Of a stretch of 64,000 bases of DNA, positions 1-64,000 are shown one piece after another. How positions within the stretch are numbered: the first letter of the stretch is position 1; each line of letters starts with the position of its first letter. The notes under the pieces are model-generated. The model made no database searches and was not told the origin of the DNA. It worked only from the letters and a program-made list of their open reading frames with translations. The translations under genes were made by a program, and so were the position numbers. The DNA is from a virus (taxonomy: Duplodnaviria; Caudoviricetes), in IMG/VR virus record IMGVR_UViG_3300028833_000075, positions 64,001 to 128,000 of that record; one strand, given 5' to 3'.

Positions 1-3000
1 TAGTAAGACCCTCCTGAAGAATAATGCTTTCCGAGAGAGCTGCTTGCTTTCGCTTTTGCTTCATTAGGGGAGCTGGCTTTAATAACGTAGTTTGTACGGA
101 ATCCTCTGTCGTCATAAACTTCGTAATATTTACTCTGATCTGTTGACGTGTTCGAAGAACTACCGCCGCCTCCTCCGCCACCTCCGGCGTTAATGATAAT
201 CTGAGGTATTTTATATTCTTCATTTTTTGCAAGTTGTTTCTGGTAAGAATCATACAAAGAAGCATAGCTTCCGGTAACAGAACTGTACTGATCGTTTGGA
301 TCGTAGTTAACAGCATCCGGATCGATCGATTTATCTCTGAAATACATATAATCCAGACTGCTGGAATACATACCGAGAGAATAAGATCTGTCCGCAATCC
401 TGACATCATAAGTATAATCTTTCAACTGGTCAATCGCGTCAACGACTTCGTGATTGTGATCAAAGGAAGCGTTATCAATGGTTGACTTAGTGTAATTGTC
501 ATACATCTCGCTCCATTGATTTTCAAGCAGCCACCGGTCTGTTTCGGAACCATTGAGATATTGCTGACTTTGCTTCATATATTCAAGGAATGTATCCTTG
601 GAAGCCATCGTCACATCAATTTCTTCCCAATATGTATCGGTAAGACCTTTCATCTTCTTCCACGTATCTTCCCAGCCTTGCTCCATTTGAAGTCTTGTTT
701 CATCTGTGGCATTCTTGTAGTTCTCATCGTGCTCACGCATATAGTTTACGTAATCTTCGAACGAACCGTTCATAATCACATCCATTTCATCTTTGAAATT
801 ACGTGCGTCTTCAAGCATCTCTCCGAGGTTTTCTTCGTAGATTGCCGTATAGTCGCTATATGCGTTAATCTGATCGTCGATCGCCTGCGTTGCCATTTCG
901 GCTTCCTTTGTTGCAATGTCCCAAGACAGTTCTTTCTGAAGATCGGTAATCTGTTTACGCAGTTCCTTTGCTTCTTTAGTCCTGGTTGGGTCAGCAGAAA
1001 TTAAGCCAAGCTGGCGCTGAAGTTCTGCAAGACGTTCGTATTTTTCTTCTTGATCTGCGGCGTTCTTTCTTGCGTTGAGCCGTTCGTTAATCAGGTTCTT
1101 TTCTTCGTTAAGCGCTTGTTTCTTTCTTTCAATATCTTTCTTAATCAGATTCCATTCGTCTGTGTATCTTTTTCTGATCTGAGCAAGTATAGAATCTTGA
1201 ATATTAACAGTTCCTGCGAGCATTTCACGTTGTAAACGAATCCGGTCTTTAATTTCTTTATCGACGGTCTGTTCAAGAGTCTGTTGAATTTTATGAATTT
1301 GTTCAACATTCTTCTTAATAGACTCTGTGTTTTTATCAATTGTTTGATTCGTGGATTCCAGCTGCTCTTCCATCTTCATAATCTCGGAAGTGATCTTCTT
1401 GTAGTTTTCGCTTCCGGGCTTAGTGACCTCTTGTTGTTCTTTCAGTAAAGCAATCTGTTCACGAATAAGATCGGCCCGCTTTTCCTGCTCTTCATTTTCT
1501 CTTGTCAGCATTGTATTCTGATTCGTCAGTTCGCCGTTGTTTTGGTAACGGGTTTCCTCGAACTGAATCATCTTAATATTATGCTGAGCAACCTCATCTC
1601 TTTCGTTAAATCTTTCTATAATATGTTCCAGCTGATCCTGTTCAAGCTGCCGGACAAGATTCTCGTATGCTCCTTCCGTGGAGTTAATGGTTTCTCTGAG
1701 TTCGAAGATCTGCTTGTTTAAATCTTTCCATTGAGTTCCGCCTTCTTCGAGAGCGCCGCCGTTCAGTAGTTCCTCCATATCGGCAAGTTTTCTCCGGGAG
1801 AGATCCAGACTTTCGTTTGTCAGATTCATTTCTTCACGGATCATATTTTGATAGTTAGCAAAATCGTTATCGTTGTCATATCTTTCGGCGGTTGTTTTCG
1901 CCATATTAATCTGATGTGCAATAGCGTCTTCTGCCTGAGCGTAGCTGTTCACGAGCTCTGTAATATAGGACTCCTGAATAGCTTCGTTGTTCTCTTGAAC
2001 GGAAGACGTAGCTGTTGCAATAGCTTCTTCGTATTCAAAGACAGCGTCTCTTGCGTTATACCACGCCTGAGAGCCTTCTTCCAGTGTAGCCATCTGAGCC
2101 TGCAGCTCTGCAATTGCCGTCTGATACATGGCAACGTTCAGCTGATAGTAATCATTATTCTGAGCTAAAGTACTACGATATGCTCCGAACTGTTCATTCC
2201 TCTGATACATGCCACCCCAGGTAGACAACATGTTTTGTTCATGTGTTACTGGAGCCATAGCATTCTGAAGATCCGTAGCGATCTGAGAAACAATTGCTTC
2301 ATTTAAAGCGTGGGTATCTTCAAGAACTTTGTTTTCAAGTTCTGCATTTTGTTCTTTAATCTCCCAGATCTTATCGCGGACGTTCATCCAGTTCTGAGAA
2401 CCTTCTTCATATTCCTTGATAAGATCTTCCCATTCTGCCATCTGAGCATTATTCATTGCAATATCGGTACGATAGTTGGCAATCTGTTGCCTTGTTACAA
2501 CAGCGTAACTCTCAAACTGGCCGCGATCCATGTAGTTCTGAGCTTTTAACTGAAGCATAGATGTCGCATGAGAAAGCGGTTTATCCTCGTATCCTTGTTT
2601 TGTTTCTGTAATATTAATCTTTTTACCGTTGATTTCATCAATAGTATCGGTAATGCCTGCCATTGCTTCGCGGGTAGAATCAATTGATTCCTGAAGCTTA
2701 TACCAGTCTTCCGAACCTTCCTTAACGGTTTCTTTCATCTTTTCCATCTCAGCCATATTAGCTTCGTATTGACTATATAATGCTTGCTGAGCATTCATTT
2801 CATCGTTTAAAGAATTAATATAGCTTTGATAATCATTCATGCGCTCATAATGCGTTTCCGCTTTTTGAGACATGTTCACGAAATGCTCACGGCGTTTAAC
2901 GTAATGTTGCTGACCTTCAAGGAGCGCATCGACTTTGGACTTGCCGCCGCCTCCGCCTCCTCCGCCTTTATAGCCGCCTCCGGCAGAACGGATATTACTG

Positions 3001-6000
3001 CTTGCAATGCGAACACTATTTCCGTTTCCGAAAGCTCCGAACGTAACAGAACCTTCCGTTCCGGCTAACGAAGCAATAATTGCATTAATAACACGTTTAG
3101 CTTCACCTGTTGCTTCTGCGGCAACAGCTTCAAGCTGACCGATGTCATACGTTCCGTTAATATTGAAGTGAGGGCCGAAGTCTTCAATCGGAATGTCCCC
3201 GACTTCGCTTTCGATACTTTCGATAACGGCATTTACATCATTGATAATCGCCTGTTGGTCAGCTTCGAATTCCAAATCAAGTTGAGCTTTCGCTTTAAGC
3301 GGATTAGCTTTAACCTGTTCTTCGGTCCAGCCAAGGTATTCAGCAAGGCTCTTATTACTTACTTTGCTTGTACCATAGTTTTCTTTGAAATATGTAGCTT
3401 TAGCGAATGCATCTCTGTTTGCAGCCATCTGCTTTTGCGCTTCAAGCTGATCTTTTGTAGATCCTCTGAGCTGTTTGAAGCGGCTGATTACCTCATCTGT
3501 TTCTTTTTTATACGGACGGAATGCTTTATTTTTTAGTTCGATAAGTCCATCTTTGAAATCTTTATCCGCTAAAATAGCATTTTCAACTGAACCGTAATAT
3601 GTTTCAACGGCTTCAGCTGCTTTATTAAACAGATCTCCGGGTTCAAGATTAGCTAAATCTTCCATTTTAAGGCCGTACTCTTCCAGAGCCATAGATGCAG
3701 CGAGCCACATATCTGCACCTTCGATACCTTGAGTATAATCTTTGTATGCACCAATAGTATCGTCTTTATAAAATCCTCTTAAATTCCTGTCTTGACTATT
3801 AAGTATTTCATCGAGCTTCTCATAACGGTCGTAATCAGTAAGACCAATGCCGCCGTTTTCAAGATTCTGCATAATAATTTTAGCATATTCTTTATCTTGA
3901 TCTGTCAACTCAGACGCCCAATCAAAAACACCTGGATTTTGAGGTACGACACCTTCGTGCTGTAGTGCATATTGATTTTGTTCTGCAAAAGTTAATCGTT
4001 GAAATGCGTTATATTCTTCTAATTGTTCGTCGTATCTTACTCTGGCGTTTCGAACGGCTTGGGCTAATTGTTGGTTCCCGGTAACCTGGCTAAGAGCTTC
4101 AAAGCCTTTTTCTTCGATTCCTTCTCCTTTAAGATATTCTTGCGCTCTATCGTATGATTCTCCTGTTGTAAGAACTTCCTGTATCTTTTTATATGCTTCA
4201 GAAGCATTTGCAACGGATTCTGCAAGAATTCTAAATTGAGCATCTAACTGTTCTCCTGATGCAGTAACACCAGAAAAATCAAGCTTTCCGTTTTCACCAA
4301 TAGCTACACCAAGGTCTTCAAACACTTTGCGAACATCATCTGACGACTCAAGCAAATTCTTCCAGTCATCAGCGTTTCCTTGTCCAAGAACATCCATAAG
4401 CTTTCGAACATTATCAACCTTTTGCCCATCAAGTTGAGCAAACAGATTATTAGCTGCAATACCAGCCTTATTGTTTTGCTCATATCTCACGTTAGCGTAA
4501 TTTAACGCTCCGGCAAAAGATGTTGCTCCAAGCTTAGCTCTATTAAGCCGTTCTTGTTCTTCTGCGTCTATCTCTGCTTGTCTGGCTTCTGCTTCAGCAA
4601 GGGTTTTGTATTCTGCTGCGGAAGCTCTGACTGCTGCATCTGTTGAATTTAATCTGTTTTGATATTCTTTTCCGTAGAACCCAAGAGATTCATATGCAGC
4701 GTTGTAGAGTTCTTTGTCGAAGTTAGCTCCACCTTCAAGAACAGAAGCGTCTCCTCTGATTAATTTTCTGGCATAAGATGCTTTTTGTAAATCAGTATAG
4801 CCAAGTTTTTGTCCTGTAGCAGGATTAATCCAGTCTTGATCTGGGACGCCGATGTCTGTCCATTGGCGTAAATTTAATCCGAAGCCAAGGTTTCTCGCAA
4901 TCTTTTGGATACGATTTCTATCACTCCAATTAGCATTAGTGTATTGAGTCCATAATTGTTCGCCAAGAGCTTTTCTTTGCTGATCGGCCATATTCTCGGC
5001 AAGTTCCATATTGGCTTCGTAGTTGGAATAGAATTGCGTTGAATCCATTCCGAGGATAGACATTGCGGCTTCGTCTTTCTCCGCTTGTGTAGATCCGTTT
5101 TTAAACTGAGAGTATTGTTGCTTAGTGGCAAAAGCATTGTTTTGAATATTAAGTATTTCGTCGAGAGCGATCTTTCCGCCTTTACGAAGCTTCTCAACTG
5201 AAGCGGCTGTGCCTGCCAGTAAATCTCCTGTTTCTTCGAGAGCCTTAAGTCCTTCAACTTCGATAGAGATTTCAAGATTGTTCTTATAATTATTAAACTG
5301 CTGCAATAAAGTCGAAAGCAGCTCTTCTTGGTCTGATGTAAGAGGTTCTTCTGAAGTTAATAAAGCGAGAAGTTCAGGAGCTCCGGAAAATCCTTCAAGA
5401 TATTTTTTTGCAGATTCTTTTGAATATCCAACTAATTTGTTATCTTGAATGTATCCGCTAAGTTCTTTTATACCGGCTAACTTATCACGATTTGTTAATC
5501 CATTAATACCGTTGCCGTAATTTGTAATTAATCGATTAATTAGCGATTCGTCTCCGTTTTCATATCTTCCAATTTTATCTAACAATTCATTTCCGATAAT
5601 TGGTTGAAGTGCAGTTCTTTCTTCTTGCGTTAATACAGGTCTATCAGTTTTTTCAACAGCTTCATTATATTGACTCTGAATTTTATCACGTTGTTCAGTA
5701 GCCTCTGTTTGTTTTGTCTCTGCAACATTTCTGGTGCGTAAAATTCCTTCATTGTCTTTGTAAACCTCAGTCTTGTCTGCAGGTATGTTTTGAGCTTGAC
5801 GAACGGCTTCTTCGGCGTCTTCAAGTTCTTTCTTTAATTGATTAACACCTGCGGCTTCATATGCCTTTTCCTTTTCAGCTTCAGAATGATACGCGCCTTG
5901 ATTTAATTTTGTTAAAGCTGATCTTGCAATATTAGCTTGCGTTTTTTGTTCAACGTATCCGGTATTATTATATAATCCGGATCTATTAAGAACTCTTCTT

Positions 6001-9000
6001 AATTGCGCTATACCATCAGGAGCGTTAAAAGTTCCTGTTTCTTCATCGTATGTACCTACAATTGAATTAAAAACTTCCTGAAAATCAGGATTGTTCATAG
6101 CTAAAGATTGCAAAGCCGTATATGCTTCACTGTTTGTGTTGGCAAAATTCATAAAATCAGTAATATTATCATAATTATCAAGTTGAGATATAATGAAATC
6201 AGCGCTAACAGCAGCTTCATTTTTCTCTTCCCATCCTTTTGGCTGAGAATAAAATTGATTTAATCCTAAGATTCTATTGGGTACAAGCTCATAATCATTT
6301 TTTATTTTTTCTGCTTCTTGGTTAATCTCATCTGCTGCGTCTTTAATGATCTTACCTCCGGCATCAATATAATTTGAAATTGCTAACGTAAGATCTTCAG
6401 GGGCTGCATTTTGAATTTTTTCAAAATTCGGATCGTTCACATCAAATATTTCACTATAATCTACACCTCGAGAAAGATAATCATTAATGACGTCGGTTGC
6501 CATTTTGTTATATCTGCTTTTGTATTCAGCTTGAGCTTGCTCGGGTGTGATACGTTCACCGTTTTTATTATAGTATGATCCACGAGACACCTGATCTAAC
6601 CTGGCTAAACCTTGAGTTTCTGCGCCCTCTAAGTAATCGTTTTCAACTTGCGCCACAAATGAATCGTAATTAAACCCATCAGCTAAACCATAGTGACGAA
6701 CCACGAATTCATCAAGCGTTTCATTTTCTCCTCGTAAAGAGTCTAAATACGATCCAGACATTTTTATTTTATTTGTAACTTCTTCGGGTAAGAGACCTTC
6801 GGTAGATGCTGCAATAATATCACCAATAATAGAACCAGTATCTGCAACATAATGTGCCTCTCCGGGTAAATCACCTTGTTGCGTCGAAAGCCAAGTACCA
6901 TATGCTTGTGATAAAACTCCCAGGTTATATAAAGATATGCTGTTAAGTAATTCCTCATCTTTTGGATCGGACACACCCAAATAGTGGCTTCTGTCATTAT
7001 CAAAATCAATATAATTTCGGTAATAAGTACGAATACCACTTAAAGCATTTTCCATTTCCTCTGTAAATTGTCCGGCATCTTTATATGTTGTTTCAAGATA
7101 ATCTAAAAATCCATCTTCCCAAGTAGTATTTCCATAATAAGAGAACATTTCTCCTAAGTTTATTACTTTATCTCTTTTTGAGCCTTCTCCATTAAAGACA
7201 TCAAGAAAAGTACTTTTAACTTCACCGTTTTCAATGCGGAAATAATTTTGCAATTCTGGAGTTATCTCTTCGTTTCCGTTTTCATTGGTTTCATATAAAA
7301 CAAGAGTGCGTGCAGATTTCTCTGTTTTAGTCGTAAGCTCATCGTTTAACGTTCCGCTTACAAGGTTATCTTTTATGGCTTTCGCTTTTATCTCTTTTTC
7401 TTTTTGCTCTTCTCTGTCTTTAAGATCTTGATAATATTTATCGAGATTATCAGATGAGGTTGTCGATATTTCGCCTAAAAGAGCAATACTGCTTGAAAGA
7501 TCTTTTAATCCGCCGCTGGAATCAGAAATAGATTGTTGAAGCTCATCACTTATTCCGACGTCGACCGCGAAAGATTTTAGGATCTTTCTATATTCATTTA
7601 TCTCATCCTCAGTTTTTGAATTACCCTTTTCGTACAAGACTTTAGCTCTGTCTAAACTGCTTTGTTTGCTGTTTTTACTAAATTCTTTGGCTGTATCTTC
7701 GGTTACTTTTGCATATGTTTTCTTTTCAGATGCAAAAGAAGATGAAGATGAAGGAGATTGAACATTTTGTAAATAAGCTCCTGCTGCAGCTCCAGTCGCA
7801 GCGCCGACAAGAGCGCCAACCCATCCGAATTGTGCACCTTTAATCGCGCCAATTAATCCTAGAATAACCGGGGCTAATAGTTTCATCTGAGACAACCATC
7901 CGACAATCTGACCAAGTCCAGTGATTATATTCGCAATACTTTCAGCAAGAACTTCAAATTGGCCGGTGTCGACCATTTTGTTGACCATTTCATCCCAAGC
8001 TGTACGAACTGTATCGATAGACGCCTGAAGACTATGCATCCGAATTTCATTCTTTTCATCAACAATACCTTCGGATTTTCCAGACAGTTGCATATACTCG
8101 TCGACTTTTCCTTCAGACATTCCCATCATAATCGCTGAGAAGTTTGAATACTGACGAGTGCCTGCAATTGCATTTGCAATTTGTTGCTGCTCGGCATCTG
8201 TCATGCCTTCCCATTTTTGAGACAATGCGTACAATGTGTCGTATGTGGATTTTTTATTACCTTGCTGATCATACATTTCGATGCCTTGTTGCTTAAGTAA
8301 TTTAGCAACAGCAGAGCCCGAAACAGCATTACCATTTTCGTCATAAATAAGTTCGTTTGTACCGATCTTATTCATGCGACCGATAATAGTATTTAATGTA
8401 CGACCTGCAGTATTACCGCCGATCTGGGTTGTAGAAGTAATAGCAGTAAGCATTGAAGCAAGTTCTGCAAAAGTGGTTCCATCTGCAGCCGCTGCAGCAC
8501 CAGCCTTTTCGATACCTTTTTCAATTTCTGATGCATTGGTAGCAGCGCTATCGCCTAAAGAAGTAACAATATCTGCTGCTTGACTTGGATCGGTTACCAA
8601 TCCGGTATTCATAGCAACAGTAATCAATTTAGTTGCGGCGTTTACATCAGTGCCGGAAACTTTAGAGAACTTGGTAATAACATCCAGTCGTTCATCAACT
8701 TCTTCGTCGCTTAAGCCTTGACGATAAAGAGTTTCGGCAGATTTTGTTATCTCGCCAATAGAAACTTTTAACTCTTTTGCTTTTGCGATTAATCCGTCTC
8801 CCAATGTTGACATTTGCGAATCAGATTTTAAGGTAATCATCTGAATCGATGTCATAGACTTGTCGAATTCTTGAACAAAGCGTTTTGCTTCATTAATCGC
8901 TTTCATAAAAATCTGGCGACCAAGTCTTTGCATGACGCGAGATAATCCAGTATTAATTTTACTGAGTCCCGCAGACATAATAGACGATGCGCCGCCAAAC

Positions 9001-12000
9001 TTATTCATCTCGTTAGTTGTATCTTGTATTGCGCTTTTATAACCTGCGATCTTTGTTTCAGATTCTTTAATCTGTCCAGCTAATTGTGCTCCTTCTTTAC
9101 TTTTTTGCTGTTCAGGTGAGAGTTTATTAAAATCTTCACGATAGCGCTGAAGTTTTTCTTCTTCCGCTGTTTTATTTAGATTAAGGGACGCTATCTGCTG
9201 TCCGAGACTAAACCTTTGATCTGCATCGCTTCTAAGTTTGTTGATCAACATAGAGCCGGGTTGACCATATCTATTTCTCCGCCTAACGGCAGCAGCATGT
9301 TCTCTTTGCTGATGAGCAAGATCGTTTTGCGTTTCCATGCGACCAATTTGTTGGTTTTGTATATCAATCGCTCGATTTTGATTAAACATCATGTTTTCGG
9401 CGATTTCATCTTTTCTTCCTGCCCAATCACCATTATAGTATCCATTTAATCTATCATACATATCCTGCATGAATGGCTGTTCAAACGTTCCATCTGGCTG
9501 TTTATATTGCTCTAAAGCCTTCATTTGATTGAATACTTCGAGCCGTTCCTGATCTGCTTGAAGCTGAGCGCCGATTTGCATACGTGCAGTAGGTGTTTCT
9601 ATTTTTGTGAGAGCTTGTTCAATTTCAGATTTTCCAATCTCGGAAACACTTTCTTGCACAGCAGATGAAATAGGTTGAGCATCTGGAGTCTCAGCGGAAG
9701 CTGGAATTTCTGTTCTTACTTGGTCTGCGGTTGCCTGAATAGCCTGTCTTGTACCTTCTGTGATAGCTTCCCCGATTTTTCCTGCATTAGTTGATTGAGG
9801 AACTGGTATTTGTACAGGAGGAATATTCTCTGCAGCCGCAAGACTTGCATCTCTCTCTTTACTTGCAGCAGCCATTCCTTGTTCGTATGTGCTTAATATA
9901 TTTGAACGTTCTGTAGCAAGAGTCTCTTGCTGTTTAGTTAAATCTGCAACTCTTTGTTCTGCGTCTTGAATCTTTTGAGCTCTGTCTCCAGATTGGGATT
10001 TATATGCATCTTCTAATTTTCTTTCAGCAGCAGCTTTTTGGACTTCAATCGCTTCGCGCTGCTCTTGGTTTTTAGCAAGGACCGCGTCTCTGTCCTTTTC
10101 TACATCGTTTATTTCCTTGTTGATTGCGGCTGTTTGTTCTTTTGCAATTATTTCTTTGTTTTCTTTTATCTGAGTATTATATTTATTATTTGCTTCATCG
10201 TTTGCTTTATCTCGATCTTTTTCTGCTTTCTGTAGAGATTCTTTAATCCTTGTTTCTTCTTCTTCTGTAGATTTTATGTTTGTGTCATGTATTTTGCGGA
10301 TGTTTTCTTTTTGCCTTTCAAAATTTTCCGTTCTGTCTGGACTTGAATATTCAGATTTTATTGTTCGTTCCTTTTCGTACAAAGAACTTTCTCTTTTTTC
10401 GTATCTCTCTTTTTCTTCTTCATATGCCTTAGTTTTTAATTCGTTTTCAGTTTCTATTCTTTGTCTGTATTTTTCATCTGCATATGCTATATCCTTACCG
10501 TGATCTCTATTTGCGGCTTCTATTCTCCTTTGTTTTTCATATTTATCGTAACCTGTATAATCATCATTTTCTATTCTAGCAAGTTTTTCTTCGAGAGATA
10601 AATCGGCAGCAGTATAAGCTTTTTCTCTTCGTTCTTTATATGTTTCTAACGCATTATTATAATTATCTTCGATTTGTTTCTCGTTTTCTATATTTTTTCT
10701 ATCATTATCTTTCCGTTGAGCTTCAATGTCAGCTAAAGCATCATTTAATCCCTTTGTTTCTTCGCTTTCTATCATTGATAAAGCTTGTTGTTTCGACGAT
10801 TCTTCTTGAGCTTTATAATTATTTATTTCAGTTAATCTATCTTTTAATGGTTTAATTGTTTCTTCGTATTTTGCATTGTTTTCTGCAATAGATTTATCTC
10901 TTATCGCTTCAGCTTTTTTATTGGCTTGTTCAAGCTCTGGGCTAGTTTCTGCCTTTTCTTTTTCTTTAATCCCGTTGAGTTTCTTTTGTGCATTTTCTTT
11001 AATTTCTTGATCAGATTGTTGTAAAGCTTTGAGTTGATCATCAAATGTTGTCGGCAACGTCCCTTTTTCAGCAGCAGGTAAAGCTCTAAGCTCATCTAAA
11101 CTTTTCTGCGCAGCGGCAAGATTCGTTGCAACTTCAGCCTCTTTTGGAGTAAGCTCACTAAGCTGGGAATCCCTGCTTGCTTGAAGTGCTGCAGCTTTTG
11201 CGTCGTATGAAGTTTGAGCTTTTGCTTTTGCTTCTTGGATAGACACTTGCCTGTCTGCTTCAGCTTTTTCTTGAGCTGCTTTAGCTTCTTCAGCTCTCTT
11301 TTGTTCCGCCTCTAAAGCGGCCTGTCGTTCTGCTTCGGCTTTTTCTTGAGCGATTCTGGCTTCTTCAGCTTTTCTTTGTTCTTCTTCCAGTCTCTGTTGT
11401 TCAGCAAGACGTGCTTGTTCTTCTTCCTGTAAACGTTCTTCTTCTGTTTTCTGCGGAGGAAGTTGTTGAGAGGGAAGGGGAGTAGTAGCAGGAACGCCAA
11501 GAGCTTTAGATGTGCTAAGACGATCGATAAGTGCCTGTGCGTTCATCGCGACTTTAGACCTTGAAACTAAACTTTCTTGTTTTAATTCTGTTCTATAATC
11601 TTCTTCGGTTGCTGAATTAAGCATTTCAGTTAATCGGTTGTAGTCATCTTCTTTTATAATGTCGTTTTGATGCAGATTTTCTAATGAGGTTAAAATCTGT
11701 TCTCTCTGTTGATTGAAGGCGGCAACTCTTAAAGATATTTTTTGATCAATTGGCGCATTTTTTCCCATTGAGGATACGAGAATTTTTTCAACATCCATTT
11801 GCATGGATTTTGTTGCATCTTCAGAAAGTATTTTCTCATAACTTTCTTTCATCTCTTCGCTTGCTTGAAGTTGTTGCTCAGCTTCTTTTAATGCCTTTTC
11901 GTCTTCTGGTGTTTTATTTTCTTTGTTATACAAAAGATTGTATGCAGCTTGCGCACGTTCAAAATCTTCATCAATTGATTTTCGTTCATTTAAAATACGT

Positions 12001-15000
12001 TTAGCACTGCTTGTTGTATTATGTGTATATATTTTCTCAGCAATGCTTTCGGAAAAGTTTGCAAGATCTCCTGTCGCTCCAGCTCGAAGTGTTTTTTCAA
12101 ACTGTTCGCGGCCTGTGTTAAAACTAGTTTGAAATAGTGCAATTTCATCAGGCGAAGCATTACGGTTGCGCATCCTTGTTGTAACATCCATATATCCTTC
12201 AGGAGAATACATATATGCATAATTATCCCACTGAGACCTGCTTGGTCTTGTTTTATCATATCCTAACTCTCTTGAACGAAGTTTGTTTTGTATCGCCTCG
12301 TAACGTTCAATTTGCTCATCAATGTAATTTCTATTGGAAAATGCGCTTGTTAATTCTCCGGTATTTTGTACTCCTACATTAACCCCGTTCGGTATTGGTG
12401 CACCGGCTGCAGTAGCGGCCTGTGTGATAAACTCCGAAGACAACGGGCCACCAGAAGGCATTTGACGAACAGATCCACGGACAACATTTGGAAGTAAATA
12501 AGGATCGAAATATCCATTAAGAATTTCTCCTAATATGTCTTTTTTCCCAGCCAAAGGTATTATTGCACTGCTAATTTTTGCCATTCGGTCTTCAACCGAT
12601 GAAACGAGTTCTGGTGTTACTTCTATTGATTGAGTTTCCAATTTTCCGCCTTTATAAGAAATAATTCCAGCTCTTTGTGCGCCATTGGCACCTGCATAAA
12701 CAACAGGCTGATCAAATTTGTGGACGCCGATCAACGAAGAGTCGTGATCGAATCCATTCTTTAAGTCCCAGTTCGTTCGAACACCATTTGCATCTTCCGA
12801 AACAACATCGACATAGCCAATGGTTTTTAATCGATTTCCGTTTTGGTCCGTTCCAAAATTTGGATGCACAACTCCGCCATTCTTTTCCGTTCCTACAATC
12901 TTTTGGTCTCTAAGTAAATTCGGGAATTGCTTTGCCGCTTCAACAATTTCTTTATACCGTGTTTTTACTTTTTCGTCATACAAAGGACTATCTTCTGTTG
13001 GAAGTTCAGGGAATAATTTCTGACGAGTATCTGGATCCTGCCAATTCTTCAGATAATTATTTACATAATCGACCATTTCTTCAGGAGTTCCATAATCCTC
13101 ATTATTCTCCATTCTTCTTTTTGCCCAATATGATTGAGTTTCATGAAGAGCTGTACCGAGTAATTGAATAGGTGTTGTAGGTTTTTGCTCGTTTTCTATA
13201 TATTTTTTATACCAATTAAGCGGACCTGCTGTTTCTTTTTCTATAGAATGAAGCTGCGACCATGAAAAATTCCTGCTAAGTAAATTTTGAATTTGTTCCG
13301 ATGTGACTGCTTTTTCAGCGCTTGCTTTTTGTGCAGCCAACAAAGCTTCATCTCCGCCTGAAATAGCGTTCATTCTTGCTTTAATTGCATCTTGTTCTGC
13401 ATTAAAACTTTGATCAAATAAGCTTGTTTCTCCTGTAACTCTACCTTTAGCTAAGCCAGAAAACGGAATAAATCCTTCTCCTCTTAATTTTGCTTGTTCT
13501 GTTAATCCAAATTCTTTTAAATGACGCATCCGTCCGCGTTGAAATTGCACATCATGTAATTGATCCATCCAAGAATTTATTTTATCTTTATTTCCGGGTT
13601 CTGTTATTTTTGTTTTTTGAAGTTCCGTATTAACAAGCGTTTCCCAATTTGCCAGATAACCAAGCATTTCATCTTCGTCTTTTTGAGACACAAACTGAGC
13701 GCGGTTTGATACAAATTGAGCCATTACTTCATTGTTTTTTCTTAAATATTTTGCTTTGGCTAAATCTACAGGGTTTTCAGAGTTTTCTAAATTTTTTATT
13801 CCTTGTAAGTGTTCTTGCATTTGGATGAATTGATTAATAATATTATCGCTATAAGGATTATCCATACCTGCAGCAATAGCACTTGTCGTTAAATTCGAAT
13901 ATCTTGATGGGAAGTTGACTTGAGAAAAATCTTTAACCTTTGAAAAATCTCCTTCTTCTATAGCTCCTTGCAGGTTTTTAAACATACGAACATAAGGAGT
14001 TCCCATTTTTCTGGCTTGATTTGCAGAATGTGACCATTTTGCAAGAATTCCTGTCTTAGCAAAAGTTGTGTCGATATCATACATTGCCCGAAGATCAACG
14101 CCTGCTTGTTGTGCAAAGCGAGCCCACTCCGGATCACTCCAATTTCCCTGGGCTAAAGCATCGTTAGCGTTAGAGACGGCCGCCATATCGAAAACAGAAG
14201 CAGCTTTTCTATATAGAATGTCGGCATAATCAGAAGCTTGTACTTTTCTGGCTTTTCCGTTTTCTGTAAGTGGGATATCGTCGTCACTTTTAACGGACGT
14301 ATTTAGTTTTTCAATATTTTTTCCTCTTGATTCATACGTGCGCTTTACGGTTTCGGCTAACTTTTTTCTAACAGCTTGAATTGTATCTCCGTCAACATCT
14401 CCACCGCCCATCTTTTTTATCGTATTCATGTTGACTATCATTGCATCTCGGCTCATTTGATATTTATCAAGCGCATCAATATACTCTTTTGAATTAAGTA
14501 ATTCAAACTGTTCTCCGAGATTATTAGGATATCTCCATCCGCCAAGTTCAAGTGTATCTGCCCATGAAGCTAAAGCGACTGCATCTGCGTCGCCTTTTCC
14601 TTTCAAACTCAACGCGTTAGCAAGATGTGTATTTTTAGGTCGTAATTTTACTTTTTGCTTGCCCGCAATCGCAGAAATTAATTCAAAAGGATTGTTTAAT
14701 GCTAACGCATTTATAGCGTCGCCTTTTGAATATAAACGTTGATTACGTCTATCGTCCATAGCTTTTAAAATTGCATCATCTACTCGCTTTCTAGCTTCCG
14801 GATCTGAAAAAAACAAACTTTTATCTTTTTGAACTCTTTGAGCGAGCGGATCGTCCGGGTTTGAGAACAACATATCTATTGTTTTGGCCGGATTTGTTCT
14901 AAGTGTTTGGATGTATTCATTCCATTTTTTGTTATTGCTTTCGATTTCTTCCGGCGTCAAATCTAAGTTTTGCGTCACTTGTCTTGAAATAGAATCAGTT

Positions 15001-17312
15001 TTACTTAAAAACCCTTTATCTGTTTCTACTCCATACATTCCGCCAACCATATCCAAAACATCAAAAAATCTATCTTGAATTGCAGAATGTCCTAAGTTTT
15101 TATAAAAAGGAGTTTTATTCATTGAAACATCAATAGCAGCTTGATATTTCAACAAATCAACAAAATCCTCATCAAATGTTTTTAATCCATTGCTTTTATA
15201 AGCGTTTCTTACTGCTTCAATCCCTTTTTTGTTATACAGCTCCTTCATTTCTTTTGGTGCGTTCCATGCAGGAACCATAAATTCATCAATGTCGCCATAT
15301 ACATCTCGAATCATTTTTTGAAAATCCACCTGCATGGCAGAACCTTTAAATCCTGCAGAACGAACGGTCATTGCTTTAGCTGGAAGATAACCCGGCATAA
15401 CCATCATTCCACCGTCAAATCCGGTGATTGAATTAAAATCGACAAATGCGGTATCATTCTTCGCTGGCATTTTGCCGCCCAAAGAACTAAATGGGACAGC
15501 TGGAGTATGTAAACGATTTCTTGCGTCAATTGGTTTATTTAAGTCTTTTACTGTAATAAATTCTTCATCATCACTAACAAGATTCTTAAAAATATCAACG
15601 CCATATTTATCAATAAATTGACTTGCTTTTTCGATATAGGCGGATTCTTCCGCTAAATCTATTATTCCGTTTTTATGAATTCCGGTTGGAACATATGTTC
15701 CATGTTCACCATGATTTATTGTCGGATATGAGAATGTGTTTCCACCTGGCGTTTGAATCGTTTTGCTGTTTTTCTCACTGAACAACTCTGTGACAAAAGC
15801 CATAGTTTCAGCATTTGGTTTTACTCTTCCGTTCTCGAAAACAAGATCGCCGTTTTGATTTTTTTCAAATAAACGATCTGTTAAATCAAGTTGAAGCATT
15901 TTACGTGGACCTGAATCAGAACCAAATGAGTTATGCCCAGACATACCTAATAAATTTGTATATATCGAAGAAGAAATCATTCGGTTAACAGATTTGCCTG
16001 CTGCTCTATCGTTATATGCAAATTCACGTCCTGCTTTATCGTCAAGGATTACGCCATTTTTCAAGTCATCTAATGTTAAAGACATGATTTGGAAATAATC
16101 TGGACGAACAGATACAGGCGAATCTACAGCTACTGAATTATCTATTGACCTGCCATATTTTCTTGGTTTATCAACGTACAAAGGCTGATAAATTGGAATT
16201 TTTTCAAGATCTCTTAATGCGCCATATACTTCTGTTACTGTTCTTGATGTTTTTCCCGCCATTGCAATTTGTTCATGGTCGTCAGAATTCAATAACGAAT
16301 GTCGATGCATCGGTGCCCCTTCTAGAGCAGGCCGAAGAATGTCTCTGTCCAAAAACCCTAACGCTGTCGCATACTCACTTTCTTTTATAGGTGTTTTTGG
16401 CATTATAAGTTGACCAGCTTTATTGTCAATTGTTCCTCTTCGAGCAACGCCAGCCATTAACAGAGCGTTTTCTAATGCAGGATATTTGCCTGCTGCATTT
16501 TTTAAGATATCATAATCTTCTTCAGACATATTTCCAGCATACGCCTTACGTCTCGATCCAACAGAATAAGGAACTGAAGTAGGCACATCTGGAAAATTGC
16601 GATACTTTTCTGGCATTCTTTCTTTATACGTGGAATACTCAGGAAGAATAGAAAGTCTTTTTATTGTTCCTTTTGATTTATCAATTGCCGATTGATAAAA
16701 ATCTTCTCTTGCAAAAGAAGGCGTTACCATATTGATAACACCTTGAAGTAATTCAGATACCTGGTCGTCGGAAAATCCAAATTGTCCTGCAATTGCGTCC
16801 ATACCTTTTTTAAAAGGTGCGTGAGATTTTAGTATTGATTCGTAAGCGCTATTTGTTTGTGGCCCCATAGACCTATAAGTTCTTGTAATAACATCGGAAG
16901 CTGCCCTCGAAATATCTGCAAATTCAGATTCAAACCCTTTTGTCATAGACTTTGGGATTGATGTAAACATTTTCCCAAAGTTACCAGAAGTAGAAAATAA
17001 AGTTTCAACGCTTGAAGATAAAAACGCAATACCCTGCTTTAATCCTGAAATCATATCAGAACTAATCGAACTGCCTAAGCCCAAATCTTTCATTGTTGAA
17101 ACAAGTGCATCCCGCTGCTGTTTTATTGTAGAAAGCATGGAATCAACAAAAGAAGACATCATAGCAGGAGCATCTTCCGGTAAAAACGATTTTTTATCTA
17201 TGTTTGCTAAAGAAAATGATTCATCTAATGATTCAAGTTGTGTTTTACATGAATTTAATTCTCCAGCATCAATTGGATTAAGTTTAGGATTAATTTCAAT
17301 TTCAATTGCCAT
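1..17312 (-). CDS. Giant tape-measure protein (>5,770 aa, 3' end outside window) with N-terminal two-barrel RNA polymerase domain and PD-(D/E)xK nuclease domain
   Basis: ATG at 17312 behind AAGAAAGGA RBS (MAIEIEINPKLNPIDAGEL...). Same frame reads open wherever I translated it (1-60, 8000-9000, 12650-13270, 14340-14580, 15330-15450), and the ORF track lists no stop-terminated ORF in this frame. TP901-type tape-measure core at ~8000-8900 (ETLYRQGL...AADIVTSLGDSAATNASEI...AGRTLNTIIGRM); lies downstream of tail tube and chaperones. Confidence 0.9.
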   Translation of the reverse strand, partial: MAIEIEINPKLNPIDAGELNSCKTQLESLDESFSLANIDKKSFLPEDAPAMMSSFVDSMLSTIKQQRDALVSTMKDLGLGSSISSDMISGLKQGIAFLSSSVETLFSTSGNFGKMFTSIPKSMTKGFESEFADISRAASDVITRTYRSMGPQTNSAYESILKSHAPFKKGMDAIAGQFGFSDDQVSELLQGVINMVTPSFAREDFYQSAIDKSKGTIKRLSILPEYSTYKERMPEKYRNFPDVPTSVPYSVGSRRKAYAGNMSEEDYDILKNAAGKYPALENALLMAGVARRGTIDNKAGQLIMPKTPIKESEYATALGFLDRDILRPALEGAPMHRHSLLNSDDHEQIAMAGKTSRTVTEVYGALRDLEKIPIYQPLYVDKPRKYGRSIDNSVAVDSPVSVRPDYFQIMSLTLDDLKNGVILDDKAGREFAYNDRAAGKSVNRMISSSIYTNLLGMSGHNSFGSDSGPRKMLQLDLTDRLFEKNQNGDLVFENGRVKPNAETMAFVTELFSEKNSKTIQTPGGNTFSYPTINHGEHGTYVPTGIHKNGIIDLAEESAYIEKASQFIDKYGVDIFKNLVSDDEEFITVKDLNKPIDARNRLHTPAVPFSSLGGKMPAKNDTAFVDFNSITGFDGGMMVMPGYLPAKAMTVRSAGFKGSAMQVDFQKMIRDVYGDIDEFMVPAWNAPKEMKELYNKKGIEAVRNAYKSNGLKTFDEDFVDLLKYQAAIDVSMNKTPFYKNLGHSAIQDRFFDVLDMVGGMYGVETDKGFLSKTDSISRQVTQNLDLTPEEIESNNKKWNEYIQTLRTNPAKTIDMLFSNPDDPLAQRVQKDKSLFFSDPEARKRVDDAILKAMDDRRNQRLYSKGDAINALALNNPFELISAIAGKQKVKLRPKNTHLANALSLKGKGDADAVALASWADTLELGGWRYPNNLGEQFELLNSKEYIDALDKYQMSRDAMIVNMNTIKKMGGGDVDGDTIQAVRKKLAETVKRTYESRGKNIEKLNTSVKSDDDIPLTENGKARKVQASDYADILYRKAASVFDMAAVSNANDALAQGNWSDPEWARFAQQAGVDLRAMYDIDTTFAKTGILAKWSHSANQARKMGTPYVRMFKNLQGAIEEGDFSKVKDFSQVNFPSRYSNLTTSAIAAGMDNPYSDNIINQFIQMQEHLQGIKNLENSENPVDLAKAKYLRKNNEVMAQFVSNRAQFVSQKDEDEMLGYLANWETLVNTELQKTKITEPGNKDKINSWMDQLHDVQFQRGRMRHLKEFGLTEQAKLRGEGFIPFSGLAKGRVTGETSLFDQSFNAEQDAIKARMNAISGGDEALLAAQKASAEKAVTSEQIQNLLSRNFSWSQLHSIEKETAGPLNWYKKYIENEQKPTTPIQLLGTALHETQSYWAKRRMENNEDYGTPEEMVDYVNNYLKNWQDPDTRQKLFPELPTEDSPLYDEKVKTRYKEIVEAAKQFPNLLRDQKIVGTEKNGGVVHPNFGTDQNGNRLKTIGYVDVVSEDANGVRTNWDLKNGFDHDSSLIGVHKFDQPVVYAGANGAQRAGIISYKGGKLETQSIEVTPELVSSVEDRMAKISSAIIPLAGKKDILGEILNGYFDPYLLPNVVRGSVRQMPSGGPLSSEFITQAATAAGAPIPNGVNVGVQNTGELTSAFSNRNYIDEQIERYEAIQNKLRSRELGYDKTRPSRSQWDNYAYMYSPEGYMDVTTRMRNRNASPDEIALFQTSFNTGREQFEKTLRAGATGDLANFSESIAEKIYTHNTTSSAKRILNERKSIDEDFERAQAAYNLLYNKENKTPEDEKALKEAEQQLQASEEMKESYEKILSEDATKSMQMDVEKILVSSMGKNAPIDQKISLRVAAFNQQREQILTSLENLHQNDIIKEDDYNRLTEMLNSATEEDYRTELKQESLVSRSKVAMNAQALIDRLSTSKALGVPATTPLPSQQLPPQKTEEERLQEEEQARLAEQQRLEEEQRKAEEARIAQEKAEAERQAALEAEQKRAEEAKAAQEKAEADRQVSIQEAKAKAQTSYDAKAAALQASRDSQLSELTPKEAEVATNLAAAQKSLDELRALPAAEKGTLPTTFDDQLKALQQSDQEIKENAQKKLNGIKEKEKAETSPELEQANKKAEAIRDKSIAENNAKYEETIKPLKDRLTEINNYKAQEESSKQQALSMIESEETKGLNDALADIEAQRKDNDRKNIENEKQIEDNYNNALETYKERREKAYTAADLSLEEKLARIENDDYTGYDKYEKQRRIEAANRDHGKDIAYADEKYRQRIETENELKTKAYEEEKERYEKRESSLYEKERTIKSEYSSPDRTENFERQKENIRKIHDTNIKSTEEEETRIKESLQKAEKDRDKANDEANNKYNTQIKENKEIIAKEQTAAINKEINDVEKDRDAVLAKNQEQREAIEVQKAAAERKLEDAYKSQSGDRAQKIQDAEQRVADLTKQQETLATERSNILSTYEQGMAAASKERDASLAAAENIPPVQIPVPQSTNAGKIGEAITEGTRQAIQATADQVRTEIPASAETPDAQPISSAVQESVSEIGKSEIEQALTKIETPTARMQIGAQLQADQERLEVFNQMKALEQYKQPDGTFEQPFMQDMYDRLNGYYNGDWAGRKDEIAENMMFNQNRAIDIQNQQIGRMETQNDLAHQQREHAAAVRRRNRYGQPGSMLINKLRSDADQRFSLGQQIASLNLNKTAEEEKLQRYREDFNKLSPEQQKSKEGAQLAGQIKESETKIAGYKSAIQDTTNEMNKFGGASSIMSAGLSKINTGLSRVMQRLGRQIFMKAINEAKRFVQEFDKSMTSIQMITLKSDSQMSTLGDGLIAKAKELKVSIGEITKSAETLYRQGLSDEEVDERLDVITKFSKVSGTDVNAATKLITVAMNTGLVTDPSQAADIVTSLGDSAATNASEIEKGIEKAGAAAAADGTTFAELASMLTAITSTTQIGGNTAGRTLNTIIGRMNKIGTNELIYDENGNAVSGSAVAKLLKQQGIEMYDQQGNKKSTYDTLYALSQKWEGMTDAEQQQIANAIAGTRQYSNFSAIMMGMSEGKVDEYMQLSGKSEGIVDEKNEIRMHSLQASIDTVRTAWDEMVNKMVDTGQFEVLAESIANIITGLGQIVGWLSQMKLLAPVILGLIGAIKGAQFGWVGALVGAATGAAAGAYLQNVQSPSSSSSFASEKKTYAKVTEDTAKEFSKNSKQSSLDRAKVLYEKGNSKTEDEINEYRKILKSFAVDVGISDELQQSISDSSGGLKDLSSSIALLGEISTTSSDNLDKYYQDLKDREEQKEKEIKAKAIKDNLVSGTLNDELTTKTEKSARTLVLYETNENGNEEITPELQNYFRIENGEVKSTFLDVFNGEGSKRDKVINLGEMFSYYGNTTWEDGFLDYLETTYKDAGQFTEEMENALSGIRTYYRNYIDFDNDRSHYLGVSDPKDEELLNSISLYNLGVLSQAYGTWLSTQQGDLPGEAHYVADTGSIIGDIIAASTEGLLPEEVTNKIKMSGSYLDSLRGENETLDEFVVRHYGLADGFNYDSFVAQVENDYLEGAETQGLARLDQVSRGSYYNKNGERITPEQAQAEYKSRYNKMATDVINDYLSRGVDYSEIFDVNDPNFEKIQNAAPEDLTLAISNYIDAGGKIIKDAADEINQEAEKIKNDYELVPNRILGLNQFYSQPKGWEEKNEAAVSADFIISQLDNYDNITDFMNFANTNSEAYTALQSLAMNNPDFQEVFNSIVGTYDEETGTFNAPDGIAQLRRVLNRSGLYNNTGYVEQKTQANIARSALTKLNQGAYHSEAEKEKAYEAAGVNQLKKELEDAEEAVRQAQNIPADKTEVYKDNEGILRTRNVAETKQTEATEQRDKIQSQYNEAVEKTDRPVLTQEERTALQPIIGNELLDKIGRYENGDESLINRLITNYGNGINGLTNRDKLAGIKELSGYIQDNKLVGYSKESAKKYLEGFSGAPELLALLTSEEPLTSDQEELLSTLLQQFNNYKNNLEISIEVEGLKALEETGDLLAGTAASVEKLRKGGKIALDEILNIQNNAFATKQQYSQFKNGSTQAEKDEAAMSILGMDSTQFYSNYEANMELAENMADQQRKALGEQLWTQYTNANWSDRNRIQKIARNLGFGLNLRQWTDIGVPDQDWINPATGQKLGYTDLQKASYARKLIRGDASVLEGGANFDKELYNAAYESLGFYGKEYQNRLNSTDAAVRASAAEYKTLAEAEARQAEIDAEEQERLNRAKLGATSFAGALNYANVRYEQNNKAGIAANNLFAQLDGQKVDNVRKLMDVLGQGNADDWKNLLESSDDVRKVFEDLGVAIGENGKLDFSGVTASGEQLDAQFRILAESVANASEAYKKIQEVLTTGESYDRAQEYLKGEGIEEKGFEALSQVTGNQQLAQAVRNARVRYDEQLEEYNAFQRLTFAEQNQYALQHEGVVPQNPGVFDWASELTDQDKEYAKIIMQNLENGGIGLTDYDRYEKLDEILNSQDRNLRGFYKDDTIGAYKDYTQGIEGADMWLAASMALEEYGLKMEDLANLEPGDLFNKAAEAVETYYGSVENAILADKDFKDGLIELKNKAFRPYKKETDEVISRFKQLRGSTKDQLEAQKQMAANRDAFAKATYFKENYGTSKVSNKSLAEYLGWTEEQVKANPLKAKAQLDLEFEADQQAIINDVNAVIESIESEVGDIPIEDFGPHFNINGTYDIGQLEAVAAEATGEAKRVINAIIASLAGTEGSVTFGAFGNGNSVRIASSNIRSAGGGYKGGGGGGGGKSKVDALLEGQQHYVKRREHFVNMSQKAETHYERMNDYQSYINSLNDEMNAQQALYSQYEANMAEMEKMKETVKEGSEDWYKLQESIDSTREAMAGITDTIDEINGKKINITETKQGYEDKPLSHATSMLQLKAQNYMDRGQFESYAVVTRQQIANYRTDIAMNNAQMAEWEDLIKEYEEGSQNWMNVRDKIWEIKEQNAELENKVLEDTHALNEAIVSQIATDLQNAMAPVTHEQNMLSTWGGMYQRNEQFGAYRSTLAQNNDYYQLNVAMYQTAIAELQAQMATLEEGSQAWYNARDAVFEYEEAIATATSSVQENNEAIQESYITELVNSYAQAEDAIAHQINMAKTTAERYDNDNDFANYQNMIREEMNLTNESLDLSRRKLADMEELLNGGALEEGGTQWKDLNKQIFELRETINSTEGAYENLVRQLEQDQLEHIIERFNERDEVAQHNIKMIQFEETRYQNNGELTNQNTMLTRENEEQEKRADLIREQIALLKEQQEVTKPGSENYKKITSEIMKMEEQLESTNQTIDKNTESIKKNVEQIHKIQQTLEQTVDKEIKDRIRLQREMLAGTVNIQDSILAQIRKRYTDEWNLIKKDIERKKQALNEEKNLINERLNARKNAADQEEKYERLAELQRQLGLISADPTRTKEAKELRKQITDLQKELSWDIATKEAEMATQAIDDQINAYSDYTAIYEENLGEMLEDARNFKDEMDVIMNGSFEDYVNYMREHDENYKNATDETRLQMEQGWEDTWKKMKGLTDTYWEEIDVTMASKDTFLEYMKQSQQYLNGSETDRWLLENQWSEMYDNYTKSTIDNASFDHNHEVVDAIDQLKDYTYDVRIADRSYSLGMYSSSLDYMYFRDKSIDPDAVNYDPNDQYSSVTGSYASLYDSYQKQLAKNEEYKIPQIIINAGGGGGGGGSSSNTSTDQSKYYEVYDDRGFRTNYVIKASSPNEAKAKASSSLGKHYSSGGSY

Positions 17313-17392
17313 AAATTTACACATCCTTTCTTATATATTTGACATTTGCTTATATTATTGGTAACATGTATAAAAAACAGGAGGTTAACATT

Positions 17393-17737
17393 ATGGAAAT
17401 TCCAGTTTGCCCCACCTGCGGTAATTCTATTTATATCAAAGAATACGAAAAAGATGGTTGCTATGTTTGCGCATATAAACCAAACGGGGAAGATGGCGGC
17501 ATATGCGGAAAAGTAATTGGTTGTATCTGTAACAGATGCGGCCAGCTTCTCGCAGAAGATAGATTTGGATTAAGGAATGACGTTTATGAATGTAAAATAT
17601 GTGGACAACCTCAATGGGGATACACAGAATACAAAAAATCAAGAAAAGAATTTGAAGACATGTTTTCAGATATGATGAAAAATCTTCAAAAAACACAGGA
17701 TGAACTAAGGAGAAAACTTGAAAGCTATAAAAGATAA
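17393..17737 (+). CDS. Small Cys-rich (multi CxxC) zinc-ribbon protein, opposite strand to tail operon
   Basis: GGAGG RBS before ATG 17393; CPTC, CYVC, CNRC, CKIC; TTGACA at 17339 upstream. Confidence 0.75.
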   Translation: MEIPVCPTCGNSIYIKEYEKDGCYVCAYKPNGEDGGICGKVIGCICNRCGQLLAEDRFGLRNDVYECKICGQPQWGYTEYKKSRKEFEDMFSDMMKNLQKTQDELRRKLESYKR

Positions 17738-17790
17738 AATTTGACTTACAAACTATAATAACACCAACAATAACTTATAGAGGTGATATA

Positions 17791-18039
17791 ATGACAGTAT
17801 TCTGTCCGAAATGCAATAGCCGCAACAACAATCCGAAGTATGCAAACGATCATTTTTACATATGCTCAGATTGCGGACATATTATCGGGTATGAATGCCA
17901 CGATAGATTCTACGATTATAATCACCTTGCATTTCTTAACAATGCGTTCGTTTGTAAAGAATGTGGAAAAATACAATGGGGTTATACAGAATATAAAAAA
18001 AAAGGGGAGAGATTGTTAATCTCTCCCCTTGATCGCTAA
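17791..18039 (+). CDS. Paralogous small zinc-ribbon protein
   Basis: GAGGTG RBS; CPKC, CSDC, CKECGKIQWGYTEYKK nearly identical to CKICGQPQWGYTEYKK of previous ORF. Confidence 0.75.
   Translation: MTVFCPKCNSRNNNPKYANDHFYICSDCGHIIGYECHDRFYDYNHLAFLNNAFVCKECGKIQWGYTEYKKKGERLLISPLDR
18002..18030. terminator. Intrinsic terminator between convergent genes
   Basis: AAGGGGAGAGATT-GTT-AATCTCTCCCCTT perfect stem with A-tract on its left. Confidence 0.7.
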
Positions 18040-18047
18040 TTTAGCTT

Positions 18048-18410
18048 TTACGCAAGAGTGTTTCCCTTTTGAACCTCATGATTAACCTTCATAAACTCGA
18101 TAACATTTTTAATGTAATCGTTTTCCTCTTCCAGCATAGCTGGATCAACCGTGGTAGTTATTAGGTCGTATACCCAATTTATAACTTCCTTCTTTTTACT
18201 GTCGGTTGCGTTTCGTTTTTCTGCTTCGAGCCGCAAAATATTTTCTACATCCCACCAGTCTGTAAGATAACTATCTTCCAAACTGTCAAGATTACTTTCG
18301 ATGTCCCGGCAAATAATATCTTTCCACTCCGGTTCAACATACCACGTTTCGTTATCTAACTGATGTATTGTTTTTTGCATAGCTTCGAAAATAAATTTTG
18401 AATAGAACAT
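18048..18410 (-). CDS. Hypothetical protein (tail operon)
   Basis: 120-aa ORF with AAGGAAGTG RBS. Confidence 0.65.
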   Translation of the reverse strand: MFYSKFIFEAMQKTIHQLDNETWYVEPEWKDIICRDIESNLDSLEDSYLTDWWDVENILRLEAEKRNATDSKKKEVINWVYDLITTTVDPAMLEEENDYIKNVIEFMKVNHEVQKGNTLA

Positions 18411-18587
18411 ATAGTCACTTCCTTTAATAAACCTTTACAATTTGACCGTCTCTATAACCGTTGTCGGCCGTCAAATAAATTTCGTCTCGAACTACAATCT
18501 CTGTAATCTCGTATCCGTTTTCAACAACCGGAAGATCCAATGGCAATTCTTCCAATGTTTCAATCAGTTCTCTTACGGTCATGAAAC

Positions 18588-19019
18588 TCACCGGCTCTTA
18601 CGTTTGTTGAAAAACTTCGGCTTTTCTTCTTTCGGGCTATCTTCCGGAACGACGCCTAATACATGAACGTGCTCTTTAACCGTAGACCCCTGAATTGCTT
18701 CCGGTTCGTCTGTTAATTTAACCTTTTCCGGATTAATTCCATGTTCCTTTGTTTTAACAGAATATGGATTTGGAAGTTTCTTTTCAACAATCTTGCGTAC
18801 ATATTCAATCATGCGGAGCTTTGAAACACGACCGTTAATTGCTTTATTTCGCCAAGCAGCACAGGCAATCTTAGCCATGCTGAAAAGTTCTTTTGCTTCA
18901 TTGTCTTCAAATGGAGCATCTTCAGATCCTTCAATCCAGTTTCGAGCTGCAGCGTTAAACGTTCCCTCGTCTTCGTTAATAGCGGATAAAACTCTTTCAT
19001 ACAGTTCATAATTACTCAT
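18588..19019 (-). CDS. Hypothetical protein (tail operon)
   Basis: 143-aa ORF with AAGGAG RBS. Confidence 0.7.
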   Translation of the reverse strand: MSNYELYERVLSAINEDEGTFNAAARNWIEGSEDAPFEDNEAKELFSMAKIACAAWRNKAINGRVSKLRMIEYVRKIVEKKLPNPYSVKTKEHGINPEKVKLTDEPEAIQGSTVKEHVHVLGVVPEDSPKEEKPKFFNKRKSR

Positions 19020-19032
19020 GTTAATTTCTCCT

Positions 19033-19323
19033 TTACTTTAAATATTCTTCGAACCAGCTCATATCGCCAAGTGCTTTTGTTGCCTGTTCTTTCTGATGTT
19101 CGCCAGATTCGATAACAGCCATTGCTCCTGGCATACTGAGGAATGTGGCAGCACTGTTTGTCGTACTTGCTTTGATAAGCGGATTTGCCTGTTGAATCAT
19201 CTTGTTGATTGCTTCTCCGCCCTTCTTGTCGAAAACGGTTCTGCCGAACAGGTTTGATATGGACTCGAAATTAATTTTCTTACCAATCGCTGCAAGGACA
19301 TCTTGAAAGAAAACGTAAGACAT
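19033..19323 (-). CDS. Tail assembly chaperone, gpT-like frameshift extension
   Basis: Frame is open upstream of the annotated ATG back to the slippery site of the preceding gene. Confidence 0.65.
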   Translation of the reverse strand: MSYVFFQDVLAAIGKKINFESISNLFGRTVFDKKGGEAINKMIQQANPLIKASTTNSAATFLSMPGAMAVIESGEHQKEQATKALGDMSWFEEYLK

Positions 19324-19391
19324 ATTGTTGATTTTTTCCTCGTCTACTTCGCCCAGGTGGGCAGCTACAGCCGCAACTGCTTCGTCTAAAC

Positions 19392-19943
19392 TTAGCGCTT
19401 CGCTTGCTCCTGGGCTTCCCTGTTTTTTCTTGCTGCTTCTTCTTTCTCGTCTATATGATTGATTCGACCGAATATTTTGATAATTCGATCGAACATCTCG
19501 GCGTCCATTTCGTTGTAATTATTCCGAACAAAATTGGAATCGTTGAAAGCCGCAACAAGAAAATCATATACCAGTTGATCCGCGTCACGATCTGGATCCA
19601 GTACGCCTTTTTTATAATTAAACAGCTCGTGAATTGGAACAACCTTGATAATCCCGTAACCTGAAGCACTCTTATTCCGGAAATACTTCAGCTTCGTGGG
19701 CTTGATTTCGATTTTTTGACCGTCGATTTCTACACAGTTTTCTTCTTTAAAATCTGACGGCATTTCCTTATTTTCGGAAGAAGCTTCTGGCATCTCTTCC
19801 TTTACCTTTGTTTCTTCCGGAATTTCAGGTTCTTTTGGATCTTCGTATTTAATTGTAAATCCTGTAGGTTTTTTTGTTGTTTGCTCTACTGGCGGCGGCG
19901 GAATTTCTTTTGTCGGCGTCGGCAGAGGAGTTGTTTTTGGCAT
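19392..19943 (-). CDS. Tail assembly chaperone (gpG-like)
   Basis: Between tail tube and tape measure; A AAA AAC slippery heptamer near its 3' end. Confidence 0.7.
   Translation of the reverse strand: MPKTTPLPTPTKEIPPPPVEQTTKKPTGFTIKYEDPKEPEIPEETKVKEEMPEASSENKEMPSDFKEENCVEIDGQKIEIKPTKLKYFRNKSASGYGIIKVVPIHELFNYKKGVLDPDRDADQLVYDFLVAAFNDSNFVRNNYNEMDAEMFDRIIKIFGRINHIDEKEEAARKNREAQEQAKR
19422..19428 (-). other. -1 programmed ribosomal frameshift site (A AAA AAC)
   Basis: -1 shift at AGA AAA AAC gives KQGSPGASEALSLDEAVAAVAAHLGEVDEEKINNMSYVFF..., continuous with 19033..19323. Confidence 0.75.
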
Positions 19944-19971
19944 TGTTATTCCTTCTTTCCTTCAAATAAAA

Positions 19972-20001
19972 AGGGGATACTGCAAGGTTTGCAGTATCCC
20001 C
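19972..20001 (-). terminator. Intrinsic terminator after tail-tube gene
   Basis: AGGGGATACTGCAA/TTGCAGTATCCCCT stem followed by U-tract on minus strand. Confidence 0.7.
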
Positions 20002-20059
20002 TCGGAGATTAACTAACTGAAACCTTTATATGAAATCCTTAATCGTTAGCAATCTGCGC

Positions 20060-20143
20060 TTACTTCTTGTAGTAAGCAGTGCTGTAAGCACCTTCGTCAT
20101 TCCGCTTAGCATCCAGAGCCTGCAGCTCAAAAGAGAACGTTGC
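20060..20143 (-). CDS. Major tail (tube) protein, exon 3 (ATFSFELQALDAKRNDEGAYSTAYYKK*)
   Basis: In frame with exon 2 after removing 20144-21141; follows intron terminal G. Confidence 0.8.
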   Translation of the reverse strand, partial: ATFSFELQALDAKRNDEGAYSTAYYKK

Positions 20144-20294
20144 CAATAAATGTTCAACGTGGGTCGCTAATCCACGTCCGCCTTTCGGCTGCTCTACGTC
20201 ACCGTAGAAGTTCAGATCATATCTTCACCCTATTTTTAGGGGCTTCCCATTTCGGATCGCTTGATCCTACGTCTTTCGACTGATCGTTAGGCTT

Positions 20295-20978
20295 TTATGA
20301 ACAAACTTTCTCATAATGATAACCTTTGTATTTTTTATTGAAACGAATTGCTCTTGAAAGATTAGAGATTAGCACACCAAGATAATCAGCACATTCCGTC
20401 ATAGAATTAAATTCTTGACCTGTTTCAACTATACGGATATGAATTTTCGATGCTTCTCTTGCGTTTTTATAATCTTCTTCAGTAAATGCGTGTACAGGAG
20501 GATGCTTTATAGAGTATTCACGCATACGTTTGCACATAGCGTCATATCTATCTTTCGGCATTTTCCTTCCTCTTTGGGATTCACTTATTTTACGTTTTGA
20601 TTCTTCTGAATGGTGTTTGCCTGTCATTCCGTTAGGTTTACCTTTTAATGCATCGCTAATTCTTTTTCTAATTTCAGGTGGATATTCCTGATGTTCTCCA
20701 CCTTCTTTTATGTTGTATCCATATTTATCATTGTTTGTCTGATATTCTTTTATGTATCTTCTTTCAAGTTCCATTGCTTCCTTTTCTGTTTCACATGTCG
20801 TAATGATTTCGTGAATGAAATCATTCCATCCATATTTTTTAATTGCGTGCCAGAAATGTACACAATTTCTATATCCACTTCCGTCGCCATTAAATCTTTT
20901 TGTCCATGGGTCTTGACATGTGATTCCAATATATTTCTTTCCAGTTGTTTTACTGGTATGCATATAAACAGTATACAA
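20295..20978 (-). CDS. Intron-encoded GIY-YIG homing endonuclease (NUMOD3/NUMOD1-type DNA-binding modules)
   Basis: VYMH...KKYIGIT...RF...GYNI; HHSEESKRKISES. Confidence 0.9.
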   Translation of the reverse strand: MYTVYMHTSKTTGKKYIGITCQDPWTKRFNGDGSGYRNCVHFWHAIKKYGWNDFIHEIITTCETEKEAMELERRYIKEYQTNNDKYGYNIKEGGEHQEYPPEIRKRISDALKGKPNGMTGKHHSEESKRKISESQRGRKMPKDRYDAMCKRMREYSIKHPPVHAFTEEDYKNAREASKIHIRIVETGQEFNSMTECADYLGVLISNLSRAIRFNKKYKGYHYEKVCS

Positions 20979-21039
20979 AGTATTATCCTCCTATTTATTT
21001 GTAGGAGATGTTGTTCATTTTAGCACGGTAGGTTGTCTC

Positions 21040-21064
21040 TCCCCTTTACGTCACTTTTCGAATG
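21040..21064 (-). promoter_or_regulatory. Phage promoter-like motif CATTCGARAAnnnAYGTAAWGGGGA inside intron, upstream of endonuclease
   Basis: CATTCGAAAAGTGACGTAAAGGGGA; one of five related copies in the window. Confidence 0.6.
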
Positions 21065-21141
21065 GCAGAATCAGAGAAAGAGTTTCCCCGTTTAAGGAAG
21101 ATTTTTCAAGCACATTGCTGTGCAGGGTGCCACATACGTTT

Positions 21142-21609
21142 AGCACTCTTATAGGACGTGTCCATACCCGGAATGCTCGTAATACGAGCGCGGAACACCT
21201 TCACGATGTAGTAACCAACAATGGAGCTTTCGGTGCAGTCGTCGCCAGAGCCGTACACGGGCCAGATGGCTGTACATTCGCCGATAGCAGATTCCTTGTT
21301 GGTGATGATGGCTTCAGAGACTTCCTTCGTGTAGTTGTACACAACATCCACAAAATCAATGTCATCGTCAGCAGAGAAGGTGATCGTCTTGCCGTTGATC
21401 AGATAATGACCAGCGGTCACAGTACCGGACTGTGTGGTAATGGGTTCCAGATTCGCGATGTACACAGAACCCTCGATAGGAGTCTGCAGCAGATTAATCT
21501 GGTGGTTCTGATCGGGTTCATGCCGCTCAGCAGTAGGCAGAGCATAGTTAGCATTAGCCGCATACTCAGTCTTGTTCGCCATTGCAAACAGGTCGGCATC
21601 GAACTTACC
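21142..21609 (-). CDS. Major tail (tube) protein, exon 2 (GKFDADLF...DTSYKSA)
   Basis: 156 codons between the two introns; codon usage like capsid gene. Confidence 0.8.
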
Positions 21610-22559
21610 CATGATGTTCAGTATGATTCGTTACTTCATACCCGTCACTTACGTGACTGCTCTATGTTGCCATAGAGTTCAGACTATATCTTCACCCTAT
21701 AAAATAGGGGCCAGCCATTTCGAACCACTTGGTTCTACTCCCTTATGGGATAGTCGTTAGACTTTTATGTTGTTGTTTATATATCCAATGATATCCGCCA
21801 GCCGTTTTGCTTCTACCCGTTAAAACACTCGATATCGAACCTTGAGAAGTATTTGACATTTTTGCCGCCATTCCAATTGATGGATAAACAGCACCTGTTT
21901 CAACACAAACGACTTCTTTTCTGTTTTTATTGTTCATTGCAATCTTAATTTTTGATTCTTCAGATAAAACATGAGTTTTACCTATATGAGCGATTCGATT
22001 TTTTTGTTTTGATTCTTCAGATTGTTTCTTACCTAAACAATTTGTATTTCCAGTAGAAGCTTTTCGTATCTTTTCTTTTGTTTCTTCTGATCTTTTTATT
22101 CCAGTTAAAGCGTTTTTAATTTTATTTTTTGTTTCTTCTGAATGTCGTGTTCGAGATCCGCCTGAATCTAGATTATATCCATATCCCATATCAGTTGTTT
22201 TAAACTCTGAAATTAATTGCTTTTCTAAATCAGAAGCTTCTTCTGCCGTTAATCCGGAAGCGTAAATTATATGTTCAAATTCACTCCATCCGTATTTCTT
22301 TACGGCGTTAGAAAAATACTTATTGTGGCTGTAGTTTGTTCCATTATGCCATCTTTCATTTGGCTTTTGACTTGTCAATCCTATATATCGTTTATTGTTT
22401 ACTTTGTTTCGATGGATATACACACAATAATCTCTACTCATTTTCATTCTCTCTTTCATAACAACAACAATTTAGTACGGTGAGTTGCCCTTGTAGGGGT
22501 TTCTCCGTTTAAGCTGGGATTTGTACATATCATTACTGATATGCCCTGCAGTTTTGTTT
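21610..22559 (-). mobile_element. Group I intron 1 in tail-tube gene
   Basis: P1 CCUGU/GCAGG with U.G; core UCUAACGACUAUCCC ... GAAGAUAUAGUCUGAAC; ends in G. Confidence 0.85.
21743..22459 (-). CDS. Intron-encoded GIY-YIG homing endonuclease
   Basis: VYIH...KRYIGLT...RW...GYNL; HSEETKNKI / SEETKEKI repeats; C-terminal HTH-like module. Confidence 0.9.
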   Translation of the reverse strand: MKERMKMSRDYCVYIHRNKVNNKRYIGLTSQKPNERWHNGTNYSHNKYFSNAVKKYGWSEFEHIIYASGLTAEEASDLEKQLISEFKTTDMGYGYNLDSGGSRTRHSEETKNKIKNALTGIKRSEETKEKIRKASTGNTNCLGKKQSEESKQKNRIAHIGKTHVLSEESKIKIAMNNKNRKEVVCVETGAVYPSIGMAAKMSNTSQGSISSVLTGRSKTAGGYHWIYKQQHKSLTTIP

Positions 22560-22772
22560 ACAGGTAAAGTTCATAGTAAAGGTGGAACTGCCGGGCAGAA
22601 CAGCCACAGGGAACAGAGACCAACCGGCATTAACATCCAGAGTCTCGATGTTCGCACTAACAGTTGCAGCAGTCAGCTCATCAAACGCATAGGCATGGCC
22701 ATCGCACCGACGGAAAATAACCTTCGGGACATCGGCAACATAGCCTTTAAGCGCAGCATTATAGGTCGCCAT
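22560..22772 (-). CDS. Major tail (tube) protein, exon 1 (MATYNAAL...FTMNFTC); spliced product ~254 aa
   Basis: GAGAGG RBS; joins exon 2 in frame; position between head-tail genes and chaperones. Confidence 0.8.
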
Positions 22773-22934
22773 AGTACATGACCTCTCTTATAATTTATTT
22801 ATACCTCGGCCTCAATAATCTGTCCTCCCAGAAACTTCATATGTTGGCTTAGATATAGCAATGTAGAGGCCTTTAAATAACCTTTGCGACGTTAACCCAG
22901 CCGCCGGAGTGTATTATCAGCCCATGCAGGCTAA

Positions 22935-23402
22935 TTAGTACGGCTTCATATAGTAAAAGGAAATACTCCTTCTCTCGTAGCCGTTTGTTCTGGTTCCGGG
23001 GTCATCATTTCCCGGCGCAAGCCAGAAACGATATCCCGTTCCTGCAAGATATCTTTGCTGTGTTAAAAGTTTATAAATACGTTCAACAATCAGATCCATC
23101 CGTGAAACTAAACGATCGTCTCCGATGTTGCGCATTTCTTCTTGCTTTAAATAAATATCAAATGTTAGTATATTTTTTTTGACATTTGGCACTTCGGTAT
23201 CATGTCCCGTAATATCAGAATATATGATTCTGCAAACTTCATCTGTTAAGAGTTTGTTTGTATATCCGGCACGAATAAAATATCTATCGACAAATTGCAA
23301 GATGCCTGTCTTTGGAGGTATTTTCATTAGCCGCTTTAAGTCGAGATCAGGCCAAATGATCTGCCGGATTATTTTATTCCATGCATAAGTCCAGCCAATC
23401 AT
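22935..23402 (-). CDS. Putative tail terminator/completion protein
   Basis: Size and position immediately before tail tube. Confidence 0.55.
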   Translation of the reverse strand: MIGWTYAWNKIIRQIIWPDLDLKRLMKIPPKTGILQFVDRYFIRAGYTNKLLTDEVCRIIYSDITGHDTEVPNVKKNILTFDIYLKQEEMRNIGDDRLVSRMDLIVERIYKLLTQQRYLAGTGYRFWLAPGNDDPGTRTNGYERRSISFYYMKPY

Positions 23403-23815
23403 TTTAAAACACCTCCTAATTGTTCTTGTATTTTTTGAATAATTGGTTCCTTACACGATTCTGCCAGCCGATTTTTTACATCAGCCGTCGCTAATCTGTC
23501 TTGAACCATATCGTTTATTCGTGATTTAATAACAGAATAAGCATTGGAAAGAATAAATTCAGCGTAAGAATCTACTCCGTCCGGGATAGATAAATAATAT
23601 AAACGAGCTGAGATATTGTTGTCAGATATCGTTACCTCTGCTCTTGCTTGTCTTGCAAGATCGCTTAATTTATTTTGCTGTGTTTCAGATTGAGCCGCAG
23701 AAGCTTCGGCCATAATCTCATACTCAAAATATCTTCGACATTCGGATTGCATGTCGAATCCTTGATCTCCAAGGATTTCAGCAAGATTATTAATTTTAAT
23801 ATCCATGCAAACCAC
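23399..23815 (-). CDS. Putative neck/tail-completion protein
   Basis: Synteny; overlapping start/stop with neighbours. Confidence 0.5.
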   Translation of the reverse strand: MVCMDIKINNLAEILGDQGFDMQSECRRYFEYEIMAEASAAQSETQQNKLSDLARQARAEVTISDNNISARLYYLSIPDGVDSYAEFILSNAYSVIKSRINDMVQDRLATADVKNRLAESCKEPIIQKIQEQLGGVLK

Positions 23816-24569
23816 CTGGCTGTTTTTTAGCTTGGATTTTTAGTGTGCCGAATGTGCCTGTTATGTCTACGCCAACCCTGTTAATATCAACGATTTCATA
23901 TGTTTCGTCGCCCCATTCAAATATATCATCGACATGAATATTTTTTGTTTGCTCGTTAAATTGAACAGTTAAAAGCGTTAAAGCGTTAACGACTCCACCT
24001 GGCGTTCCGGATACTGTGACGTATTCCGGTCTTCCATCGTATCTGTATGCGTTGCACGGGATTGGCTCGACAATTGTTTGAAATTGTCCTTCGTTTCCAT
24101 AATCGTACTTTTCTCCGCTTACTACATACCCATCTTCATTAATTACGTAGCCTTCTTCGTCGACTTCAGCCGCTTTAAATCTTTTTATGTTCAGATATAA
24201 ATTACAGCGCACAGCTCTGGATGGAATGTCGTTCGACTCTTTATGACCGTCCCAGTCTAGAATAAAAATTGTTGAATCTGGTTCGACAACCATGTCTCCC
24301 TTTCTGATTCCGCTTGTAAGGGAGCAACGTATATTCATATTATTGTCTGTATTTTCATATCGGCTTTTTGTACTGTCTGGATAGATTTCTCCACGGATAT
24401 AAACTGGTTCATAACCTTCTTTGTTCCTGTTGTACCAATTATGGATAAGTTCAAAATCCATGTTTGTATTAGGGATATCCCTATCCAGGAAAGCATCGAA
24501 GTCTGCGGCTAATGTTCTTGGAACCCTAAACCGCTTGGAGGTACCTTGCGGTACATATGGAATAGACAT
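23796..24569 (-). CDS. Putative head-closure protein
   Basis: 257 aa beta-rich ORF in head-tail region. Confidence 0.55.
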   Translation of the reverse strand: MSIPYVPQGTSKRFRVPRTLAADFDAFLDRDIPNTNMDFELIHNWYNRNKEGYEPVYIRGEIYPDSTKSRYENTDNNMNIRCSLTSGIRKGDMVVEPDSTIFILDWDGHKESNDIPSRAVRCNLYLNIKRFKAAEVDEEGYVINEDGYVVSGEKYDYGNEGQFQTIVEPIPCNAYRYDGRPEYVTVSGTPGGVVNALTLLTVQFNEQTKNIHVDDIFEWGDETYEIVDINRVGVDITGTFGTLKIQAKKQPGGLHGY

Positions 24570-24584
24570 TAGCCGTCACTCCTT

Positions 24585-24914
24585 TTATTTCATAGTTTGG
24601 TTAATAAAATCAGAGATAGATATTTGATCTGCTTTGATTCCCTTGTATGTAAGATTTTGTGGCAGCCGTTTAATTGCGTTTGCCTGATCCAGCATTTTAT
24701 GTCGAATCTTTTTAAAGCGTTCCATCATTTCCGGATCCCATTCTTCTTTCTGTTTGTTCCCGGAAAATACATAGAATGCATCTTCGATTTCCATAATCAG
24801 ACGCATTAATTCAAGATTAAGCATCTCAGTATAGGAAATGAAATCATATTCTTTCTCGACAACTGTCTCGAGATTCTTGTTTTTATATTCTACTTTCACG
24901 ATAAAGTCACTCAT
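24585..24914 (-). CDS. Hypothetical protein (morphogenesis operon)
   Basis: 109-aa ORF with RBS. Confidence 0.6.
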   Translation of the reverse strand: MSDFIVKVEYKNKNLETVVEKEYDFISYTEMLNLELMRLIMEIEDAFYVFSGNKQKEEWDPEMMERFKKIRHKMLDQANAIKRLPQNLTYKGIKADQISISDFINQTMK

Positions 24915-24929
24915 TTGCCTTCAAATCCT

Positions 24930-25430
24930 TTACGATACGCCAAGAGTATATCGAACCATCTTGTAGTAAATGATTCTTCGCTCGTTGTCGAGTTTGTCAA
25001 TTGTGTCTTTAAGATTAGTATACGGTTTATCTGCATTTGTTACCGTTATTGCATCAGTAGAGTAACCGAAGGCATTATTCACATCGCTTTGCACTTTAGA
25101 AAAAAAATTTATTTCTGCGCAGATTTGAATATATCTTCTTTCGTCTAACGGAAACACCGCGTCGTAACCGTAATATGTAATAGTTTCACTTTCTTCGAAA
25201 GAGCTTTCGGGTTCTTCAATGCCTTCAGGTTCTTCTTCTGTTACTGTTACATACTTTTCTTCGTCGTATTGTTCTGAGCGGCCAGTATCGACGAAGAGCC
25301 TTTCGATTCCATCTATAACCATATTAATATAATTCTTGTCGGTTAATGGAACTGGAGTTTCCTGCCACTCCGTCTTTTCTTTCAGCCATTCGGCTAATTT
25401 TGATATGTTTAACATACTGGCTGCCTCCAA
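24930..25430 (-). CDS. Putative head-tail adaptor
   Basis: Helical ~160-aa ORF shortly after capsid. Confidence 0.55.
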   Translation of the reverse strand: MEAASMLNISKLAEWLKEKTEWQETPVPLTDKNYINMVIDGIERLFVDTGRSEQYDEEKYVTVTEEEPEGIEEPESSFEESETITYYGYDAVFPLDERRYIQICAEINFFSKVQSDVNNAFGYSTDAITVTNADKPYTNLKDTIDKLDNERRIIYYKMVRYTLGVS

Positions 25431-25434
25431 TTAT

Positions 25435-25884
25435 TTACTCGCTAAACACATCTGCTTCGGGAAGTCTTGCCATGATTACCTTCATCTTGCTAGTTGGAAG
25501 ATCCATGCTCTTTGCAACGTCCAAAATAGAATTAAGTTCAATCACGTCTTCAATCTTCTCAAGCCAAACTTCGATCTGTTTAGCTGATTTTTTCAAGTTT
25601 GCGCTGATCTCGTCTTTACTGAAATGTTTTTCAGAATATGTATCTGTATAACCGCCAAGATCCTCCAGCGTCAGATCCTTGCCGTCATCGCTTACGGCAA
25701 CCAATTCTTTGGAAGAGAATGGCTTCTTCTTTCCGCGAGCGATTGTTTCCAGATACAGAATGTCGTTAACTGTCATAGGCAGAAAACTACCTGCCCGAAT
25801 AATGGGCTTAACACCGCTTGTCAGTGTTACACCGATGTCATAACCACAACGGTTGAATACCCTGAATACTTTTGATCCATCCAT
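25435..25884 (-). CDS. Hypothetical virion/assembly protein
   Basis: 149-aa ORF right after capsid terminator. Confidence 0.6.
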   Translation of the reverse strand: MDGSKVFRVFNRCGYDIGVTLTSGVKPIIRAGSFLPMTVNDILYLETIARGKKKPFSSKELVAVSDDGKDLTLEDLGGYTDTYSEKHFSKDEISANLKKSAKQIEVWLEKIEDVIELNSILDVAKSMDLPTSKMKVIMARLPEADVFSE

Positions 25885-25914
25885 GTTCCTTCAATCCTTT
25901 CGAAATTAAAAAGC

Positions 25915-25938
25915 GGGGAGAGGCCAAAGCCTCTCCCC
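25915..25938 (-). terminator. Intrinsic terminator after capsid gene
   Basis: GGGGAGAGGC-CAAA-GCCTCTCCCC stem with flanking A/T tracts. Confidence 0.7.
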
Positions 25939-25959
25939 TTTATTTTTACCCGTTTTAGT

Positions 25960-26964
25960 TTACGCAATCTCGTGAGCGCCAGCTGTAGGATTCTTGCCAA
26001 CAACGAAGGCCGCGCCAAACCAAGTGTAAAGCAGCACTTCGGTAACGCGATCATCGATGTTCTGAGAAGCCATAGAGTTGATACCGCCTTCATTGACGAT
26101 CTTCAGGTTCCGCATTTCAGCAGACTGTCCGCCAGGAACGATGTAGATCCAGTCAGGATTCAGCACAGGAGTCACGCCATCAGCCTTGTAAGCATTGTTC
26201 ATACCTACAACATCAGCGCCCTTCCACTTGCCGAGGAAGCCATTGCCATTATGCTCATCGATCATGGAGCCGGAGTATGCCCAAGTAGGCGTAGTGTTGA
26301 TAGTCATGCCAGCAGAAGCATCCAGCTGACCCACAGCCGCAATATCGCCCAGCAGTGTCACAGGACCCAGCCGACGGAAATGCAGCACCTGAGCCTCCAG
26401 CAGAGCAGGATTGAAGCCGCCGGTGCTCTTGGCGTACCAAGGAGTTGCATTCACATTCTGGAAGCCAGCCTGCAGAACGTTCTCCACGATCTCCAGCTTC
26501 TTTTCCAGAATCTTGGCATTCGCTTCACGAATCAGGTCGGCCATATTGAAGCGGCCAGCCTTCAGATCAACGATGTTGATAGCAGGACGAGCGGAGATTT
26601 CCTTCGTCCCGACCAGCAGCTGGTGATCTGTAATGTAGCTACGGGCAGTGGTGGCACCCTTAGCCTGAACATAAGCATGGATGCCGTCGGTGCGAACCTT
26701 GAAAGCCGCCTTTTCGCCGTAGTTGATATTCTTTTCGTCGGCAATCGCGCCGAGGAAATCCAGAGCCTTATTCTGCAGCTCTTCAACTGTAAACGCAACG
26801 ATCTGACCGATCTGATGGCAGGTCTGAGGATTCAGGTCTTCCAGCAGTTCAGAGATCAGGCTGTTCGCCTTTTCGATCTGATCGGAGTCGATGCGTTCAT
26901 TCTGATTTTGAGCGGCCAGAACCTTGATCAGCTTTGTGCCGCGTTCAATCTTAATATCAGTCAT
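25960..26964 (-). CDS. Major capsid protein
   Basis: 334 aa, GGAGG RBS, strongly biased codons, follows protease/scaffold and decoration-like gene. Confidence 0.8.
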   Translation of the reverse strand: MTDIKIERGTKLIKVLAAQNQNERIDSDQIEKANSLISELLEDLNPQTCHQIGQIVAFTVEELQNKALDFLGAIADEKNINYGEKAAFKVRTDGIHAYVQAKGATTARSYITDHQLLVGTKEISARPAINIVDLKAGRFNMADLIREANAKILEKKLEIVENVLQAGFQNVNATPWYAKSTGGFNPALLEAQVLHFRRLGPVTLLGDIAAVGQLDASAGMTINTTPTWAYSGSMIDEHNGNGFLGKWKGADVVGMNNAYKADGVTPVLNPDWIYIVPGGQSAEMRNLKIVNEGGINSMASQNIDDRVTEVLLYTWFGAAFVVGKNPTAGAHEIA

Positions 26965-26980
26965 GTCCGTTCACCTCCGA

Positions 26981-27397
26981 TTAACCGATAGCGCCGGTAG
27001 CCAGAACGCCGTAGGAAGTTCCCACAGTGTACGCACTCGCAGCGCCGCTCACAATAAACTCTTCGCCAACCAGCAGGGGATGAGCGCGAAGCAGGTCCCC
27101 AACCTTCGTGACATATTCACGATTGTCGTATTCTCCGCCATCGTTAAAGTCGTCCATACCATTCTCAACGAAATAGTACCGCTTGTTCAGCTTATCAACA
27201 ACAAAACGATAGCCAAGTTCACCATAGATATCGGTGATTTCCTTACAGACAAACTTGGTAGTAGTATCGGCAGCAGGCAGCACCAGAGAGTCGCCATCCT
27301 GCACCATAATAGTGCCGTTAGCAACAGGAGCGGCTGCGCCGTTTACCAGTTCGCCTTCATACACATAGCCTTGAAGCTTTGTCATATAGCCAGCCAT
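26981..27397 (-). CDS. Capsid decoration/cement protein (putative)
   Basis: 138-aa Gly/Ala/Val-rich ORF between scaffold and capsid. Confidence 0.6.
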   Translation of the reverse strand: MAGYMTKLQGYVYEGELVNGAAAPVANGTIMVQDGDSLVLPAADTTTKFVCKEITDIYGELGYRFVVDKLNKRYYFVENGMDDFNDGGEYDNREYVTKVGDLLRAHPLLVGEEFIVSGAASAYTVGTSYGVLATGAIG

Positions 27398-27428
27398 AGT
27401 AAATCATTTCCTTTCGATAGATTTCTGC

Positions 27429-28832
27429 TTATCGACTAAGCAGATCCCGTCCGTTCTTCTTTTCTGCGGGTTGAAGCAGATCGTAGTAATCAGCTTTAGC
27501 CGTCATCGAATCAACAAACGGGTTAATCGCTTCTGCTGCAACATTAAGTTTTTCCGCAGAAGCCGTAACACGCTGTTCCTTCAGAGATTTAACCTCTTCA
27601 GCCAGAGCCTTTACGGTCTCTGTTAATTCAGCAATCAACTGTTCAGCGGTCTTTTTCTTCTCGTCGTCGTTTTCAACGCGAGGCACGGTTTCATCGGCAG
27701 CGGGTTCGGGATCTCCATCACCGGACTCGCCGGAGTTATCCGTGGGTACAGGATCATTCGCAGTAGGTTCCGGATCACCGTCAGCCTCAGCGACACGTAA
27801 ACCTTCTTCGGTCTCTACGAGAGTGCCTTCGATCGTGTCGCTTGCGCCTTCAGTTACTTCAACTCTTTGAAACGCAGACTTTCCAGTTTCGGAATCGTAT
27901 GCATATGTTGTTTCAGTAACAGAAGTTGTAGTGTCTACGTACACTGCCGCAGTTTCTTTTTCGGCTTCTTCAGCCTTTTTTTCTTCCTTTTTACAGGAAG
28001 CATCTTCGGTCTTTTCTTCTTCAGCTTTTACAGTTTCTTCTGTGTTCTCAACAGTTTTTTCAGCTGTTTCTTGGACCTTTGTTTCAGCCGTCTCGGTTTC
28101 CTGTTCGGCTACCGCTTCGGGCTGAGTTGCAGCCTGTTCAGGCTGGGTGGCTTCAGTGTTTTCTTCAGCCATAAGCTCTTGCTTGTTTTCAAGCTTTTCA
28201 ACTTCCGCCATTTCCATCTCACCCCTTTCGGTGTTTCCTGCTTCGCGCTGTGCGACAAATTCAAGCGCAACAGCATCTTCACAAGCAGGGAAGGTCACAA
28301 TGGCCGTGCCTTCCAGGTAATTGTTTTCGGACGCATCGATAATAAGGATTCCTTCTTCATCTTCTTCGTAATCAGAACAGGCAATTTCAAAAGAAAATTT
28401 AAGAGAGCCGTCTGCAAAAAGAGTCGCAATTGCTTGACTTAATTTTTTGTTACGCTTCGGAATCCTGGCATAACCTACAAGATAAGCCCCGCCTTTAAAC
28501 GTTTCTTTTTCGAATTGATAGAAAGATCCAATCTGCGTCGAATAGAATTCTCCGGTCTTAGCATTGTACATGTGACCGAGATTACCGTACTTTCCGCTAA
28601 GTAAAGACTTAACATCTGCGTACAGCGGCAGTCCGACATACCGTTCTTCGTTACCGACGACTTCGTCGATAAAAGCTTCAGTAACTCTAACTCCATTAAG
28701 ATTCGCTTTAGGAGTCTCAAGTATTCGCATCTTTACAGACATGAACATATCGGACTGTTTCATTTCGGAGATGACAGAAGCAAAGCTGATAAATTTGGCC
28801 TTACTCATAAAGTTCTCCTTCTTTGCTTTCAA
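27429..28832 (-). CDS. Prohead protease with acidic scaffold C-terminus
   Basis: N-terminal ANLNG...GH...FSFEI...PACEDA protease-like region, then very Glu-rich tail. Confidence 0.7.
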   Translation of the reverse strand: MKAKKENFMSKAKFISFASVISEMKQSDMFMSVKMRILETPKANLNGVRVTEAFIDEVVGNEERYVGLPLYADVKSLLSGKYGNLGHMYNAKTGEFYSTQIGSFYQFEKETFKGGAYLVGYARIPKRNKKLSQAIATLFADGSLKFSFEIACSDYEEDEEGILIIDASENNYLEGTAIVTFPACEDAVALEFVAQREAGNTERGEMEMAEVEKLENKQELMAEENTEATQPEQAATQPEAVAEQETETAETKVQETAEKTVENTEETVKAEEEKTEDASCKKEEKKAEEAEKETAAVYVDTTTSVTETTYAYDSETGKSAFQRVEVTEGASDTIEGTLVETEEGLRVAEADGDPEPTANDPVPTDNSGESGDGDPEPAADETVPRVENDDEKKKTAEQLIAELTETVKALAEEVKSLKEQRVTASAEKLNVAAEAINPFVDSMTAKADYYDLLQPAEKKNGRDLLSR

Positions 28833-28988
28833 TTGTCAATGCTGGGAGTCAAGGCCAATTGAAGCGAATCTATATCAACACTGTAAAGTGTAGATATCGT
28901 CGGCTGTCAGTTAACGCAAGATAAAAGCGCGCCTCTTGCAAAAACTGTTTAACGATATTTTACGAGCTCGTTTACGGCCAAGTGCTCG

Positions 28989-29064
28989 TGGCTGCCCCTG
29001 TGGGGTTTGAACCCACGGCCTTCGGATTAACAGTCCGCTGCTCATCCAGCCGAGCTCAAGGGCA
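28989..29064 (-). tRNA. tRNA-Asn(GTT)
   Basis: TGCCCTTGAGCTCGGCTGGATGAGCAGCGGACTGTTAATCCGAAGGCCGTGGGTTCAAACCCCACAGGGGCAGCCA cloverleaf with encoded CCA. Confidence 0.9.
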
Positions 29065-29206
29065 AAGGAAACACCGGGGCCGAAGCCCCGGCTTTCGATA
29101 TCCGTACTTTGAGTGACGGCAACTCAGGTTTTCAGATAAACCTTTTAACATAAAAAAGATATGGATTTGTTTATAACGGGCGTTCCATACTTTACGTCCG
29201 TATATG

Positions 29207-30793
29207 TTAGCCGGAATCTTCCGGTCTTGAACCTTCAGGATTTGACGGCTTAGGATTTTTTGCCCTGTCTGCGCTGTCCGGGTCGGACGTGCGTTCATTA
29301 CTGTCTTTTTCCGGTCTGCCCGCTCCTTCGGACGGCTGTGCGACATTTCCTTCCCTTGAAACAAGTACGGAATCTATTTCTTCAGATTCTTCTTTTCGTT
29401 GTTCGACTTCTTTGTCGATTGAATATCCGTAAGCATCTAAGTAAGTCTTAGTTGAAACAACACCGCGAGACCAGAGTTCTTTACATGCTTCACGAAGAGC
29501 TTTTTTGCCCTCCATAGACAGAGGCATAAATTTAAATTCAGGGATTTCTTTCAGATTGTACGTACCGGGAATTATCTCTGTAAGGCGTTCGTTTATCCGA
29601 TTCATCAACTCACAGAACTTTTCTCTTGCATCGTTGATCCTTGCTTCGGCTGTCTGCATTGAAATTTGAGCAGACGCAAACGTAGAACCGTCTTCGGATA
29701 TGCCGCTTACGACAATACCTGATACACCGCCTGCAGAAAGAATATCGTTATTTACATCACGGTACTTATCCCATTGGAACAAATCTGCTGTATCGGCCTG
29801 AACAAACTTAGAGTTTGCTAAATGGTTCGTAACAACAAGCGGGAATCCGGTCATACCCTTCTTAAAGATATTTGATACCTGCCGAAGCTGATTATTGTCA
29901 GGCAGCATATCGTATCCTTTGGTCGGGTCGCCGTATTGTGCATGAGCAAAACCGTGAGCCGCCAGATTTAAAATTGCTTTTTCGTAAGTTCCGATTAACT
30001 CTTTTCTGGATAATGGTTCTAACGCAGAAGCAATAAAAGGAATTGCATATCTATTCCAGCTTTCTTTGTTCCCTTGCATAACGTAAGTATTTTCTGGATT
30101 AAGTTGGACATATTGTTGTCCTTTGTTGATAGCAGTCTTTACTTCTTCAGGATAACCTTTGAAGTATTGATCTAAACTATTATCTTTAATCCATCCTTCG
30201 TAAATAGAGTATCCCTTTTCTCTCCATTCGTTCTGGATAGATAAACAATCAAAGTCTACAATAGGCATACCATTCAGCATCATATTGCCGATTCTGCATT
30301 TGTGAATAGGCAGAGTAATTAACTGTCCGTTTAAAAGATAACAGACAACGTTAGAATATTTCCAATATTCCAGCATAATCCCGTTAATTTTTTCTCTCAG
30401 TCGCATCCGTTTATATTGTTCTTCGTATAGTTTGATTGTTTTTTCGTTGTTTCCTGTTAACAGCCAATCGGAACAGGTTGAAAAAGGAACAAATACATGA
30501 TGCACAATGCCTTTTACAATCGGATCTGCATCTGTGTAGTAGTCTGCAAGCTGATATAAACTGATGATATTACCTTGTTTATCCCTGAGAATGGAATCGT
30601 AATCGTAACCGGAAAGATCGCCGCTGAATGTAATATTGGAGTTTGTATAACTCTGAAATACATCTGCGTCGTCTTTTGTTGCTCCGATAAACTCGTTTCT
30701 TCGAGTATTATCTATTGGTTCCTGTGAAACAACATTAGGTTTATAGGCAGCCCAAAATCGGGCGGTGGCCCGGAATCTATCGAACATACCCAA
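29207..30793 (-). CDS. Portal protein
   Basis: 528 aa between terminase and protease. Confidence 0.75.
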   Translation of the reverse strand: MGMFDRFRATARFWAAYKPNVVSQEPIDNTRRNEFIGATKDDADVFQSYTNSNITFSGDLSGYDYDSILRDKQGNIISLYQLADYYTDADPIVKGIVHHVFVPFSTCSDWLLTGNNEKTIKLYEEQYKRMRLREKINGIMLEYWKYSNVVCYLLNGQLITLPIHKCRIGNMMLNGMPIVDFDCLSIQNEWREKGYSIYEGWIKDNSLDQYFKGYPEEVKTAINKGQQYVQLNPENTYVMQGNKESWNRYAIPFIASALEPLSRKELIGTYEKAILNLAAHGFAHAQYGDPTKGYDMLPDNNQLRQVSNIFKKGMTGFPLVVTNHLANSKFVQADTADLFQWDKYRDVNNDILSAGGVSGIVVSGISEDGSTFASAQISMQTAEARINDAREKFCELMNRINERLTEIIPGTYNLKEIPEFKFMPLSMEGKKALREACKELWSRGVVSTKTYLDAYGYSIDKEVEQRKEESEEIDSVLVSREGNVAQPSEGAGRPEKDSNERTSDPDSADRAKNPKPSNPEGSRPEDSG

Positions 30794-30811
30794 GGCGCAT
30801 CGCCCCTTTCT

Positions 30812-32458
30812 TTAAAATCTTGAAACTACTCCAATTGCGGGAGTGCCACGATGGAAACGTTTGACGTTTTCTTTTTCAAGTTCGCTTATGTAATCGTTTG
30901 CCATTGCTAAACTTGAATATCTGTCCTTATGCTGTCCTGAATGTGGAACGTCGTATGTTTTGTTGCCGGAAGAAGATGTCTTCTCAACAATGTTCCCCAT
31001 TTCAAACTGAAGAGCATCTGTTTCCAAGAAGATGGCAAGTTCTTCTCTGGACATTCTCTGTTCTTCGTTTTCGATCTCCTGTTGCCTTGCACGCATCGTT
31101 CTTTCCTGAATAGGCAGTTCCAGCATTCTTTTTTCCAAAGCCACTCTAAGGTTTGTATAGATTCTTTGGTTTAATGTGTTGACTGCCCTGAAAGGATGTA
31201 GCACTTGTTTGGCGTCAGGGTTCATGTTAGGTTCGTCGTCCACCACCAAAGGAGGAAACTCTTTTCCTGAAGCCGGATCCAACCATTCTCGGTCGAAGAA
31301 TCTATCAAAACTGTCTCCGACACCCCGTGCGTCATAGATAATCTTCTCTGCGTTAGGGAACTTAATATGATAATATCTTCTGACTTCGTCTGCGAGGTAG
31401 TCTAATGGTTTACCGTTATAGCTCCGCATATTAACTAACTTTCTGGCGTAAGTCCCGTCTTTACATTCCGTATACTTAACTACGCTTAATATGCTGTTAT
31501 CGGAACCTTTTGCCGTAGAAGTAGCGATATCCAGACAGATAACATACTTGGATTTGGAATTCTTCGGCTGTTCCATTTCAATCTTATCCAACGTCCTGCA
31601 AGGAGTTGTTAAAGCAAAAGGTAAAGCCGAGTTGGAATTAGCTCCTACAAATTTAGAACCATACTCCATATCGAACGTGGCTTCAGGCATACGTTCTTTT
31701 TCCTTCATGAAGAAATCCATGTCTGTGATTCCATTCGCAGCCGCAGACCGATAATCCAAAGCACAGCAGAATACAGACTTGTCTCCCTTTGCCATACGAG
31801 TCAGGTCTTTCATAAAGTTTGTGTAATACTGATTGCTCTTTTCGCAGGCTGAAGTAATGGTAATAGTCTTTGAAGCGAAATCTTTGAATCCATAGTTGAA
31901 ACAAACTTCTCTTGTCGTGTTACGAATAGGAGAAACAACCGCCTCCAAAGTATCCTGATCTACATCAAGCGCCTCGTCGATTATTATGATCTTTGCGCGA
32001 ATACCTCTCGCGCTGTCGATAGAAGCTGAGATCAATTTGCTGCCATTCTTTAACGTACAGCTAGAACTATCCTTAGATACTTGGACTAACGATTTTGAAT
32101 TAGCGGCGGATATTTCGTTTGCGATATTTGGATTCTGTTCTGCTAATAGTTTTAATTTGCCTAAGGCCAACGTAGCCTGTCTAGCCGTAGCAGAAACAAT
32201 CAACACCGTCGTGCCTGGATACAGACAGCATAGTCCGAATCCGCCGAGCGAAGCGAGCCATGTCTTACCGTATCCACGGGAACATGTGTCTTTTGAGTCA
32301 ACACAGTTACCCATTTGCCTAAGCATAACGTGTTGCGTTCTTGTAAGCTTGATAGGTTGAAACGCATCTTCCACAAACACATCAAGATGAGATCTGTAGA
32401 ACATGACTTGTTCTTCCATAAGATCCCATCTTGTAACAACACCTGGGCGGGCTATCAT
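30812..32458 (-). CDS. terL: Terminase large subunit
   Basis: SRGYGKT Walker A, IIIIDEA Walker B, CLDIA...SDNS and HKDRYSSL nuclease motifs. Confidence 0.9.
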   Translation of the reverse strand: MIARPGVVTRWDLMEEQVMFYRSHLDVFVEDAFQPIKLTRTQHVMLRQMGNCVDSKDTCSRGYGKTWLASLGGFGLCCLYPGTTVLIVSATARQATLALGKLKLLAEQNPNIANEISAANSKSLVQVSKDSSSCTLKNGSKLISASIDSARGIRAKIIIIDEALDVDQDTLEAVVSPIRNTTREVCFNYGFKDFASKTITITSACEKSNQYYTNFMKDLTRMAKGDKSVFCCALDYRSAAANGITDMDFFMKEKERMPEATFDMEYGSKFVGANSNSALPFALTTPCRTLDKIEMEQPKNSKSKYVICLDIATSTAKGSDNSILSVVKYTECKDGTYARKLVNMRSYNGKPLDYLADEVRRYYHIKFPNAEKIIYDARGVGDSFDRFFDREWLDPASGKEFPPLVVDDEPNMNPDAKQVLHPFRAVNTLNQRIYTNLRVALEKRMLELPIQERTMRARQQEIENEEQRMSREELAIFLETDALQFEMGNIVEKTSSSGNKTYDVPHSGQHKDRYSSLAMANDYISELEKENVKRFHRGTPAIGVVSRF

Positions 32459-32462
32459 ACGA

Positions 32463-33365
32463 TCACGCTCCGTTCAGGTCGAGAGCTTCAACAATATATC
32501 GGAACTCTTCTATTGTTTTGTCTACGTCGTCTTTCGGCCATTCTATTTTACGAGTCATTGTATAACCGTTTGACTCCAAAAAGAACGAAGTTTCAGACCA
32601 ACTGCTGAGGCCGCCCTTATCTCCAGGTTTCCGCTTTGAAGCAGAAAAGTTGCCGGACTTCGAAAGTAAATCGAATAAAGTAACAGCGTCTTTAACGTCC
32701 TGTAGGGTTGCCTGACCCGCCATATACCTGTCTTGTACTCTGTCTGCCTGTAAAGATGCTTTTGCTAATTTCTTGGCCGTGTCTCTCAGGTTGACATCGC
32801 TTAATTCGAAATCGTTCTCCAGTTGATGGTAATACTCTTCCAAGTATTTAAGTTCATCCGGCTTAAAATAGCCGTTGAATTCTTCCGAATATGTTTTTAC
32901 GTTCGGGTCTTTTTCCTCAGATTTCTCGTCTAAAACCTGCCCGGCTTCCTTTGCGTCCTGATACGTCTGAACGTTAATATCGTTTGTATGATCTACAAAC
33001 TTATAGTTAATCTGCATAGACTTGATAACATTCTGACATGTCAGTCTGTCGAGGATGCCTTTCTTTGTTTCGTCGAAAGCTTTCTGGTAGGTCTTATTTT
33101 TGTTTGCTGCGAGTTCAGCTTTCTTTCTGGAACTGGTCCAGAGCTTCTCGTTCCATTCTCTGTTATTTTCCCAGAAATACTCCCTTAACTCGTCTTTCGA
33201 TGCACATTTAGACACGCAGTCTTTACACCATACATCTTTTCCTAATTGTTCTGTCCAATCCCGATTGGAATAATAGTCCGTAAGAAATTTAGTCTGCTTA
33301 CACTTGGAACAGATTTTTGTAACAGGAGGGGCCGCATTTCTGGGTTTTGAAGGCTTTGTCGGCAT
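32463..33365 (-). CDS. Zn-finger protein upstream of terL (possible terminase small subunit)
   Basis: CSKC...CKDC N-terminus; adjacent to terL. Confidence 0.55.
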   Translation of the reverse strand: MPTKPSKPRNAAPPVTKICSKCKQTKFLTDYYSNRDWTEQLGKDVWCKDCVSKCASKDELREYFWENNREWNEKLWTSSRKKAELAANKNKTYQKAFDETKKGILDRLTCQNVIKSMQINYKFVDHTNDINVQTYQDAKEAGQVLDEKSEEKDPNVKTYSEEFNGYFKPDELKYLEEYYHQLENDFELSDVNLRDTAKKLAKASLQADRVQDRYMAGQATLQDVKDAVTLFDLLSKSGNFSASKRKPGDKGGLSSWSETSFFLESNGYTMTRKIEWPKDDVDKTIEEFRYIVEALDLNGA

Positions 33366-33745
33366 TAGATAGTGTCGTCCTTCTCTTCTTGCGCTGCTTC
33401 GATTTGCTTTGCGGCCTTTTCCAATATCTCCTGAGCTTTCTTAATTTCGTCGTGCGAAAGAACGTATTCTTCTTTCGACGGCTCCGGCATAGTTGCTACT
33501 GTTCCGCCTTTCTTTGCAGACTTCTTTATATTCCGTTCAGCTTCAATCGTTGCATAGAATTCTACAAGTGCTGCAAACAACGCAGGTGTCTTCCGGTACT
33601 TATATTGTGAAATACCGTAATCCTGAGTTTTACGAACAAACGTATATTTAATTCCCTTTTCTGTAAGAAATCTTACTTCCCGGAGAAACTCCGTCATGTA
33701 CTCAGAATCGAATGCCTGCTTGGGTAATTTCCTTTCGTTATCCAT
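33365..33745 (-). CDS. First gene of late operon, hypothetical
   Basis: AGGAGAG RBS; 126 aa. Confidence 0.7.
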   Translation of the reverse strand: MDNERKLPKQAFDSEYMTEFLREVRFLTEKGIKYTFVRKTQDYGISQYKYRKTPALFAALVEFYATIEAERNIKKSAKKGGTVATMPEPSKEEYVLSHDEIKKAQEILEKAAKQIEAAQEEKDDTI

Positions 33746-33824
33746 AAATAATCTCTCCTTAATCTCCGAACATTAATTTAAATTTTTAGAAAAATGTTCG
33801 GTAAAAAAAATATTTGGGGTTCTT

Positions 33825-33849
33825 TCCCCTTTACATGGATTCTCGAATG
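33825..33849 (-). promoter_or_regulatory. Phage promoter-like motif heading the morphogenesis operon
   Basis: CATTCGAGAATCCATGTAAAGGGGA ~80 bp upstream of 33745. Confidence 0.6.
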
Positions 33850-34020
33850 TACGTTTTATTTTTTCTGTAAAAAATGTTTTGTTTTTAAAAAATATTTAAG
33901 AAATAACCAACAGAGATTTACGCATTAAAGCGTGGAGATTTAATTTTGCGCAGTTTTTTAACGAGCGTAGCGAGATAGATATACGGCAAAATCTATACAA
34001 AAACACATAGGACGAGAGGG

Positions 34021-34081
34021 GATGAGTTGATGAGATGAGTTGATGAGATGAGTTGATGAGATGAGTTGATGAGATGAGTTG
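34021..34081. repeat. Tandem 13-bp repeat (GATGAGTTGATGA) x4.7
   Basis: Read directly; sits at the divergence point between late and early arms. Confidence 0.9.
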
Positions 34082-34238
34082 GAAAAGAACAGATATATCT
34101 TTTTTTATTTCTACGGAAACTTTCCAGCGTAAATGGAGGGGTTCCTCGGTTAACCCGTTAGCCGGATCGCTTGACGATCTCTCTAATTAACGGGAGAGCG
34201 CGACAGCTCAAAAAGGAGCGGCGCAAGGAGGTATTATC

Positions 34239-34394
34239 ATGAAGACCATTAGCTGCATTATCAAGAAGGTTGATCGTTTCAACTACAAAGTCGTCCTCGT
34301 TTACGAAAACGGTACCCGCAACGAACTGCCTGCAACCATGACTCTGCATACCGCCCATGAAGTCCAGAAACTGTTTCGTAAAACTGTTTCGTAA
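34239..34394 (+). CDS. Small early protein (51 aa)
   Basis: AAGGAGG RBS, MKTISCIIKKVDRFNYK...; below ORF-track cutoff. Confidence 0.6.
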   Translation: MKTISCIIKKVDRFNYKVVLVYENGTRNELPATMTLHTAHEVQKLFRKTVS

Positions 34395-34402
34395 GTAAAG
34401 AA

Positions 34403-34434
34403 AAGGAGCTTCGGCTCCTTTTTTTATTTTTACG
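34403..34434 (+). promoter_or_regulatory. Hairpin + T7-A-T4/5-(A/C)ACG element (one of ~9 copies)
   Basis: GGAGC-TTCG-GCTCC then TTTTTTTATTTTTACG; repeated before successive early genes. Confidence 0.6.
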
Positions 34435-34481
34435 AACGCTCAGACGTGAGTGTGATTTCAAAAATAAAGGAGGAAACCAAA

Positions 34482-34769
34482 ATGACAAAACATTATAACT
34501 TTACGGAGTTTCAAAAGCTTCGTAAAGACGCGGAGCGCAAAATCCGTAAAAACGACAATCCGAAATATCAGATGGTTCGTGTTATGGAGGCCGCACGATA
34601 CCTCCACAACACAACCAGAAGGGAGGTTGAGCTCGCAATCGCGTACGCCGTACGTGTTGAGCTCATGGTATCCCCTGAAAAAGTCCACCCGGATGACGCC
34701 GCAGCGGCTTTTCGTTGCATCGGAAGCAATGGAAAATACAATATGCCCATCTATCAGTATATTGACTGA
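34482..34769 (+). CDS. Early hypothetical protein
   Basis: AAGGAGG RBS. Confidence 0.7.
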   Translation: MTKHYNFTEFQKLRKDAERKIRKNDNPKYQMVRVMEAARYLHNTTRREVELAIAYAVRVELMVSPEKVHPDDAAAAFRCIGSNGKYNMPIYQYID

Positions 34770-34849
34770 TAGGCAAAAAGACTCATTTGAGAAAACTCAT
34801 TTGAGTCTTTTTTTTTATTTTAACGAACGCTGAGAAAGGAGGTTCAAGT

Positions 34850-35083
34850 ATGAAGAAGGTTTTGGCCATTCTGTTGATGATCGTGCTACTGATCAGCACG
34901 GCCGTCGCGGAATCTTGGACTGTCTTTGTTGTCGGGTTTGACTTCTTGAATGCAGAAGTCATACTCGAGGACGAGGACGGCTTCCAATGGTTCTGCCCAT
35001 TCGGAAAGAACAATTGGGAACTCGGACAGGAGTTCGAATTGGTTTTCTCCGAAAATGGAATTGAGATCTGGGAGGTAGAATAA
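34850..35083 (+). CDS. Small secreted/membrane early protein
   Basis: AAGGAGG RBS; signal-peptide-like MKKVLAILLMIVLLISTAVAE. Confidence 0.7.
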   Translation: MKKVLAILLMIVLLISTAVAESWTVFVVGFDFLNAEVILEDEDGFQWFCPFGKNNWELGQEFELVFSENGIEIWEVE

Positions 35084-35591
35084 CCGGATTTCTAAGAGCG
35101 CAGCAATCCAGCTACGCTCTTTTTTTATTTTTAACGAACACCAAAGAAAGGAGGTGCCAATATGGCAACAGTAATAGTTGCTGTCATTCTGGCGGCGTTG
35201 TTGCTTCCGGACGTAATCCGCTATTACGCAGATTACTATAGAAAGTAAAAAAAGGAGGTGGTCAAACATGTTAGAGATTATTATAAAGTCTCTGGCATTG
35301 CTTCTCCCCTTAGGAGGAGCATCGTCTTGGATAATTCTTAAATTATCCAAGAAATGGGAACGGGAGTAATCCCGTTCCTTTTTTTTATTTTTTACGGCGG
35401 TCCGCCGGAGCACCTTGAGAAAGTGCGACCTTGGCATTAAAACCGCACAACCGTTGTCTCGATTTAACCCAAGCCTGAGTCTGTCCCGACTCCGCTTGTG
35501 GGGATGCAGTCCCGGGGAGCCCCGGCGTACGCGAAAACGAAACGGGTTCGCAAACATTATAGACAGCTGAAAAGACAGCAGGAGGTACATT

Positions 35592-38500
35592 ATGAAAAAG
35601 ACTTGGTCTGAAATCATCACCACAACCCTGAAGGCGGCTCGGATTCCCGCCAACATCATCATCCTGATCCTCACGCTGGGAAAGAACAACCTTACGGAGA
35701 TCATTTACTCTGCCAACATGGCGGCTTTGACCACGCTCCCCGGCATTGCTGAGAAGCGGGCCACCGTCATCATCGCCGCCCTGAAGCAGAAGCTGATGGA
35801 TGGAAGACTCAGCACCAAAGCTGAGAAACGGGAGAAGGCTCCCGGATACAGTCTGAAGTCATTCGCTAAAGAAGAGCTTTGGCGGGACGTTCTCGATCTT
35901 GCGGTCAGCATCGCAGAATATCGTCCGCAGAAAGACGAAGATCCTGCGATCCGTCAGCGGTATGCCATCATGCTGAAGGATCTGGAAAACAAGGTCTTCG
36001 GCATGAAGTTGACAGTGCGGCAGAAGATGGGCCGCATCGTTCGTCTGAACAAGTCAGCCGTTTCTGAAGTGCTGGGTATCCAGTATGACGAAAAGACGCC
36101 GACCAATCGGCTCACTGTTGTTGAGCATGGAGTGCAGGAATTGTTCAGCTTCAGCCCGGCACTATTTAGCAACGATCTTCGAATTGGCAACGAACTCCAA
36201 ATTGAATTCCAGAAGCGTATTATGCGCAAGCTGGTTACTGAAGGAGTTGCTGTCATCGGTAGAGATGTGAAGCTCTACGGTGTTCTGGCAAGCTCCAGCT
36301 CCCACCAGAAACAGGAAAAGGTTCTGATGGTGGGGTCTACTGAACTGAAAGAACATAAAGAGTTCTTCTGGTTCGGAAAGAGTCTGAATGAATTTGCAAC
36401 TGAGACGAAAATGCTCGGAGCAGAGAGGCTTAAGGCAACAGCGAACTTGATTAGGCCTTGGATGAAACCGTTCACAACAAAGAACGGCGAAACCATCAAA
36501 ATGAAGGACGTTCTCTTCGTAAAAGACGTAGAGAAAGTTTACTTCATCAAGAACGCTCGCACTATTGGTTCGCTTAATGGAGCGAACTACAAAGACGGAC
36601 CCGCCAAGGAATCCAAAGTACTTGGCGATGGAGCAATTATCTCTCTGGTTGCACTTGAATTCCAGGGACAGTGCTCAAGCACGGGACTTAAAGGATTCCT
36701 ATGCGATGGTACGAGCGCTATCAAAGCGCTGTGCGAAAAGCACAACCTTACTCTGAAAGAGTTCTACGAGCTGCAGGTCGAAGGAATCGATGGAAAACTC
36801 CATCGTATCGGAGACTATAAAGCTATTTCAGGAGAAGGATGCTGGAAGCTTGACAAAGCATTCAGTAGCTTTAACAACTACATGGAATGGCTTGTAGAAC
36901 TATCTGAGCGGTACAACGGTCTGGATAACCTGTATCTGCTCCGTCAGGCAGAGGAAATCGAAGACGAAGAAAAGGTTCGCCGTCTAACTAAGTCTTTGAT
37001 CCAGCAGTGGATGTACATGTCTGCTGCTGAAATCCGGAAGCTGACGAGAAACGCACGGAATGATCTGAAGAAGGCAAAAACCTTCGCAGGTTCTGTGAAG
37101 AAACTTGCAGGTCTTTGGAAAGCAAGCGAAGACAGAACAGCTGTAGAAAATCTCTTCTACGCATCTCCGTGGTTGATTGTGAATCCGGTCATCCAGCAGT
37201 ATCTGGAAGAAAGCTGGAACCGGAAGGTAATCGAAGCTGCATCCTGCAAATTTAGAACGCAGGGACAGTACCCGTACATCATGCAGGATCCGGTTGCCCT
37301 GCTTGAAGTTTGGGTTCTCGGAATGGATCCCAACCGTGATGATCTCGGGATTCTGAAGGGAGATGAGGTCAGCGTTGCTGACGTACCAGAAGACAAAGAG
37401 CTTCTGTGTGTCCGTTTCCCGGCGAACTTCCTCACGGCTATGGTTATGAAGAACCGTGCCTGCCGCGAAGTGTTCGACAGCTTGAACGGAGTAATGGTAA
37501 TATCCATTTACTCTGATATCCTGATTCGTCAGGATGGCGATGTAGATGGCGACGAAATGTGCGTCATCTACGACAAGTTAGCGATCGCGCTGACCAAGCG
37601 GATGAACGAGAAATACAATCCGCCTGTCGTGCTGTTCGCACATGGATCCAAAGCTGAACGGCATGGGTACGCCGACGCCAAGGAATTCCTGAATGACGTT
37701 GCAGATGCTCTTTGGAGAGCAAAGCGGTATGACAGCGTCGGCATCTACGCCAACCTTGCGATGAAATGTTGCTATCTCGCTTCTGTATACGAAGCGAAGG
37801 GCGATACGAAGCGTAGGGATCTGGCGTTAATTTGGATGTCTGCCGCTTCAACAGGAGCGATCCTGGCGATTGACCAAGTCAAGGGCAATGCCGTTGACGA
37901 GGGTTTGATTAACTGGATTGAAATAATCCAAAAGTCCGTCAGAAAAGCGTTCAAAGAGATCGCCGCCGAAATGGGCTTCTGCAAGGAAGAACAGTCCCGG
38001 AGACAGTCTCCGTTCACGCACTTCTATAACGAAGCGGCGAAGCGGCGTCCGATCACCATGGACGTGTGCCTGCCTGCCAACAAAGATAACTTTGTTGATC
38101 AGGTTAGCAACATCATTCTGCATGACGCTGGAACATGGAGCGAGTTCGATGCACAGGGCGTCGTCTGGAATACAGACGCGGCCTGCGAAGCGCTGCTTGA
38201 TCACTCCATGCCCATGGAGATGAAAGTCAAGTACGGCGTCGTGTCACAGAAGCTGATCAACACGCTCGGCGAAAACTGGTTCAAGTTCGCGGCAAAGGCT
38301 GATGAGGTCGACGCGACACTGGAGACCAGAAAGAAGCTGAAAGTCGGAGGCCAGCTTGGTATGAAGGAATTCATGCTGCTGCTGTGGAGAAACGAAAGCT
38401 CCATGGCCTACAGCATGGAAGGCCGCACTCTCTGGGAAAAGAAAGAGGAGTATTACGACACATGTCGTGAACTCATCCAGATGTTCCTCGAATCTGGAGA

Positions 38501-38924
38501 CTGGGTAAACAAGTACGCCAAATCGTTCCCGGAAGGCTACGAGTTCACTATGACTGAGCGTTGGACAATTACCGTGAATGCGGTGATCCGCGACGCTCTT
38601 GAACTGAACGGCGGGAACGGTGTCGATAAGAAAGGTTCCTATGCCATGTTCTGTCTGAGAGTGTTCGCCAGTGACATTCTTGCGAATCTGAAGAAGAACC
38701 GGGTGGATAACGCCCGGTTCCTTCTGTCAGATGCGTATATGGATGACATCATAGCAGACTTGGATTTCGAGAAAGCTCAGGAAACTCTTGAGCTGTTCGA
38801 GAATGCTCCGATTCAGGATGTTTGCATCAACGAACCGGAAGAGTTCCAGCCGGTGAATGACGATGATTCGTTCTGGTTCTCGGACGAAGCTCCCGACGAC
38901 GAGAGCGTCCCGGAAGAGATCTGA
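35592..38924 (+). CDS. Single-chain two-barrel RNA polymerase (SPbeta YonO / QDE-1-like)
   Basis: GDGAII...GLKG, VRFP, QDGDVDGDE catalytic motif, AIDQVKG; N-terminal HhH-like LPGIAEKRA; acidic C-tail. Confidence 0.85.
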   Translation: MKKTWSEIITTTLKAARIPANIIILILTLGKNNLTEIIYSANMAALTTLPGIAEKRATVIIAALKQKLMDGRLSTKAEKREKAPGYSLKSFAKEELWRDVLDLAVSIAEYRPQKDEDPAIRQRYAIMLKDLENKVFGMKLTVRQKMGRIVRLNKSAVSEVLGIQYDEKTPTNRLTVVEHGVQELFSFSPALFSNDLRIGNELQIEFQKRIMRKLVTEGVAVIGRDVKLYGVLASSSSHQKQEKVLMVGSTELKEHKEFFWFGKSLNEFATETKMLGAERLKATANLIRPWMKPFTTKNGETIKMKDVLFVKDVEKVYFIKNARTIGSLNGANYKDGPAKESKVLGDGAIISLVALEFQGQCSSTGLKGFLCDGTSAIKALCEKHNLTLKEFYELQVEGIDGKLHRIGDYKAISGEGCWKLDKAFSSFNNYMEWLVELSERYNGLDNLYLLRQAEEIEDEEKVRRLTKSLIQQWMYMSAAEIRKLTRNARNDLKKAKTFAGSVKKLAGLWKASEDRTAVENLFYASPWLIVNPVIQQYLEESWNRKVIEAASCKFRTQGQYPYIMQDPVALLEVWVLGMDPNRDDLGILKGDEVSVADVPEDKELLCVRFPANFLTAMVMKNRACREVFDSLNGVMVISIYSDILIRQDGDVDGDEMCVIYDKLAIALTKRMNEKYNPPVVLFAHGSKAERHGYADAKEFLNDVADALWRAKRYDSVGIYANLAMKCCYLASVYEAKGDTKRRDLALIWMSAASTGAILAIDQVKGNAVDEGLINWIEIIQKSVRKAFKEIAAEMGFCKEEQSRRQSPFTHFYNEAAKRRPITMDVCLPANKDNFVDQVSNIILHDAGTWSEFDAQGVVWNTDAACEALLDHSMPMEMKVKYGVVSQKLINTLGENWFKFAAKADEVDATLETRKKLKVGGQLGMKEFMLLLWRNESSMAYSMEGRTLWEKKEEYYDTCRELIQMFLESGDWVNKYAKSFPEGYEFTMTERWTITVNAVIRDALELNGGNGVDKKGSYAMFCLRVFASDILANLKKNRVDNARFLLSDAYMDDIIADLDFEKAQETLELFENAPIQDVCINEPEEFQPVNDDDSFWFSDEAPDDESVPEEI

Positions 38925-39013
38925 CACTTGCAACATGGAGACTGCTGAAAAGCGGTCTCCTTTTTTTATTTTCACGCAGACGGAAGTCTAGCAAAAATAA
39001 AGGAGGAGATCCC

Positions 39014-39427
39014 ATGTTCCAGATTTTATTCAAAGACGACGAAGGTCGCGATGTCCTTATGATGGACAAAATGACTGAAAAGATGGCTGATATCACTATC
39101 CAGCGGCTTTCAAATTCTGGCATCAGAGCCGTAAAAGTGAATGCTGCTGAAAAGAAATATCACCTTGCAAAAGTGGTATTTGACCTTCAGTTGATCTCGG
39201 CTGCCAAAAAGGCCATAAAGAATGGCACCGAGATGAAAGGCGTCTACACCTTTGGAGATCCTGACAAGATCGCTAAAGAAGATTCTGCTGTTGTTGTTGA
39301 GTGTACCACTGGCAAAAAGAAAGTCGCATATGTCGTCTGCCTGTGGATGGCGACCGCCGAAGAGATTAAGGCTTTTAAGTCCAAGATTGGTTATTCAAAA
39401 CTTGGTCTTTGTTGTGGAAAGATATAA
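39014..39427 (+). CDS. Hypothetical protein
   Basis: AGGAGG RBS. Confidence 0.7.
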   Translation: MFQILFKDDEGRDVLMMDKMTEKMADITIQRLSNSGIRAVKVNAAEKKYHLAKVVFDLQLISAAKKAIKNGTEMKGVYTFGDPDKIAKEDSAVVVECTTGKKKVAYVVCLWMATAEEIKAFKSKIGYSKLGLCCGKI

Positions 39428-39482
39428 AGAGTGAAAGGAGATAATCAAAGAGAGCTTCGGCTCTCTTTTTTTTATTTTTACG

Positions 39483-40410
39483 GCAGCCTGAGCCAAGGGG
39501 AGTGAAAGCTCCCCAAATTCAGGCAGGGCGACCCATTTTTCAGGCGGGGGGAATTTTTCCGCTTCGCTACTCTGCGCCTTTTCCGAGGATCTCGACACGC
39601 GAAGAGTGGCCACCTTGCGGTGGCCGTGGAAAGTGCATGACTGCAATCTCCATGATTGCAGTTTCTGCGTAGTATCGCCAGAGATCGCCTTGCGGCGGCA
39701 ACGGGACACGGTAGGCTGGCAACTACCGCAGGGGCATCACCTGTAAAAGCTTCGGCGCATTGATGCTGGCCCAACGTGTACCCTGCATGAGTGGTACACC
39801 GAACAGGGCATCCTAGCTGGCTGGCAGCGAGCCGCAGTAGACACCTGCGTTACGCAAGCCGTTGGAATAACGTAGAAGCCCGCATGCGACAGCGTGAACA
39901 TGCCGCAGGAGTGCGTGAAACCCCGGCGACCTGCTATAGTCGTGAGCCCACCCAGAGGGCTGGGCGGCAGAAACGTTGCGAAGGCTGTCAGATAGACAGT
40001 CGTAAACACCCAAAGACCATGCTGTGCGGTAGAACACCGTAGAACGGACGCGAAAATCCGTGGCGGCGCAGAAGCTACCCTGCGTTATCAAAGCAGGCCT
40101 TGGCGGTTGGTGAATGATAGGGGAACCGCTCTCAGGACGCACAGTGCCACAAGTGCGTGTACGAGAAGACAGCAGGCACAGACCAGATGGTCGACACTCT
40201 GGTTCCCTTTGCAGAGGGCACCCGAATGGACTGCAATCTATTTCGGGTGTAATGCGCCGCCGCCGAGTCCCAAGCCTCGGGGTTTATACGCAGGTACGTC
40301 CGGGTACACGTTACTGCCCACCATATTTCACTTCCGCAGCGTTGTGCTGAGAACAGCGTTGCGTTGTTGTGTGCCTTTCCGACCGCCTTGCGGCTGGTTT
40401 GGAATATGAG
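39483..40410 (+). ncRNA. Candidate large structured non-coding RNA (~0.9 kb)
   Basis: GC-rich, no RBS-led credible ORF, many stem-loops (GGGGAG-TGAAAG-CTCCCC; GGCCACC-TTGC-GGTGGCC), starts right after an early promoter-like element. Confidence 0.45.
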
Positions 40411-40435
40411 AAATAATTTTCAGGGAGGTAGAACC

Positions 40436-40615
40436 ATGTCGAAAGTGAATGAGATGAATTTTGTCCTTCAGGGGCTGTATAAAGAGCTGAATGCTCTGAA
40501 GAAGGCTCAGCCGACTGAAAGGAACCTGGAAGCTGTTCGCTCGATTGAAAAACGGGCGAAAGAACTGACGATCGCCATCCGCCAGTATAAGCTGTCCAGG
40601 GGAATGGCTGCTTAA
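40436..40615 (+). CDS. Small hypothetical protein
   Basis: GGGAGG RBS, MSKVNEMNF... Confidence 0.65.
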   Translation: MSKVNEMNFVLQGLYKELNALKKAQPTERNLEAVRSIEKRAKELTIAIRQYKLSRGMAA

Positions 40616-40921
40616 TTAATTACCTGCCCTGGCTGCTGCTACGCGCCGGTCGGGGCGGAAGATGTTCGACTCAGCCGTCGTGGTTTCCCTTCTCCACGGC
40701 TGGCTGACTTGAGCACCTTCTTCTTCATCCGGGTACAGCCCGGCACCTCCTTTCTTCAACTTGGACAGGGTAGGGGACAACCCTGTTCGAGGGCAGGCAT
40801 GCGTCGGATGACGTGTGCCTGTTTTTTTGTTTCGTCAAATCCGGATTATTTCCGGTGGGGATATTTTCCGAGGGCGGGGAATTTTTCGCTCACGCTCAAT
40901 TTGGAATACGGAGGTATTCAT

Positions 40922-41083
40922 ATGCAGAAAATGATTCCGAAATTGAAGATGTCAAAGAAAGCCCGTGACGAGCTGAACAAGCAGAAACGAGCCACTTGGG
41001 CATTCTCTCCTGTCTCGCGGGTTAAGCAATCTAAGAAGGTTTACAACCGAAAGCGGTCGCGTAGACCTGACGTTGTGGATTAA
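40922..41083 (+). CDS. Small basic protein
   Basis: GGAGG RBS, MQKMIPKLKMSKKARDELNKQKRATW...KVYNRK. Confidence 0.65.
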   Translation: MQKMIPKLKMSKKARDELNKQKRATWAFSPVSRVKQSKKVYNRKRSRRPDVVD

Positions 41084-41485
41084 CCGCCTTACGGCGGGAA
41101 CGGGATATGAGGATTCGTTCCTCCGCCAAATTGCTTGAAAGGAGGACTGCAGATTGCATAGCTACACCGCATACACCTATTCGGACTACTGGCGTGAATT
41201 GCCTGCCCCTGTAGTCCTCCCAAGACCACATAAAACGATTGGCCGCAAGCTTTGCGGTCATGACTCGACGACTCCGCCGTTGGATTTCCGATCAAATCCA
41301 GAATCCCCTGTTTGACTGCAAGTAAGACGTACAGGGAATCAAAAGAGTCCGGTGGAGTAACAGTGCACGGTGAAACACCCCGTCTCGACGAGCGGGCAGG
41401 ACGAGTACAGAGAGATGGAAAGTCCTGTAGAAGTCGCTAGCTGGAAACCGCAAGCCCAGCTGACGGAATTTAAGGAGGTAATAAC

Positions 41486-41932
41486 ATGGAACGCAAGCAG
41501 ATCGAAATCTACACTGACGGCGCTTGCTCCGGTAATCCCGGCCCCGGGGGTTACGCCGCCATTCTCGTATTCGGAGAACAGAGGAAGGAAATTGCCGGAT
41601 ACGAATCCCGTACAACTAACAACCGTATGGAAATCCGGGCCGCCATCGAAGCAATCCGGAAGCTCAGGATGCCGTGCAACATCCTGATCGGCACCGATTC
41701 GCAGATCCTCATCAACACTCTTGTTAATTTGGACGAAATGCCTGCAAAAGGCTGGAAGACCAAGACGGGCGCTAAGAGAGCAAACTGCGACCTGCTTCAG
41801 GAACTTTATGCTGTAAAACACGATGGACAACATGAGATCCGGTACCAGTACATCGAAGGTCACAGCGGTAATACCTACAATGAACGCTGTGACATGCTAG
41901 CCAAAGAGCAGATTCAGCTCCATTCGAGGTAA
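41486..41932 (+). CDS. rnhA: Ribonuclease HI
   Basis: IYTDGACSGNPGPGG, TTNNRME, TDSQ, GHSG...NERCD. Confidence 0.95.
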   Translation: MERKQIEIYTDGACSGNPGPGGYAAILVFGEQRKEIAGYESRTTNNRMEIRAAIEAIRKLRMPCNILIGTDSQILINTLVNLDEMPAKGWKTKTGAKRANCDLLQELYAVKHDGQHEIRYQYIEGHSGNTYNERCDMLAKEQIQLHSR

Positions 41933-42046
41933 TCTTATGGAATACGAAGCTTATGAACCAGACCCAAATGACGAATACTACGACCAGATGTGTGAAGTTG
42001 CGTATGCAAACATGTTTAACCTTTTCTCACTAAAGGAGGAAGATGA

Positions 42047-42355
42047 ATGACTCTTGTAAACGAACTGTCTTGTCTAGGTTTAATCGTCCTGAGTTTTATT
42101 GCAGGACTAAGGTTGGACAACTACTACCGAACGAGGGCTGATGCAGAAAAGAAAGATGCCCTCGAAAGGCAATTTCTCCGACTGAGAGCTCATGCCGATG
42201 CGGATGACCCTGCTCGCCCTTACGGAGTTCCTCAAATGCCTCAGCCTATCCCGGTTTCCGAAACTCCGCAGCCGATTTCCCAGGAGTTCATGGACGAACT
42301 CAAAACGACCGGAAGGGCTAAGACATCCTTTCGTAAATCCGACCTGACTAAGTAA
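42047..42355 (+). CDS. Hypothetical membrane-anchored protein
   Basis: AAGGAGG RBS; N-terminal hydrophobic segment. Confidence 0.6.
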   Translation: MTLVNELSCLGLIVLSFIAGLRLDNYYRTRADAEKKDALERQFLRLRAHADADDPARPYGVPQMPQPIPVSETPQPISQEFMDELKTTGRAKTSFRKSDLTK

Positions 42356-42495
42356 GCCCAGCCTTGCGGCTGGTTTGGGAAATGGAATCGTACTCTGGTC
42401 GATTCTCTCAACATCTTAATCCAGAGCGCTGACGTGGATTAGCGTTGACCACGATTGAACTTGTTAAAATAATAAAAATATTGGAGGAAAAAACA

Positions 42496-42885
42496 ATGAC
42501 TATTACTTTTGACGGAAACATCGGTAAGGACGCCACCCTGCGCACTGTGAAAGTTGGCGGCGAGGACACTAAGGTTTGCTCTTTCTGGGTCGCGGAAAAC
42601 ATCAGCAAGCGCGACGGCTCCAACAAGACCCTGTGGCACAAGGTGACTATCTGGCGCGGCTATGCTGAGAAGATGGCTCAGTACCTGAAGAAGGGCCGCC
42701 ATGTGCTGGTGGAAGGCTATGCCGAGGCTAAGACCTACACCACGCAGGACAACCGGATCGTTCCCTACATCGACGTGCAGCCCGGCATCGGCGGCAAGAT
42801 GAAGCTGCTGGACAAGAACACCGCTGAGGAGGTTCCGCCGGAAGCTGAAGCAGCCGCTGACATGGAGACTCCGTGGGACGAATAA
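42496..42885 (+). CDS. ssb: Single-stranded DNA-binding protein
   Basis: GNIGKDA...WHKVTIW...YLKKGRHVLVEG; acidic tail. Confidence 0.9.
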   Translation: MTITFDGNIGKDATLRTVKVGGEDTKVCSFWVAENISKRDGSNKTLWHKVTIWRGYAEKMAQYLKKGRHVLVEGYAEAKTYTTQDNRIVPYIDVQPGIGGKMKLLDKNTAEEVPPEAEAAADMETPWDE

Positions 42886-42973
42886 TTTGACTTATAGCGG
42901 TCGGTCGTATTGACTGGCCGCTTATTTTTTTATTTTCACTGCATAGTTAAAAAATATAAGGAGCGTGATCGAT

Positions 42974-44056
42974 ATGCTAAAAGGTAAAACACTGACTGAG
43001 CTCGCAATGGAGCTCGACCGCCAGAACCGCGAGAAGAAGGACTACTTGCTGGATACCCGCAACCTCGTAATGGATGCTGACTTTAACGGTGCTATGCTGA
43101 CCATGCACGACGAGACCAATAACACAAACACGATTCTCGGAGTGAATGATATCGCCCATCAGCAGATCGGGACTGAACTGGGTATCCCTCGTGCCTATTA
43201 CGATAAGATGCGCAGGGAGAATCCTGACCTGCTCGCAGAGAATGTAAATACATGGTTCATGCAGGAACCCAAGGTTCGCATGGTACGCACCCTTGACGGC
43301 ACTGCCAGAGCTTTCCTGTCTGACAGGTACCGCCGGATCGACAATTACGATATCGCACAGGAAGTCATTCCGATCCTCAGCGATCTGAACGTCAAATTTG
43401 AATCTAACGAAGTGACTGACAGCCGCATGTACATCAAAGTAGTGAACGAACGGCTTACACAGGAAGTAAAGCCAGGTGACTATGTGCAGTCCGGCGTAAT
43501 TATCACCAACTCCGAAGTCGGACTGGGCCGTGTAACCATCCAGCCGCTTCTCTACCGACTGGTCTGTACAAACGGAATGGTCGTGAACGATATTAAGAGC
43601 GCTACTTCCCGCAGGCATGTTGGCAAGCGACTGACTGCTAATGACGGCTATGTGCTGTACGCTAACGACACTCTTCTTGCCGATGACCATGCTCTCCTTC
43701 TGAAGATTCGTGACACGATTAAAGCGGCACTGGACGAAGTTCACTTTACCAACTTGATCGAACAGATGCGTACCGCAAGTGAAGTGAAGATTGAAACTGC
43801 GCACATTCCGGAAATGGTACAACTTGCTGCTCCGCAGTTTGGCTTCACGAAGAAGGAGGGTGAGGGAATTCTCGATCATCTGATTCGTGGAGGAGATTTG
43901 TCCATGTACGGATTTGCTAATGCTGTAACCCGCTTCGCTCAGGACGTGACCTCCTATGACAGGTCCACCGAACTGGAAGAGATCGGGTACAACATTCTGA
44001 CAATGCCTGAACGTACCTGGAGAACCCTTCAGAATATCGAAACCTCTGTTGCTTGA
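42974..44056 (+). CDS. DUF932/DUF945-family phage protein
   Basis: RAFLSDRY.RIDN, NSEVG.G, RLVCTNGM, ANAVT. Confidence 0.75.
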   Translation: MLKGKTLTELAMELDRQNREKKDYLLDTRNLVMDADFNGAMLTMHDETNNTNTILGVNDIAHQQIGTELGIPRAYYDKMRRENPDLLAENVNTWFMQEPKVRMVRTLDGTARAFLSDRYRRIDNYDIAQEVIPILSDLNVKFESNEVTDSRMYIKVVNERLTQEVKPGDYVQSGVIITNSEVGLGRVTIQPLLYRLVCTNGMVVNDIKSATSRRHVGKRLTANDGYVLYANDTLLADDHALLLKIRDTIKAALDEVHFTNLIEQMRTASEVKIETAHIPEMVQLAAPQFGFTKKEGEGILDHLIRGGDLSMYGFANAVTRFAQDVTSYDRSTELEEIGYNILTMPERTWRTLQNIETSVA

Positions 44057-44137
44057 TTTACTGGCTGCCCCTTTACTGGGGTAGCCTTTTTTTAGCCAGT
44101 GCTTACGCACTGTTTTGCTTTTTGGTAGTTCACCCTT

Positions 44138-44224
44138 TCCCCATTACGTGATTTTTCGAATGGTCCAACCAGATTCGACAATGTACAATTTGGTGGGGAC
44201 ATTCGAAAATTTGCGTATAGGGAA
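44138..44224. promoter_or_regulatory. Divergent pair of the CATTCGA...GGGA promoter-like motif
   Basis: Minus 44138-44162 CATTCGAAAAATCACGTAATGGGGA; plus 44200-44224 CATTCGAAAATTTGCGTATAGGGAA. Confidence 0.6.
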
Positions 44225-44247
44225 AAAGAAAAAGGAGGAGCTGCAAA

Positions 44248-44544
44248 TTGGAAACTTGTTTTAATTATTGCGATCCAAACAAAGGATTTTTCAGTTCCGA
44301 TGAACGAAAATGGATCACCCGGATAAAAAAGCTGATTAAAGAGTACCCGAACGAAATACGTGTTATTGCTATGCCTGAAACAAACGACGGCTGTATTTAT
44401 GTACAACTGCCGACAGAGTGGCTGAAGATCCAGCCTAAACGTGAAGGACGGAAGATGACAGAAGAACAGCGTGCTGTGGCAACAGAACGACTGGCTCTTG
44501 CACGCGAAAAGAAAAAGCTGACGGAATCTTCTTCTGAAGTATAG
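44248..44544 (+). CDS. Hypothetical protein
   Basis: AGGAGGAG RBS, TTG start. Confidence 0.7.
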   Translation: METCFNYCDPNKGFFSSDERKWITRIKKLIKEYPNEIRVIAMPETNDGCIYVQLPTEWLKIQPKREGRKMTEEQRAVATERLALAREKKKLTESSSEV

Positions 44545-44972
44545 TGAAACACTGTAAAACTTTCTTCAATTTCGCGTTCCAGGACTTCGGACGATAATTT
44601 ATTCATCCAAGAGTCTGAAGAGGCTAATTTAATTATTTTTTTACAGTCAATTAATAGACTCCCCCGCAAGGGGGAATTAAGTCGCTTAACAGAAGCCGTA
44701 CAGAGATACGGAGCGGGTGCAACTCCTGCGAGCGGCTCCATACATCCTGAGAGACTGAAGCTTAACAGAATCGCTGGCTGAGCAAGCCCGTCGTGTTGGA
44801 CATGCGGCGACGTTAAAATCCCACCTCCTTTCTGTGCAAGGAATACATTTCTGTTTTGTAAACAGTCGGCTCTTCTTCTCGGACTGAAATCTGTCGCAGG
44901 CTAGTATTCCTGAGCGGTGCAAGTTGGGGATCTTTTGTACAAGATAGTTCAGTTAATCTGGAAGAGCAATAT

Positions 44973-45050
44973 GCACCCTTAGCTAAGTTGGTCGTAGCGG
45001 CGGCCTTATAAGCCGTGTCATTCAGCTGGGTTCGAGTCCCAGAGGGTGTA
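44973..45050 (+). tRNA. tRNA-Ile(TAT)
   Basis: GCACCCT acceptor, CGGC-CTTATAA-GCCG anticodon arm, GGTTCGAGTCC T arm. Confidence 0.8.
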
Positions 45051-45137
45051 CATACCGTCACATCCTTGCGGTATATAAATATGGGTGTCGGCAAGCAGGG
45101 CCAAACTGCTGCAGGTATGGTAATCAGGCATACCAAA

Positions 45138-45243
45138 ATACGAGTGGCGGAATAGGTGTAGACGCTGCGCGAGGTTGGTGACATTTTGCCATTAAATTGA
45201 GCGGGTAGCCAACTATGTGAGGTGCAAATCCTCACCTCGTATC
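45138..45243 (+). ncRNA. tRNA-like RNA with aberrant extended anticodon region
   Basis: ATACGAG/CTCGTAT acceptor, Leu-type D arm TGGCGGAATAGG..AGACGC, T arm GAGGTGCAAATCCTC, no standard 7-nt anticodon loop. Confidence 0.55.
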
Positions 45244-45247
45244 TTAT

Positions 45248-45319
45248 GGGGCATTAACGCAATGGTAGCGTATCTGCTTTGCAAGCAGAAGGTTAAGGGT
45301 TCGAGTCCCTTATGCTCCA
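45248..45319 (+). tRNA. tRNA-Ala(TGC)
   Basis: GGGGCAT acceptor with G3.U70, TCTGC-TTTGCAA-GCAGA. Confidence 0.9.
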
Positions 45320-45700
45320 CGACAGGAGAGTGTGTTCAGGAAGCACAAAGACTGCAGTGGAACTCTGCAGCTTCTGTTTATTTTAAACCGAGTGTCTGGG
45401 GCAGAACTACATATCCTCAGCCGAAACGCACAAATACTCTTGCCCAGTGTAGGGGTAGGTGATCGGAGCCACGCGGTGGGCCGACACAAAGAAGAGAGTT
45501 GCCGGGTTTACATTCCTGCGGTTTACCGGCGAACCTTTCTGTGGAGTCAAAACGAATATGAAGTAGTAAGACAGTGAAGCAGAAAGATCGGGTAAGCTCC
45601 GATATGTCTTATAAATAGCTCAGCAGGATTTATAAGATGAACAGCACAGCTTGGGTTGATAATTATGGCTGACGTTGCCGACTACGACAGTGTCGGTCTT

Positions 45701-45774
45701 CGAGGTGTAGCGCAGCTTGGTAGCGCACCTGATTTGGGATCAGGGGGTCGCAGGTTCAAATCCTGTCGCCTCGA
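45701..45774 (+). tRNA. tRNA-Pro(TGG)
   Basis: CGAGGTG acceptor, CTGA-TTTGGGA-TCAG, GGTTCAAATCC. Confidence 0.9.
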
Positions 45775-45885
45775 CTGTAACCGCCGATGAGTGTCGTACA
45801 TCTTGGCCAGTCTTGCAAAAGCAAGTGGGCGGTATATAAATCGAACTCCTTATCTATGTGTAGGTACGACTGCACATAGCTGTAT

Positions 45886-45968
45886 GCGGATATGACGGAA
45901 TCGGCAGACGTTCGAGACTTAAAATCTCGTGCTCCATGAGCGTGTGGGTTCAAGTCCCACTATCCGCA
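45886..45968 (+). tRNA. tRNA-Leu(TAA)
   Basis: GCGGATA acceptor, CGAGA-CTTAAAA-TCTCG, long variable arm. Confidence 0.9.
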
Positions 45969-46282
45969 CTTTCCCTTGCAGAAACTCCATGACTGCTTAT
46001 TATCAAGGCCGTCATTTATATATAATAATATAATTAAACTTGTTTATCTTTTTGAGCAACAGAATGTATTATTATTACACTTCTTACATGACGTTGTAGT
46101 TACTTAATTGGTGTTACTATCACTTCCCATGTTAATGACAATGTTTGTTACTAAAGTTTCTGAATATACAAATGATTGGATTTCCAAAAGAATATTTAAG
46201 TTAAATATGTTACTACTACGGAGATGTTACAAGATTGGTATTGTTACTAAATGTATATTTATAATAATAAGCGTGAAAGGAT

Positions 46283-46522
46283 ATGAACGACATGCTGTGG
46301 ACTGACATAAACACAACGACTCCCCCTGAAGGCATACCTGTACTAATTCTATTTACCGAACAGTCTGATGCATACGCAAGCGATGTGGCGTATTTCTGTG
46401 ACGGCTCGTTCTACAACCTCAAACTGGATCCTAATCTCGGAGTGCTCCGCAAGGAGCATGTAAACAATGCTGTTAAATACTGGACAACTATCCCTCCTGT
46501 TATCGATCTTAAGACAGATTGA
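46283..46522 (+). CDS. Small DUF551-like protein
   Basis: W...TPPEG.PVL...VKYW..IP pattern. Confidence 0.5.
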   Translation: MNDMLWTDINTTTPPEGIPVLILFTEQSDAYASDVAYFCDGSFYNLKLDPNLGVLRKEHVNNAVKYWTTIPPVIDLKTD

Positions 46523-46559
46523 GAAGATATACATATAAATCAGCCGGTAGTGACAGGAC

Positions 46560-47065
46560 GATAAAGCAAACTTATTAAAATTCTTTTCTTTATTATATAT
46601 TATATTATATTATAAAGAAAGAATTCTAATTTATGTTCAATAAACTTACTTTAAATAATATTATTATCTTTATCTTAACTGTTATTATTGAATAACTAAC
46701 GTATTATTATTACCTCTGTATTTCAAATACTGTTTTTAAATAACTGACGTATTTATATTACCTCTGTAGTTTAACTACTTTATTTGGATTACAGAGGTTA
46801 TTTTTATTACCGTAATATTTCAATGACTGGTTTTATTATATTGTGTCAATTAAATTAGTGATTATTTTTTGTATTTGAGTAATGGAGGTAATAGAATAAT
46901 TCTACCACCGTTATTAATAATTCTACCACCGTTATTATTCAAATTTTATGAAGGTAATAGAGTAATTCTATACCACTGTTATTATTCAAATAATGGAGAT
47001 AATAGAATAATTCTACTTACTTACCACAATAAAATAATTCTACTACCGTTATTATTTAAAGAATG
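46560..47065. repeat. Very AT-rich tract with iterated ATAATTCTACCACCGTTATT / ATTACCTCTGTA motifs; candidate replication origin
   Basis: Tandem AATAATTCTACCACCGTTATT x2 at ~46895-46936, variants at ~46963, ~47006, ~47033; ATTACCTCTGTA twice plus inverted copy. Confidence 0.55.
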
Positions 47066-47103
47066 ACTGAAATTAAAAAATATACAGCCGCCGGGAGGAA
47101 AAA

Positions 47104-47313
47104 ATGCAATACTATTTCTTTAAAGGATACGACAACAAGAACAATGCTGTTGTTGCGTATATCGAAAGATACGGAGAGGATAACGGAAGAATAATTATCG
47201 AATACGGAGACAGAACAACAAAAGTATTTTCAGAACAGAGATACGGATTCGATACTTACGAAGCATATAAAACATTAATAGCGAATGGATATAGAGATTT
47301 ATACTTAATGTAA
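47104..47313 (+). CDS. Hypothetical protein
   Basis: GGGAGG RBS. Confidence 0.65.
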   Translation: MQYYFFKGYDNKNNAVVAYIERYGEDNGRIIIEYGDRTTKVFSEQRYGFDTYEAYKTLIANGYRDLYLM

Positions 47314-47422
47314 GTTCAGCCGCAAAATAAATTCAGCCGCCGTTAGGCGACTGTTTCTTTATCTACAGCTATTATACCTTAAAAAGCCTTATTTTACAAT
47401 ACTTGAAAGGAAAAAGAATATT

Positions 47423-47608
47423 ATGCTTAAATTTACAGACTATTCTTCTCCGGACGGACACACATATCTTAAATGCAAAACATGTAAACAAGAATTCTAT
47501 ATTGTTTCTGCCGCCGTATACTACAAGACAGTTTATTACTGTCCTTACTGCGGAGATCCCGCTAACAAGAAAAAGAAGATTAAAGACAGACAAGAAGAAG
47601 ATTATTAA
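47423..47608 (+). CDS. Small zinc-ribbon protein
   Basis: CKTC...CPYCG. Confidence 0.55.
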   Translation: MLKFTDYSSPDGHTYLKCKTCKQEFYIVSAAVYYKTVYYCPYCGDPANKKKKIKDRQEEDY

Positions 47609-47864
47609 ACAATTATATTTCGTAAAGAAAGTAGAAAAATAGGATGCAGGAAAAAGACTTAATCGGAAAGACACTTGCAAATATAGAGATCGACGGCTTT
47701 GGAGTTGAAATGCTGTTTACCGACGGAACTATGTTTATATACGACTCCTCAGACGGTGGATACTCAACCTGGACTATTTCAAAACAGCAAACAGAACACG
47801 ATTAACGACACAACAAGAACTGATTCTGCGCTAACGATAAAAGCAAGAAAGGTCAATAAAGTAA

Positions 47865-48164
47865 ATGGACATGGAGAAAATTATCAAAGGGTTAGAATGT
47901 TGTCTTGGCTATAACGATTGCGATGTTGAGCCAAATGAAGATTGCCCATATAAAGGGATGTGCCTATGTGCAATAGCTCTTCGTTTTGATGTCATCGCTT
48001 TGCTGAAAGAGCAGAATACGGTTGTCCGGTGCAAGGACTGCAAGATATCGAAACTGGAAAAAGTATTTAAAAATATTCCGACATCAACAGAAACAGTGAG
48101 ATGGTGCGAATTGATAAATCAGTATGTTGACGATAATTGGTTCTGCGCTGACGGGGAAAGGTGA
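47865..48164 (+). CDS. Cys-rich protein, RCKDCK...WFCADG family, copy 1
   Basis: VVRCKDCK...WFCADGER. Confidence 0.65.
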   Translation: MDMEKIIKGLECCLGYNDCDVEPNEDCPYKGMCLCAIALRFDVIALLKEQNTVVRCKDCKISKLEKVFKNIPTSTETVRWCELINQYVDDNWFCADGER

Positions 48165-48439
48165 TGGAGCAAATGAAGAAGATTACTTTTCTTGTGTTAA
48201 TGATAATCCTGCTGCTGATGTTATGCGGTTGCGACACGATGAGCAAAATAGGTGACAAGTCATATGAGAATAAAGCCGAAAGAACCAGATTTATAAAAAT
48301 TGAAACCTATGACAATTGTGGAAGTATTCTTGTAGACAGTGAAACGAACATCGAATACTGGATGTCAGAAGGTATATATAATCGTGGGACATTGACACTG
48401 CTCGTTGATGAAAGCGGAAAACCAAAGGTAAGAAAATAG
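48161..48439 (+). CDS. Small lipoprotein
   Basis: Hydrophobic signal with LCGC lipobox. Confidence 0.65.
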   Translation: MMEQMKKITFLVLMIILLLMLCGCDTMSKIGDKSYENKAERTRFIKIETYDNCGSILVDSETNIEYWMSEGIYNRGTLTLLVDESGKPKVRK

Positions 48440-48473
48440 GGGTATTGTGAACAAGGAAGGTCGGTGAAGTGGA

Positions 48474-48794
48474 ATGGATATTGATATTGTTAAACGATTT
48501 ATTTACGGGGCAAAAGAAGCCTACAAGAAAGTGGACAATCATTCATATAATTTTCCGATCACCATTGAAAGTGCGTACAGGCTTGCAACAAATATCGAGA
48601 CACTGCTGAAAGAGCAGGACAACTGTGAAAATTGTGCCATTGCTATTGAAGACAGACAGCCAGTTGTCAGGTGCAAGGATTGCAAATGGTGGCATGAATC
48701 AAAAACCAACAACGGATTTGGAGATTGCGGGCAGGCAAACGGAATCACATTGAAACCATCTGACTGGTTTTGTGCTGACGGGAAAAGAAGGTGA
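48474..48794 (+). CDS. Cys-rich protein, RCKDCK...WFCADG family, copy 2
   Basis: VVRCKDCK...WFCADGKR. Confidence 0.65.
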   Translation: MDIDIVKRFIYGAKEAYKKVDNHSYNFPITIESAYRLATNIETLLKEQDNCENCAIAIEDRQPVVRCKDCKWWHESKTNNGFGDCGQANGITLKPSDWFCADGKRR

Positions 48795-48801
48795 AGTGGT
48801 G

Positions 48802-49056
48802 ATGAGCGAAACACGGTTAAAACGCAAGGTGGAATTCATTGAGTCTTACTGGACTGGTGGCGAACTTGGATCAGATTATCAGTGGAATGATAATCACGGA
48901 GAACTAATCCGGTGCAAAGATTGCAAACATGGTTGTGGTAGAGAGCATGGAATGTATTTCCAATTTATCGAATGTGAAAAAACTGGCGCATTTCACAAGG
49001 AAGATTGGTTCTGTGCGGATGGAGAACACAAGGAAGATGAAAGTAAGGATGACTAA
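48802..49056 (+). CDS. Cys-rich protein, RCKDCK...WFCADG family, copy 3
   Basis: IRCKDCK...WFCADGE. Confidence 0.65.
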   Translation: MSETRLKRKVEFIESYWTGGELGSDYQWNDNHGELIRCKDCKHGCGREHGMYFQFIECEKTGAFHKEDWFCADGEHKEDESKDD

Positions 49057-49396
49057 TCAGGAAGCAATTAACATGATCCGCAACGACATGAAGCTGCATC
49101 ACGATTATTTAAGCGGAACATATAGAAAAGCTTTAAACATGGCAATTAGCGCTCTTGAAAATTCAATTCCAGTCGAACCTGTAGAAAATCCTAATCTTAT
49201 TCGAGGCGGCTGGATTGGAAGAGAGGCCGAATGCTGCGGAAAATGTGGTAATAACCTTCGGTTTCTTGCTAAATTTTGCGATAAATGCGGTACACCTGTA
49301 AAACGACAGGACATAGAAAGTATTAATCGATCAGCTTACAGAAGAACAAATAACACAAATCAAAAGAGAGCTTCAGGAAATTCAGAAATTAAGTAA
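49049..49396 (+). CDS. Zinc-ribbon protein
   Basis: CGKCG...FCDKCG. Confidence 0.55.
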   Translation: MTNQEAINMIRNDMKLHHDYLSGTYRKALNMAISALENSIPVEPVENPNLIRGGWIGREAECCGKCGNNLRFLAKFCDKCGTPVKRQDIESINRSAYRRTNNTNQKRASGNSEIK

Positions 49397-49500
49397 ATCA
49401 TCTATACATTACGATATCTCAATGGTTAATAAAATTCTGGATATTATCAAGAAATATAAGAAACAGAAACAATTTTTATTAGAAAAGCCAGAGGAATAAA

Positions 49501-49722
49501 ATGTTTACTAAGCCGGAATTAAAACCTTGCCCATTTTGCGGATCCACAAAGATTGAGCTCGAATATTACGACAAACCTGCTCCTTATTGGCAAATTTGCT
49601 GTAACAATTGCGGTGCATGTACCAGAAGAGAATATGTTAAATACGAATATGTAAATCAAGCTTTCGAAAGCATCGCAAACACTATTGAAAAAGTAGTAAA
49701 CGACTGGAATAAAAGAGTTTAA
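49501..49722 (+). CDS. Lar-family (restriction alleviation-like) zinc-ribbon protein
   Basis: ELKPCPFCGS...C.NCGA...WN.R. Confidence 0.7.
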   Translation: MFTKPELKPCPFCGSTKIELEYYDKPAPYWQICCNNCGACTRREYVKYEYVNQAFESIANTIEKVVNDWNKRV

Positions 49723-49935
49723 GCAGCCGAAGAAAAGTTCTCTGCGTTGTTGAACAAATCCTCCGGCTTGCGCCTGCTTAGGAGAGATGCCTTATGCCTA
49801 CCCCAGACACTGTTCTTAATGTTTTCTTTTGCAATGTGGGAGCCGTACTTTACATTCTTACGTTGCTTTTTCTTATCGGATACATCTGTTGCAAACTTCT
49901 CAACTGGATTGCACGCAAAATCAAAAATTACGGAG

Positions 49936-50286
49936 ATGAATAAAATGAATATTATTGTTGCAGGCGGCAGGGATTTCAACAATTATGATCTTTTATCTGT
50001 TACTCTCGATCGAATGTTTAAAAATATAAACCCTGTCATTGTTTGCGGAGAAGCTAGAGGCGCAGACTTACTTGGAAGACGGTATGCTATAGAGCATAAC
50101 CTGTCAATTCTGTCTTATCCTGCCAACTGGTCTCTTGGAAAAAGAGCAGGATTTATCCGAAACGAAGCAATGGCTAAAGTAGCAAACGGTTTAATTGCTT
50201 TCTGGGACGGAAAGTCGCATGGAACTAAACATATGATTGAAACTATGCAGAAACTTAATAAGCCAGTACGAATTATAAGATATTGA
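49936..50286 (+). CDS. SLOG/YspA-like (DUF2493) protein
   Basis: IIVAGGRDF, GEARGAD, AGFIRN, AFWDGKSHGTKHMI. Confidence 0.8.
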   Translation: MNKMNIIVAGGRDFNNYDLLSVTLDRMFKNINPVIVCGEARGADLLGRRYAIEHNLSILSYPANWSLGKRAGFIRNEAMAKVANGLIAFWDGKSHGTKHMIETMQKLNKPVRIIRY

Positions 50287-50294
50287 GGCGCTAT

Positions 50295-50570
50295 ATGTGT
50301 TATAAAACAAAACAGATTTTCTTCTGTATCGAAAAAGTTAAAGACATGCTTGATTATATCCACCCTGGCAATAACTGGAGAATCACATACGACATCCCGG
50401 AAAACGTGACGCTTACAGACTGGGATAAACAGTATCATAAACTGTTTGATAAAGAAGATTATTTCTTCATCTGGGAAGGCAATAAACTATTATATACAGT
50501 CAACGTGACTGGAGACAGCACATTAACAGCAATCCATGAACTGTTTACTAAACTTGCGGCTAAATTCTAA
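50295..50570 (+). CDS. Hypothetical protein
   Basis: ORF in dense plus-strand cluster. Confidence 0.55.
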   Translation: MCYKTKQIFFCIEKVKDMLDYIHPGNNWRITYDIPENVTLTDWDKQYHKLFDKEDYFFIWEGNKLLYTVNVTGDSTLTAIHELFTKLAAKF

Positions 50571-50579
50571 GGAGGAAAT

Positions 50580-51077
50580 ATGCCTAATTGGTGCGAAGGA
50601 AATCTTCGAATCCGCGGAACAAAAAAGAATATTGAAAACTTTCTGAAAAATGAAATTGTTTATGTAGTTCAGGACAAAAATGAATTTGGAAACTACATAG
50701 AAAAAACTCCTAATTTTGAAGAGGTTGAACACTATCTTACTATTTACGATTATAATGCTCATGACACCTACTACATTCGTAATACTCGCAGAAATTTCTT
50801 CTTTACAAACCAAATTGAAATTTACTGGCCAGATGAGGAAGATAACGGTGAAACGATCATTGTTCTTGACAATTACAATGTAGCCTGGAGTTTTAAAGAG
50901 CAAGGATGGGCAGAACATGCAACAAGATACAATCTGGATTTTCGTATGTTTGGATTCGAGCGCGGTGGACAGTTTTCTCAGATCATGACCGTTGCCAGAA
51001 ACGGCGATCTCAACATCGAAACAAAAGAATACAACGACTGGAATTGGGAATGTCCATTCCCAAATATGGGAGGCTAA
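50580..51077 (+). CDS. MPNWC-start phage protein (DUF1281-like)
   Basis: MPNWCEGNLRIRG; AAGGAGG RBS. Confidence 0.65.
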   Translation: MPNWCEGNLRIRGTKKNIENFLKNEIVYVVQDKNEFGNYIEKTPNFEEVEHYLTIYDYNAHDTYYIRNTRRNFFFTNQIEIYWPDEEDNGETIIVLDNYNVAWSFKEQGWAEHATRYNLDFRMFGFERGGQFSQIMTVARNGDLNIETKEYNDWNWECPFPNMGG

Positions 51078-51373
51078 AATGATTAAAGTAAGATTATATT
51101 TTAATGACCTGACCAAAGAGCGGCAGGAAAAAATTATTGAAGTCTTTGGTGACAATTGCAACTGGGATGTTTTCCCGATTTGTGAACTGGAAATTGAAAG
51201 CGATAAAGATGCTATCATCGACAGCTTTATTTTTGACGGAGAATAAACATGAAACTTTATGGAGCTCAAATATCTCAGAAATACATTGAATACAAAGATA
51301 AGAAAAAGAGACACATAAGGTATCCTCGATCTGTTAATTATCCTTATGAAGCAAAATACGGAGGAAAAAAATA

Positions 51374-51829
51374 ATGGGCCTTGATATGTTTTTAAACAAA
51401 GTTAAAAGGGAAGAAATTGCATACTGGCGTAAAGCTAACGCGATTCATGCGTGGTTTGTGCGCAACTGTGCCGACGGCGAATTGGAAAACTGTCAGGATT
51501 GTTCTGTAAGCAAGGATGATCTTATTAAGCTTAGGGAAACTTGCCAGACAGTTTTGAAGTCGTCTAAGCTTGTTTACAAAGAAGTTCCTGTCCGTGAATA
51601 TGATAACGATAAGAAAGATTTTGTCGAAACCAAGAAACTGATGAAGGTTCTCGACAATCCAAGCGTAGCAGAAGAGCTCCTTCCGACTCAAAGCGGATTC
51701 TTCTTCGGTTCGACAATTTACGGCGAAAACTATGTAGAAGATCTTGAAGAAACCGTAAAACAGATTACGGAAATACTGGAAGATACAAATTTTGATGAAT
51801 GGGATATTGTTTACTGCGCCTGGTGGTAA
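51374..51829 (+). CDS. Conserved phage hypothetical protein
   Basis: MGLDM...YWRKANAIH.WF...LLPT..GFFFG. Confidence 0.7.
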   Translation: MGLDMFLNKVKREEIAYWRKANAIHAWFVRNCADGELENCQDCSVSKDDLIKLRETCQTVLKSSKLVYKEVPVREYDNDKKDFVETKKLMKVLDNPSVAEELLPTQSGFFFGSTIYGENYVEDLEETVKQITEILEDTNFDEWDIVYCAWW

Positions 51830-51877
51830 CAACCCTCGCATAAGCGAGGTTCGACCAATGCTTTAAGGGAGTACTTC

Positions 51878-52156
51878 ATGCCTTCGTTAAAACTTATTTA
51901 CGATAAAATCCGAGCCGGTGAAATATTTGGCAAAATTGATAAACATCGGCTCGGAGGTTCTTATTTCTGGGACGTTTTGTGGATTGAAAATGGATTTATT
52001 CATTGGCGAAACTATGGTTCAAGCGCAAATAAAATAAGCTTGAAAAATTTAAAATGGATTATTGAAAATATTTTCAAAACAACCGCTGAACAGTTCTTGT
52101 TCGACTACACAACCTATAACGAATGGAAAAGGATAAATCAATATTACAAATGCTGA
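51878..52156 (+). CDS. Hypothetical protein
   Basis: GGGAG RBS. Confidence 0.6.
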   Translation: MPSLKLIYDKIRAGEIFGKIDKHRLGGSYFWDVLWIENGFIHWRNYGSSANKISLKNLKWIIENIFKTTAEQFLFDYTTYNEWKRINQYYKC

Positions 52157-52168
52157 AAGGAGATTAAA

Positions 52169-52711
52169 GTGCAGTACGAAACAATTAAAGACGCCTGCAG
52201 AGAATGGGTTAACGGTTTTAATGCAATTCCGCAGTCTGCTTTGGAGAAAATTGTTTCTTATGAAGGATGGGAATCCGTAAAAGAAATCACTCCTATTCAT
52301 AAATACAGCAGAGTCAGAGTTGTTTATGATGAATGGGCCGGAGAAGAAGGAGAAATCGTTAAAACCAACTGCGACGGCGAAGCAGATTTATATGCCGTGA
52401 AGCTGGATTCTATTCCAGATGACCCTAAGATTATCAGCGAAGACTGCCTTGAATTAATTAATACTGACGAAGATTATTTCCCAATGTGGTCTACCCTATG
52501 GACATTCGGAGAGAGAATTGACGAAGAATGGCTGACTGGTAAATATGGAAAATCACATCTGCAGGAAGTTGCAGATCTTGGTTTCCGAATTTATGAGTCT
52601 GATGACTTTGGAATTCTCTTGGGAATCGATGGTGCTGGATACGATTTTTACGAGGCTCACTGGATTCCTCTTTACAAGCTTCGTGGATTGCGGTGGCATA
52701 AGGAGGATTAA
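52169..52711 (+). CDS. Hypothetical phage protein
   Basis: AAGGAG RBS; GIDGAGYDFYEAHWIPLY. Confidence 0.7.
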   Translation: MQYETIKDACREWVNGFNAIPQSALEKIVSYEGWESVKEITPIHKYSRVRVVYDEWAGEEGEIVKTNCDGEADLYAVKLDSIPDDPKIISEDCLELINTDEDYFPMWSTLWTFGERIDEEWLTGKYGKSHLQEVADLGFRIYESDDFGILLGIDGAGYDFYEAHWIPLYKLRGLRWHKED

Positions 52712-52903
52712 TAATGTGGTGGGAATTGTGCGATGGAAGCTCTGAATATCTTACCGACCTGTGGGGAAATGGAGACGCAAGCTGGCAGGCTGCCAAAAGT
52801 TACTTTCAAAACAAAGGATACTACGGAAAGTTCCTGCTGATCCATCGTGCAAGGAATGGAAATTTCCGGCTGTATCAAATTGATATTAAAAAGGAGTCGC
52901 AAA

Positions 52904-53314
52904 ATGACAAGCACTGAATTGTTTAAGACTCTGAAACCGAATCTGACTAAATCATATGAAGCCTACTATCGGGAAAACAGAGGGCTTCAGCTTAACTATT
53001 CTGATATCTTTTGCAAATTGATCAAAGATGCAGCCAGAACAAACAGGTTTCAGTCGGATGTCTTTTACACACTTAAAGAAATAGAAAACACTATAGATGA
53101 ATTTAATCCTGAAAACATACCAGATCCAATTTGGATCGCTTGCAGAAAAGACGGAGTAGATGGAACACGATATATCCTGTGTACATACGACAATAAAGAT
53201 ACATATGGTTCTATGTCACAAAGGTATTTCTCTCTTTATTCTGTTTCTTTCAGGCAAGAGGACAGTGAATTTGGTTGTCGCTACTTTGTTGATTTCAACG
53301 AGTATTGGGTTTAG
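52904..53314 (+). CDS. Hypothetical protein
   Basis: AAGGAG RBS. Confidence 0.6.
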   Translation: MTSTELFKTLKPNLTKSYEAYYRENRGLQLNYSDIFCKLIKDAARTNRFQSDVFYTLKEIENTIDEFNPENIPDPIWIACRKDGVDGTRYILCTYDNKDTYGSMSQRYFSLYSVSFRQEDSEFGCRYFVDFNEYWV

Positions 53315-53322
53315 GAGGAATC

Positions 53323-53817
53323 ATGAAACATATCATTTGGACTAATGACCTGAATTATGATGACTGGCGCGACGATCTTGAATCAGAATATCCGGAACTG
53401 ACAGAAGAACAGCGAATTAATCTGATGTATGAAATAAACAATGATTATTTTAACGATGAGCAGGTTAATCTGAATAAAGATCTTAAAGGTGAAATTATTG
53501 CTTATGGAACACTGGGGCTCTGGGACGGAACAAGAACCGGATATAAGATTATTAAAGAAAGAAACCTGAACGCAATAATGGAGGGCCATTTCTGTGATTG
53601 TCTCACATGGTATGTAGAAGGCGAAGAAGTAAAATGCGACGATGTACATCACGATGGAACAAACCATTATACATATCGCATGTTGACAATTGATTCCTAT
53701 GATTTCGAAGAATACGCATGGGAACATACACTTCATGAGGCAATTGAAAAATACACAGAACCACTTGGTCATTATGTCGCAGAAATCTATGGGTTTCAAC
53801 TGGAGGAAAAAGTATGA
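53323..53817 (+). CDS. Hypothetical phage protein
   Basis: AGGAGG RBS; LGLWDG, HHDGTN. Confidence 0.7.
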   Translation: MKHIIWTNDLNYDDWRDDLESEYPELTEEQRINLMYEINNDYFNDEQVNLNKDLKGEIIAYGTLGLWDGTRTGYKIIKERNLNAIMEGHFCDCLTWYVEGEEVKCDDVHHDGTNHYTYRMLTIDSYDFEEYAWEHTLHEAIEKYTEPLGHYVAEIYGFQLEEKV

Positions 53818-54278
53818 CTGAAAAAGTTTACGGATATAAAGAATTCCCTGATAAAATTGATATTACCGATCCATGCTATGATCGAAATGTGTGGTGCCGG
53901 ATTAACAACTTCCAGATTCCAGCCGGTGAATATGAGTGCTACGCACAAGTGCTCAATGACGAAGAAACTAACGGATGGGGAGAACGCGTCTCTCGTATCG
54001 GTATTCGAACTGAAAAAGCAGATCACTTTGAAAGAAAAGGATCAATCGGTGTAGATGCTGGTATGGCTGGTTTCTTCATCGATAAACCAGATTATACTGA
54101 TAATGAATGGGCAAACTTCTGCAGCAAAATAGATTTTAAAGAGAAGGTCTACATGTTTGACGAAGGATTCTTTTCTGAGTCTGGTTATGGTGATGGCGGA
54201 TACGACGTATATGTTGGGTATAAAGATGGAAAGCTGACAGAAGTTTACATTGAATTTATCGGAGAAGACAATGTGTAA
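53814..54278 (+). CDS. DUF4241-like protein
   Basis: ITDPCY, IGVDAGMAGFF, SGYGDGGY. Confidence 0.65.
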   Translation: MTEKVYGYKEFPDKIDITDPCYDRNVWCRINNFQIPAGEYECYAQVLNDEETNGWGERVSRIGIRTEKADHFERKGSIGVDAGMAGFFIDKPDYTDNEWANFCSKIDFKEKVYMFDEGFFSESGYGDGGYDVYVGYKDGKLTEVYIEFIGEDNV

Positions 54279-54546
54279 AGAAAGAATTAATCCTGTCTTT
54301 GACAACTTTGTTATGCTTTCACCTAAACAGGTTGAATTGGCAATTTATATCCGGCAATACCGAAGGATTCATGAACTGAGTCAGCGGGATATGGCAAAAG
54401 TCTGTTCGCTGTACGGCGAAAAGAAGGGAATAAAGTTTGCTCAGACGGAAATTGCCTGCTATGAAAACTATAAAACAATTCCCACACCGGCCAAATTTGA
54501 AATATTAATGAATACAATGAATATTACGGCAGACATGCTAATGTAA
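54271..54546 (+). CDS. XRE-type HTH protein
   Basis: IRQYRRIHELSQRDMA...IACYEN..TIP. Confidence 0.65.
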   Translation: MCKERINPVFDNFVMLSPKQVELAIYIRQYRRIHELSQRDMAKVCSLYGEKKGIKFAQTEIACYENYKTIPTPAKFEILMNTMNITADMLM

Positions 54547-54556
54547 GGAGACAACA

Positions 54557-55231
54557 ATGAATAACAAGGAGTTTAACGATAAGCTTCGGGATCTTTTTGC
54601 AGAATATATCTCCGGAGGGAAGGACAATGAGTTTATTGCAATCCTCAGGAATTTTCTTGGAATGCTGATTGCAGACGAAAAAGCAGCTGAAAAAGCCGAA
54701 CGAAAGGCTCGTCGCAATGCTGCTCAGGTGATTAAAGATGCAATGAGTGTTGATGAGAAGATCCAGTTCGTCAACACCCCATATAACGATCTTCCTGAAG
54801 AATTAAAAGAAGGAATGACAAAGAATCCTCAGATGTTTAACTTTATCCGCATGTCTAAACCGCACGTAGGAGAACAGAAAGAAACATTTGCAGCACGACT
54901 GATCCGCTACAAGGATAAGTACGGTCTGACAGATGAGACATTTGCTGATATTTGCAATGAATTTGCGGCGAAATATGACTTGAAAGCAACTTCCACACAT
55001 AAAGCGCAGAGGACACGAATTTCAACAAGGAATCTGGAATCTTATGAAAACTACAATATCTGTCCTAAGATTGATAAGATGACAGTTATTGCAGAAGCTA
55101 TGGGAGTCGGGATTGATTACTTTGGAGGATACGGCCCCAAGAACAGGAAGTCAAAGAATGAAATCTTGGAGGCAAAATACAGGAAGCGCCGCAATAATAA
55201 ATCAACAGACCCGGACAGCGATCTCGCATGA
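54557..55231 (+). CDS. XRE-type HTH protein
   Basis: FAARL...LESYEN...PKIDKMTVIAEAMGVGIDYF. Confidence 0.65.
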   Translation: MNNKEFNDKLRDLFAEYISGGKDNEFIAILRNFLGMLIADEKAAEKAERKARRNAAQVIKDAMSVDEKIQFVNTPYNDLPEELKEGMTKNPQMFNFIRMSKPHVGEQKETFAARLIRYKDKYGLTDETFADICNEFAAKYDLKATSTHKAQRTRISTRNLESYENYNICPKIDKMTVIAEAMGVGIDYFGGYGPKNRKSKNEILEAKYRKRRNNKSTDPDSDLA

Positions 55232-55551
55232 TTTATGAACAGTTTTTGGCCCAATTTACAGATTGGAGACCAACAACTTTATACTGGCAGCGCTTTAGTA
55301 TTGCAGAAAAGTTCGGGAAAGAAGAAATTTTGCTTGTCTATGCGGAAGTTTTTAAAGAAGCAGAAAACAATTACAAATTGCTTACTGAACTCGTTATGAT
55401 TCTTAATCATAAAACCTGGGAACATAGTGAATATATAAGGAATTCGAACTTTTCTTCTTTGTATTCAGATTTATATCATCAGACGAAAGAATATGCTGAA
55501 AATACTCTAAAAGAAGATGAACTTCAATACTTTATTGACGTCCTTGATTAG
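55228..55551 (+). CDS. Hypothetical phage protein
   Basis: FSIAEKFG...LTELVMILNHK.W. Confidence 0.65.
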   Translation: MIYEQFLAQFTDWRPTTLYWQRFSIAEKFGKEEILLVYAEVFKEAENNYKLLTELVMILNHKTWEHSEYIRNSNFSSLYSDLYHQTKEYAENTLKEDELQYFIDVLD

Positions 55552-55698
55552 CCACGCTTACGCGTGGTTTGAACATTGGGTTTTCGCTTAATTCCGAAAC
55601 TCGACCCTATCATTTTTTAAATTTTAATCAGAAGAAATGTAAATCAAAAGTAATATTTTACACAAAAAAGAAAGATTATTTAAGGAGAGATTATCTCA

Positions 55699-56082
55699 AT
55701 GAACGGACTTAATGAACTCACTATTATCGGAAATGTTGTACGTGACGCTGAACTGAAGAATGTTGATGTGGAAGGAACACCGACTCCTCGATGCCGCTTC
55801 TCTGTTGCGGTTAACGAAACACGCGGAAACGGAGAAGATATTGTTACTTATTTCGATATTACAGCTTGGCGGGATTATGCAACAAAGATTGCGCCGTGGG
55901 TCCTGAAAGGACGCCTGGTTTATGTTAAGGGTTCTGTGCGGCTGAATCAGTATGTTTCCAACGGTACCGTACGGAGTTCTCTGCAGATTCATGACCCAAA
56001 GGTTATCTGGCTTGATAAGAAACCCACGGTTGACGTCAGCTCAATTGAAGAGTTTGACGACGACGAGCTTCCGTTCGGTTAA
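55699..56082 (+). CDS. ssb: Second single-stranded DNA-binding protein
   Basis: IIGNVVRDAE...FSVAVN...KGRLVYVKG; DDELPF tail. Confidence 0.9.
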   Translation: MNGLNELTIIGNVVRDAELKNVDVEGTPTPRCRFSVAVNETRGNGEDIVTYFDITAWRDYATKIAPWVLKGRLVYVKGSVRLNQYVSNGTVRSSLQIHDPKVIWLDKKPTVDVSSIEEFDDDELPFG

Positions 56083-56154
56083 TTAAATATCGCACGCTCC
56101 GGTATGTCGGAGCGTGTTTCTTATAGATATTTTATTGAAAGAAGGTTGAATCCC

Positions 56155-56373
56155 ATGTGCAAGGTGACTCTGTCTGATGAGGATGGGCTGTTTAAAATTT
56201 GCCTTGTTTCAAATGAAACCCCATACCAAATTTTAAAGTATTACAATATTAACCCTGATACAAAAATTGTTTATTTGAATGGAGAAATTCTTTCAAAAGA
56301 AAGAATGAGGAAAGTAATTCTAGAAAACAATTCTGTGCATCTTACGGTTAGAAATAAAACAGTAATGCGATAA
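56155..56373 (+). CDS. Small ubiquitin-like (beta-grasp) protein, no terminal Gly
   Basis: 72 aa, TP.QIL....INP...IVYLNG pattern of ThiS/MoaD-like folds; heads E1/E2/JAB operon. Confidence 0.5.
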   Translation: MCKVTLSDEDGLFKICLVSNETPYQILKYYNINPDTKIVYLNGEILSKERMRKVILENNSVHLTVRNKTVMR

Positions 56374-56428
56374 TAAAACATGTCTATAAAGCTTCGGCTT
56401 TTAGAAAATAATTTATAGGAGAGATTGT

Positions 56429-57040
56429 ATGGTTAAGATTACTTTGATTACCAGTAACCCTAAGGTAGTTGACATTGTGCCCGAGACAATGACCGTTCGT
56501 GATTTTCTGGATAAGCATAATGTGAACTATGGATTGGCATCTACTTCCATTGATGGTGTACCTCTGCAGTCCGGTGGTATGGATATGACTTTTGCCGAAT
56601 ATCAGATTACAGACCGGGCTATTGTGACCTGCCTGCCGAACAAGGACAACGGAGCGCAGGCCATTGTGGTTGGTTCTTCCTGTGTTGTGAAGTCCACTCT
56701 GACCCCGGCAGAAATTAAGCGAATTAAGAAGTTCCATCCCGAAGCTTTGGTAATGGAAAATGAAGACGGAGATCCGGTATTTGCTATCGATATCGATGAA
56801 ACCACTCCTGGTTCTATTAACGGGAATGGTGCCTGTTTCGGCAATGCAACAAGTACCGATGGTAAGGCAACTATTACGGTTGTTATTGATCCTGCCGCTG
56901 AAAACACTATTGAGCTGGTTTACGAAAGGCTGGGCCGTGCTCTGATGTATCTGAAGGAAATGGAAGAGCAGCTTGCTGAAGTTTTACCGGATTTGGACAG
57001 CGAAGAACGTGAAATCCGTTCCATGATTGTTGGTATGTAA
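56429..57040 (+). CDS. Ubiquitin-like domain fused to C-terminal domain
   Basis: N-terminal ~75 aa (TVRDFL....V......IDGVPL...MDMTFAEY.I) ending in KDNG. Confidence 0.65.
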   Translation: MVKITLITSNPKVVDIVPETMTVRDFLDKHNVNYGLASTSIDGVPLQSGGMDMTFAEYQITDRAIVTCLPNKDNGAQAIVVGSSCVVKSTLTPAEIKRIKKFHPEALVMENEDGDPVFAIDIDETTPGSINGNGACFGNATSTDGKATITVVIDPAAENTIELVYERLGRALMYLKEMEEQLAEVLPDLDSEEREIRSMIVGM

Positions 57041-57094
57041 CCTTCGGAGAGGGAGAGATTCTTCCTCTCCCTCTCTATTTTACGGAGGTAAAAC

Positions 57095-58459
57095 ATGTTC
57101 AATACACACTTAAATTGTATTGCAGAATTTCCTGCATTTTTAAGAGACAAGATTTATGTAAATAATAATGTAGCCCCGGATGACACGCTGCTGATGACAG
57201 CAACTGCGTTGTTGTATCAGAGAGTTGAAAATCTGAAATTAACTTTTGAAGTATTTAATAACAAAGAAGTAGAAAATATCAATCTAAACCCGGAAGTATA
57301 TTCATTTCATTGGTTTAATAATGTTGGAAATCCAGATGAGCTGTTAAATTTAGTAAAGAATAATTTTACTTCAATAGAAAAACTTTCAACTCATGAAAAG
57401 TTTCTGTCTGAGCAACTGAAAATGCCAATATTTATTCGCTTAATGCCAGCTGAAAATACTGTCTGTATTTTCACTTCAGAAATGTCTTATAAAGCGTGGC
57501 ACAGTTTTCAGTTCTTTATTCCAAAATACTTCAGGATTTTCAAAGAAAAACCACTTAACAAAGAAGAAATTTCTTTTCTCGAAACCTTGACGTTCAAAAC
57601 AAGTTCTTTGTATGAAGCGAGGTTGAGAGAATTATTAGATACGGATTCTTTCAGAAAATATATTTTAAAAGATCGATTGGAACAGTTTGAAAGAAAGCTG
57701 TTTGAAGCTAAAGTTCAAGCTGCCAAAAACAATCTTGCAAGCCTTGAAAATGAAATGAACGCGGCCATGGAAGCTTATAGAAAAGCTTGCGAGAAAAGAA
57801 TTGAAGCTATTGCGCTTGTATCAGGTCTGCAATCTATGGCAGATCAGACGGAAGAACACACTGAATTGCAGGATTACCTGTTAAATAATCAAAGGCTTTG
57901 CAATGTAACACTAGATAATTCCACGATTTCATACATTGTGAAAACATATCTGGCCCCACACCATATAGGCGAATGGGAAATGATAACAAAACACATTCAG
58001 TATTTTGATCAGTATCTTACAAGCAAATTTACACGCACAGAGATAAAGCTTCTGCTTGATGCGATCTTCTCGGAAAACCGCTGCCTAAAAGTAAAAATGT
58101 GTGCCTATTTCTCTTTGGATTACTTTGGAAGCAAGGTTACATCAGCATATAAATATAATTTTGCTAATGTAAACAAAACACTGATGAACTATATTCCAAA
58201 CCCTCATTTGCACTATCATAATTGCTTTGGGCAGAATAAGGAAGCAATATTGGAACAGCTAAAATGCGGCGATGCAATCGGAGCGATCGAGTGCTCTGTG
58301 GCTTGCGCTCAAAGGGTTAACATTCACGAAAATCTGAGCTTTGGACCTTTTGTGCGGGACTTGTTATCATGTTCCGGCAAATGTCTTGTAACGGAAGATG
58401 GAACTGAATTAACGCCAGAGGAAGCTGTTGCATATCTGAAAGGACAAGATAATGAATAA
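57095..58459 (+). CDS. Coiled-coil protein with C-terminal E2-like domain
   Basis: Central coiled coil; PNPHLHYHNCFG resembles the HP...C catalytic segment of prokaryotic E2 families; adjacent to JAB and E1. Confidence 0.55.
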   Translation: MFNTHLNCIAEFPAFLRDKIYVNNNVAPDDTLLMTATALLYQRVENLKLTFEVFNNKEVENINLNPEVYSFHWFNNVGNPDELLNLVKNNFTSIEKLSTHEKFLSEQLKMPIFIRLMPAENTVCIFTSEMSYKAWHSFQFFIPKYFRIFKEKPLNKEEISFLETLTFKTSSLYEARLRELLDTDSFRKYILKDRLEQFERKLFEAKVQAAKNNLASLENEMNAAMEAYRKACEKRIEAIALVSGLQSMADQTEEHTELQDYLLNNQRLCNVTLDNSTISYIVKTYLAPHHIGEWEMITKHIQYFDQYLTSKFTRTEIKLLLDAIFSENRCLKVKMCAYFSLDYFGSKVTSAYKYNFANVNKTLMNYIPNPHLHYHNCFGQNKEAILEQLKCGDAIGAIECSVACAQRVNIHENLSFGPFVRDLLSCSGKCLVTEDGTELTPEEAVAYLKGQDNE

Positions 58460-59039
58460 TGAAATTGTATTGAAAGACTGGCAAACTCACTGTGGGTTCG
58501 CCAGTCCACAAAGTAATATAAACATTTACTATTCACCTTTGGCTATTACAAAAACAATTATGCTTGTAAATACCCATCCTGAAGAAATTGGTTGGAATAT
58601 GGTAGTAAAGCCTTATAAAGACGGGTATAAAGTTGAGGATATCGTAGTATATCCCCAAAAAGTAAGTCCGGCATATGTTTCAGTTGACCTTCCAAGGTAT
58701 GGATTGTGGAAAGCAAACCTTGACGACGAAGTAGAAGCTAATTTGTTTGGAAACGGACATTCTCATGTTAACATGAGTACTTTCGCATCATCCGTCGATG
58801 AACGTCAGCAGCATGATGAAATCCTGACAAAGAAAAACGGATTTTATCTTTTCCAGATATGGAACAAAAGAAATGAAATAAGCTCATTCTTTTATGATAT
58901 TGATAATAAAATTTTCTATCGACCGGAAAATGTTAACATAATCGTAGAAGAAGCAAATGAGTTTATTATAAACTCTTTTGAAATCGTACAAGGAAGACAT
59001 AATCGGATCAACGCTTATGAGGCAGGTGAAGATTTTTGA
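58452..59039 (+). CDS. JAB/MPN+ metallo-isopeptidase
   Basis: EIGW...GHSHVNMSTFASSVD (E...HxH...S..D). Confidence 0.85.
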   Translation: MNNEIVLKDWQTHCGFASPQSNINIYYSPLAITKTIMLVNTHPEEIGWNMVVKPYKDGYKVEDIVVYPQKVSPAYVSVDLPRYGLWKANLDDEVEANLFGNGHSHVNMSTFASSVDERQQHDEILTKKNGFYLFQIWNKRNEISSFFYDIDNKIFYRPENVNIIVEEANEFIINSFEIVQGRHNRINAYEAGEDF

Positions 59040-59704
59040 ATCTAAGTAAATCTTATGAGTTTTTTAATCCGGATAAATGCAAGGAAATGATCCATATTAT
59101 TGGTTGTGGATCTGTCGGCTCTACGGTAGCTGAACTTTTGGCAAGATTTGGTTTAACAAAAATCTCGCTATATGACTTTGATACTGTTGAGCCGCATAAT
59201 ATTGTAAACCAGATGTTTGTTCATCGCCAAATCGGAATGCCGAAGGTAGAAGCTGTACGAGAAATTTTGTTAGATATCAATCCTGAAATGAATGTTAAGA
59301 TGTATACCAAAGGATGGAACGGCGAGCCTCTGGATGGATACGTATTTCTTGCAGTAGATAATATTGAACTAAGAGCAAAAATTGTAAAAGAAAACCTATA
59401 TAATGATTTTATAAAAGCTTTCTTTGATTTCAGAACCGGACTTACAAATGCTGACCACTTTGCAGCAGATTGGTCCGAATTTAAAAGCAGAAAAAATTTT
59501 TTAAACACGATGAACTTTACACACGAAGAAGCGAAACAAAATACACCTGTTTCAGCGTGTAATGTAGCTCTGTGTGTAGCTCCTACAGTAAGAATGGTTT
59601 GTAATGTAGGAATAGCAAATTTCATCAATTTTGTAAAAGGAGAACATTTGCATAAGCTGATTCCAATTGATGCATTTAGTTTCTCTGTCGAACCTGTTGG
59701 TTAA
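59036..59704 (+). CDS. ThiF/E1-like adenylyltransferase
   Basis: IIGCGSVGS, DFD.VEPHN..NQ, KVEA, AVDN...R; candidate catalytic Cys in PVSAC. Confidence 0.9.
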   Translation: MNLSKSYEFFNPDKCKEMIHIIGCGSVGSTVAELLARFGLTKISLYDFDTVEPHNIVNQMFVHRQIGMPKVEAVREILLDINPEMNVKMYTKGWNGEPLDGYVFLAVDNIELRAKIVKENLYNDFIKAFFDFRTGLTNADHFAADWSEFKSRKNFLNTMNFTHEEAKQNTPVSACNVALCVAPTVRMVCNVGIANFINFVKGEHLHKLIPIDAFSFSVEPVG

Positions 59705-59728
59705 TATAGGTTAATCTATATTCCAAAT

Positions 59729-60028
59729 ACTCATGCAATGCATAGTGAGAGAAATCTCGAACTCTTAATGTGATTATGAGTAGCAATTCGCCTGATGAGG
59801 GGGTAGGGCTCCTGAAAGAGCTGGAGGCGGCGGACGTCGAAGAAATCCTAGGAAAATGTGGGCAGCGTGATAGAAAAGTCCTGTAATCTCGGAGGAAATA
59901 AGGTAGGCACGAGGGAAAGGTAAAGGGAAGTCAGTTGAAACGCGGTAAACGGTAGATAAAAGGCCTGGATCCTGGGAACGTTTCGGTCGTCACTGGAAAG
60001 ACATATAACGATTTAGATTGCATGGAGT
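59729..60028 (+). ncRNA. Retron-like msr-msd RNA 1 (upstream of RT)
   Basis: Terminal inverted repeat ACTCATGCAAT (59729-39) / ATTGCATGGAGT (60017-28); G59740 directly after 5' arm; GAGA-GAAA-TCTC hairpin; 3' block shared with RNA 2. Confidence 0.65.
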
Positions 60029-60035
60029 GATAAAA

Positions 60036-61166
60036 ATGATTTACATAACAATCAGACAGAAAGAAAAAGAAAAACAAATTAGTTGGCTTGATTTAATCAG
60101 CGAAGAAGAAATTCCTCTCAGTGATTTCTCTTCGTGCGGCTCTGCCGGAACTGTAACAAGAGCGCTTAATGAGGCAACGCCCGAACTGCTTCGCAGAATT
60201 AATCCAGAAGAAATGATTAATGTTTTGAAACGGTTTAATACCTCACATGAAAACCTGTTTAAAGCAGACCGTAAAACTCTGTATCGACATTTCAGCATTC
60301 CAAAGAAAACAGGTGGACTGCGGCCTATCGATGCGCCATGTGATGAGCTTCAAAATGCGCTGGATGAACTGAGGATTATCTTAACTGAAAAGTTTGGAGT
60401 TCTTTATCATACATCGGCCTTTGCATACATTCCGAATAGAAGCACTGTACAGATGGTAAGAAAACATCAGGTAAATGAATCAAATTGGTTTTATAAAACA
60501 GACGTCAGCGGATTCTTTCCACACACGACACTGAGCTTTACAATGAAGATGCTGTCAATGATCTTTCCTTTAAGTGAGATTTGCAAAGTACAGGAAGGAT
60601 ATGCAGAACTGGAAAAAGCTTTAAGTCTTGGTTTCCTAAACGGCGGTCTTCCGCAGGGAACAAAACTGAGTCCGGCGCTGACGAATATGATTGCTATCCC
60701 GATTGATCATCGACTGTTTAATGATCTTGCGCACAAGCGTTTTGTGTATACTCGATATGCAGATGATCTGCATATTTCATGTCAGCAGAAATTCGATTCT
60801 GAAAAGATGACTAAATACATTGAAAAGGTATTTAAAGAATTTGATGCTCCATGGATTCTGAAGCCCGAGAAAACACATTACGGAAGCAGAAAAGGTAAGA
60901 ATTTTATGCTTGGTGTAGTTCTTAACGCGAACAATGATATTTCGACGGGATGGAGAAATAAGAAGCTTTTCAAAGCAATGACAACAAACTTAATTATGGA
61001 TTGGAAAAATAATAAGTATTGGCCCGCCGATGACGTTCAACAGTACGCAGGGTTATTGTCTTATTATAAAATGGTAGAGAAAGAATACTTCGATAATCTG
61101 GTAGATCACTTTAACAATAAATTCTCTGTAAACCTCAAACAAATTATAAAGGAACTAGTTTCCTAA
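60036..61166 (+). CDS. Retron-type reverse transcriptase (376 aa)
   Basis: IPKKTGGLRPI, SAFAY, KTDVSGFF, LPQGTKLSP, YTRYADDL, KTH...MLGV; no maturase/endonuclease extension. Confidence 0.9.
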   Translation: MIYITIRQKEKEKQISWLDLISEEEIPLSDFSSCGSAGTVTRALNEATPELLRRINPEEMINVLKRFNTSHENLFKADRKTLYRHFSIPKKTGGLRPIDAPCDELQNALDELRIILTEKFGVLYHTSAFAYIPNRSTVQMVRKHQVNESNWFYKTDVSGFFPHTTLSFTMKMLSMIFPLSEICKVQEGYAELEKALSLGFLNGGLPQGTKLSPALTNMIAIPIDHRLFNDLAHKRFVYTRYADDLHISCQQKFDSEKMTKYIEKVFKEFDAPWILKPEKTHYGSRKGKNFMLGVVLNANNDISTGWRNKKLFKAMTTNLIMDWKNNKYWPADDVQQYAGLLSYYKMVEKEYFDNLVDHFNNKFSVNLKQIIKELVS

Positions 61167-61176
61167 TTTTACAGTA

Positions 61177-61342
61177 TGACATAATGAATTGCATTAAATG
61201 CTCAGTGCATGTAATGAACTGATAGGCAACGATACAGTCTATCCAATTGTAATGTTGTACAGCTGCAGAAAATGAAATGCTTGATTTTCTGCAGCTGTAA
61301 ACCTTACAATTGGAATGTCAATAATATATTTAGATCATGTCA
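61177..61342 (+). ncRNA. Retron-like msr-msd RNA 2 (downstream of RT)
   Basis: TGACATAAT (61177-85) / ATCATGTCA (61334-42) arms, G61186, short hairpins, then long hairpin 61242-61314. Confidence 0.7.
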
Positions 61343-61439
61343 GATGTACAATTTGGAAAGAAAACCGTAAAATGGTAAGCTAAAAAGTGTCAAACATATT
61401 GATAATAAACACTTCCGATGATGTCAAATCTGGTGGGGA

Positions 61440-61464
61440 CATTCGAGAATTTACGTAATGGGGA
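61440..61464 (+). promoter_or_regulatory. CATTCGA...GGGGA promoter-like motif ahead of hairpin array
   Basis: CATTCGAGAATTTACGTAATGGGGA. Confidence 0.6.
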
Positions 61465-61467
61465 AAG

Positions 61468-61786
61468 AATGCACAGCTAAAACAGCTTACTTTTTATTAA
61501 GGTTCAAAATAGTTGTTTTATATCGTGCATTTTATACATTATTCTCTACTGGGCAAATTGGCAGCTAATAACGTTTACTTTTTTTATAGCAAATGAGCCG
61601 TAGAGGCTCGCATATTAAATTAACGTTATGATTTGCCAAACAAACAAAGCTAGTGCGGCTTACTATATATATATAGAAATAAAAGAAGAAAACAGTCGCA
61701 CAATTTCTACTTTATGCGGAACGCTAGTCAGGCTTACTTTTCTAAAATACTTGGAATATTTTTAGTTTGACGATACCGTTCCGCAT
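61468..61786 (+). ncRNA. Array of four homologous hairpin RNAs (GCUA - 7-bp stem - UUACU)
   Basis: Units ~61468-61531, 61558-61639, 61646-61706, 61714-61786 with covarying stems. Confidence 0.7.
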
Positions 61787-61810
61787 CTTTTTTCTGAAAG
61801 GAGTAAGGTT

Positions 61811-62842
61811 ATGAAGGAATTATTCAAAGAGTATCTGTTTACTAAACACATTCTTGTTGCAACAAGCGAACCGACTGCAGAAGAAAGTTTTAATACGCTT
61901 GTTGCGCTGAAGAATCAGCTTGGAATTGAAATTACAAAAGGGAAAGAATCTGCAAGTTCAGATTTAATCAGATTTGCAGCAAACAATCTTGGAGAATATA
62001 TTCCTGAACCTTTTTATCGCGGGTTCCCGGAAACCGTAAAACAACTTAATAAAGATCAGCTGTTGTTCGATCAAGTATTTCATTATTTTGTGACATACGG
62101 TCTCGGTGAATTCGACGAAGCAGGACATTCGCTTTTCGAGAAAGAGTTTGAACGGCTCGCCTTTAACGAAGACGTTACTCAAAAGGAATTTGAAATTCTG
62201 AGTGAAGCCGATGCGATTGACAGGCTTCAAAATTATGTTATTAATCTGCTTGAAAGTTCACGACCGCTGAGTGAAGATACTTATGTCATTGTCAGCGAAG
62301 TTATGCGGGACTATATGATCGTTCCGAAGGCAATTTCATGCAAGCAGACCGCCGTGCGGCTGCTTTATGACACGAAAGCTGTCTATCGTTATGGTCGGTA
62401 CATCTCTCTCGCAGACGTAATTAAGCTTGTTGATTATATTAATTATACTGTTTACAGTAATGAAAATCTTAAGAAACTCAACCTTAGAAATAAAGACAGA
62501 AAACTTATTACTAAGGTGATTGACTTTTGTTTCGACAGCAAACGGTATAATTACAACGAGTGTTTCGAGAAGCGTAAGATATGGTGCGGCCTGCTTCACC
62601 ATATTCACTATCGTCCTGACAACGATGCGGCAGTTACTTTTGTGACGCTGATTCGTGAAGGCAAAAATATTTCTGCATACAGCAGATTCGAAGAAGAGAT
62701 GTCCGATAATAATGTCGGTAAGGCTGCAGAAATTCTTTACAATGAGAAAGGCTCATCTATAGTAATTCGCAACCTGAATTATCTCTTGTCTCGGTGCAAA
62801 TCCGAAGAAGACGTAAAAGAGGTGTTATCATGGGTAAAATAA
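61811..62842 (+). CDS. Alpha-helical protein, N-terminal partner of TerD-like gene (possibly Rot/TROVE-like)
   Basis: PFYRGFP..V, LLH.IHYRP, IVIRNLNYLL; overlaps next gene. Confidence 0.55.
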   Translation: MKELFKEYLFTKHILVATSEPTAEESFNTLVALKNQLGIEITKGKESASSDLIRFAANNLGEYIPEPFYRGFPETVKQLNKDQLLFDQVFHYFVTYGLGEFDEAGHSLFEKEFERLAFNEDVTQKEFEILSEADAIDRLQNYVINLLESSRPLSEDTYVIVSEVMRDYMIVPKAISCKQTAVRLLYDTKAVYRYGRYISLADVIKLVDYINYTVYSNENLKKLNLRNKDRKLITKVIDFCFDSKRYNYNECFEKRKIWCGLLHHIHYRPDNDAAVTFVTLIREGKNISAYSRFEEEMSDNNVGKAAEILYNEKGSSIVIRNLNYLLSRCKSEEDVKEVLSWVK

Positions 62843-63876
62843 ATCCCATCGTTTTAATTCAGATGCTGATGCAGTACCATAATTACTCAACAAAGCCTCG
62901 TGTATTTAAGTTTACGCGGAATAACAGGCTCAGAATGCATCGGGAATCTGAAGAAGAACAGGAAAAACGCAAATCTGTCCTGTCGCCTGAAATCAGAGCA
63001 GCTGCAGAGAAAACAATTAAGTCTCAGCTTTGGGAGTCTCTGAAAGGACGAGCAGGAAAAGTCTATGTAGATCCTGCGATGAAATCAATTGCAGTTCCGC
63101 TGCAGATGTCTGTTTCTCAAAACGGATTCGATGTTCTTCCTGCTGGCTCTCGGGTGAAAATTCCAGAAGGCAAGAAGATCAGAGCTTTTACTTATTGGGA
63201 AAAGGTAAACGATATCGATCTGTCTTGTTTCGGTTTGACAGAAGACGGAACTCAGCAGGAGTTCTCATGGAGAAATATGTATGATCGGCAAAGTTCCGAT
63301 ATTACTTTCTCTGGTGATGAAACATCCGGTTATAATGGCGGCTCGGAATATTTTGATATTAACTTAAATCTTTTTAAAGCGAAGCATCCTGATTTCAGGT
63401 ATGTTGTCTTTTGCGACAATGTATATTCTAATGGCGGCAGCACTCATTTCAACAAGTGTTTCTGCAAAGCTGGATTCATGATTCGCGATGAAAAAGATAG
63501 CGGCGAAATCTACGAGCCAAAAACCGTTAAAACCTCATTCCGTGTGGATGGGGATTCATCTTTTAGTTATATGTTTGCTATCGATCTTGACACGAGAGAA
63601 ATGATTTGGCTGAACATGTCTCGCGAAGGCAATCATGCTATCGCTGGAGAAGAAAAGATGGATTTCCTGATGAGTTATCTGACTGCTACCGAAGTGTTTA
63701 ATGTTTATGATCTGTTTAAAGCATGCGGAGAGAAAGCTACAACCATTCTCGACGCAGATGTAATTGTAACCGATTATACTTTCAATGAGCCTTCGATTGC
63801 GGAAGCAATCAAAGACAAAGAGATTATTCGGTCTTACGACTTTGAAAAGATCTTAAAATACATTCAGCCACAATAA
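62830..63876 (+). CDS. TerD-like domain protein
   Basis: FTYW...DIDLS, FSGDETSG..GGSEYFDI. Confidence 0.65.
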   Translation: MGKINPIVLIQMLMQYHNYSTKPRVFKFTRNNRLRMHRESEEEQEKRKSVLSPEIRAAAEKTIKSQLWESLKGRAGKVYVDPAMKSIAVPLQMSVSQNGFDVLPAGSRVKIPEGKKIRAFTYWEKVNDIDLSCFGLTEDGTQQEFSWRNMYDRQSSDITFSGDETSGYNGGSEYFDINLNLFKAKHPDFRYVVFCDNVYSNGGSTHFNKCFCKAGFMIRDEKDSGEIYEPKTVKTSFRVDGDSSFSYMFAIDLDTREMIWLNMSREGNHAIAGEEKMDFLMSYLTATEVFNVYDLFKACGEKATTILDADVIVTDYTFNEPSIAEAIKDKEIIRSYDFEKILKYIQPQ

Positions 63877-63921
63877 GGTTTTATCGGAACGTATTAAGTG
63901 CGGGTACGTTTCGTTAAAATA

Positions 63922-64000
63922 TTACAGATGACGGAATAGGTAGACGTGCGAAACCATAGGTGGGTCTGACATAAACCCATTTTCCTCCGCGACAACTGCT
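63922..64000 (+). ncRNA. tRNA-like RNA, truncated by window edge
   Basis: TGACGGAATAGGTAGACGT Leu-type D arm followed by non-standard anticodon region. Confidence 0.4.

Follow-up and report, generated by a model that had tools for sequence, protein, structure and literature searches.

The tail tape measure protein of this phage probably carries two enzymes at its N-terminus, a predicted RNA polymerase followed by a RecB/Cas4-like nuclease, which would be delivered by the virion and serve pre-early transcription. We consider this the best explanation of the whole body of observations. By analogy with a characterised system, the phage would probably inject its own transcription enzyme along with its DNA. 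The genome is that of a complete siphovirus-type phage of 150.6 kb. A stretch of 64,000 nucleotides of it (the window) was analysed, and positions refer to the window unless the prefix G000 marks whole-genome coordinates. A 127-bp terminal repeat of the record was considered and rejected as the physical ends of the genome, because its length equals a common assembler k-mer (127); it is probably a mere sign of circular assembly.

Architecture of the tape measure protein

A single reading frame accounts for the whole protein within the window. On the minus strand, positions 3-17324 contain no stop codon (5,774 aa by open reading frame listing and translation) and the frame is open at the left edge of the window, so that the preliminary description was right in proposing one frame of more than 5,770 aa; no in-frame stop or frameshift interrupts it. 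In the whole genome the gene extends over G000:63634-81324 (-), encodes 5,892-5,896 aa and contains no stop across 17.7 kb. The probable start codon is the ATG at 17312, with AGGA 11 nt upstream. Residue numbers are those of the translated frame (P0001) and exceed by 4 the earlier ones, which were counted from this ATG. The features are collected in Table 1.

Table 1 Features of the tape measure gene and of the free polymerase genes.
Feature	Position	Strand	Basis or remark
Tape measure gene, window part	3..17312	-	5,770 of 5,892 codons; final 122 codons left of the window
N-terminal conserved region, aa 5-406 (P0001)	16107..17312	-	Kept in 19 relatives
Predicted two-barrel (DPBB) single-chain RNA polymerase core, aa 407-1156	13857..16106	-	AF2 model and structure alignment
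First barrel (beta-like DPBB) signature, GFDGG...RSAGFKGS	15339..15422	-	Motif positions and 19 relatives
Second barrel (beta'-like DPBB) signature, GGWRYPN...GGGDVDGD, putative metal-binding triad	14385..14543	-	Motif positions and relatives
Helical extension after the polymerase core, aa 1157-1334	13323..13856	-	Long helices in AF2 model
Predicted PD-(D/E)XK nuclease, RecB/Cas4 type, aa 1335-1615	12480..13322	-	Pfam matches of relatives, AF2 and Foldseek
Charged spacer, few aromatics, E/K/Q/R/A-rich, aa ~1800-2650	9375..11927	-	E+K+Q+R+A 50-58% per 200 aa
Tape-measure core, PF10145 PhageMin_Tail, aa 2850-3055	8160..8777	-	E 1.2e-25, 91 bits; cut-off 33.2
Lone hydrophobic, glycine-zipper-like segment, aa ~3140-3167	7824..7907	-	Hydropathy scan
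C-terminal ruler part, composition mostly helical, two poly-Gly tracts	3..7823	-	Translation, composition
Free polymerase paralogue nv1, 1,110 aa	35592..38924	+	phrog_8308, E 1.1e-24
Second free paralogue nv2, YonO-like, split	G000:133914-137355		Outside the window

The gene product is a tail tape measure protein, as seen from its PF10145 core, its hydrophobic segment and its place after the head and tail-tube genes. The core lies in the same frame as the N-terminal enzymes, where the preliminary description had located it (~8000-8900), and the surrounding region (aa ~2650-3900) matches eleven PHROG tape-measure families with a best E of 1.2e-27. The hydrophobic segment is the sole 19-residue window with a Kyte-Doolittle hydropathy above 1.6, and it gives a weak Gly-zipper match. 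The charged spacer is matched weakly by coiled-coil families only (Pfam, PHROG). A Pfam search of the C-terminal ruler part found no enzymatic domain and no M23 peptidase. At the other end of the protein, aa 5-406 have no Pfam or PHROG match, and P238, L288, G292, G323, P332, E335, G336 and P381 are invariant in 19 relatives. The structural neighbours in the window are a terminase (30812-32458), a portal (29207-30793) and a capsid-like gene (25960-28832), and by gene order the tape measure gene closes this terminase-portal-capsid-tail module.

The N-terminal polymerase module

Residues ~407-1156 are predicted to fold as an RNA polymerase of the QDE-1/YonO clade, with two barrels in a single chain. 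The AlphaFold (AF2) model of residues 400-1330 has a pLDDT of 86.4 and a pTM of 0.80, and bears out the double-psi-barrel fold that had been proposed from the motifs. By VIA-align, the model is closest to RDR2 (Z 17.4, 510 aa), QDE-1 (Z 16.9) and P74-26 gp62 (Z 16.3), with P23-45 gp96 at Z 11.8; RDR2, QDE-1 and gp62/gp64 range over Z 15.7-17.4 with 407-529 aligned residues. The 18 highest-ranking structural matches (Z 17.4 to 11.8) belong without exception to the single-chain two-barrel polymerases, after which Z falls to ~8.5 with the single barrels of multisubunit polymerases. The best matches cover model residues 8-757; their alignments run on past the beta'-like barrel through long helices at 589-757, where the bridge helix and trigger loop of this clade would be expected. 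The helical extension that follows the core is scarcely covered by structural matches, and its last ~30 residues are of low confidence. Foldseek matches to two-barrel polymerases have E values of 4e-10 to 1e-6, and in a viral structure library the best matches are phage proteins annotated as 'RdRP' and P23-45 gp64. The only PHROG family matched by the module is phrog_8308, the YonO family (aa 633-1014, E 1.6e-5), and Pfam RdRP (PF05183) gives no match to the polymerase domain at E<=0.1. HMMER searches of all PDB sequences, including 8H2M, found no polymerase, whether the query was the module, the profile of its family or the free paralogue, and the module itself matched no solved structure; the relationship was revealed by fold comparison only.

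The polymerase signatures that the preliminary description had read in the N-terminus are all present. GFDGG lies at 15422-15408 and RSAGFKGS at 15362-15339 in the first barrel, and GGWRYPN at 14543-14523 and DVDGD at 14399-14385 (aa 976-980, formerly residue 972) in the second. Invariance was assessed in 19 relatives with 25-76% identity over the N-terminal region. In the first barrel, G638, R655, K660 and G661 are invariant and D637 is replaced by N in two relatives; in the second, R931, P933, G973, G975, D976, D978, G979 and D980 are invariant, and this stretch aligns with DFDGD of gp96 and DVDGD of the free paralogue. We estimate the chance of a bare D.DGD in 5,774 residues at roughly 1 in 15; the find exceeds chance because the motifs are invariant in the 19 relatives and the fold matches as well. 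Judging from motif position, R655 and K660 may be the two conserved basic residues that the beta-like barrel contributes to catalysis. At the sequence level, the invariance of the triad, of R-x-P and of the basic pair is what selection for catalysis would be expected to produce.

The adjoining nuclease

The domain that follows the polymerase is predicted to be a nuclease of the PF12705 family, with a D...(D/E)xK core on a restriction-endonuclease-like fold. PF12705 is matched by 12 of the 19 relatives (best E 2.4e-11), and the domain of this phage itself falls below the threshold. D1506 and K1522 are invariant in the 19 relatives, and position 1520 is D or E. The AF2 model of the domain (pLDDT 89.4) matches ACE1 of the Cas4 family in Foldseek at 1.7e-6 and the nuclease domains of AdnA and AddB at 3e-5 to 7e-4, with which the fold and the D...(D/E)xK residues are common. 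Cas4 and AddB proper have Fe-S cluster cysteines, whereas the translation of aa 1335-1640 contains none, so the nuclease is RecB-like and not a strict Cas4; it also differs in being embedded in a ruler. It is fused beside the polymerase in 19 of 19 relatives.

Relatives and an unfused arrangement

Twenty-two relatives, 3,602-5,923 aa long, share this architecture, with the polymerase N-terminal of the tape measure and 30-82% identity in the N-terminal module, and the fusion is found uninterrupted on independent contigs from many samples. The lineage makes up only 50 representative clusters among 1.84 billion proteins, and all full-length members are giant. Its genomes are 107-150 kb where complete and have ~40% GC; it has no cultured member, and the present phage is known from metagenomes only. 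An uncultured genome of 150 kb and ~40% GC probably points to a mesophilic host. Searches with tblastn of 50,697 GenBank phage records for the module, for the free 937-aa homologue described below and for nv1 gave no match. The module was also sought in one genome per species across 185,579 prokaryote species, where no relative was found and which therefore offer neither a prophage nor a host clue.

On one related contig the two parts are separate. There, a free polymerase homologue of 937 aa with an intact DFDGD is encoded immediately before a tape measure of 1,204 aa, which has 37% identity to the present core over 417 aa. Structural genes of the SPbeta type, YonB and YomU_Tube, are present in relatives. 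The head and tail reading frames of the window itself have no YonB or YomU match in Pfam, and the link to SPbeta therefore rests on the relatives and on phrog_8308.

Free polymerase paralogues and regulatory elements

Besides the fused polymerase, the genome encodes two free paralogues, nv1 and nv2. The preliminary description had ascribed the same motifs and similar spacing to the stand-alone polymerase at 35592, and this stands in large part: nv1 has RFP at residue 608 and DVDGD at 650, a spacing similar to that of the fused polymerase, and it retains DG and KG in its first barrel but lacks the arginine of R..KG. It reaches 23.0 bits against Pfam RdRP, for a cut-off of 23.8. In profile-profile comparison (hhalign), the nv1 family and the tape-measure polymerase family align with a probability of 94.6% (E 7e-8, 506 columns), and the fused module and the YonO-like paralogues with a probability of 6%. 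No group I intron was identified by Rfam in the gap within nv2.

Elements made up of a hairpin, a T-run and ATTTTTACG near nv1 form the one conserved, regulatory-looking motif. That these elements are promoters of the fused polymerase was considered and rejected as the leading reading, since four relatives with the fused polymerase lack them and they adjoin the closest nv1 homologue, which lies on a different contig. Genome-wide counts of exact 12-mers and counts of intergenic 9-mers found no dispersed promoter-like motif, sigma-70-like sites around nv1 are not enriched (16 against 16.3 expected), and these motif searches of the genome yielded no promoter that could be linked to the fused polymerase.

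Comparison with known polymerases

To our knowledge, proof of a polymerase fused to a tape measure exists for the Thermus phage P23-45 only. In that phage, gp96 was shown experimentally to be a tape-measure-fused virion RNA polymerase (Chaban et al. 2024, PMC10770324; PDB 8H2M/8H2N); the fused module was found in virions and, 5 min after infection, on the phage DNA. Tape measure polymerases of the gp96 type also occur in P74-26, G20c and TSP4 (PMC10770324). The P23-45 system was put forward as a lone case, confined to a single genus of thermophilic phages. The concept is thus already known from P23-45, and what is found here is an unrelated lineage of the YonO/QDE-1 clade with an added nuclease.

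The likeness between the two systems is considerable. Both have a giant tape measure, of 5,002 aa in P23-45 and 5,892 aa here, whose N-terminal ~1,100-1,200 residues contain a two-barrel polymerase with a DxDGD triad. In both the genome encodes a non-virion paralogue and the gene ends the head-tail module, and structure alignment relates the two folds at Z 11.8 over 345-350 residues. Their sequences are another matter: hhalign of gp96 residues 327-1124 against the family profile gives a probability of 2.7%, in the DxDGD loop only, and BLASTP finds no similarity between the ruler parts. The analogy is therefore functional and not based on orthology. In structure, gp96 is less similar to the present enzyme than QDE-1, RDR2 and gp62/gp64 are. 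Furthermore, P23-45 has one free paralogue, whereas two are found here together with a PD-(D/E)XK nuclease and without an M23 peptidase; no nuclease is described for gp96 in PMC10770324, from which the word is absent.

The enzyme gp96 is 'flat' and clamp-less, which is thought to be an adaptation to passage through the tail (PMC10770324). The module aligns over ~510 residues with the clamp-bearing QDE-1 and RDR2 and over ~350 with gp96, and this longer alignment of the model hints at extra elements in the module. Given the closer fit to clamp-bearing enzymes, the passage of ~185 kDa of enzymes per chain through the tail tube is a difficulty for delivery.

QDE-1 and RDR2 (PDB 2J7N, 7W82), eukaryotic RNA-silencing enzymes, are the best matches (Z 16.7-17.4 over 510-529 residues), with alignments that take in both barrels and the following helices. 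At 9-12% identity the likeness is one of fold only; they are cellular, use RNA or ssDNA templates and have no virion or tail context. YonO of the Bacillus prophage SPbeta (phrog_8308) is a single-chain two-barrel DNA-dependent RNA polymerase of whose family the free paralogues of this phage are clear members; a control search with phrog_8308 recovers B. subtilis. YonO is a free, non-virion enzyme, and the fused module is only distantly related to it. With the virion polymerases of N4-like phages and the crAss-like phi14:2 the functional idea is common, that of an enzyme carried in the virion and injected for early genes. In N4 the capsid stores the vRNAP, a single-subunit enzyme of the T7 type. 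In phi14:2, gp66 (PDB 6VR4) is likewise a two-barrel enzyme within a very large protein, which is not a tape measure, and its Foldseek match to the polymerase model is weak (E 0.025).

Proposed mechanism and alternatives

In the mechanism that we favour, the cargo would be the N-terminal ~1,640 residues, with the polymerase at aa ~407-1156 followed by the nuclease at aa ~1335-1615. A charged spacer of ~900 residues would link the cargo to the tape-measure core, one membrane-type segment and a ruler of ~2,700 residues. By analogy with P23-45 gp96, the protein would occupy the tail lumen and be expelled C-terminus first at infection, so that the N-terminal polymerase would enter just before the DNA and make pre-early transcripts without the host polymerase. 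The nuclease would be delivered together with it and may act on the DNA or RNA of the host or on the end of the incoming DNA. The two free paralogues, nv1 and the YonO-like gene outside the window, may then serve later gene classes.

It is unlikely, and still the best placed of the alternatives, that the module is active and virion-borne with a main job other than pre-early mRNA, such as a motor for DNA internalisation, the making of replication primers or RNA-templated synthesis, possibly in cooperation with the neighbouring nuclease at the end of the incoming DNA. The nearest solved structures, QDE-1 and RDR2, are indeed RNA- and DNA-templated, an end-processing RecB-like nuclease adjoins the polymerase throughout the 19 relatives, and two further polymerases of the genome are already available for transcription. 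However, several paralogues are also what a temporal transcription cascade predicts, and the characterised phage members of the clade are DNA-dependent transcriptases, namely gp96 and gp64 (PMC10770324) and YonO (Forrest et al. 2017, as cited in PMC10770324).

Tape measure proteins are processed in several phages. It is a slightly less probable alternative that the N-terminal enzymes stay undelivered, being cleaved off in tail assembly or used in the producing cell, with the fusion serving co-expression with the late genes. Besides such processing, the difficulty of accommodating a folded ~185 kDa module in the tail lumen and the separate polymerase gene of one relative speak for it. Against it, the fusion is kept in 22 of 22 family members, a polymerase made late and left unpackaged would have no obvious role, and the P23-45 module does reach virions and phage DNA, the latter 5 min post infection (PMC10770324). 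A catalytically dead relic that is now only a structural piece or a spacer within the ruler would agree with the missing Pfam RdRP match, but is very improbable given that the metal triad, R-x-P and the basic pair are invariant at divergence to 25-30% identity. An assembly or gene-calling artefact joining polymerase, nuclease and tape-measure genes, conceivable for a metagenome-derived genome with separate genes in one relative, is practically negligible against 17.7 kb without a stop and the same architecture on independent contigs from many samples.

Returning to delivery through the tail, a more far-reaching version is tentative and, in our judgement, rather doubtful as a whole. It holds that the fused pair would be a two-enzyme 'infection starter', that three paralogous polymerases would form a cascade without host RNA polymerase, and that the fusion would have formed from adjacent polymerase and tape-measure genes in an SPbeta-like ancestor, separately from that of the Thermus phages. 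If this were true, long-tailed phages would have arrived repeatedly and convergently at the delivery of polymerases by the tail ruler.

Significance

The module of residues ~400-1330 is confidently modelled and of expressible size, and it could serve as a second example of how such a two-barrel enzyme withstands tail passage. The adjacent, unfused arrangement in a relative provides a concrete route for the origin of such fusions. The nuclease, which is not described for gp96, suggests that tape measures may carry several enzymes. With a second lineage that is unrelated in sequence to P23-45, the fusion of polymerase and ruler would be a more general answer to the problem of transcribing the first genes.

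The tape measure gene and its neighbourhood

On the minus strand, a single stop-free frame of 5,774 codons runs from 17324 to the left edge of the window, which covers bases 64001-128000 of a 150,578-bp IMG/VR virus record with a completeness rating of 100%. In the full record (G000), the tape measure gene occupies 63634-81324 on the minus strand and its product (named P0001) comprises 5,892 aa. The ATG at 17312, with AGGA 11 nt upstream, is the likely translation start judging from the sequence and is the one chosen in the preliminary description; our residue numbers are counted from the ATG at 17324 and are thus 4 higher than those used there. The motif positions were reproduced exactly (GFDGG 15422-15408, RSAGFKGS 15362-15339, GGWRYPN 14543-14523, and DVDGD 14399-14385). 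The proposed continuation of the frame into the tape-measure core also held, and in the translation neither a stop nor a frameshift separates the polymerase motifs from the PF10145 core. Furthermore, residues ~2650-3900 are matched by eleven PHROG tape-measure families. The C-terminal 2,700 residues contain no M23 peptidase and no other enzyme domain according to Pfam.

Positions of features in P0001, the window and related loci
Feature	Position	Strand	Basis or remark
Conserved N-terminal region	residues 5-406	-	alignment of relatives; no Pfam or PHROG match and no fold assigned
Polymerase core	residues 407-1156 = 13857-16106	-	model residues 8-757
PD-(D/E)XK nuclease	residues ~1335-1615 = 12480-13322	-	PF12705, model
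Charged spacer	residues ~1800-2650	-	composition
Tape-measure core PF10145	residues 2850-3055 = 8160-8777	-	E 1.2e-25, 91 bits against a cut-off of 33.2
Sole hydrophobic segment	residues ~3140-3167	-	hydropathy
Two paralogous GIY-YIG homing endonucleases	20295-20978 and 21743-22459	-	phrog_314, E 1e-38 to 1e-39
Capsid-like genes	25960-28832	-	upstream of tape measure
tRNA Asn(gtt)	28989-29064	-	lone, between portal and capsid-like genes
Portal	29207-30793	-	upstream of tape measure
Terminase large subunit	30812-32458	-	upstream of tape measure
Tandem repeat GATGAGTTGATGA	34021-34081		perfect, 13 bp, 4.7 copies
Hairpin elements (T-run starts)	34419, 34808, 35120, 35379, 38961, 39466, 42925	+	
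Twister-P5 ribozyme RF02684	40210-40279	+	48.3 bits against a gathering score of 37.6
tRNA cluster	44973-45969	+	Ile(tat), Ala(tgc), Pro(tgg), Leu(taa)
Reverse-transcriptase-like ORF	60018-61166	+	phrog_2825, E 1.8e-38; phrog_1423 'Reverse transcriptase', E 2.3e-15
nv2 (free polymerase)	G000:133914-135653 and 136321-137355	+	strongly YonO-like; handles L021, L024
Hairpin elements by closest nv1 homologue	L010:932, L010:1495		two copies upstream of homologue (38% identity)

The packaging, portal and capsid-like genes and small tail genes precede the tape measure on the same strand, and the module is a normal siphovirus-type morphogenesis set with the tape measure last. In relatives, YonB and YomU_Tube genes of SPbeta type are found at this position. 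The homing endonuclease pair sits inside the tail gene series and interrupts the module. The divergent intergenic region that separates the island of the free polymerase nv1 from the packaging/structural genes contains the tandem repeat GATGAGTTGATGA, which could be a packaging site, origin or genome end; the 127-bp terminal repeat of the record probably reflects nothing more than circular assembly.

A two-barrel polymerase and a nuclease in the tape measure

The polymerase region matched neither Pfam families nor, by HMMER, solved structures. Its sole sequence lead was phrog_8308 (E 1.6e-5, residues 633-1014), for which a control search points to Bacillus subtilis, i.e. YonO of SPbeta. The free ORF at 35592-38924 on the plus strand (nv1) matches the same family (E 1.1e-24), which bears out the stand-alone RNA polymerase previously recognized at 35592. 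A search limited to giant proteins identified 22 relatives of 3,602-5,923 aa, all with PF10145 and with 30-82% identity over residues 380-1300, and when 1.84 billion representatives were searched exhaustively, only 50 clusters emerged, of which the full-length ones were all giant proteins. The barrel signatures, including the putative catalytic residues, are conserved: in an alignment of 19 relatives, which share 25-76% identity across the first 1,720 residues, G638, R655, K660, and G661 of the first barrel and R931, P933, G973, G975, D976, D978, G979, and D980 of the second are invariant.

The AlphaFold2 model of residues 400-1330, built with the alignment of the relatives, is confident (pLDDT 86.4, pTM 0.80). 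In VIA-align, the closest structure was maize RDR2 (Z 17.4, 510 aligned residues, rmsd 3.7), followed by QDE-1 (Z 16.4-16.9, 513-529 residues), P74-26 gp62 (Z 16.3, 407 residues), the non-virion polymerase gp64 of Thermus phage P23-45 (Z 15.7, 418 residues), and its tape-measure-fused virion polymerase gp96 (Z 11.8, 345-350 residues); among the polymerase rows, single barrels of multisubunit enzymes reached Z ~8.5 and below (134-201 residues). Foldseek against the PDB placed the same proteins on top (RDR2 E 4e-10, QDE-1 7e-9, P74-26 gp62 and P23-45 gp64 6e-4 to 9e-4, P23-45 gp96 4e-3), with phi14:2 gp66 at E 0.025. The top matches in a viral structure library were phage proteins that carry the annotation 'RNA-dependent RNA polymerase' (E 7.6e-16 and 1.5e-11), together with P23-45 gp64. 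The span of 13900-16100 initially assigned to the polymerase agrees almost exactly with the model-derived core, and the double-psi barrels proposed there are matched by the two-barrel polymerases RDR2, QDE-1, gp62, and gp64 at the top of the structural comparison. The tape measure very probably contains an intact two-barrel polymerase domain.

The polymerase ends in a helical extension, which the nuclease domain follows immediately; 12 of the 19 relatives match PF12705 (best E 2.4e-11). D1506 and K1522 are invariant, and position 1520 is D or E. The domain model (pLDDT 89.4) resembles Cas4-family ACE1 (E 1.7e-6) as well as the AdnA and AddB nuclease domains; because the domain has no cysteines, it is RecB-like and not a true Cas4.

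Free paralogues and the nv1 island

The genome encodes three paralogous polymerases, namely the fused one, nv1, and nv2 outside the window, and four related genomes each carry the fusion and two free paralogues. Profile-profile comparison linked nv1 to nv2 (probability 100%, E 7e-40) and the fused polymerase to the nv1 family (94.6%, E 7e-8, 506 columns covering both barrels); the values for the fused polymerase were 6% (E 0.006) against nv2 and 2.7% (E 0.017, DxDGD loop only) against gp96. The nv2 gene is split exactly within its DxDGD motif (..LQFD / VDGDQ..) by ~700 nt with a 152-aa HNH_3 endonuclease ORF, and its counterpart is unsplit in relatives. Rfam recognized no intron in the gap, with no group I intron match; the gap may be an intron, or nv2 may be a genuinely split gene.

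GC content is 47-52% at 26000-46000 against 36-41% elsewhere, and the closest homologue of nv1 (38% identity) is on an unrelated contig, the paralogues of closer relatives being only 16-19% identical. The GC rise and this homologue suggest that the stretch bearing nv1 is a horizontally exchanged module. The island also holds four tRNAs and a twister-P5 ribozyme, the latter in an ORF-poor setting of ~50% GC downstream of nv1. Seven hairpin elements occur exclusively at 34398-42940, within this GC-rich island (~50% against ~38%), all on the plus strand and flanking nv1 and nearby small genes, each with a variable, covarying 8-12-bp hairpin followed by T7-9, A, T4-6, and (A/C)AC(G/T). The strict pattern has six forward and no reverse matches genome-wide, and none in the control. 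By analogy with the AT-rich pre-early promoters of P23-45, the elements could be signals of the fused polymerase, a reading we do not favour because four relatives having that polymerase lack them; they accordingly go with the nv1 island, and further copies stand next to the closest nv1 homologue on another contig. The elements resemble terminators carrying a conserved extension, are candidates for signals of a phage polymerase, and may serve the nv1 island as terminators, promoters or both.

Origin of the fusion and proposed mechanism

The exhaustive search also revealed a free-standing homologue of the fused polymerase, P0054 (937 aa), which keeps both signatures (DG...R...KG at 262 and DFDGD at 599). 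Its gene is followed, after 93 nt, by that of a PF10145 tape measure of 1,204 aa; the pair occupies L030:8001-14522 on a 110-kb ENA contig of an SPbeta-like phage with YonB and YomU_Tube genes, and this tape measure is 37% identical to the core of P0001 (E 7e-72). Both modules thus occur side by side as separate genes in a related phage, with their order kept, as would be expected of a precursor (or fission product) of the fusion, and P0054 may itself be a virion polymerase.

Chaban et al. 2024 (PMC10770324) report a fusion of polymerase and tape measure only for P23-45, P74-26, G20c, and TSP4, and our literature searches found no further report. The gp96 protein is present in P23-45 virions, occupies the 9-kb pre-early region containing the gp64 gene, and has a flat, clamp-less structure (PMC10770324). 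P0001 shares the architecture of gp96 and would be expected to share its mechanism. In contrast, the polymerase of P0001 falls into another sequence family (the YonO/QDE-1 clade), is structurally closer to clamp-bearing enzymes than to gp96, and does not appear reduced as gp96 does; P0001 adds a nuclease, lacks the peptidase, and is accompanied by two free paralogues. Given these differences, P0001 would, by analogy, work like gp96 while belonging to no gp96 family. The two fusions may share a very deep common ancestry; the unfused neighbours in a relative, together with the lack of gp96 homology in the ruler and, beyond the DxDGD loop, in the polymerase profile, favour an independent origin of the present fusion.

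We consider it probable that P0001 is, in full, a polymerase-delivering tape measure. The main difficulty is physical, since each chain brings ~185 kDa of enzyme that must find room in the tail and pass through it. P0001 would line the tail lumen and, during infection, exit C-terminus first, the hydrophobic segment helping to form a conduit. The N-terminal polymerase would then arrive with the leading DNA end to transcribe the first genes; later transcription would pass to the free paralogues.

Follow-up and report, generated by a model that had tools for sequence, protein, structure and literature searches.

The gene block described here lies on a 150,578-bp phage record from sheep gut, at positions 56155-61166 of the 64,000-nucleotide stretch that we analysed (the window; all coordinates refer to it, and all features given below are on the + strand). 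It comprises, in order, a ubiquitin-like protein (Ubl1), a Ubl fusion, a 454-aa E2-like candidate, a JAB peptidase, an E1, a retron-type ncRNA and a reverse transcriptase (RT). ORF coordinates confirmed the co-oriented Ubl, E2-like, JAB, E1 and RT genes described in an earlier, sequence-only reading of this DNA, as well as the overlaps among the enzyme genes, which amount to 8 nt between E2-like and JAB and 4 nt between JAB and E1. The distance from the E1 stop (59704) to the start of the RNA (59731), put at ~25 bp in that reading, measured 25-26 nt. That no clear terminator separates E1 from the retron RNA agreed with a consensus scan, which detected no terminator-like site on the + strand between 57136 and 63089. 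The scan placed a terminator-like hairpin at 57046-57070, past the end of the Ubl-fusion gene and ahead of the enzyme genes. Contig depth in RNA libraries, a crude measure of expression taken here from runs on one sample of one study, was 12.5 over the Ubl gene compared to 1.7-5.7 over the enzyme genes.

Ubl1 (72 aa, 56155-56373) is a divergent ubiquitin-like paralogue, which an iterative HMM search started from the cassette Ubl family recovered at 4e-11, the alignment ending short of the C-terminus. It lacks the conserved Asn/Gly-Ala C-terminal processing motif and is clade-specific, being restricted to the closest relatives (L001, L007 and L016; tblastn matches in L001 and L007 only). The second Ubl forms the N-terminal part of a 203-aa fusion protein (gene 56429-57040; AF2 model pLDDT 92.9). 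Residues 1-75 of this model resembled SUMO, ubiquitin and ISG15 in Foldseek (TM ~0.65, rmsd 2.7-3.0 Å) and in a VIA search (Z 8-9.7), and the structural matches included the Ubl of a bacterial E1-E2-Ubl complex (8tyz_B, Z 8.8). Of the two Ubl genes proposed earlier, the fusion has the ubiquitin/SUMO fold; Ubl1 is a clade-specific gene without the processing motif. The Ubl domain proper (residues 1-74, 56429-56650) ends in K-D-N74, followed by G75-A76, and a JAB cut is predicted from this sequence after N74 or G75. Among 123 distinct relatives the Ubl C-terminus was Asn-Ala in 95 and Gly-Ala in 17. In the phage Ubls with this ending, the tail was a single residue in 46, 2-6 residues in 39 and a fused protein in 27. 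Judged by sequence, the Ubl is made as a precursor, carrying either a short tail or the entire 130-aa protein beyond Asn/Gly-Ala, in a manner that recalls the pre-processing of BilA.

The C-terminal part of the fusion, delimited by alignment of relatives (56651-57040), is a conserved 130-aa domain modelled as a beta-rich core with a C-terminal helix of 40 residues. The description of the gene as a Ubl fusion holds for the clade of the window; in most relatives the 130-aa protein is encoded by a gene of its own. We detected it in ~175 of 212 loci. Pfam, PDB and Atlas searches with this domain gave no match, and a BFVD search returned only its own uncharacterised phage relatives.

The 454-aa protein (57095-58459) consists of an N-domain (1-180), a long helical hairpin or coiled coil (184-249) and a C-domain (256-454), modelled by AF2 with a pLDDT of 91.5. 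The C-domain gave moderate matches to RWD/UBC-like folds (Z 5.9-6.8), namely the RWD domains of Knl1, listerin/Ltn1 and the SEA complex. An Atlas search returned Sos7 (TM 0.43) and a viral cluster in which 11% of members carry Prok-E2_D; Foldseek found no match and Pfam no E2 match. N369, H371 and C377 are invariant in the family (N-P-H...Cys; Cys codon 58223-58225). The earlier E2-like label is thus backed by the moderate fold matches and the invariant Cys and lacks a Pfam E2 match, and we regard the protein as an E2-like candidate. The next gene (58452-59039, 195 aa) encodes a JAB/JAMM metallopeptidase with the motif H-S-H-x7-S-x2-D at residues 103-116 (nt 58758-58799) and E45 upstream. E45, H103, S104, H105, S113 and D116 are invariant in 36 sequences and, judging from these residues, the JAMM active site is intact. 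The family profile matched Rpn11/PSMD14 only (0.001), and two of the 36 members had a Prok-JAB Pfam match. The E1 (59036-59704, 222 aa) is minimal, a single ThiF-type adenylation domain (Pfam ThiF 9.4e-25) that has its ATP-binding residues and an invariant Cys; the invariant positions are G23-C-G25..G28, D47, K70, D108 and C175. Mean column identity in the family alignment was 67%. Outside the block we found no close relative of this family, the next matches being 42-45% identical over ~70 residues. NCBIfam matches were below threshold (ThiF 84.5 bits, cut-off 159; PRTRC_ThiF 23 bits, cut-off 144.75).

A retron-like RNA had been proposed upstream of the RT, and we found an ncRNA of ~295 nt there (59731-60025). 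It begins with a1 (59731-59739) and an invariant G directly 3' of it (59740), followed by msr hairpins 1 (~59746-59759) and 2 (~59765-59785), a conserved GTAGCAAnTCG-type motif ending near 59794, a long template part (~59800-60016) and a2 (60017-60025), with a conserved TAG just upstream of a2. With the a1/a2 helix anchored at the base preceding the invariant G, its length was 9 bp in the window. Across 33 diverse loci it ranged from 6 to 13 bp (median 9) and reached at least 7 bp in 97%, compared to 24% of permuted pairs. Hairpin 1 was present in all 33 loci with differing stem sequences. In hairpin 2, 89.8% of cells were paired and 61 cells carried double changes, a level reached by none of 500 shuffles. 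The a1/a2 helix and both hairpins thus covary, in agreement with the earlier proposal. Our RNA model R1 scored the window ncRNA at 38 bits, and ncRNA length ranged from 255 to 370 nt. Folding of the whole RNA was no better than that of shuffles (z -0.39), and the would-be cDNA of the window formed no stable hairpin (z +1.57). RNA-library contig depth, crude as it is, was 23-108 over the ncRNA versus 0-6 in the flanking genes, or 10-30x deeper. One such contig ended at 60016, one base short of a2, and none bridged E1, ncRNA and RT.

The RT (60036-61166, 376 aa) belongs to the retron clade and carries the Y-A-D-D catalytic motif (Pfam RVT_1 3e-17). Alignment with homologues begins at residue 7 of the frame opening at 60018, which moves the start to 60036. 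The best-scoring PADLOC models were all retron RT types (RT_II-A, 1.1e-43), and the NCBIfam retron St85 RT model matched at 6.7e-46 with 156.9 bits, below its cut-off of 235. The family has a conserved, family-specific N-terminal extension of ~75 aa and an invariant Lys90, and its homologues form 383 representative clusters at E<1e-30.

We surveyed the neighbourhood of this block in ~200 loci on IMG/VR phage contigs and MAG-binned contigs, with RT identity down to ~38% (80 IMG/VR loci, and 58 and 79 genome_contigs loci found via RT and via E1, respectively). A survey of this kind had been suggested to learn whether RT homologues are linked to the Ubl pathway genes. Where the flank was long enough, nearly all loci showed this linkage, in favour of the earlier reading, with the order 130-aa/Ubl, E2-like, JAB, E1, RNA, RT retained. 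The linkage persisted at RT identities of 38-45% and E2-like identities of ~23-27%, and loci centred on E1 nearly always had an RT. Among 65 non-redundant loci compared for flank turnover, the cassette families occurred in 88-98% and no flanking family in more than 46%. Conservation of the whole block in ~200 loci excludes chance, and divergence of the proteins to 23-40% identity indicates a long time span. Judged by these comparisons, all parts of the module are co-inherited as a block. Near-universal as it is, the linkage had three exceptions: two loci with the conjugation genes and no detected RT, one of them incomplete, and one RT without those genes. In L175/G001 the conjugation genes are followed by an msr-like RNA and no RT was detected in the MAG; in L122/G003 an RT with msr-like RNA adjoins an integrase in a bacterial chromosome.

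We favour, with somewhat better than even confidence, the reading that the block functions as a single module of the phage and represents a new type of retron, whose partner is a Bil-like set of ubiquitin-like conjugation proteins and not a single toxin. As the earlier reading had supposed, the pairing appears undescribed; our literature search found no paper on it. In the proposed course of events, JAB would trim the Ubl ahead of Ala and so free the 130-aa protein from the fusion, E1 would adenylate the new C-terminus of the Ubl, and the E2-like protein would accept the Ubl on Cys377 and hand it on to lysines of target proteins. Priming on the G at 59740, the RT would make RT-DNA from the stretch that precedes a2, and the complex of RT, RNA and RT-DNA may hold or license the partner enzymes, as in other retrons. 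Any change to the RT-DNA in the course of infection would then act as the switch for tagging. Such a module could serve to exclude competing phages, in counter-defence, or to tag host or phage proteins. We count for this reading the near-universal linkage, the Ubl-E2-DUB-E1 order and Ubl ending, as in BilABCD, the retron features of RT and RNA, the RNA-contig depth over the ncRNA, the lack of close E1 relatives outside the block, and the retention of the RT in a rearranged block (L191). Counted against it are the Asn at most Ubl C-termini; the weak E2-like identity; the exceptions L175 and L122, together with the distant RT of L181 and L206; and the folding z values and the lack of a bridging RNA contig.

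The carriers may, on the other hand, all be related large gut phages, in which case the synteny would be inherited. The Bil-like kit and the retron of these phages would then be two independent modules, adjacent by descent within one phage group. We consider this unlikely. In keeping with independence, the carriers are nearly all phage-like contigs of 50-180 kb sampled from gut and rumen, E1 and RT can be set apart by insertions of 1-7 kb (6-7 kb in L181 and L206), each half occurs once alone, and RNA contigs bridging the halves were not found. The turnover of flanking families around a near-constant block and the long time span argue against it, as does the placement of the RT between JAB and E1 in L191. 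In addition, L175, L181 and L183 retain an msr-like RNA directly behind E1 where the RT is distant or missing, and the E1 and RT families are both uncommon outside the block.

The favoured reading, of a retron with a conjugation set as partner, can be compared with known systems. Like retrons, of which the nearest by RT model are type II-A and retron St85 (Sen2), the block has an ncRNA directly upstream of the RT with a1/a2, an invariant G and covarying msr hairpins, and co-conserved accessory genes. It differs in that the partner consists of five Ubl-pathway proteins instead of a single toxin, whether nucleoside deoxyribosyltransferase-like or of another kind. Further differences are an RT below the St85 family cut-off with its additional N-terminal region, and a long RNA whose template part in the window has no stable hairpin. 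BilABCD, the ubiquitination-like antiphage operons of bacteria (types I and II), share the order Ubl, E2, JAB DUB, E1 (PMC10557695). Both Ubls are precursors with a cut before Ala; BilC removes the last residue of BilA by cutting between Gly97 and Ala98 (PMC10557695), and the phage cut is predicted. A JAMM-type peptidase and a conserved Cys in E1 and E2-like protein are common to both. The phage E1, in contrast, is a single adenylation domain where Bil E1 has IAD, AAD and CYS, and the phage E2-like protein has the added N-domain and coiled coil and no E2/CEHH sequence match. The phage Ubl mostly ends in Asn, a 130-aa protein and a retron are added, and the set is phage-encoded rather than located in bacterial defence islands. 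In Bub, too, the Ubl is fused to a partner protein and freed by the operon's own peptidase, BubCD cutting BubAB (PMC11601596). According to that source, Bub works through oxyester intermediates and a serine protease, whereas the phage set has a JAMM peptidase and invariant Cys175 (E1) and Cys377 (E2-like).

Type II CBASS likewise couples an E1/E2/JAB set, Cap2 (an E1-E2 fusion) and Cap3 (JAB), to a nucleotidyl-transferring enzyme, and its nucleotidyltransferase is regulated by Cap2/Cap3 via conjugation (PMC10557695). By analogy, the phage kit might attach its Ubl by conjugation to the RT or an RT-bound 130-aa protein, thereby priming or tethering it, with JAB reversing the step. The kit would under this scheme be a regulator of the retron and not its effector. 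The best defence-HMM match of the phage E1 in PADLOC is the E1 part of CBASS Cap2 (1.9e-18; 33 models), it also matches the 6A-MBL cap2_3 model (6.7e-18), and the RT family offers its conserved N-terminal extension and invariant Lys90. We nevertheless hold such reverse control to be improbable. A separate Ubl is present, unlike in CBASS, so that conjugation need not go through the C-terminus of the polymerase; among ~200 loci no RT-Ubl fusion occurred; and at least one bacterial locus (L122) has the RT with an msr-like RNA and no kit. In further differences from CBASS, the phage E1 and E2-like protein are separate, an RT and its template RNA take the place of the CD-NTase, and there is no cyclic-nucleotide effector.

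Least likely, and indeed doubtful, is that Ubl and E1 are a carrier/adenylation pair for nucleic-acid or small-molecule chemistry instead of protein tagging, given that a universally conserved partner has an invariant Cys in an RWD/UBC-like domain, gene order and one-residue tail are BilABCD-like, and rhodanese, cysteine desulfurase and sulfurtransferase genes were not found in the block. Such a pair could act in sulfur transfer (ThiS/ThiF, MoaD/MoeB or CysO/Mec type) or in an MccA/MccB-type linkage of a C-terminal Asn to a nucleotide; the latter variant might modify or cap the RT-DNA. Among curated models, ThiS adenylyltransferase ThiF matches the E1 best (7.6e-24, below cut-off), the minimal single domain of the E1 is like that of ThiF/MoeB, and sulfur carriers too are trimmed by JAB peptidases (Mec+/CysO, QbsD/QbsE). 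In microcin C synthesis MccB, a ThiF-type adenylating enzyme, requires the Asn in which its substrate MccA ends, as most phage Ubls do. MccA is a heptapeptide and not a beta-grasp protein, and the MccB/MccA pair has no E2-like or JAB partner. Roughly one-sixth of phage Ubls have Gly in place of Asn, so Asn-specific chemistry cannot be general.

Downstream of the window RT a second retron RNA was not confirmed by model R1, which gave only 3.7 bits at 61173-61235. An inverted-repeat search located a long near-perfect hairpin (15 + 19 bp) 3' of the RT stop, at 61242-61314. Relatives carry one to three further msr-like units directly after the RT, for a total of two to four around one RT, which together with their residence in large phages sets them apart from known retrons.

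[quoted passage not shown] The sequence-only reading had proposed that these form one operon coupled to a retron-type RT and had set the linkage of RT homologues in other genomes as the test. Related loci were collected with an RT profile, which gave 80 IMG/VR loci, taken from >500 matches, and 58 loci of species-representative genomes, most of them on contigs of phage size assigned to gut or rumen MAGs; an E1 profile added 79 further loci. The RT family comprised 383 clusters at 50% identity (E<1e-30), with >500 IMG/VR matches. At essentially every locus with enough upstream sequence, the E1, JAB, E2-like and 130-aa genes preceded the RT, and conversely the RT accompanied E1 in nearly all E1-centred loci; the outcome of this test speaks for the linkage proposed in the sequence-only reading. 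Among 65 non-redundant loci, five cassette families were each present in 88–98%, compared to 46% for the commonest flanking family. The E1 count (64/65) combines 50 genes found directly with 14 loci in which E1 had dropped out of the gene selection because spurious antisense ORFs overlay it; the count of the 130-aa gene was lowered in part by the same artefact. We believe that the block is probably one module, a retron partnered by a Bil-like conjugation set. Literature searches turned up no paper in which a retron is described as linked to genes for E1, JAB and Ubl.

The arrangement varied at several of the surveyed loci. A gene of 180–270 aa was often inserted between E1 and the ncRNA, two loci (L181 and L206) carried 6–7 kb between E1 and the RT, and in another (L191) the RT lay between JAB and E1. 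The conjugation genes of L175 were followed by an msr-like RNA behind E1, with no RT found in the MAG, and those of L183 had no detected RT in a locus that is cut too short to tell. Locus L122 (7027–10374), set in a bacterial chromosome with MatE, CCA-adding enzyme and MazG genes upstream, contained an RT (41% identity), a weak msr match, a 172-aa gene and a phage-type integrase, without the Ubl genes. An RT on its own, as in L122, would suit a reading of the block as two modules adjacent by inheritance alone; close relatives (RT identity 53–72%) kept the block order and differed in the genes 3′ of the RT, and we consider this reading unlikely. The whole block was also present in the Clostridiales Family XIII bacterium PM5-7 (L139, 3704–8951), on a 428,749-bp contig not labelled as a MAG; this genome is a possible cultured handle on the block. 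The DNA of 56000–63900 had no similarity to any of 50,697 phage records, and at the protein level an RT relative (40%) was found in only one phage record, MT835544, which is unannotated.

Profile comparison placed the RT in the retron RT clade. Its start was set at 60036, since alignments with homologues begin only at residue 7 of the longer ORF. All 25 of the 25 best PADLOC matches were retron RT types (best RT_II-A, 1.1e-43), and among NCBIfam models retron_St85_RT (6.7e-46) ranked ahead of group II intron RT (5.9e-23) and Drt2 (3.5e-8). Membership in the St85 (type II-A) retron family itself was rejected, as the RT scored 156.9 bits on retron_St85_RT, below the cut-off of 235, and the block has no nucleoside deoxyribosyltransferase-like gene.

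The ncRNA (59731–60025, plus strand) lies between E1 and the RT, and its ends, a1 and a2, pair as a 9-bp helix (59731–59739 with 60017–60025). Across 33 diverse loci the a1/a2 helices were 6–13 bp long and differed in sequence with compensatory changes; a helix of at least 7 bp formed in 97% of true pairs compared to 24% of permuted pairs. The helix was always anchored at the base 5′ of an invariant G (alignment column 14; 33/33 and 36/36 sequences; G59740 in the window), the predicted priming G, and (T)AG stood directly 5′ of a2 in most loci. Two msr hairpins follow. The first occurred in 33/33 sequences, its stems being unrelated in sequence. For the second, 89.8% of cells were paired and 61 cells were doubly changed, and its covariation score of 0.71 (0.25 in shuffles) was not reached in any of 500 shuffles and dropped to 0.07–0.21 when the partner columns were slid. 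By sequence and predicted pairing these are hallmarks of a retron msr with a1/a2, so the retron-like RNA of the sequence-only reading holds.

A covariance model of the 80-nt ncRNA head (R1) scored the window unit at 38 bits and gave 123 plus-strand matches across 80 loci; a typical locus has a single match 5′ of the RT and one to three more immediately 3′ of it. Relatives carried two to four msr-like units around a single RT, at R1 scores of 31–70 bits, all on the plus strand and most directly after the RT stop; they were located at 9166 and 9449 in L035, 9591, 9849 and 16988 in L076, 9348 and 10260 in L030, and 9181, 9272 and 16233 in L112. In the window, the stretch 3′ of the RT resembles a retron unit in layout by eye and corresponds in place to the downstream units of relatives; a second retron RNA there scored only 3.7 bits with R1 and is unconfirmed. 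The phage units are long (255–370 nt) compared to classical retrons. They also differ, in the window and by the energy model, in that the part to be copied lacks a stable ssDNA hairpin: the reverse complement of 59805–60016, folded as ssDNA in search of an msd stem-loop, gave –8.1 kcal/mol (z +1.57). The whole window ncRNA folded no better than shuffles in the same kind of model (z –0.39). Rfam gave no family at gathering score in the block region, and in E-value mode only hairpin-like microRNA noise at 61245–61312. Two candidate conserved features of the template part were rejected: purine richness (mean fraction 0.53, compared to 0.52 in the RT gene) and GATC enrichment (0.97 per unit, about 0.92 expected). 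The window template, at about 210 nt, contains five 6-bp palindromes, an unremarkable number given about 3 expected by our arithmetic.

Two metatranscriptome runs of one sheep-gut sample contained 67% and 44% of the region's words, and their contigs covered every cassette gene at ≥99% identity. Contig depth was 23–108 over 59712–60179 compared to 0–6 over E1 and the RT, a 10- to 30-fold difference. A 224-nt contig at depth 164.9 covered 59821–60016 and thus ended one base before a2; its 28 remaining letters were not collinear with a2 and may stem from read-through of a branch or be artefactual. This pattern fits an abundant RNA, or RT-DNA, ending where retron cDNA synthesis would start. As a sign of RT-DNA production in the window the 224-nt contig is a hint, blind to strand and to RNA versus DNA, in a data set of contigs from a single sample with possible DNA carry-over. 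No contig bridged gene junctions and run X2, one of the two, also left several stretches uncovered, which is uninformative either way. Further 3′, the intergenic stretch 61350–61817, 5′ of 61811–62842, had an RNA-contig depth of 26–35 in one run, with a contig joint that jumps back by 230 nt, from 61782 to 61553.

The conjugation genes begin with a 72-aa Ubl paralogue (56155–56373, plus strand), recognized by iterative HMM from the cassette Ubl (4e-11) and lacking the family's C-terminal motif. The Ubl fusion that follows (203 aa, 56429–57040, plus strand; AF2 model pLDDT 92.9) has a predicted beta-grasp domain at residues 1–75 whose model resembles SUMO, ubiquitin and ISG15 (Foldseek TM about 0.65, rmsd 2.7–3.0 Å); a VIA search with the fusion returned fifty ubiquitin-like chains at Z 8–9.7, including the Ubl of the bacterial E1-E2-Ubl complex 8tyz. 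Residues 76–203 are modelled as a separate domain that ends in a 40-residue helix. This 130-aa domain had no match in Pfam, the Atlas or, by profile, the PDB, and looking for it within longer fusion proteins yielded three that were uninformative or chimeric. Most relatives encode the Ubl and the 130-aa protein in separate, adjacent genes, which are fused in the window's clade; their UniProt relatives are uncharacterised proteins of human-gut Siphoviridae contigs. Among 123 distinct Ubls, the C-terminal motif was Asn-Ala in 95 and Gly-Ala in 17, and the tail after this motif was 1 residue in 46, 2–6 residues in 39 and the entire 130-aa protein in 27. At the window junction (K-D-N74-G75-A76) the residue predicted to be exposed is Asn or Gly, either being possible.

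The JAB, a JAMM peptidase (58452–59039, plus strand), has invariant Glu45, His103-Ser-His105, Ser113 and Asp116, and its family profile matched only Rpn11/PSMD14 in the PDB. The E1 (222 aa, 59036–59704, plus strand; ThiF 9e-25) has a single ThiF domain at residues 19–217, an invariant C175 in the alignment of relatives, and a length of 222–230 aa in 38/38 aligned relatives. Its family is bounded, with full-length relatives at 51–68% identity and, next, generic ThiF proteins at 42–45% over 70 residues. The E2-like, JAB and E1 genes overlap by 8 and 4 nt, and a consensus scan found no terminator-like site from these genes to the RT, as had been noted from the sequence.

Between the Ubl fusion and the JAB lies the gene for a 454-aa protein (57095–58459, plus strand) modelled with a long helical hairpin between an N-domain and a C-domain (pLDDT 91.5). 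Foldseek against the PDB gave no match at E≤0.001. An exhaustive VIA search aligned the modelled C-domain to RWD domains of Knl1, listerin/Ltn1 and a SEA-complex subunit (Z 5.9–6.8; rmsd 3.1–3.6 Å over 87–93 residues). Within the E2 fold, RWD domains form the non-catalytic branch, and E2 enzymes carry an HPN...Cys motif; N369, H371 and C377 of the 454-aa protein, which do not vary among 44 sequences with identities as low as 23%, recall this motif by their layout. Pfam found no E2 family over 44/44 members, PADLOC and NCBIfam gave no match to the protein, and a PDB profile search with the family returned coiled-coil noise only. The Atlas offered Sos7 (TM 0.43) and a viral cluster (score 0.88) with Prok-E2_D in 11% of members, which we take as leads only. 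A scan of viral_contigs with the protein alone found nothing, compared to alignment-based scans, which did find relatives. We call the protein E2-like, and not an E2.

Retrons are bacterial antiphage systems of toxin-antitoxin-like design with a single effector, and ubiquitin-like conjugation serves bacterial immunity in Bil, Bub and CBASS Cap2. The phage order Ubl, E2-like, JAB, E1, kept in about 200 loci, matches the Ubl-E2-DUB-E1 order of BilABCD (PMC10557695). Type II BilA is described as cut by BilC at the Gly97/Ala98 bond, which removes a single terminal residue and exposes Gly (PMC10557695); phage Ubls carry a comparable short tail after Asn/Gly-Ala, and precursor cleavage is predicted, by which the exposed residue would be Asn in 95 of 123 Ubls and Gly in 17. 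As in BilABCD, the predicted JAB active site (E, H-x-H, S, D) is intact, with the profile match to Rpn11. The phage candidate for the E2 or CEHH-type E2-like protein with a catalytic Cys has the invariant N369, H371 and C377 and the RWD matches, and gave no E2 sequence match. BilABCD membership was rejected, among the features tested, by E1 architecture: that of BilABCD has an inactive and an active adenylation domain with an inserted CYS, and the phage E1 is a single 222-aa domain.

Bub is described (PMC11601596) as having a Ubl-partner fusion released by a peptidase of the same operon, E1/E2 oxyester intermediates instead of a thioester relay, and a Ser-His protease. The phage Ubl is likewise fused to a partner, the 130-aa protein, in the window's clade; Bub membership was rejected, as C175 of E1 and C377 of the E2-like protein are invariant and the peptidase is a JAMM enzyme. 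PRTRC (ParB-related, ThiF-related) was rejected as well: the score on TIGR03736, the PRTRC ThiF model with a cut-off set at 144.75 bits, was 23 bits, and the cassette proteins matched none of the other PRTRC models. With type II CBASS the block shares the E1 domain only, and among defence models the E1 was nearest to the E1 part of CBASS Cap2. Type II CBASS has an E1-E2 fusion together with a CD-NTase and a cyclic-nucleotide effector; membership was rejected, as the phage E1 and E2-like protein are separate and no CD-NTase occurs among cassette or common flanking families. Control running in reverse as in CBASS, with the conjugation genes regulating the RT, has this E1 likeness in its favour, and we judge it improbable.

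If the block is one module of retron and conjugation set, as we favour, the JAB would mature the Ubl, E1 would activate it, and transfer would proceed via Cys377 of the E2-like protein, with the RT/RNA/RT-DNA complex holding or licensing the tagging. It is quite doubtful that the RT-DNA itself takes part in conjugation. In such a scheme the minimal E1 would activate the Ubl at its C-terminal Asn or Gly. The E2-like protein would dock by way of its coiled coil onto both the 130-aa protein and the RT complex and would attach the Ubl either to the hybrid of RT-DNA and RNA or to proteins selected by RT-DNA, the multiple msr-msd units serving as exchangeable cartridges; if true, this would be a phage-encoded, nucleic-acid-programmed protein-modification system. 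It seems very unlikely that the Ubl and E1 serve instead in carrier or adenylation chemistry that acts on a small molecule or a nucleic acid.

The block thus joins a retron and ubiquitin-like conjugation in one probable module, carried by a virus and not by its host. If the halves cooperate, it would be a retron with protein tagging as output or a tagging pathway under reverse-transcribed DNA, and would offer work on the evolution of ubiquitination a minimal E1 and a new family of E2-like proteins, together with a Ubl activated at a C-terminal Asn. The compact new RT/ncRNA pairs, with unusually long templates, may be useful for retron-based DNA production.

The window spans positions 64001–128000 of a virus record 150,578 bp long. 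In it, the major head protein, portal and large terminase genes are on the minus strand, adjoined by a giant minus-strand ORF of at least 5,774 aa (3–17324) that runs off the window start. Five tRNAs are present, as is a type-P5 twister ribozyme (40210–40279, plus strand; 48.3 bits, gathering score 37.6). Small plus-strand genes extend from ~34 kb onward, and the block is located among them, just 3′ of an SSB gene (55699–56082). Downstream, a 360-aa protein (62794–63876, plus strand) matched the MXAN_6230/SCO0854 RING-domain family (2.4e-26) over profile positions 446–711 of 842, in the C-terminal two thirds and without the RING part, and also matched PHROG 33734; its gene lies outside the conserved cassette and is missing from the related locus L001.

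What the first reader, a model, noticed from the sequence alone, without database searches (positions are those of the whole stretch)
59729..61342. One RT, two retron RNAs: shared scaffold, different DNA cargo, flanking the gene
Seen: both flanks have terminal inverted repeats whose sequences differ but stay complementary (ACTCATGCAAT/ATTGCATGGAGT; TGACATAAT/ATCATGTCA), an AAT-G with the G right after the 5' arm (59740, 61186), a short hairpin, a TAATG...GCAA segment, and a conserved 25-nt 3' block (TGGAAAGACATATAACGATTTAGAT 59994-60018 vs TGGAATGTCAATAATATATTTAGAT 61311-61335). The middles are unrelated: ~200 nt purine-rich and poorly paired versus a 73-nt near-perfect hairpin. Established: canonical retrons have one msr-msd upstream of the RT, primed from a G next to the a1/a2 stem. 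Inference: a multi-template retron making two distinct ssDNAs. The 3' arm of RNA 1 also covers the RT RBS, allowing translational feedback.
Basis: partly seen in the sequence, partly recalled or inferred. Interest (0 to 1): 0.9.

Follow-up and report, generated by a model that had tools for sequence, protein, structure and literature searches.

The report
Phage retron with several template RNAs
A 150-kb phage carries a retron-type reverse transcriptase flanked on both sides by retron-style template RNAs with unrelated, fast-changing cargo. Related phages have up to five or more such RNAs, always behind a ubiquitin-like tagging operon, an arrangement I found in no published paper.

Summary
Observation confirmed; interpretation largely supported, but only in silico. 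The 376-aa RT (60036-61166, YADD) belongs to the retron lineage. Both flanks hold the same RNA design: closing stem a1/a2, a G right after a1, two small hairpins, a variable middle, and TTTAG before a2.

A covariance model built only from other phages ranks the two flanks first and second in the window. About 200 homologous loci from gut phages and MAGs show the pattern. Typically there is one unit upstream and 0-5 in tandem downstream, all on the RT strand.

The stems covary: 137 distinct arm pairs, with compensatory changes at seven positions. The cargo is at shuffled-level identity even between phages whose RT genes are 91% identical. It matches nothing else in the phage genome.

The RT and its RNAs always follow a Ubl / p454 / JAMM / E1(ThiF) operon, and ordinary bacterial retrons lack it.

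DNA synthesis from either RNA is inferred, not shown. The RBS-masking idea holds only in the window's own clade.

Closest published parallels are canonical retrons, engineered "multitrons" and the UG27 phage ncRNA arrays (2026 preprint). Other agents of this scan already noted this cassette, and natural retron arrays, on other DNA.

The parts
56429..59704 (+). Conserved upstream operon: Ubl-like 203-aa gene, 454-aa protein (possible E2-like C-terminal domain), 195-aa JAMM-motif protein, 222-aa ThiF/E1
   Evidence: ThiF Pfam 9e-25. The JAMM motif HSH-x7-S-xx-D is read directly in 58452-59039. ThiF, JAB and p454 lie upstream on the same strand in 73-75 of the viral loci with upstream DNA, and in most MAG loci. 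For p454, H371 and C377 are invariant, and residues 255-433 give only weak RWD/UBC-like matches, Z 6.2-6.6.
59729..59739 (+). ncRNA-1 5' arm (a1)
   Evidence: Pairs with 60017-60028. Family-wide covariation.
59740..59740 (+). Candidate priming (branch) G of ncRNA-1
   Evidence: A G directly follows a1. This column is at least 90% G in 109 units. The priming role is inferred by analogy with retrons.
59746..59786 (+). ncRNA-1 msr-like scaffold: hairpin 1, hairpin 2, GTAGCAA
   Evidence: CM R1 hit at 59730-59812, 25.6 bits. Conserved, with compensatory changes, in relatives sharing 72-88% RT identity.
59787..59993 (+). ncRNA-1 cargo (msd-like, about 207 nt, 66% purine, poorly paired)
   Evidence: Cannot be aligned between close relatives. 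No match elsewhere in the genome.
59994..60028 (+). ncRNA-1 3' block (..ATTTAG) and 3' arm a2 (60017-60028), which includes GGAG at 60024-60027
   Evidence: TTTAGATTG is invariant in 12 close relatives; coordinates.
60036..61166 (+). Retron-lineage reverse transcriptase, 376 aa; YADD at 60756-60767
   Evidence: RVT_1 3e-17. PADLOC RT_II-A 1e-43. NCBIfam retron St85 at 157 bits, below the 235 cutoff. PDB profile: retron Ec83 2e-29, Ec78, Ec67, Ec86; DRT2 only 1e-3. Catalytic residues are invariant.
61177..61186 (+). ncRNA-2 5' arm (a1, starting 11 nt after the RT stop codon) and candidate priming G at 61186
   Evidence: In relatives a1 overlaps the stop codon and is 12-13 bp long, with compensatory changes.
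61191..61229 (+). ncRNA-2 msr-like scaffold: hairpin 1, hairpin 2, GGCAA
   Evidence: CM R1 second-best hit at 61176-61243. Helices 2 and 3 are 95-97% paired, with 6 pairs changed on both sides.
61243..61313 (+). ncRNA-2 cargo: near-perfect 71-nt hairpin
   Evidence: As DNA it folds at -28.8 kcal/mol, z -9.9. Relatives carry a hairpin of entirely different sequence at this place.
61314..61342 (+). ncRNA-2 3' block (..ATTTAG) and 3' arm a2 (61334-61342)

Best explanation
This is a phage-borne retron of an undescribed type. One retron-lineage RT (60036-61166) is served by two cognate msr/msd-type RNAs, one immediately upstream (59729-60028) and one immediately downstream (61177-61342). Both lie on the RT strand. 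They are probably made from the same transcript as the preceding Ubl / p454 / JAMM / E1 operon, since there is only a 24-nt gap after the ThiF stop and no predicted terminator.

In each RNA the a1/a2 duplex brings a conserved G (59740, 61186) next to the conserved UUUAG that precedes a2. By analogy with retrons, the RT binds the two small msr hairpins, primes from the 2'-OH of that G and copies the cargo. That would yield two different branched RT-DNAs. One would be about 200 nt, pyrimidine-rich and unstructured. The other would be a hairpin of about 70-100 nt.

Shown here: RT lineage, RNA family, covariation, copy number and positions across about 200 loci, cargo hypervariability, and linkage to the Ubl operon.

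Inferred: transcription, priming, cDNA synthesis and function. My guess for function is that the RT-DNA/RNA/RT complexes act together with the ubiquitin-like conjugation proteins during infection, as a sensor, decoy or regulator in phage-host or phage-phage conflict. The interchangeable cargo would be the specificity-determining or fast-evolving part.
For: RT lineage. The best profile matches are all retron RTs over residues 65-369: Ec83 2e-29, Ec78 2e-26, Ec67 and Ec86. Group II intron RTs score 1e-10 and DRT2 1e-3. The catalytic D156, LPQG and YADD are invariant.

Same RNA family on both flanks. CM R1, built without the window, ranks the two flanks first and second.

Family-wide pattern. The strict stem signature gave 83 hits ending within 50 nt before the ATG and 52 starting within 50 nt after the stop, against a background median of 2 per bin. 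All 279 HMM hits are on the RT strand and none lies inside the RT gene. Among 107 loci with at least 1400 nt on both flanks, (upstream, downstream) unit counts were (1,2) in 38, (1,1) in 22, (1,0) in 17, (1,3) in 7 and (1,5) in 1.

Stem pairing. 90% of 229 units defined by their 5' part alone have at least 8 contiguous a1/a2 pairs, against 8% when the distal arm is shuffled.

Covariation. There are 137 distinct arm pairs, with Watson-Crick swaps at positions 1 and 4-9. In the window's clade, 12 of 25 pairs change on both sides, 95.9% of cells are paired, 0 of 500 shuffles reach this, and slid controls give 25-40%.

Cargo turnover. L003 and L083 share 91% RT nucleotide identity, 91% msr and 92% 3' block, but 57% cargo, which is the shuffled level. 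No two cargos within one locus are alike.

Feasibility. Engineered tandem msr-msd arrays are used by a single retron RT (10.1101/2023.07.17.549397).

Module linkage. ThiF, JAB and p454 lie upstream in 73-75 viral loci and in most MAG loci. They are absent next to bacterial retron RTs of 31% identity or less.
Against: The downstream unit scores only 12.7 bits (E 0.24) with the family model, and its stem has an A-C mismatch.

The typical cargo is not a stable hairpin, unlike classical msd. The RNA fold z has a median of -0.8. The window's predicted cDNA-1 folds worse than 197 of 200 shuffles.

The RT is below the curated cutoffs of every named retron model.

No classical retron effector is adjacent.

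Linkage to the Ubl operon could partly reflect synteny within one phage lineage. Against that, the downstream genes are not conserved.
Confidence: 0.65

Rival explanations
1. Only one of the two RNAs is a template. This would most likely be the upstream unit, which sits in the canonical position and has the canonical family scaffold. The downstream unit or units would be RT-binding, non-templating RNAs, acting as a regulator, decoy or assembly scaffold, or would be decaying duplicates.
For: The downstream unit of the window scores weakly (12.7 bits) and has an imperfect stem. Seventeen of 107 well-flanked loci have only the upstream unit detectable.
Against: Downstream units keep 12-13-bp stems, the G, both hairpins and the TTTAG box, with compensatory changes, across 72-88% RT identity. 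Downstream positions have their own conserved arm identities across phages. Decaying copies would not covary.
Confidence: 0.17
2. The units are structured RNAs that partner the RT but do not give constitutive msDNA. cDNA would be made only on a trigger, or by a different mode. Examples are type VI retrons, which make little msDNA until infection, or class 2 UG systems, which initiate internally rather than from a branch G.
For: Long, unstructured, A/C-rich cargos differ from classical msd. Type VI retrons (10.1101/2025.10.22.683967, abstract seen) and UG27 arrays (10.64898/2026.09.22.753630) show that non-canonical modes exist. A conserved box precedes a2, as a conserved start motif does in UG27.
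Against: The RT is of retron lineage, not UG/Abi. The a1 / G / a2 geometry is the retron priming geometry and is under strong selection.
Confidence: 0.13
3. The flanking repeats are not RNA genes but terminal inverted repeats of small mobile DNA elements (MITE-like), or recombination cassettes that accumulate next to the RT.
For: The units are 150-400 bp, bounded by inverted repeats, tandemly arrayed, and have interchangeable middles.
Against: The inner arm bases are conserved and the outer ones covary, the opposite of transposase-recognised ends. Internal hairpins also covary. All 279 copies are on the RT strand and only next to the RT. No further copy exists in the 150-kb genome.
Confidence: 0.02
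4. A diversity-generating retroelement, with the variable middle acting as a template repeat for mutagenic retrohoming into a phage gene.
For: A phage RT with an adjacent non-coding template.
Against: Neither cargo has a variable-repeat partner in the genome; the best stray matches are 13-19 nt. RT profile matches are to retrons.
Confidence: 0.01

Closest known systems
Canonical bacterial retrons, nearest RT relatives Ec83/Ec78 (type I-A) and St85/Sen2 (type II-A)
   Same: Retron-lineage RT with YADD. The ncRNA is closed by an a1/a2 stem, has a G directly after a1 and small msr hairpins, then a variable msd-like segment. An upstream unit abuts the RT gene.
   Different: More than one ncRNA per RT: one upstream plus 1 to 5 or more downstream. 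It is carried by phages. The RT has an N-terminal extension of about 65 aa and only about 27-31% identity to bacterial retron RTs. Most cargos are long and unstructured. The partner genes are a Ubl/E2-like/JAMM/E1 operon, not any of the effectors I know from the 13 described types (recalled, not looked up). A full-text search for 'retron' with 'ThiF' found nothing relevant.
UG27 phage RT systems with variable ncRNA arrays (bioRxiv 10.64898/2026.09.22.753630; Mestre 2022, PMC9226505)
   Same: Encoded by gut phages. One RT has a variable-length tandem array of structurally conserved, sequence-diverse ncRNA units. Units are gained and lost between close relatives. In UG27, each unit was shown experimentally to template a short cDNA.
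   Different: UG27 is a class 2 UG/Abi RT with YSDD and two domain-less accessory proteins. Its units are about 150 nt, with an AUC-N7-UANAG start and an internal hairpin template. Here the RT is of retron lineage with invariant YADD. The units are about 160-400 nt, closed by a1/a2 with a branch-type G, and the partners are E1, JAMM and related genes.
Engineered multitrons / arrayed retron ncRNAs (bioRxiv 10.1101/2023.07.17.549397)
   Same: Several msr-msd units in tandem on one transcript, used independently by a single retron RT to make several different RT-DNAs.
   Different: Those are laboratory constructs built on retron Eco1. This is a natural, evolutionarily conserved arrangement, with one unit on each side of the RT gene.
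Bacterial Ubl-conjugation defence operons (Bil, type II CBASS Cap2/Cap3)
   Same: An E1 (ThiF) gene and a JAMM isopeptidase gene in one operon, together with putative Ubl and E2-like genes.
   Different: Here the operon is phage-encoded and fixed next to an RT with its ncRNAs. The E2 and Ubl assignments are only weakly supported.

Membership tests
Retron | RT belongs to the retron clade of prokaryotic RTs | tested here: met
   The best PADLOC, NCBIfam and PDB profile matches are all retron RTs over nearly the full length. The score is below NCBIfam's curated cutoff for the St85 family (157 against 235 bits), so this is a separate subfamily.
Retron | ncRNA bounded by complementary a1/a2 repeats, supported by covariation | tested here: met
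   90% of units have at least 8 contiguous pairs, against 8% in controls. Compensatory changes occur at seven or more stem positions.
Retron | Conserved priming G at the 3' end of a1 | tested here: met
   G at 59740 and 61186. The column is at least 90% G in 109 units. Its use as a 2'-OH primer cannot be tested here.
Retron | One msr-msd per RT, located upstream | tested here: not met
   Two units here, one on each flank. Relatives have one upstream plus 0-5 or more downstream.
Retron | msd folds into a stable stem-loop | tested here: inconclusive
   Met for the downstream unit (z -7.2 as RNA, z -9.9 as DNA). Not met for the upstream unit or for most family cargos (median z -0.8).
Retron | Production of branched multicopy RT-DNA (msDNA) | not testable with these tools
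This needs an experiment.
Retron | Adjacent effector of one of the 13 described types | tested here: not met
   The neighbours are ThiF/E1, a JAMM-motif protein, p454 and a Ubl-like gene. The only PADLOC hits of the neighbours are E1-E2 models for ThiF.
UG27 ncRNA-array systems | Class 2 UG/Abi RT with a YSDD catalytic box | tested here: not met
   YADD is invariant. The profile is nearest to retron RTs, while DRT2, also class 2 UG, scores only 1e-3. No UG27 reference sequence was available for a direct comparison.
UG27 ncRNA-array systems | Two conserved accessory proteins without known domains (sORF, bORF) | tested here: not met
   The conserved partners here include a Pfam ThiF protein and a JAMM-motif protein.
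UG27 ncRNA-array systems | Variable tandem array of structurally conserved, sequence-diverse ncRNA units | tested here: met
   This is a resemblance in how the system works, not membership.
Diversity-generating retroelement | Template repeat with a cognate variable repeat in a target gene | tested here: not met
   blastn-short of both units against the 150,578-bp genome gives only 10-19-nt chance matches.
MITE / TIR mobile element | Terminal repeats conserved at their outer ends; copies dispersed in both orientations | tested here: not met
   The inner bases are conserved and the outer ones covary. All copies are on the RT strand and beside the RT, with none elsewhere in the genome.
Any Rfam family | Match reaching a family's gathering score | tested here: not met
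   Only sub-threshold miRNA-like hits on the hairpin, 28 bits or less against gathering scores of 68-94.

The most novel reading that the evidence does not exclude
These phages carry a natural library of several hypervariable reverse-transcribed ssDNAs made by one retron RT. The ssDNAs work with the co-inherited ubiquitin-like conjugation machinery as a counter-defence or inter-phage competition system. For example, RT-DNA complexes could sense or decoy host nucleic-acid-targeting defences and gate Ubl tagging. Each cargo would be a swappable specificity cassette. This would be a retron type with a new class of effector and a new logic of many templates per enzyme.
Probability: 0.25. Interest if true: 0.9.

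Novelty: new variant of a known kind. Interest (0 to 1): 0.8.

Why it matters
Retrons are known as bacterial anti-phage systems with one template RNA per RT. Here the phage carries the retron, and one RT appears to serve two to six or more templates whose cargo turns over faster than the genes around it. The whole unit is locked to a ubiquitin-like conjugation operon.

If the RNAs are templated, three things follow:
- A natural counterpart of engineered multitrons would exist.
- This would be a second, independent case, after UG27, of phages using RT-made DNA libraries.
- It would give a testable link between reverse transcription and Ubl tagging in phage-host conflict.

The compact, portable scaffold with freely replaceable cargo of about 70-250 nt is also of practical interest for producing ssDNA inside cells.

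Tried and rejected
- **Rfam:** the scan of 58500-62500 gave no family at gathering score.
- **Phage collection:** blastn of 59000-62000 against the annotated phages gave no match.
- **Loose stem-only scan:** on the whole genome it was too noisy, about 100 hits per strand. It was replaced by the covariance model.
- **Sequence-only HMM:** the msr HMM misses the window's own clade, where RT identity is 50-57%. That clade was examined through nine close relatives fetched by exact protein look-up.
- **Cargo as a DGR-like or recombineering donor:** no target in the phage genome.
- **Cargo of L266 against the 2.8-Mb MAG that holds it:** only the self match.
- **Cargo as hidden coding sequence:** 47% have a fully open frame against 33% of shuffles. 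The T-poor composition explains this, so it is not convincing.
- **Six-base palindromes as restriction decoys:** the window's downstream cargo is enriched (7, P 0.0015), but family cargos sit at shuffle level (z +1.4). RT ORFs are depleted (z -18), so at most the cargos escape palindrome avoidance.
- **Promoter and terminator scan of 59300-61900:** nothing above shuffles.
- **p454 as an E2:** no Pfam hit and no Foldseek PDB match at E <= 0.001. VIA-align gave only weak RWD/UBC-like rows, Z 6.2-6.6, below the noise level stated for helical models. The Atlas lead to Prok-E2_D scored 0.80.
- **PHROGs:** added nothing.
Full report
**What is there.** The window lies at 64001-128000 of a complete 150,578-bp phage genome with direct terminal repeats. 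An ORF at 60036-61166 (+) encodes a 376-aa reverse transcriptase: Pfam RVT_1 3e-17, best PADLOC model retron RT_II-A at 1e-43, and NCBIfam retron St85 family at 157 bits, below its cutoff of 235. A profile of 22 family members searched against all PDB sequences returns retron RTs first, over residues 65-369: Ec83 2e-29, Ec78 2e-26, Ec67 and Ec86. Group II intron RTs score about 1e-10 and DRT2 1e-3. The catalytic Asp of motif A, LPQG and YADD (60756-60767) are invariant in the family. The enzyme is therefore a retron-lineage RT that is probably active. It carries an N-terminal extension of about 65 residues.

**Checking the observation.**
- Upstream unit: a1 59729-59739, G 59740, hairpins 59746-59759 and 59761-59781, a purine-rich middle of about 207 nt, a block ending TTTAG, and a2 at 60017-60028.
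- Downstream unit: a1 61177-61185, G 61186, hairpins 61191-61201 and 61202-61222, a 71-nt near-perfect hairpin at 61243-61313, a block ending TTTAG, and a2 at 61334-61342.
- The downstream unit folds far better than shuffles (z -7.2). The upstream unit closes its terminal stem, but its middle does not fold (z -1.0).
- Rfam has no family for either unit.

**Comparative evidence.** RT homologues of 36-88% identity were collected from IMG/VR, JGI metagenomes, MAG contigs and exact protein look-ups. They sit on contigs of 60-165 kb from rumen, termite and human gut.

A stem search anchored at the RT start and stop showed the same design on both flanks in most loci. A 5' arm ends in TGTAAT, TGTAAC or TGCAAT and is followed by G. 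A 3' arm begins ATTACA or similar and is preceded by (T/C)AG. With a strict signature, 83 hits end within 50 nt before the ATG and 52 start within 50 nt after the stop, against a background median of 2 per 50-nt bin.

Many loci also carry further units in tandem downstream. L097 has four in the stem scan and five by HMM, L114 has one upstream plus four downstream, and L108 and L141 have one plus three. L206 has seven msr-like HMM hits within 3.6 kb, although several of these lack a clean stem.

I aligned the 5' 85 nt of 109 units from other loci. The alignment shows two covarying hairpins after the G. The covariance model built from it finds 59730-59812 as its best hit in the window and 61176-61243 as second best. 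It finds nothing else credible in the whole genome.

A sequence-only HMM of the same alignment gives 279 hits in the loci. All are on the RT strand and none is inside the RT gene. Among 107 loci with at least 1400 nt on both sides, the (upstream, downstream) counts are:

| upstream, downstream | loci |
|---|---|
| 1, 2 | 38 |
| 1, 1 | 22 |
| 1, 0 | 17 |
| 1, 3 | 7 |
| 1, 5 | 1 |
| 0, 1 | 1 |
| 0, 0 | 21 |

The (0,0) loci are mostly the window's own divergent clade, which the HMM cannot see.

**Structure tests.** Taking units defined only by their 5' part, 90% have at least 8 contiguous pairs between the 12 nt before the G and a site 90-450 nt downstream. Only 8% do when the distal 9 nt are shuffled. 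Among 137 distinct arm pairs, positions 1, 4, 5, 6, 7, 8 and 9 each show two to four Watson-Crick pair types and almost no mismatches.

For the window's own clade I used nine relatives sharing 74-88% RT identity, plus L003, L083 and L086. The downstream unit keeps a 12-13-bp stem that overlaps the RT stop codon, plus both hairpins. Overall 95.9% of cells are paired, and 12 of 25 pairs change on both sides. No shuffle out of 500 reaches this, and slid controls give 25-40% paired. The upstream unit keeps its scaffold and the TTTAG-ATTGCATG box.

**The cargo.**
- Across 202 distinct units the middle has a median length of 204 nt. It is richer in G+C than its surroundings (52% against 46%), A/C-rich and T-poor, and usually not well folded (median z -0.8).
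- No two cargos in the same locus resemble each other.
- Between close relatives the cargo is at shuffled-level identity while the scaffold is conserved. L003 and L083 share 91% RT nucleotide identity, 91% msr and 92% 3' block, but 57% cargo.
- L012 and L013 have the same RT and arms, but their downstream units span 227 and 135 nt.
- In the window's clade the downstream cargo is always a hairpin, of a different sequence in each phage.
- Neither window cargo matches anything else in the phage genome. One cargo tested against the MAG that holds it matched only itself.
- The predicted cDNA of the downstream unit is a strong DNA hairpin (-28.8 kcal/mol, z -9.9). That of the upstream unit is pyrimidine-rich and folds worse than 197 of 200 shuffles.

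**Context.**
- In 73-75 of the viral loci that include upstream DNA, and in most MAG loci, the RT and its RNAs are preceded on the same strand by homologues of the window's genes at 56429-59704. These are a 203-aa Ubl-like protein, a 454-aa protein, a 195-aa protein with an exact JAMM motif, and a ThiF/E1.
- The genes downstream of the array are not conserved.
- Bacterial retron RTs of 31% identity or less have neither the operon nor the RNA units, so the family boundary is sharp.
- The 454-aa protein has invariant His371 and Cys377. Its model is confident (pLDDT 88.6). Residues 255-433 give only weak RWD/UBC-like matches, so an E2 role is plausible but unproven.

**How it probably works.** By analogy with retrons, each unit folds independently. 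The RT recognises the two small hairpins, primes from the 2'-OH of the G next to a1, and copies the cargo starting at the conserved box before a2. One enzyme would thus make as many different RT-DNAs as there are units, two in this phage. An engineered tandem msr-msd array on a single transcript was built so that one retron RT has a separate substrate in each unit. These steps are inferred, and none could be tested here. The function is unknown. The fixed linkage to the Ubl operon and the rapid cargo turnover point to a conflict system in which the cargo is the fast-evolving part.

**Comparison with what is known.** The system works like a retron and passes the RT, stem and G tests. It fails three canonical features: one upstream ncRNA per RT, a hairpin msd in every unit, and an effector of a described type.

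The nearest published parallel for the array is UG27, a class 2 UG/Abi RT of gut phages. Its arrays of about 150-nt units were shown in September 2026 to template short cDNA hairpins (background). That system has YSDD, two domain-less accessory proteins and a different unit design, so this is not UG27.

Full-text searches gave nothing on natural multi-ncRNA retrons, on retrons with ThiF/JAB partners, or on retrons in crAss-like or other gut phages beyond a general note that retron-like RTs occur in viruses.

Within this scan, other agents have already reported the RT-plus-Ubl cassette in other phages. They have also reported tandem retron ncRNA arrays in Staphylococcus jumbo phages and in CPR bacteria. 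Those are unchecked AI notes, not publications.

**Verdict.** The reading as a multi-template retron is the best-supported explanation at about 0.65. The main rival is that only some units are templated. I rate it a new variant of a known kind, of high interest.

Noticed in passing
window 56104-59704: A phage-encoded ubiquitin-like conjugation operon (89-aa and 203-aa Ubl-like genes, a 454-aa protein, a JAMM-motif protein with GHSHVNMSTFASSVD, and ThiF/E1) lies directly upstream. It is co-inherited with the RT and its ncRNAs in essentially all homologous loci.
   Followed up: partly
window 61423-61446: A 24-nt block, GTCAAATCTGGTGGGGACATTCGA, just after the downstream ncRNA is identical in L001 and L002 (72% RT identity), although the surrounding spacer differs. 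It may be a promoter or the 5' element of the next transcription unit.
   Followed up: no
L012 2642-2868 versus L013 2642-2776: Two contigs with identical RT and identical downstream arms (TGGTGACAAT / ATTGTCACTG) differ by a 92-nt indel in the cargo. This is a recent change in cargo length.
   Followed up: partly
window 61243-61313: The downstream cargo hairpin displays CAATTG, CAGCTG and CTGCAG as double-stranded sites, plus TGTACA: 7 six-base palindromes, P 0.0015 against shuffles. Family-wide, cargos are at shuffle level while RT ORFs are strongly depleted.
   Followed up: partly
L194 5827-6636 and 8761-9462: In the human-gut clade an extra 269-aa ORF without any Pfam hit sits between ThiF and the upstream ncRNA. 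A calcineurin-like phosphoesterase gene follows the two-unit array.
   Followed up: partly
window 61811-63876: The two genes after the retron are a 343-aa protein of unknown function and a 360-aa TerD-like protein that matches part of the SCO0854 RING-family model. They are not conserved next to the RT in relatives.
   Followed up: partly
L266, L292, L299 (MAG or isolate contigs of 279-429 kb): Some family members lie in very long contigs labelled Clostridia, including an isolate, 'Clostridiales Family XIII bacterium PM5-7'. This suggests integrated prophages and Firmicutes hosts for part of the family.
   Followed up: no
window 61563-61657: The msr covariance model gives a weak fifth-ranked hit here (11.2 bits, E 0.55), inside the hairpin array noted by another reader. 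It is probably chance but was not examined.
   Followed up: no
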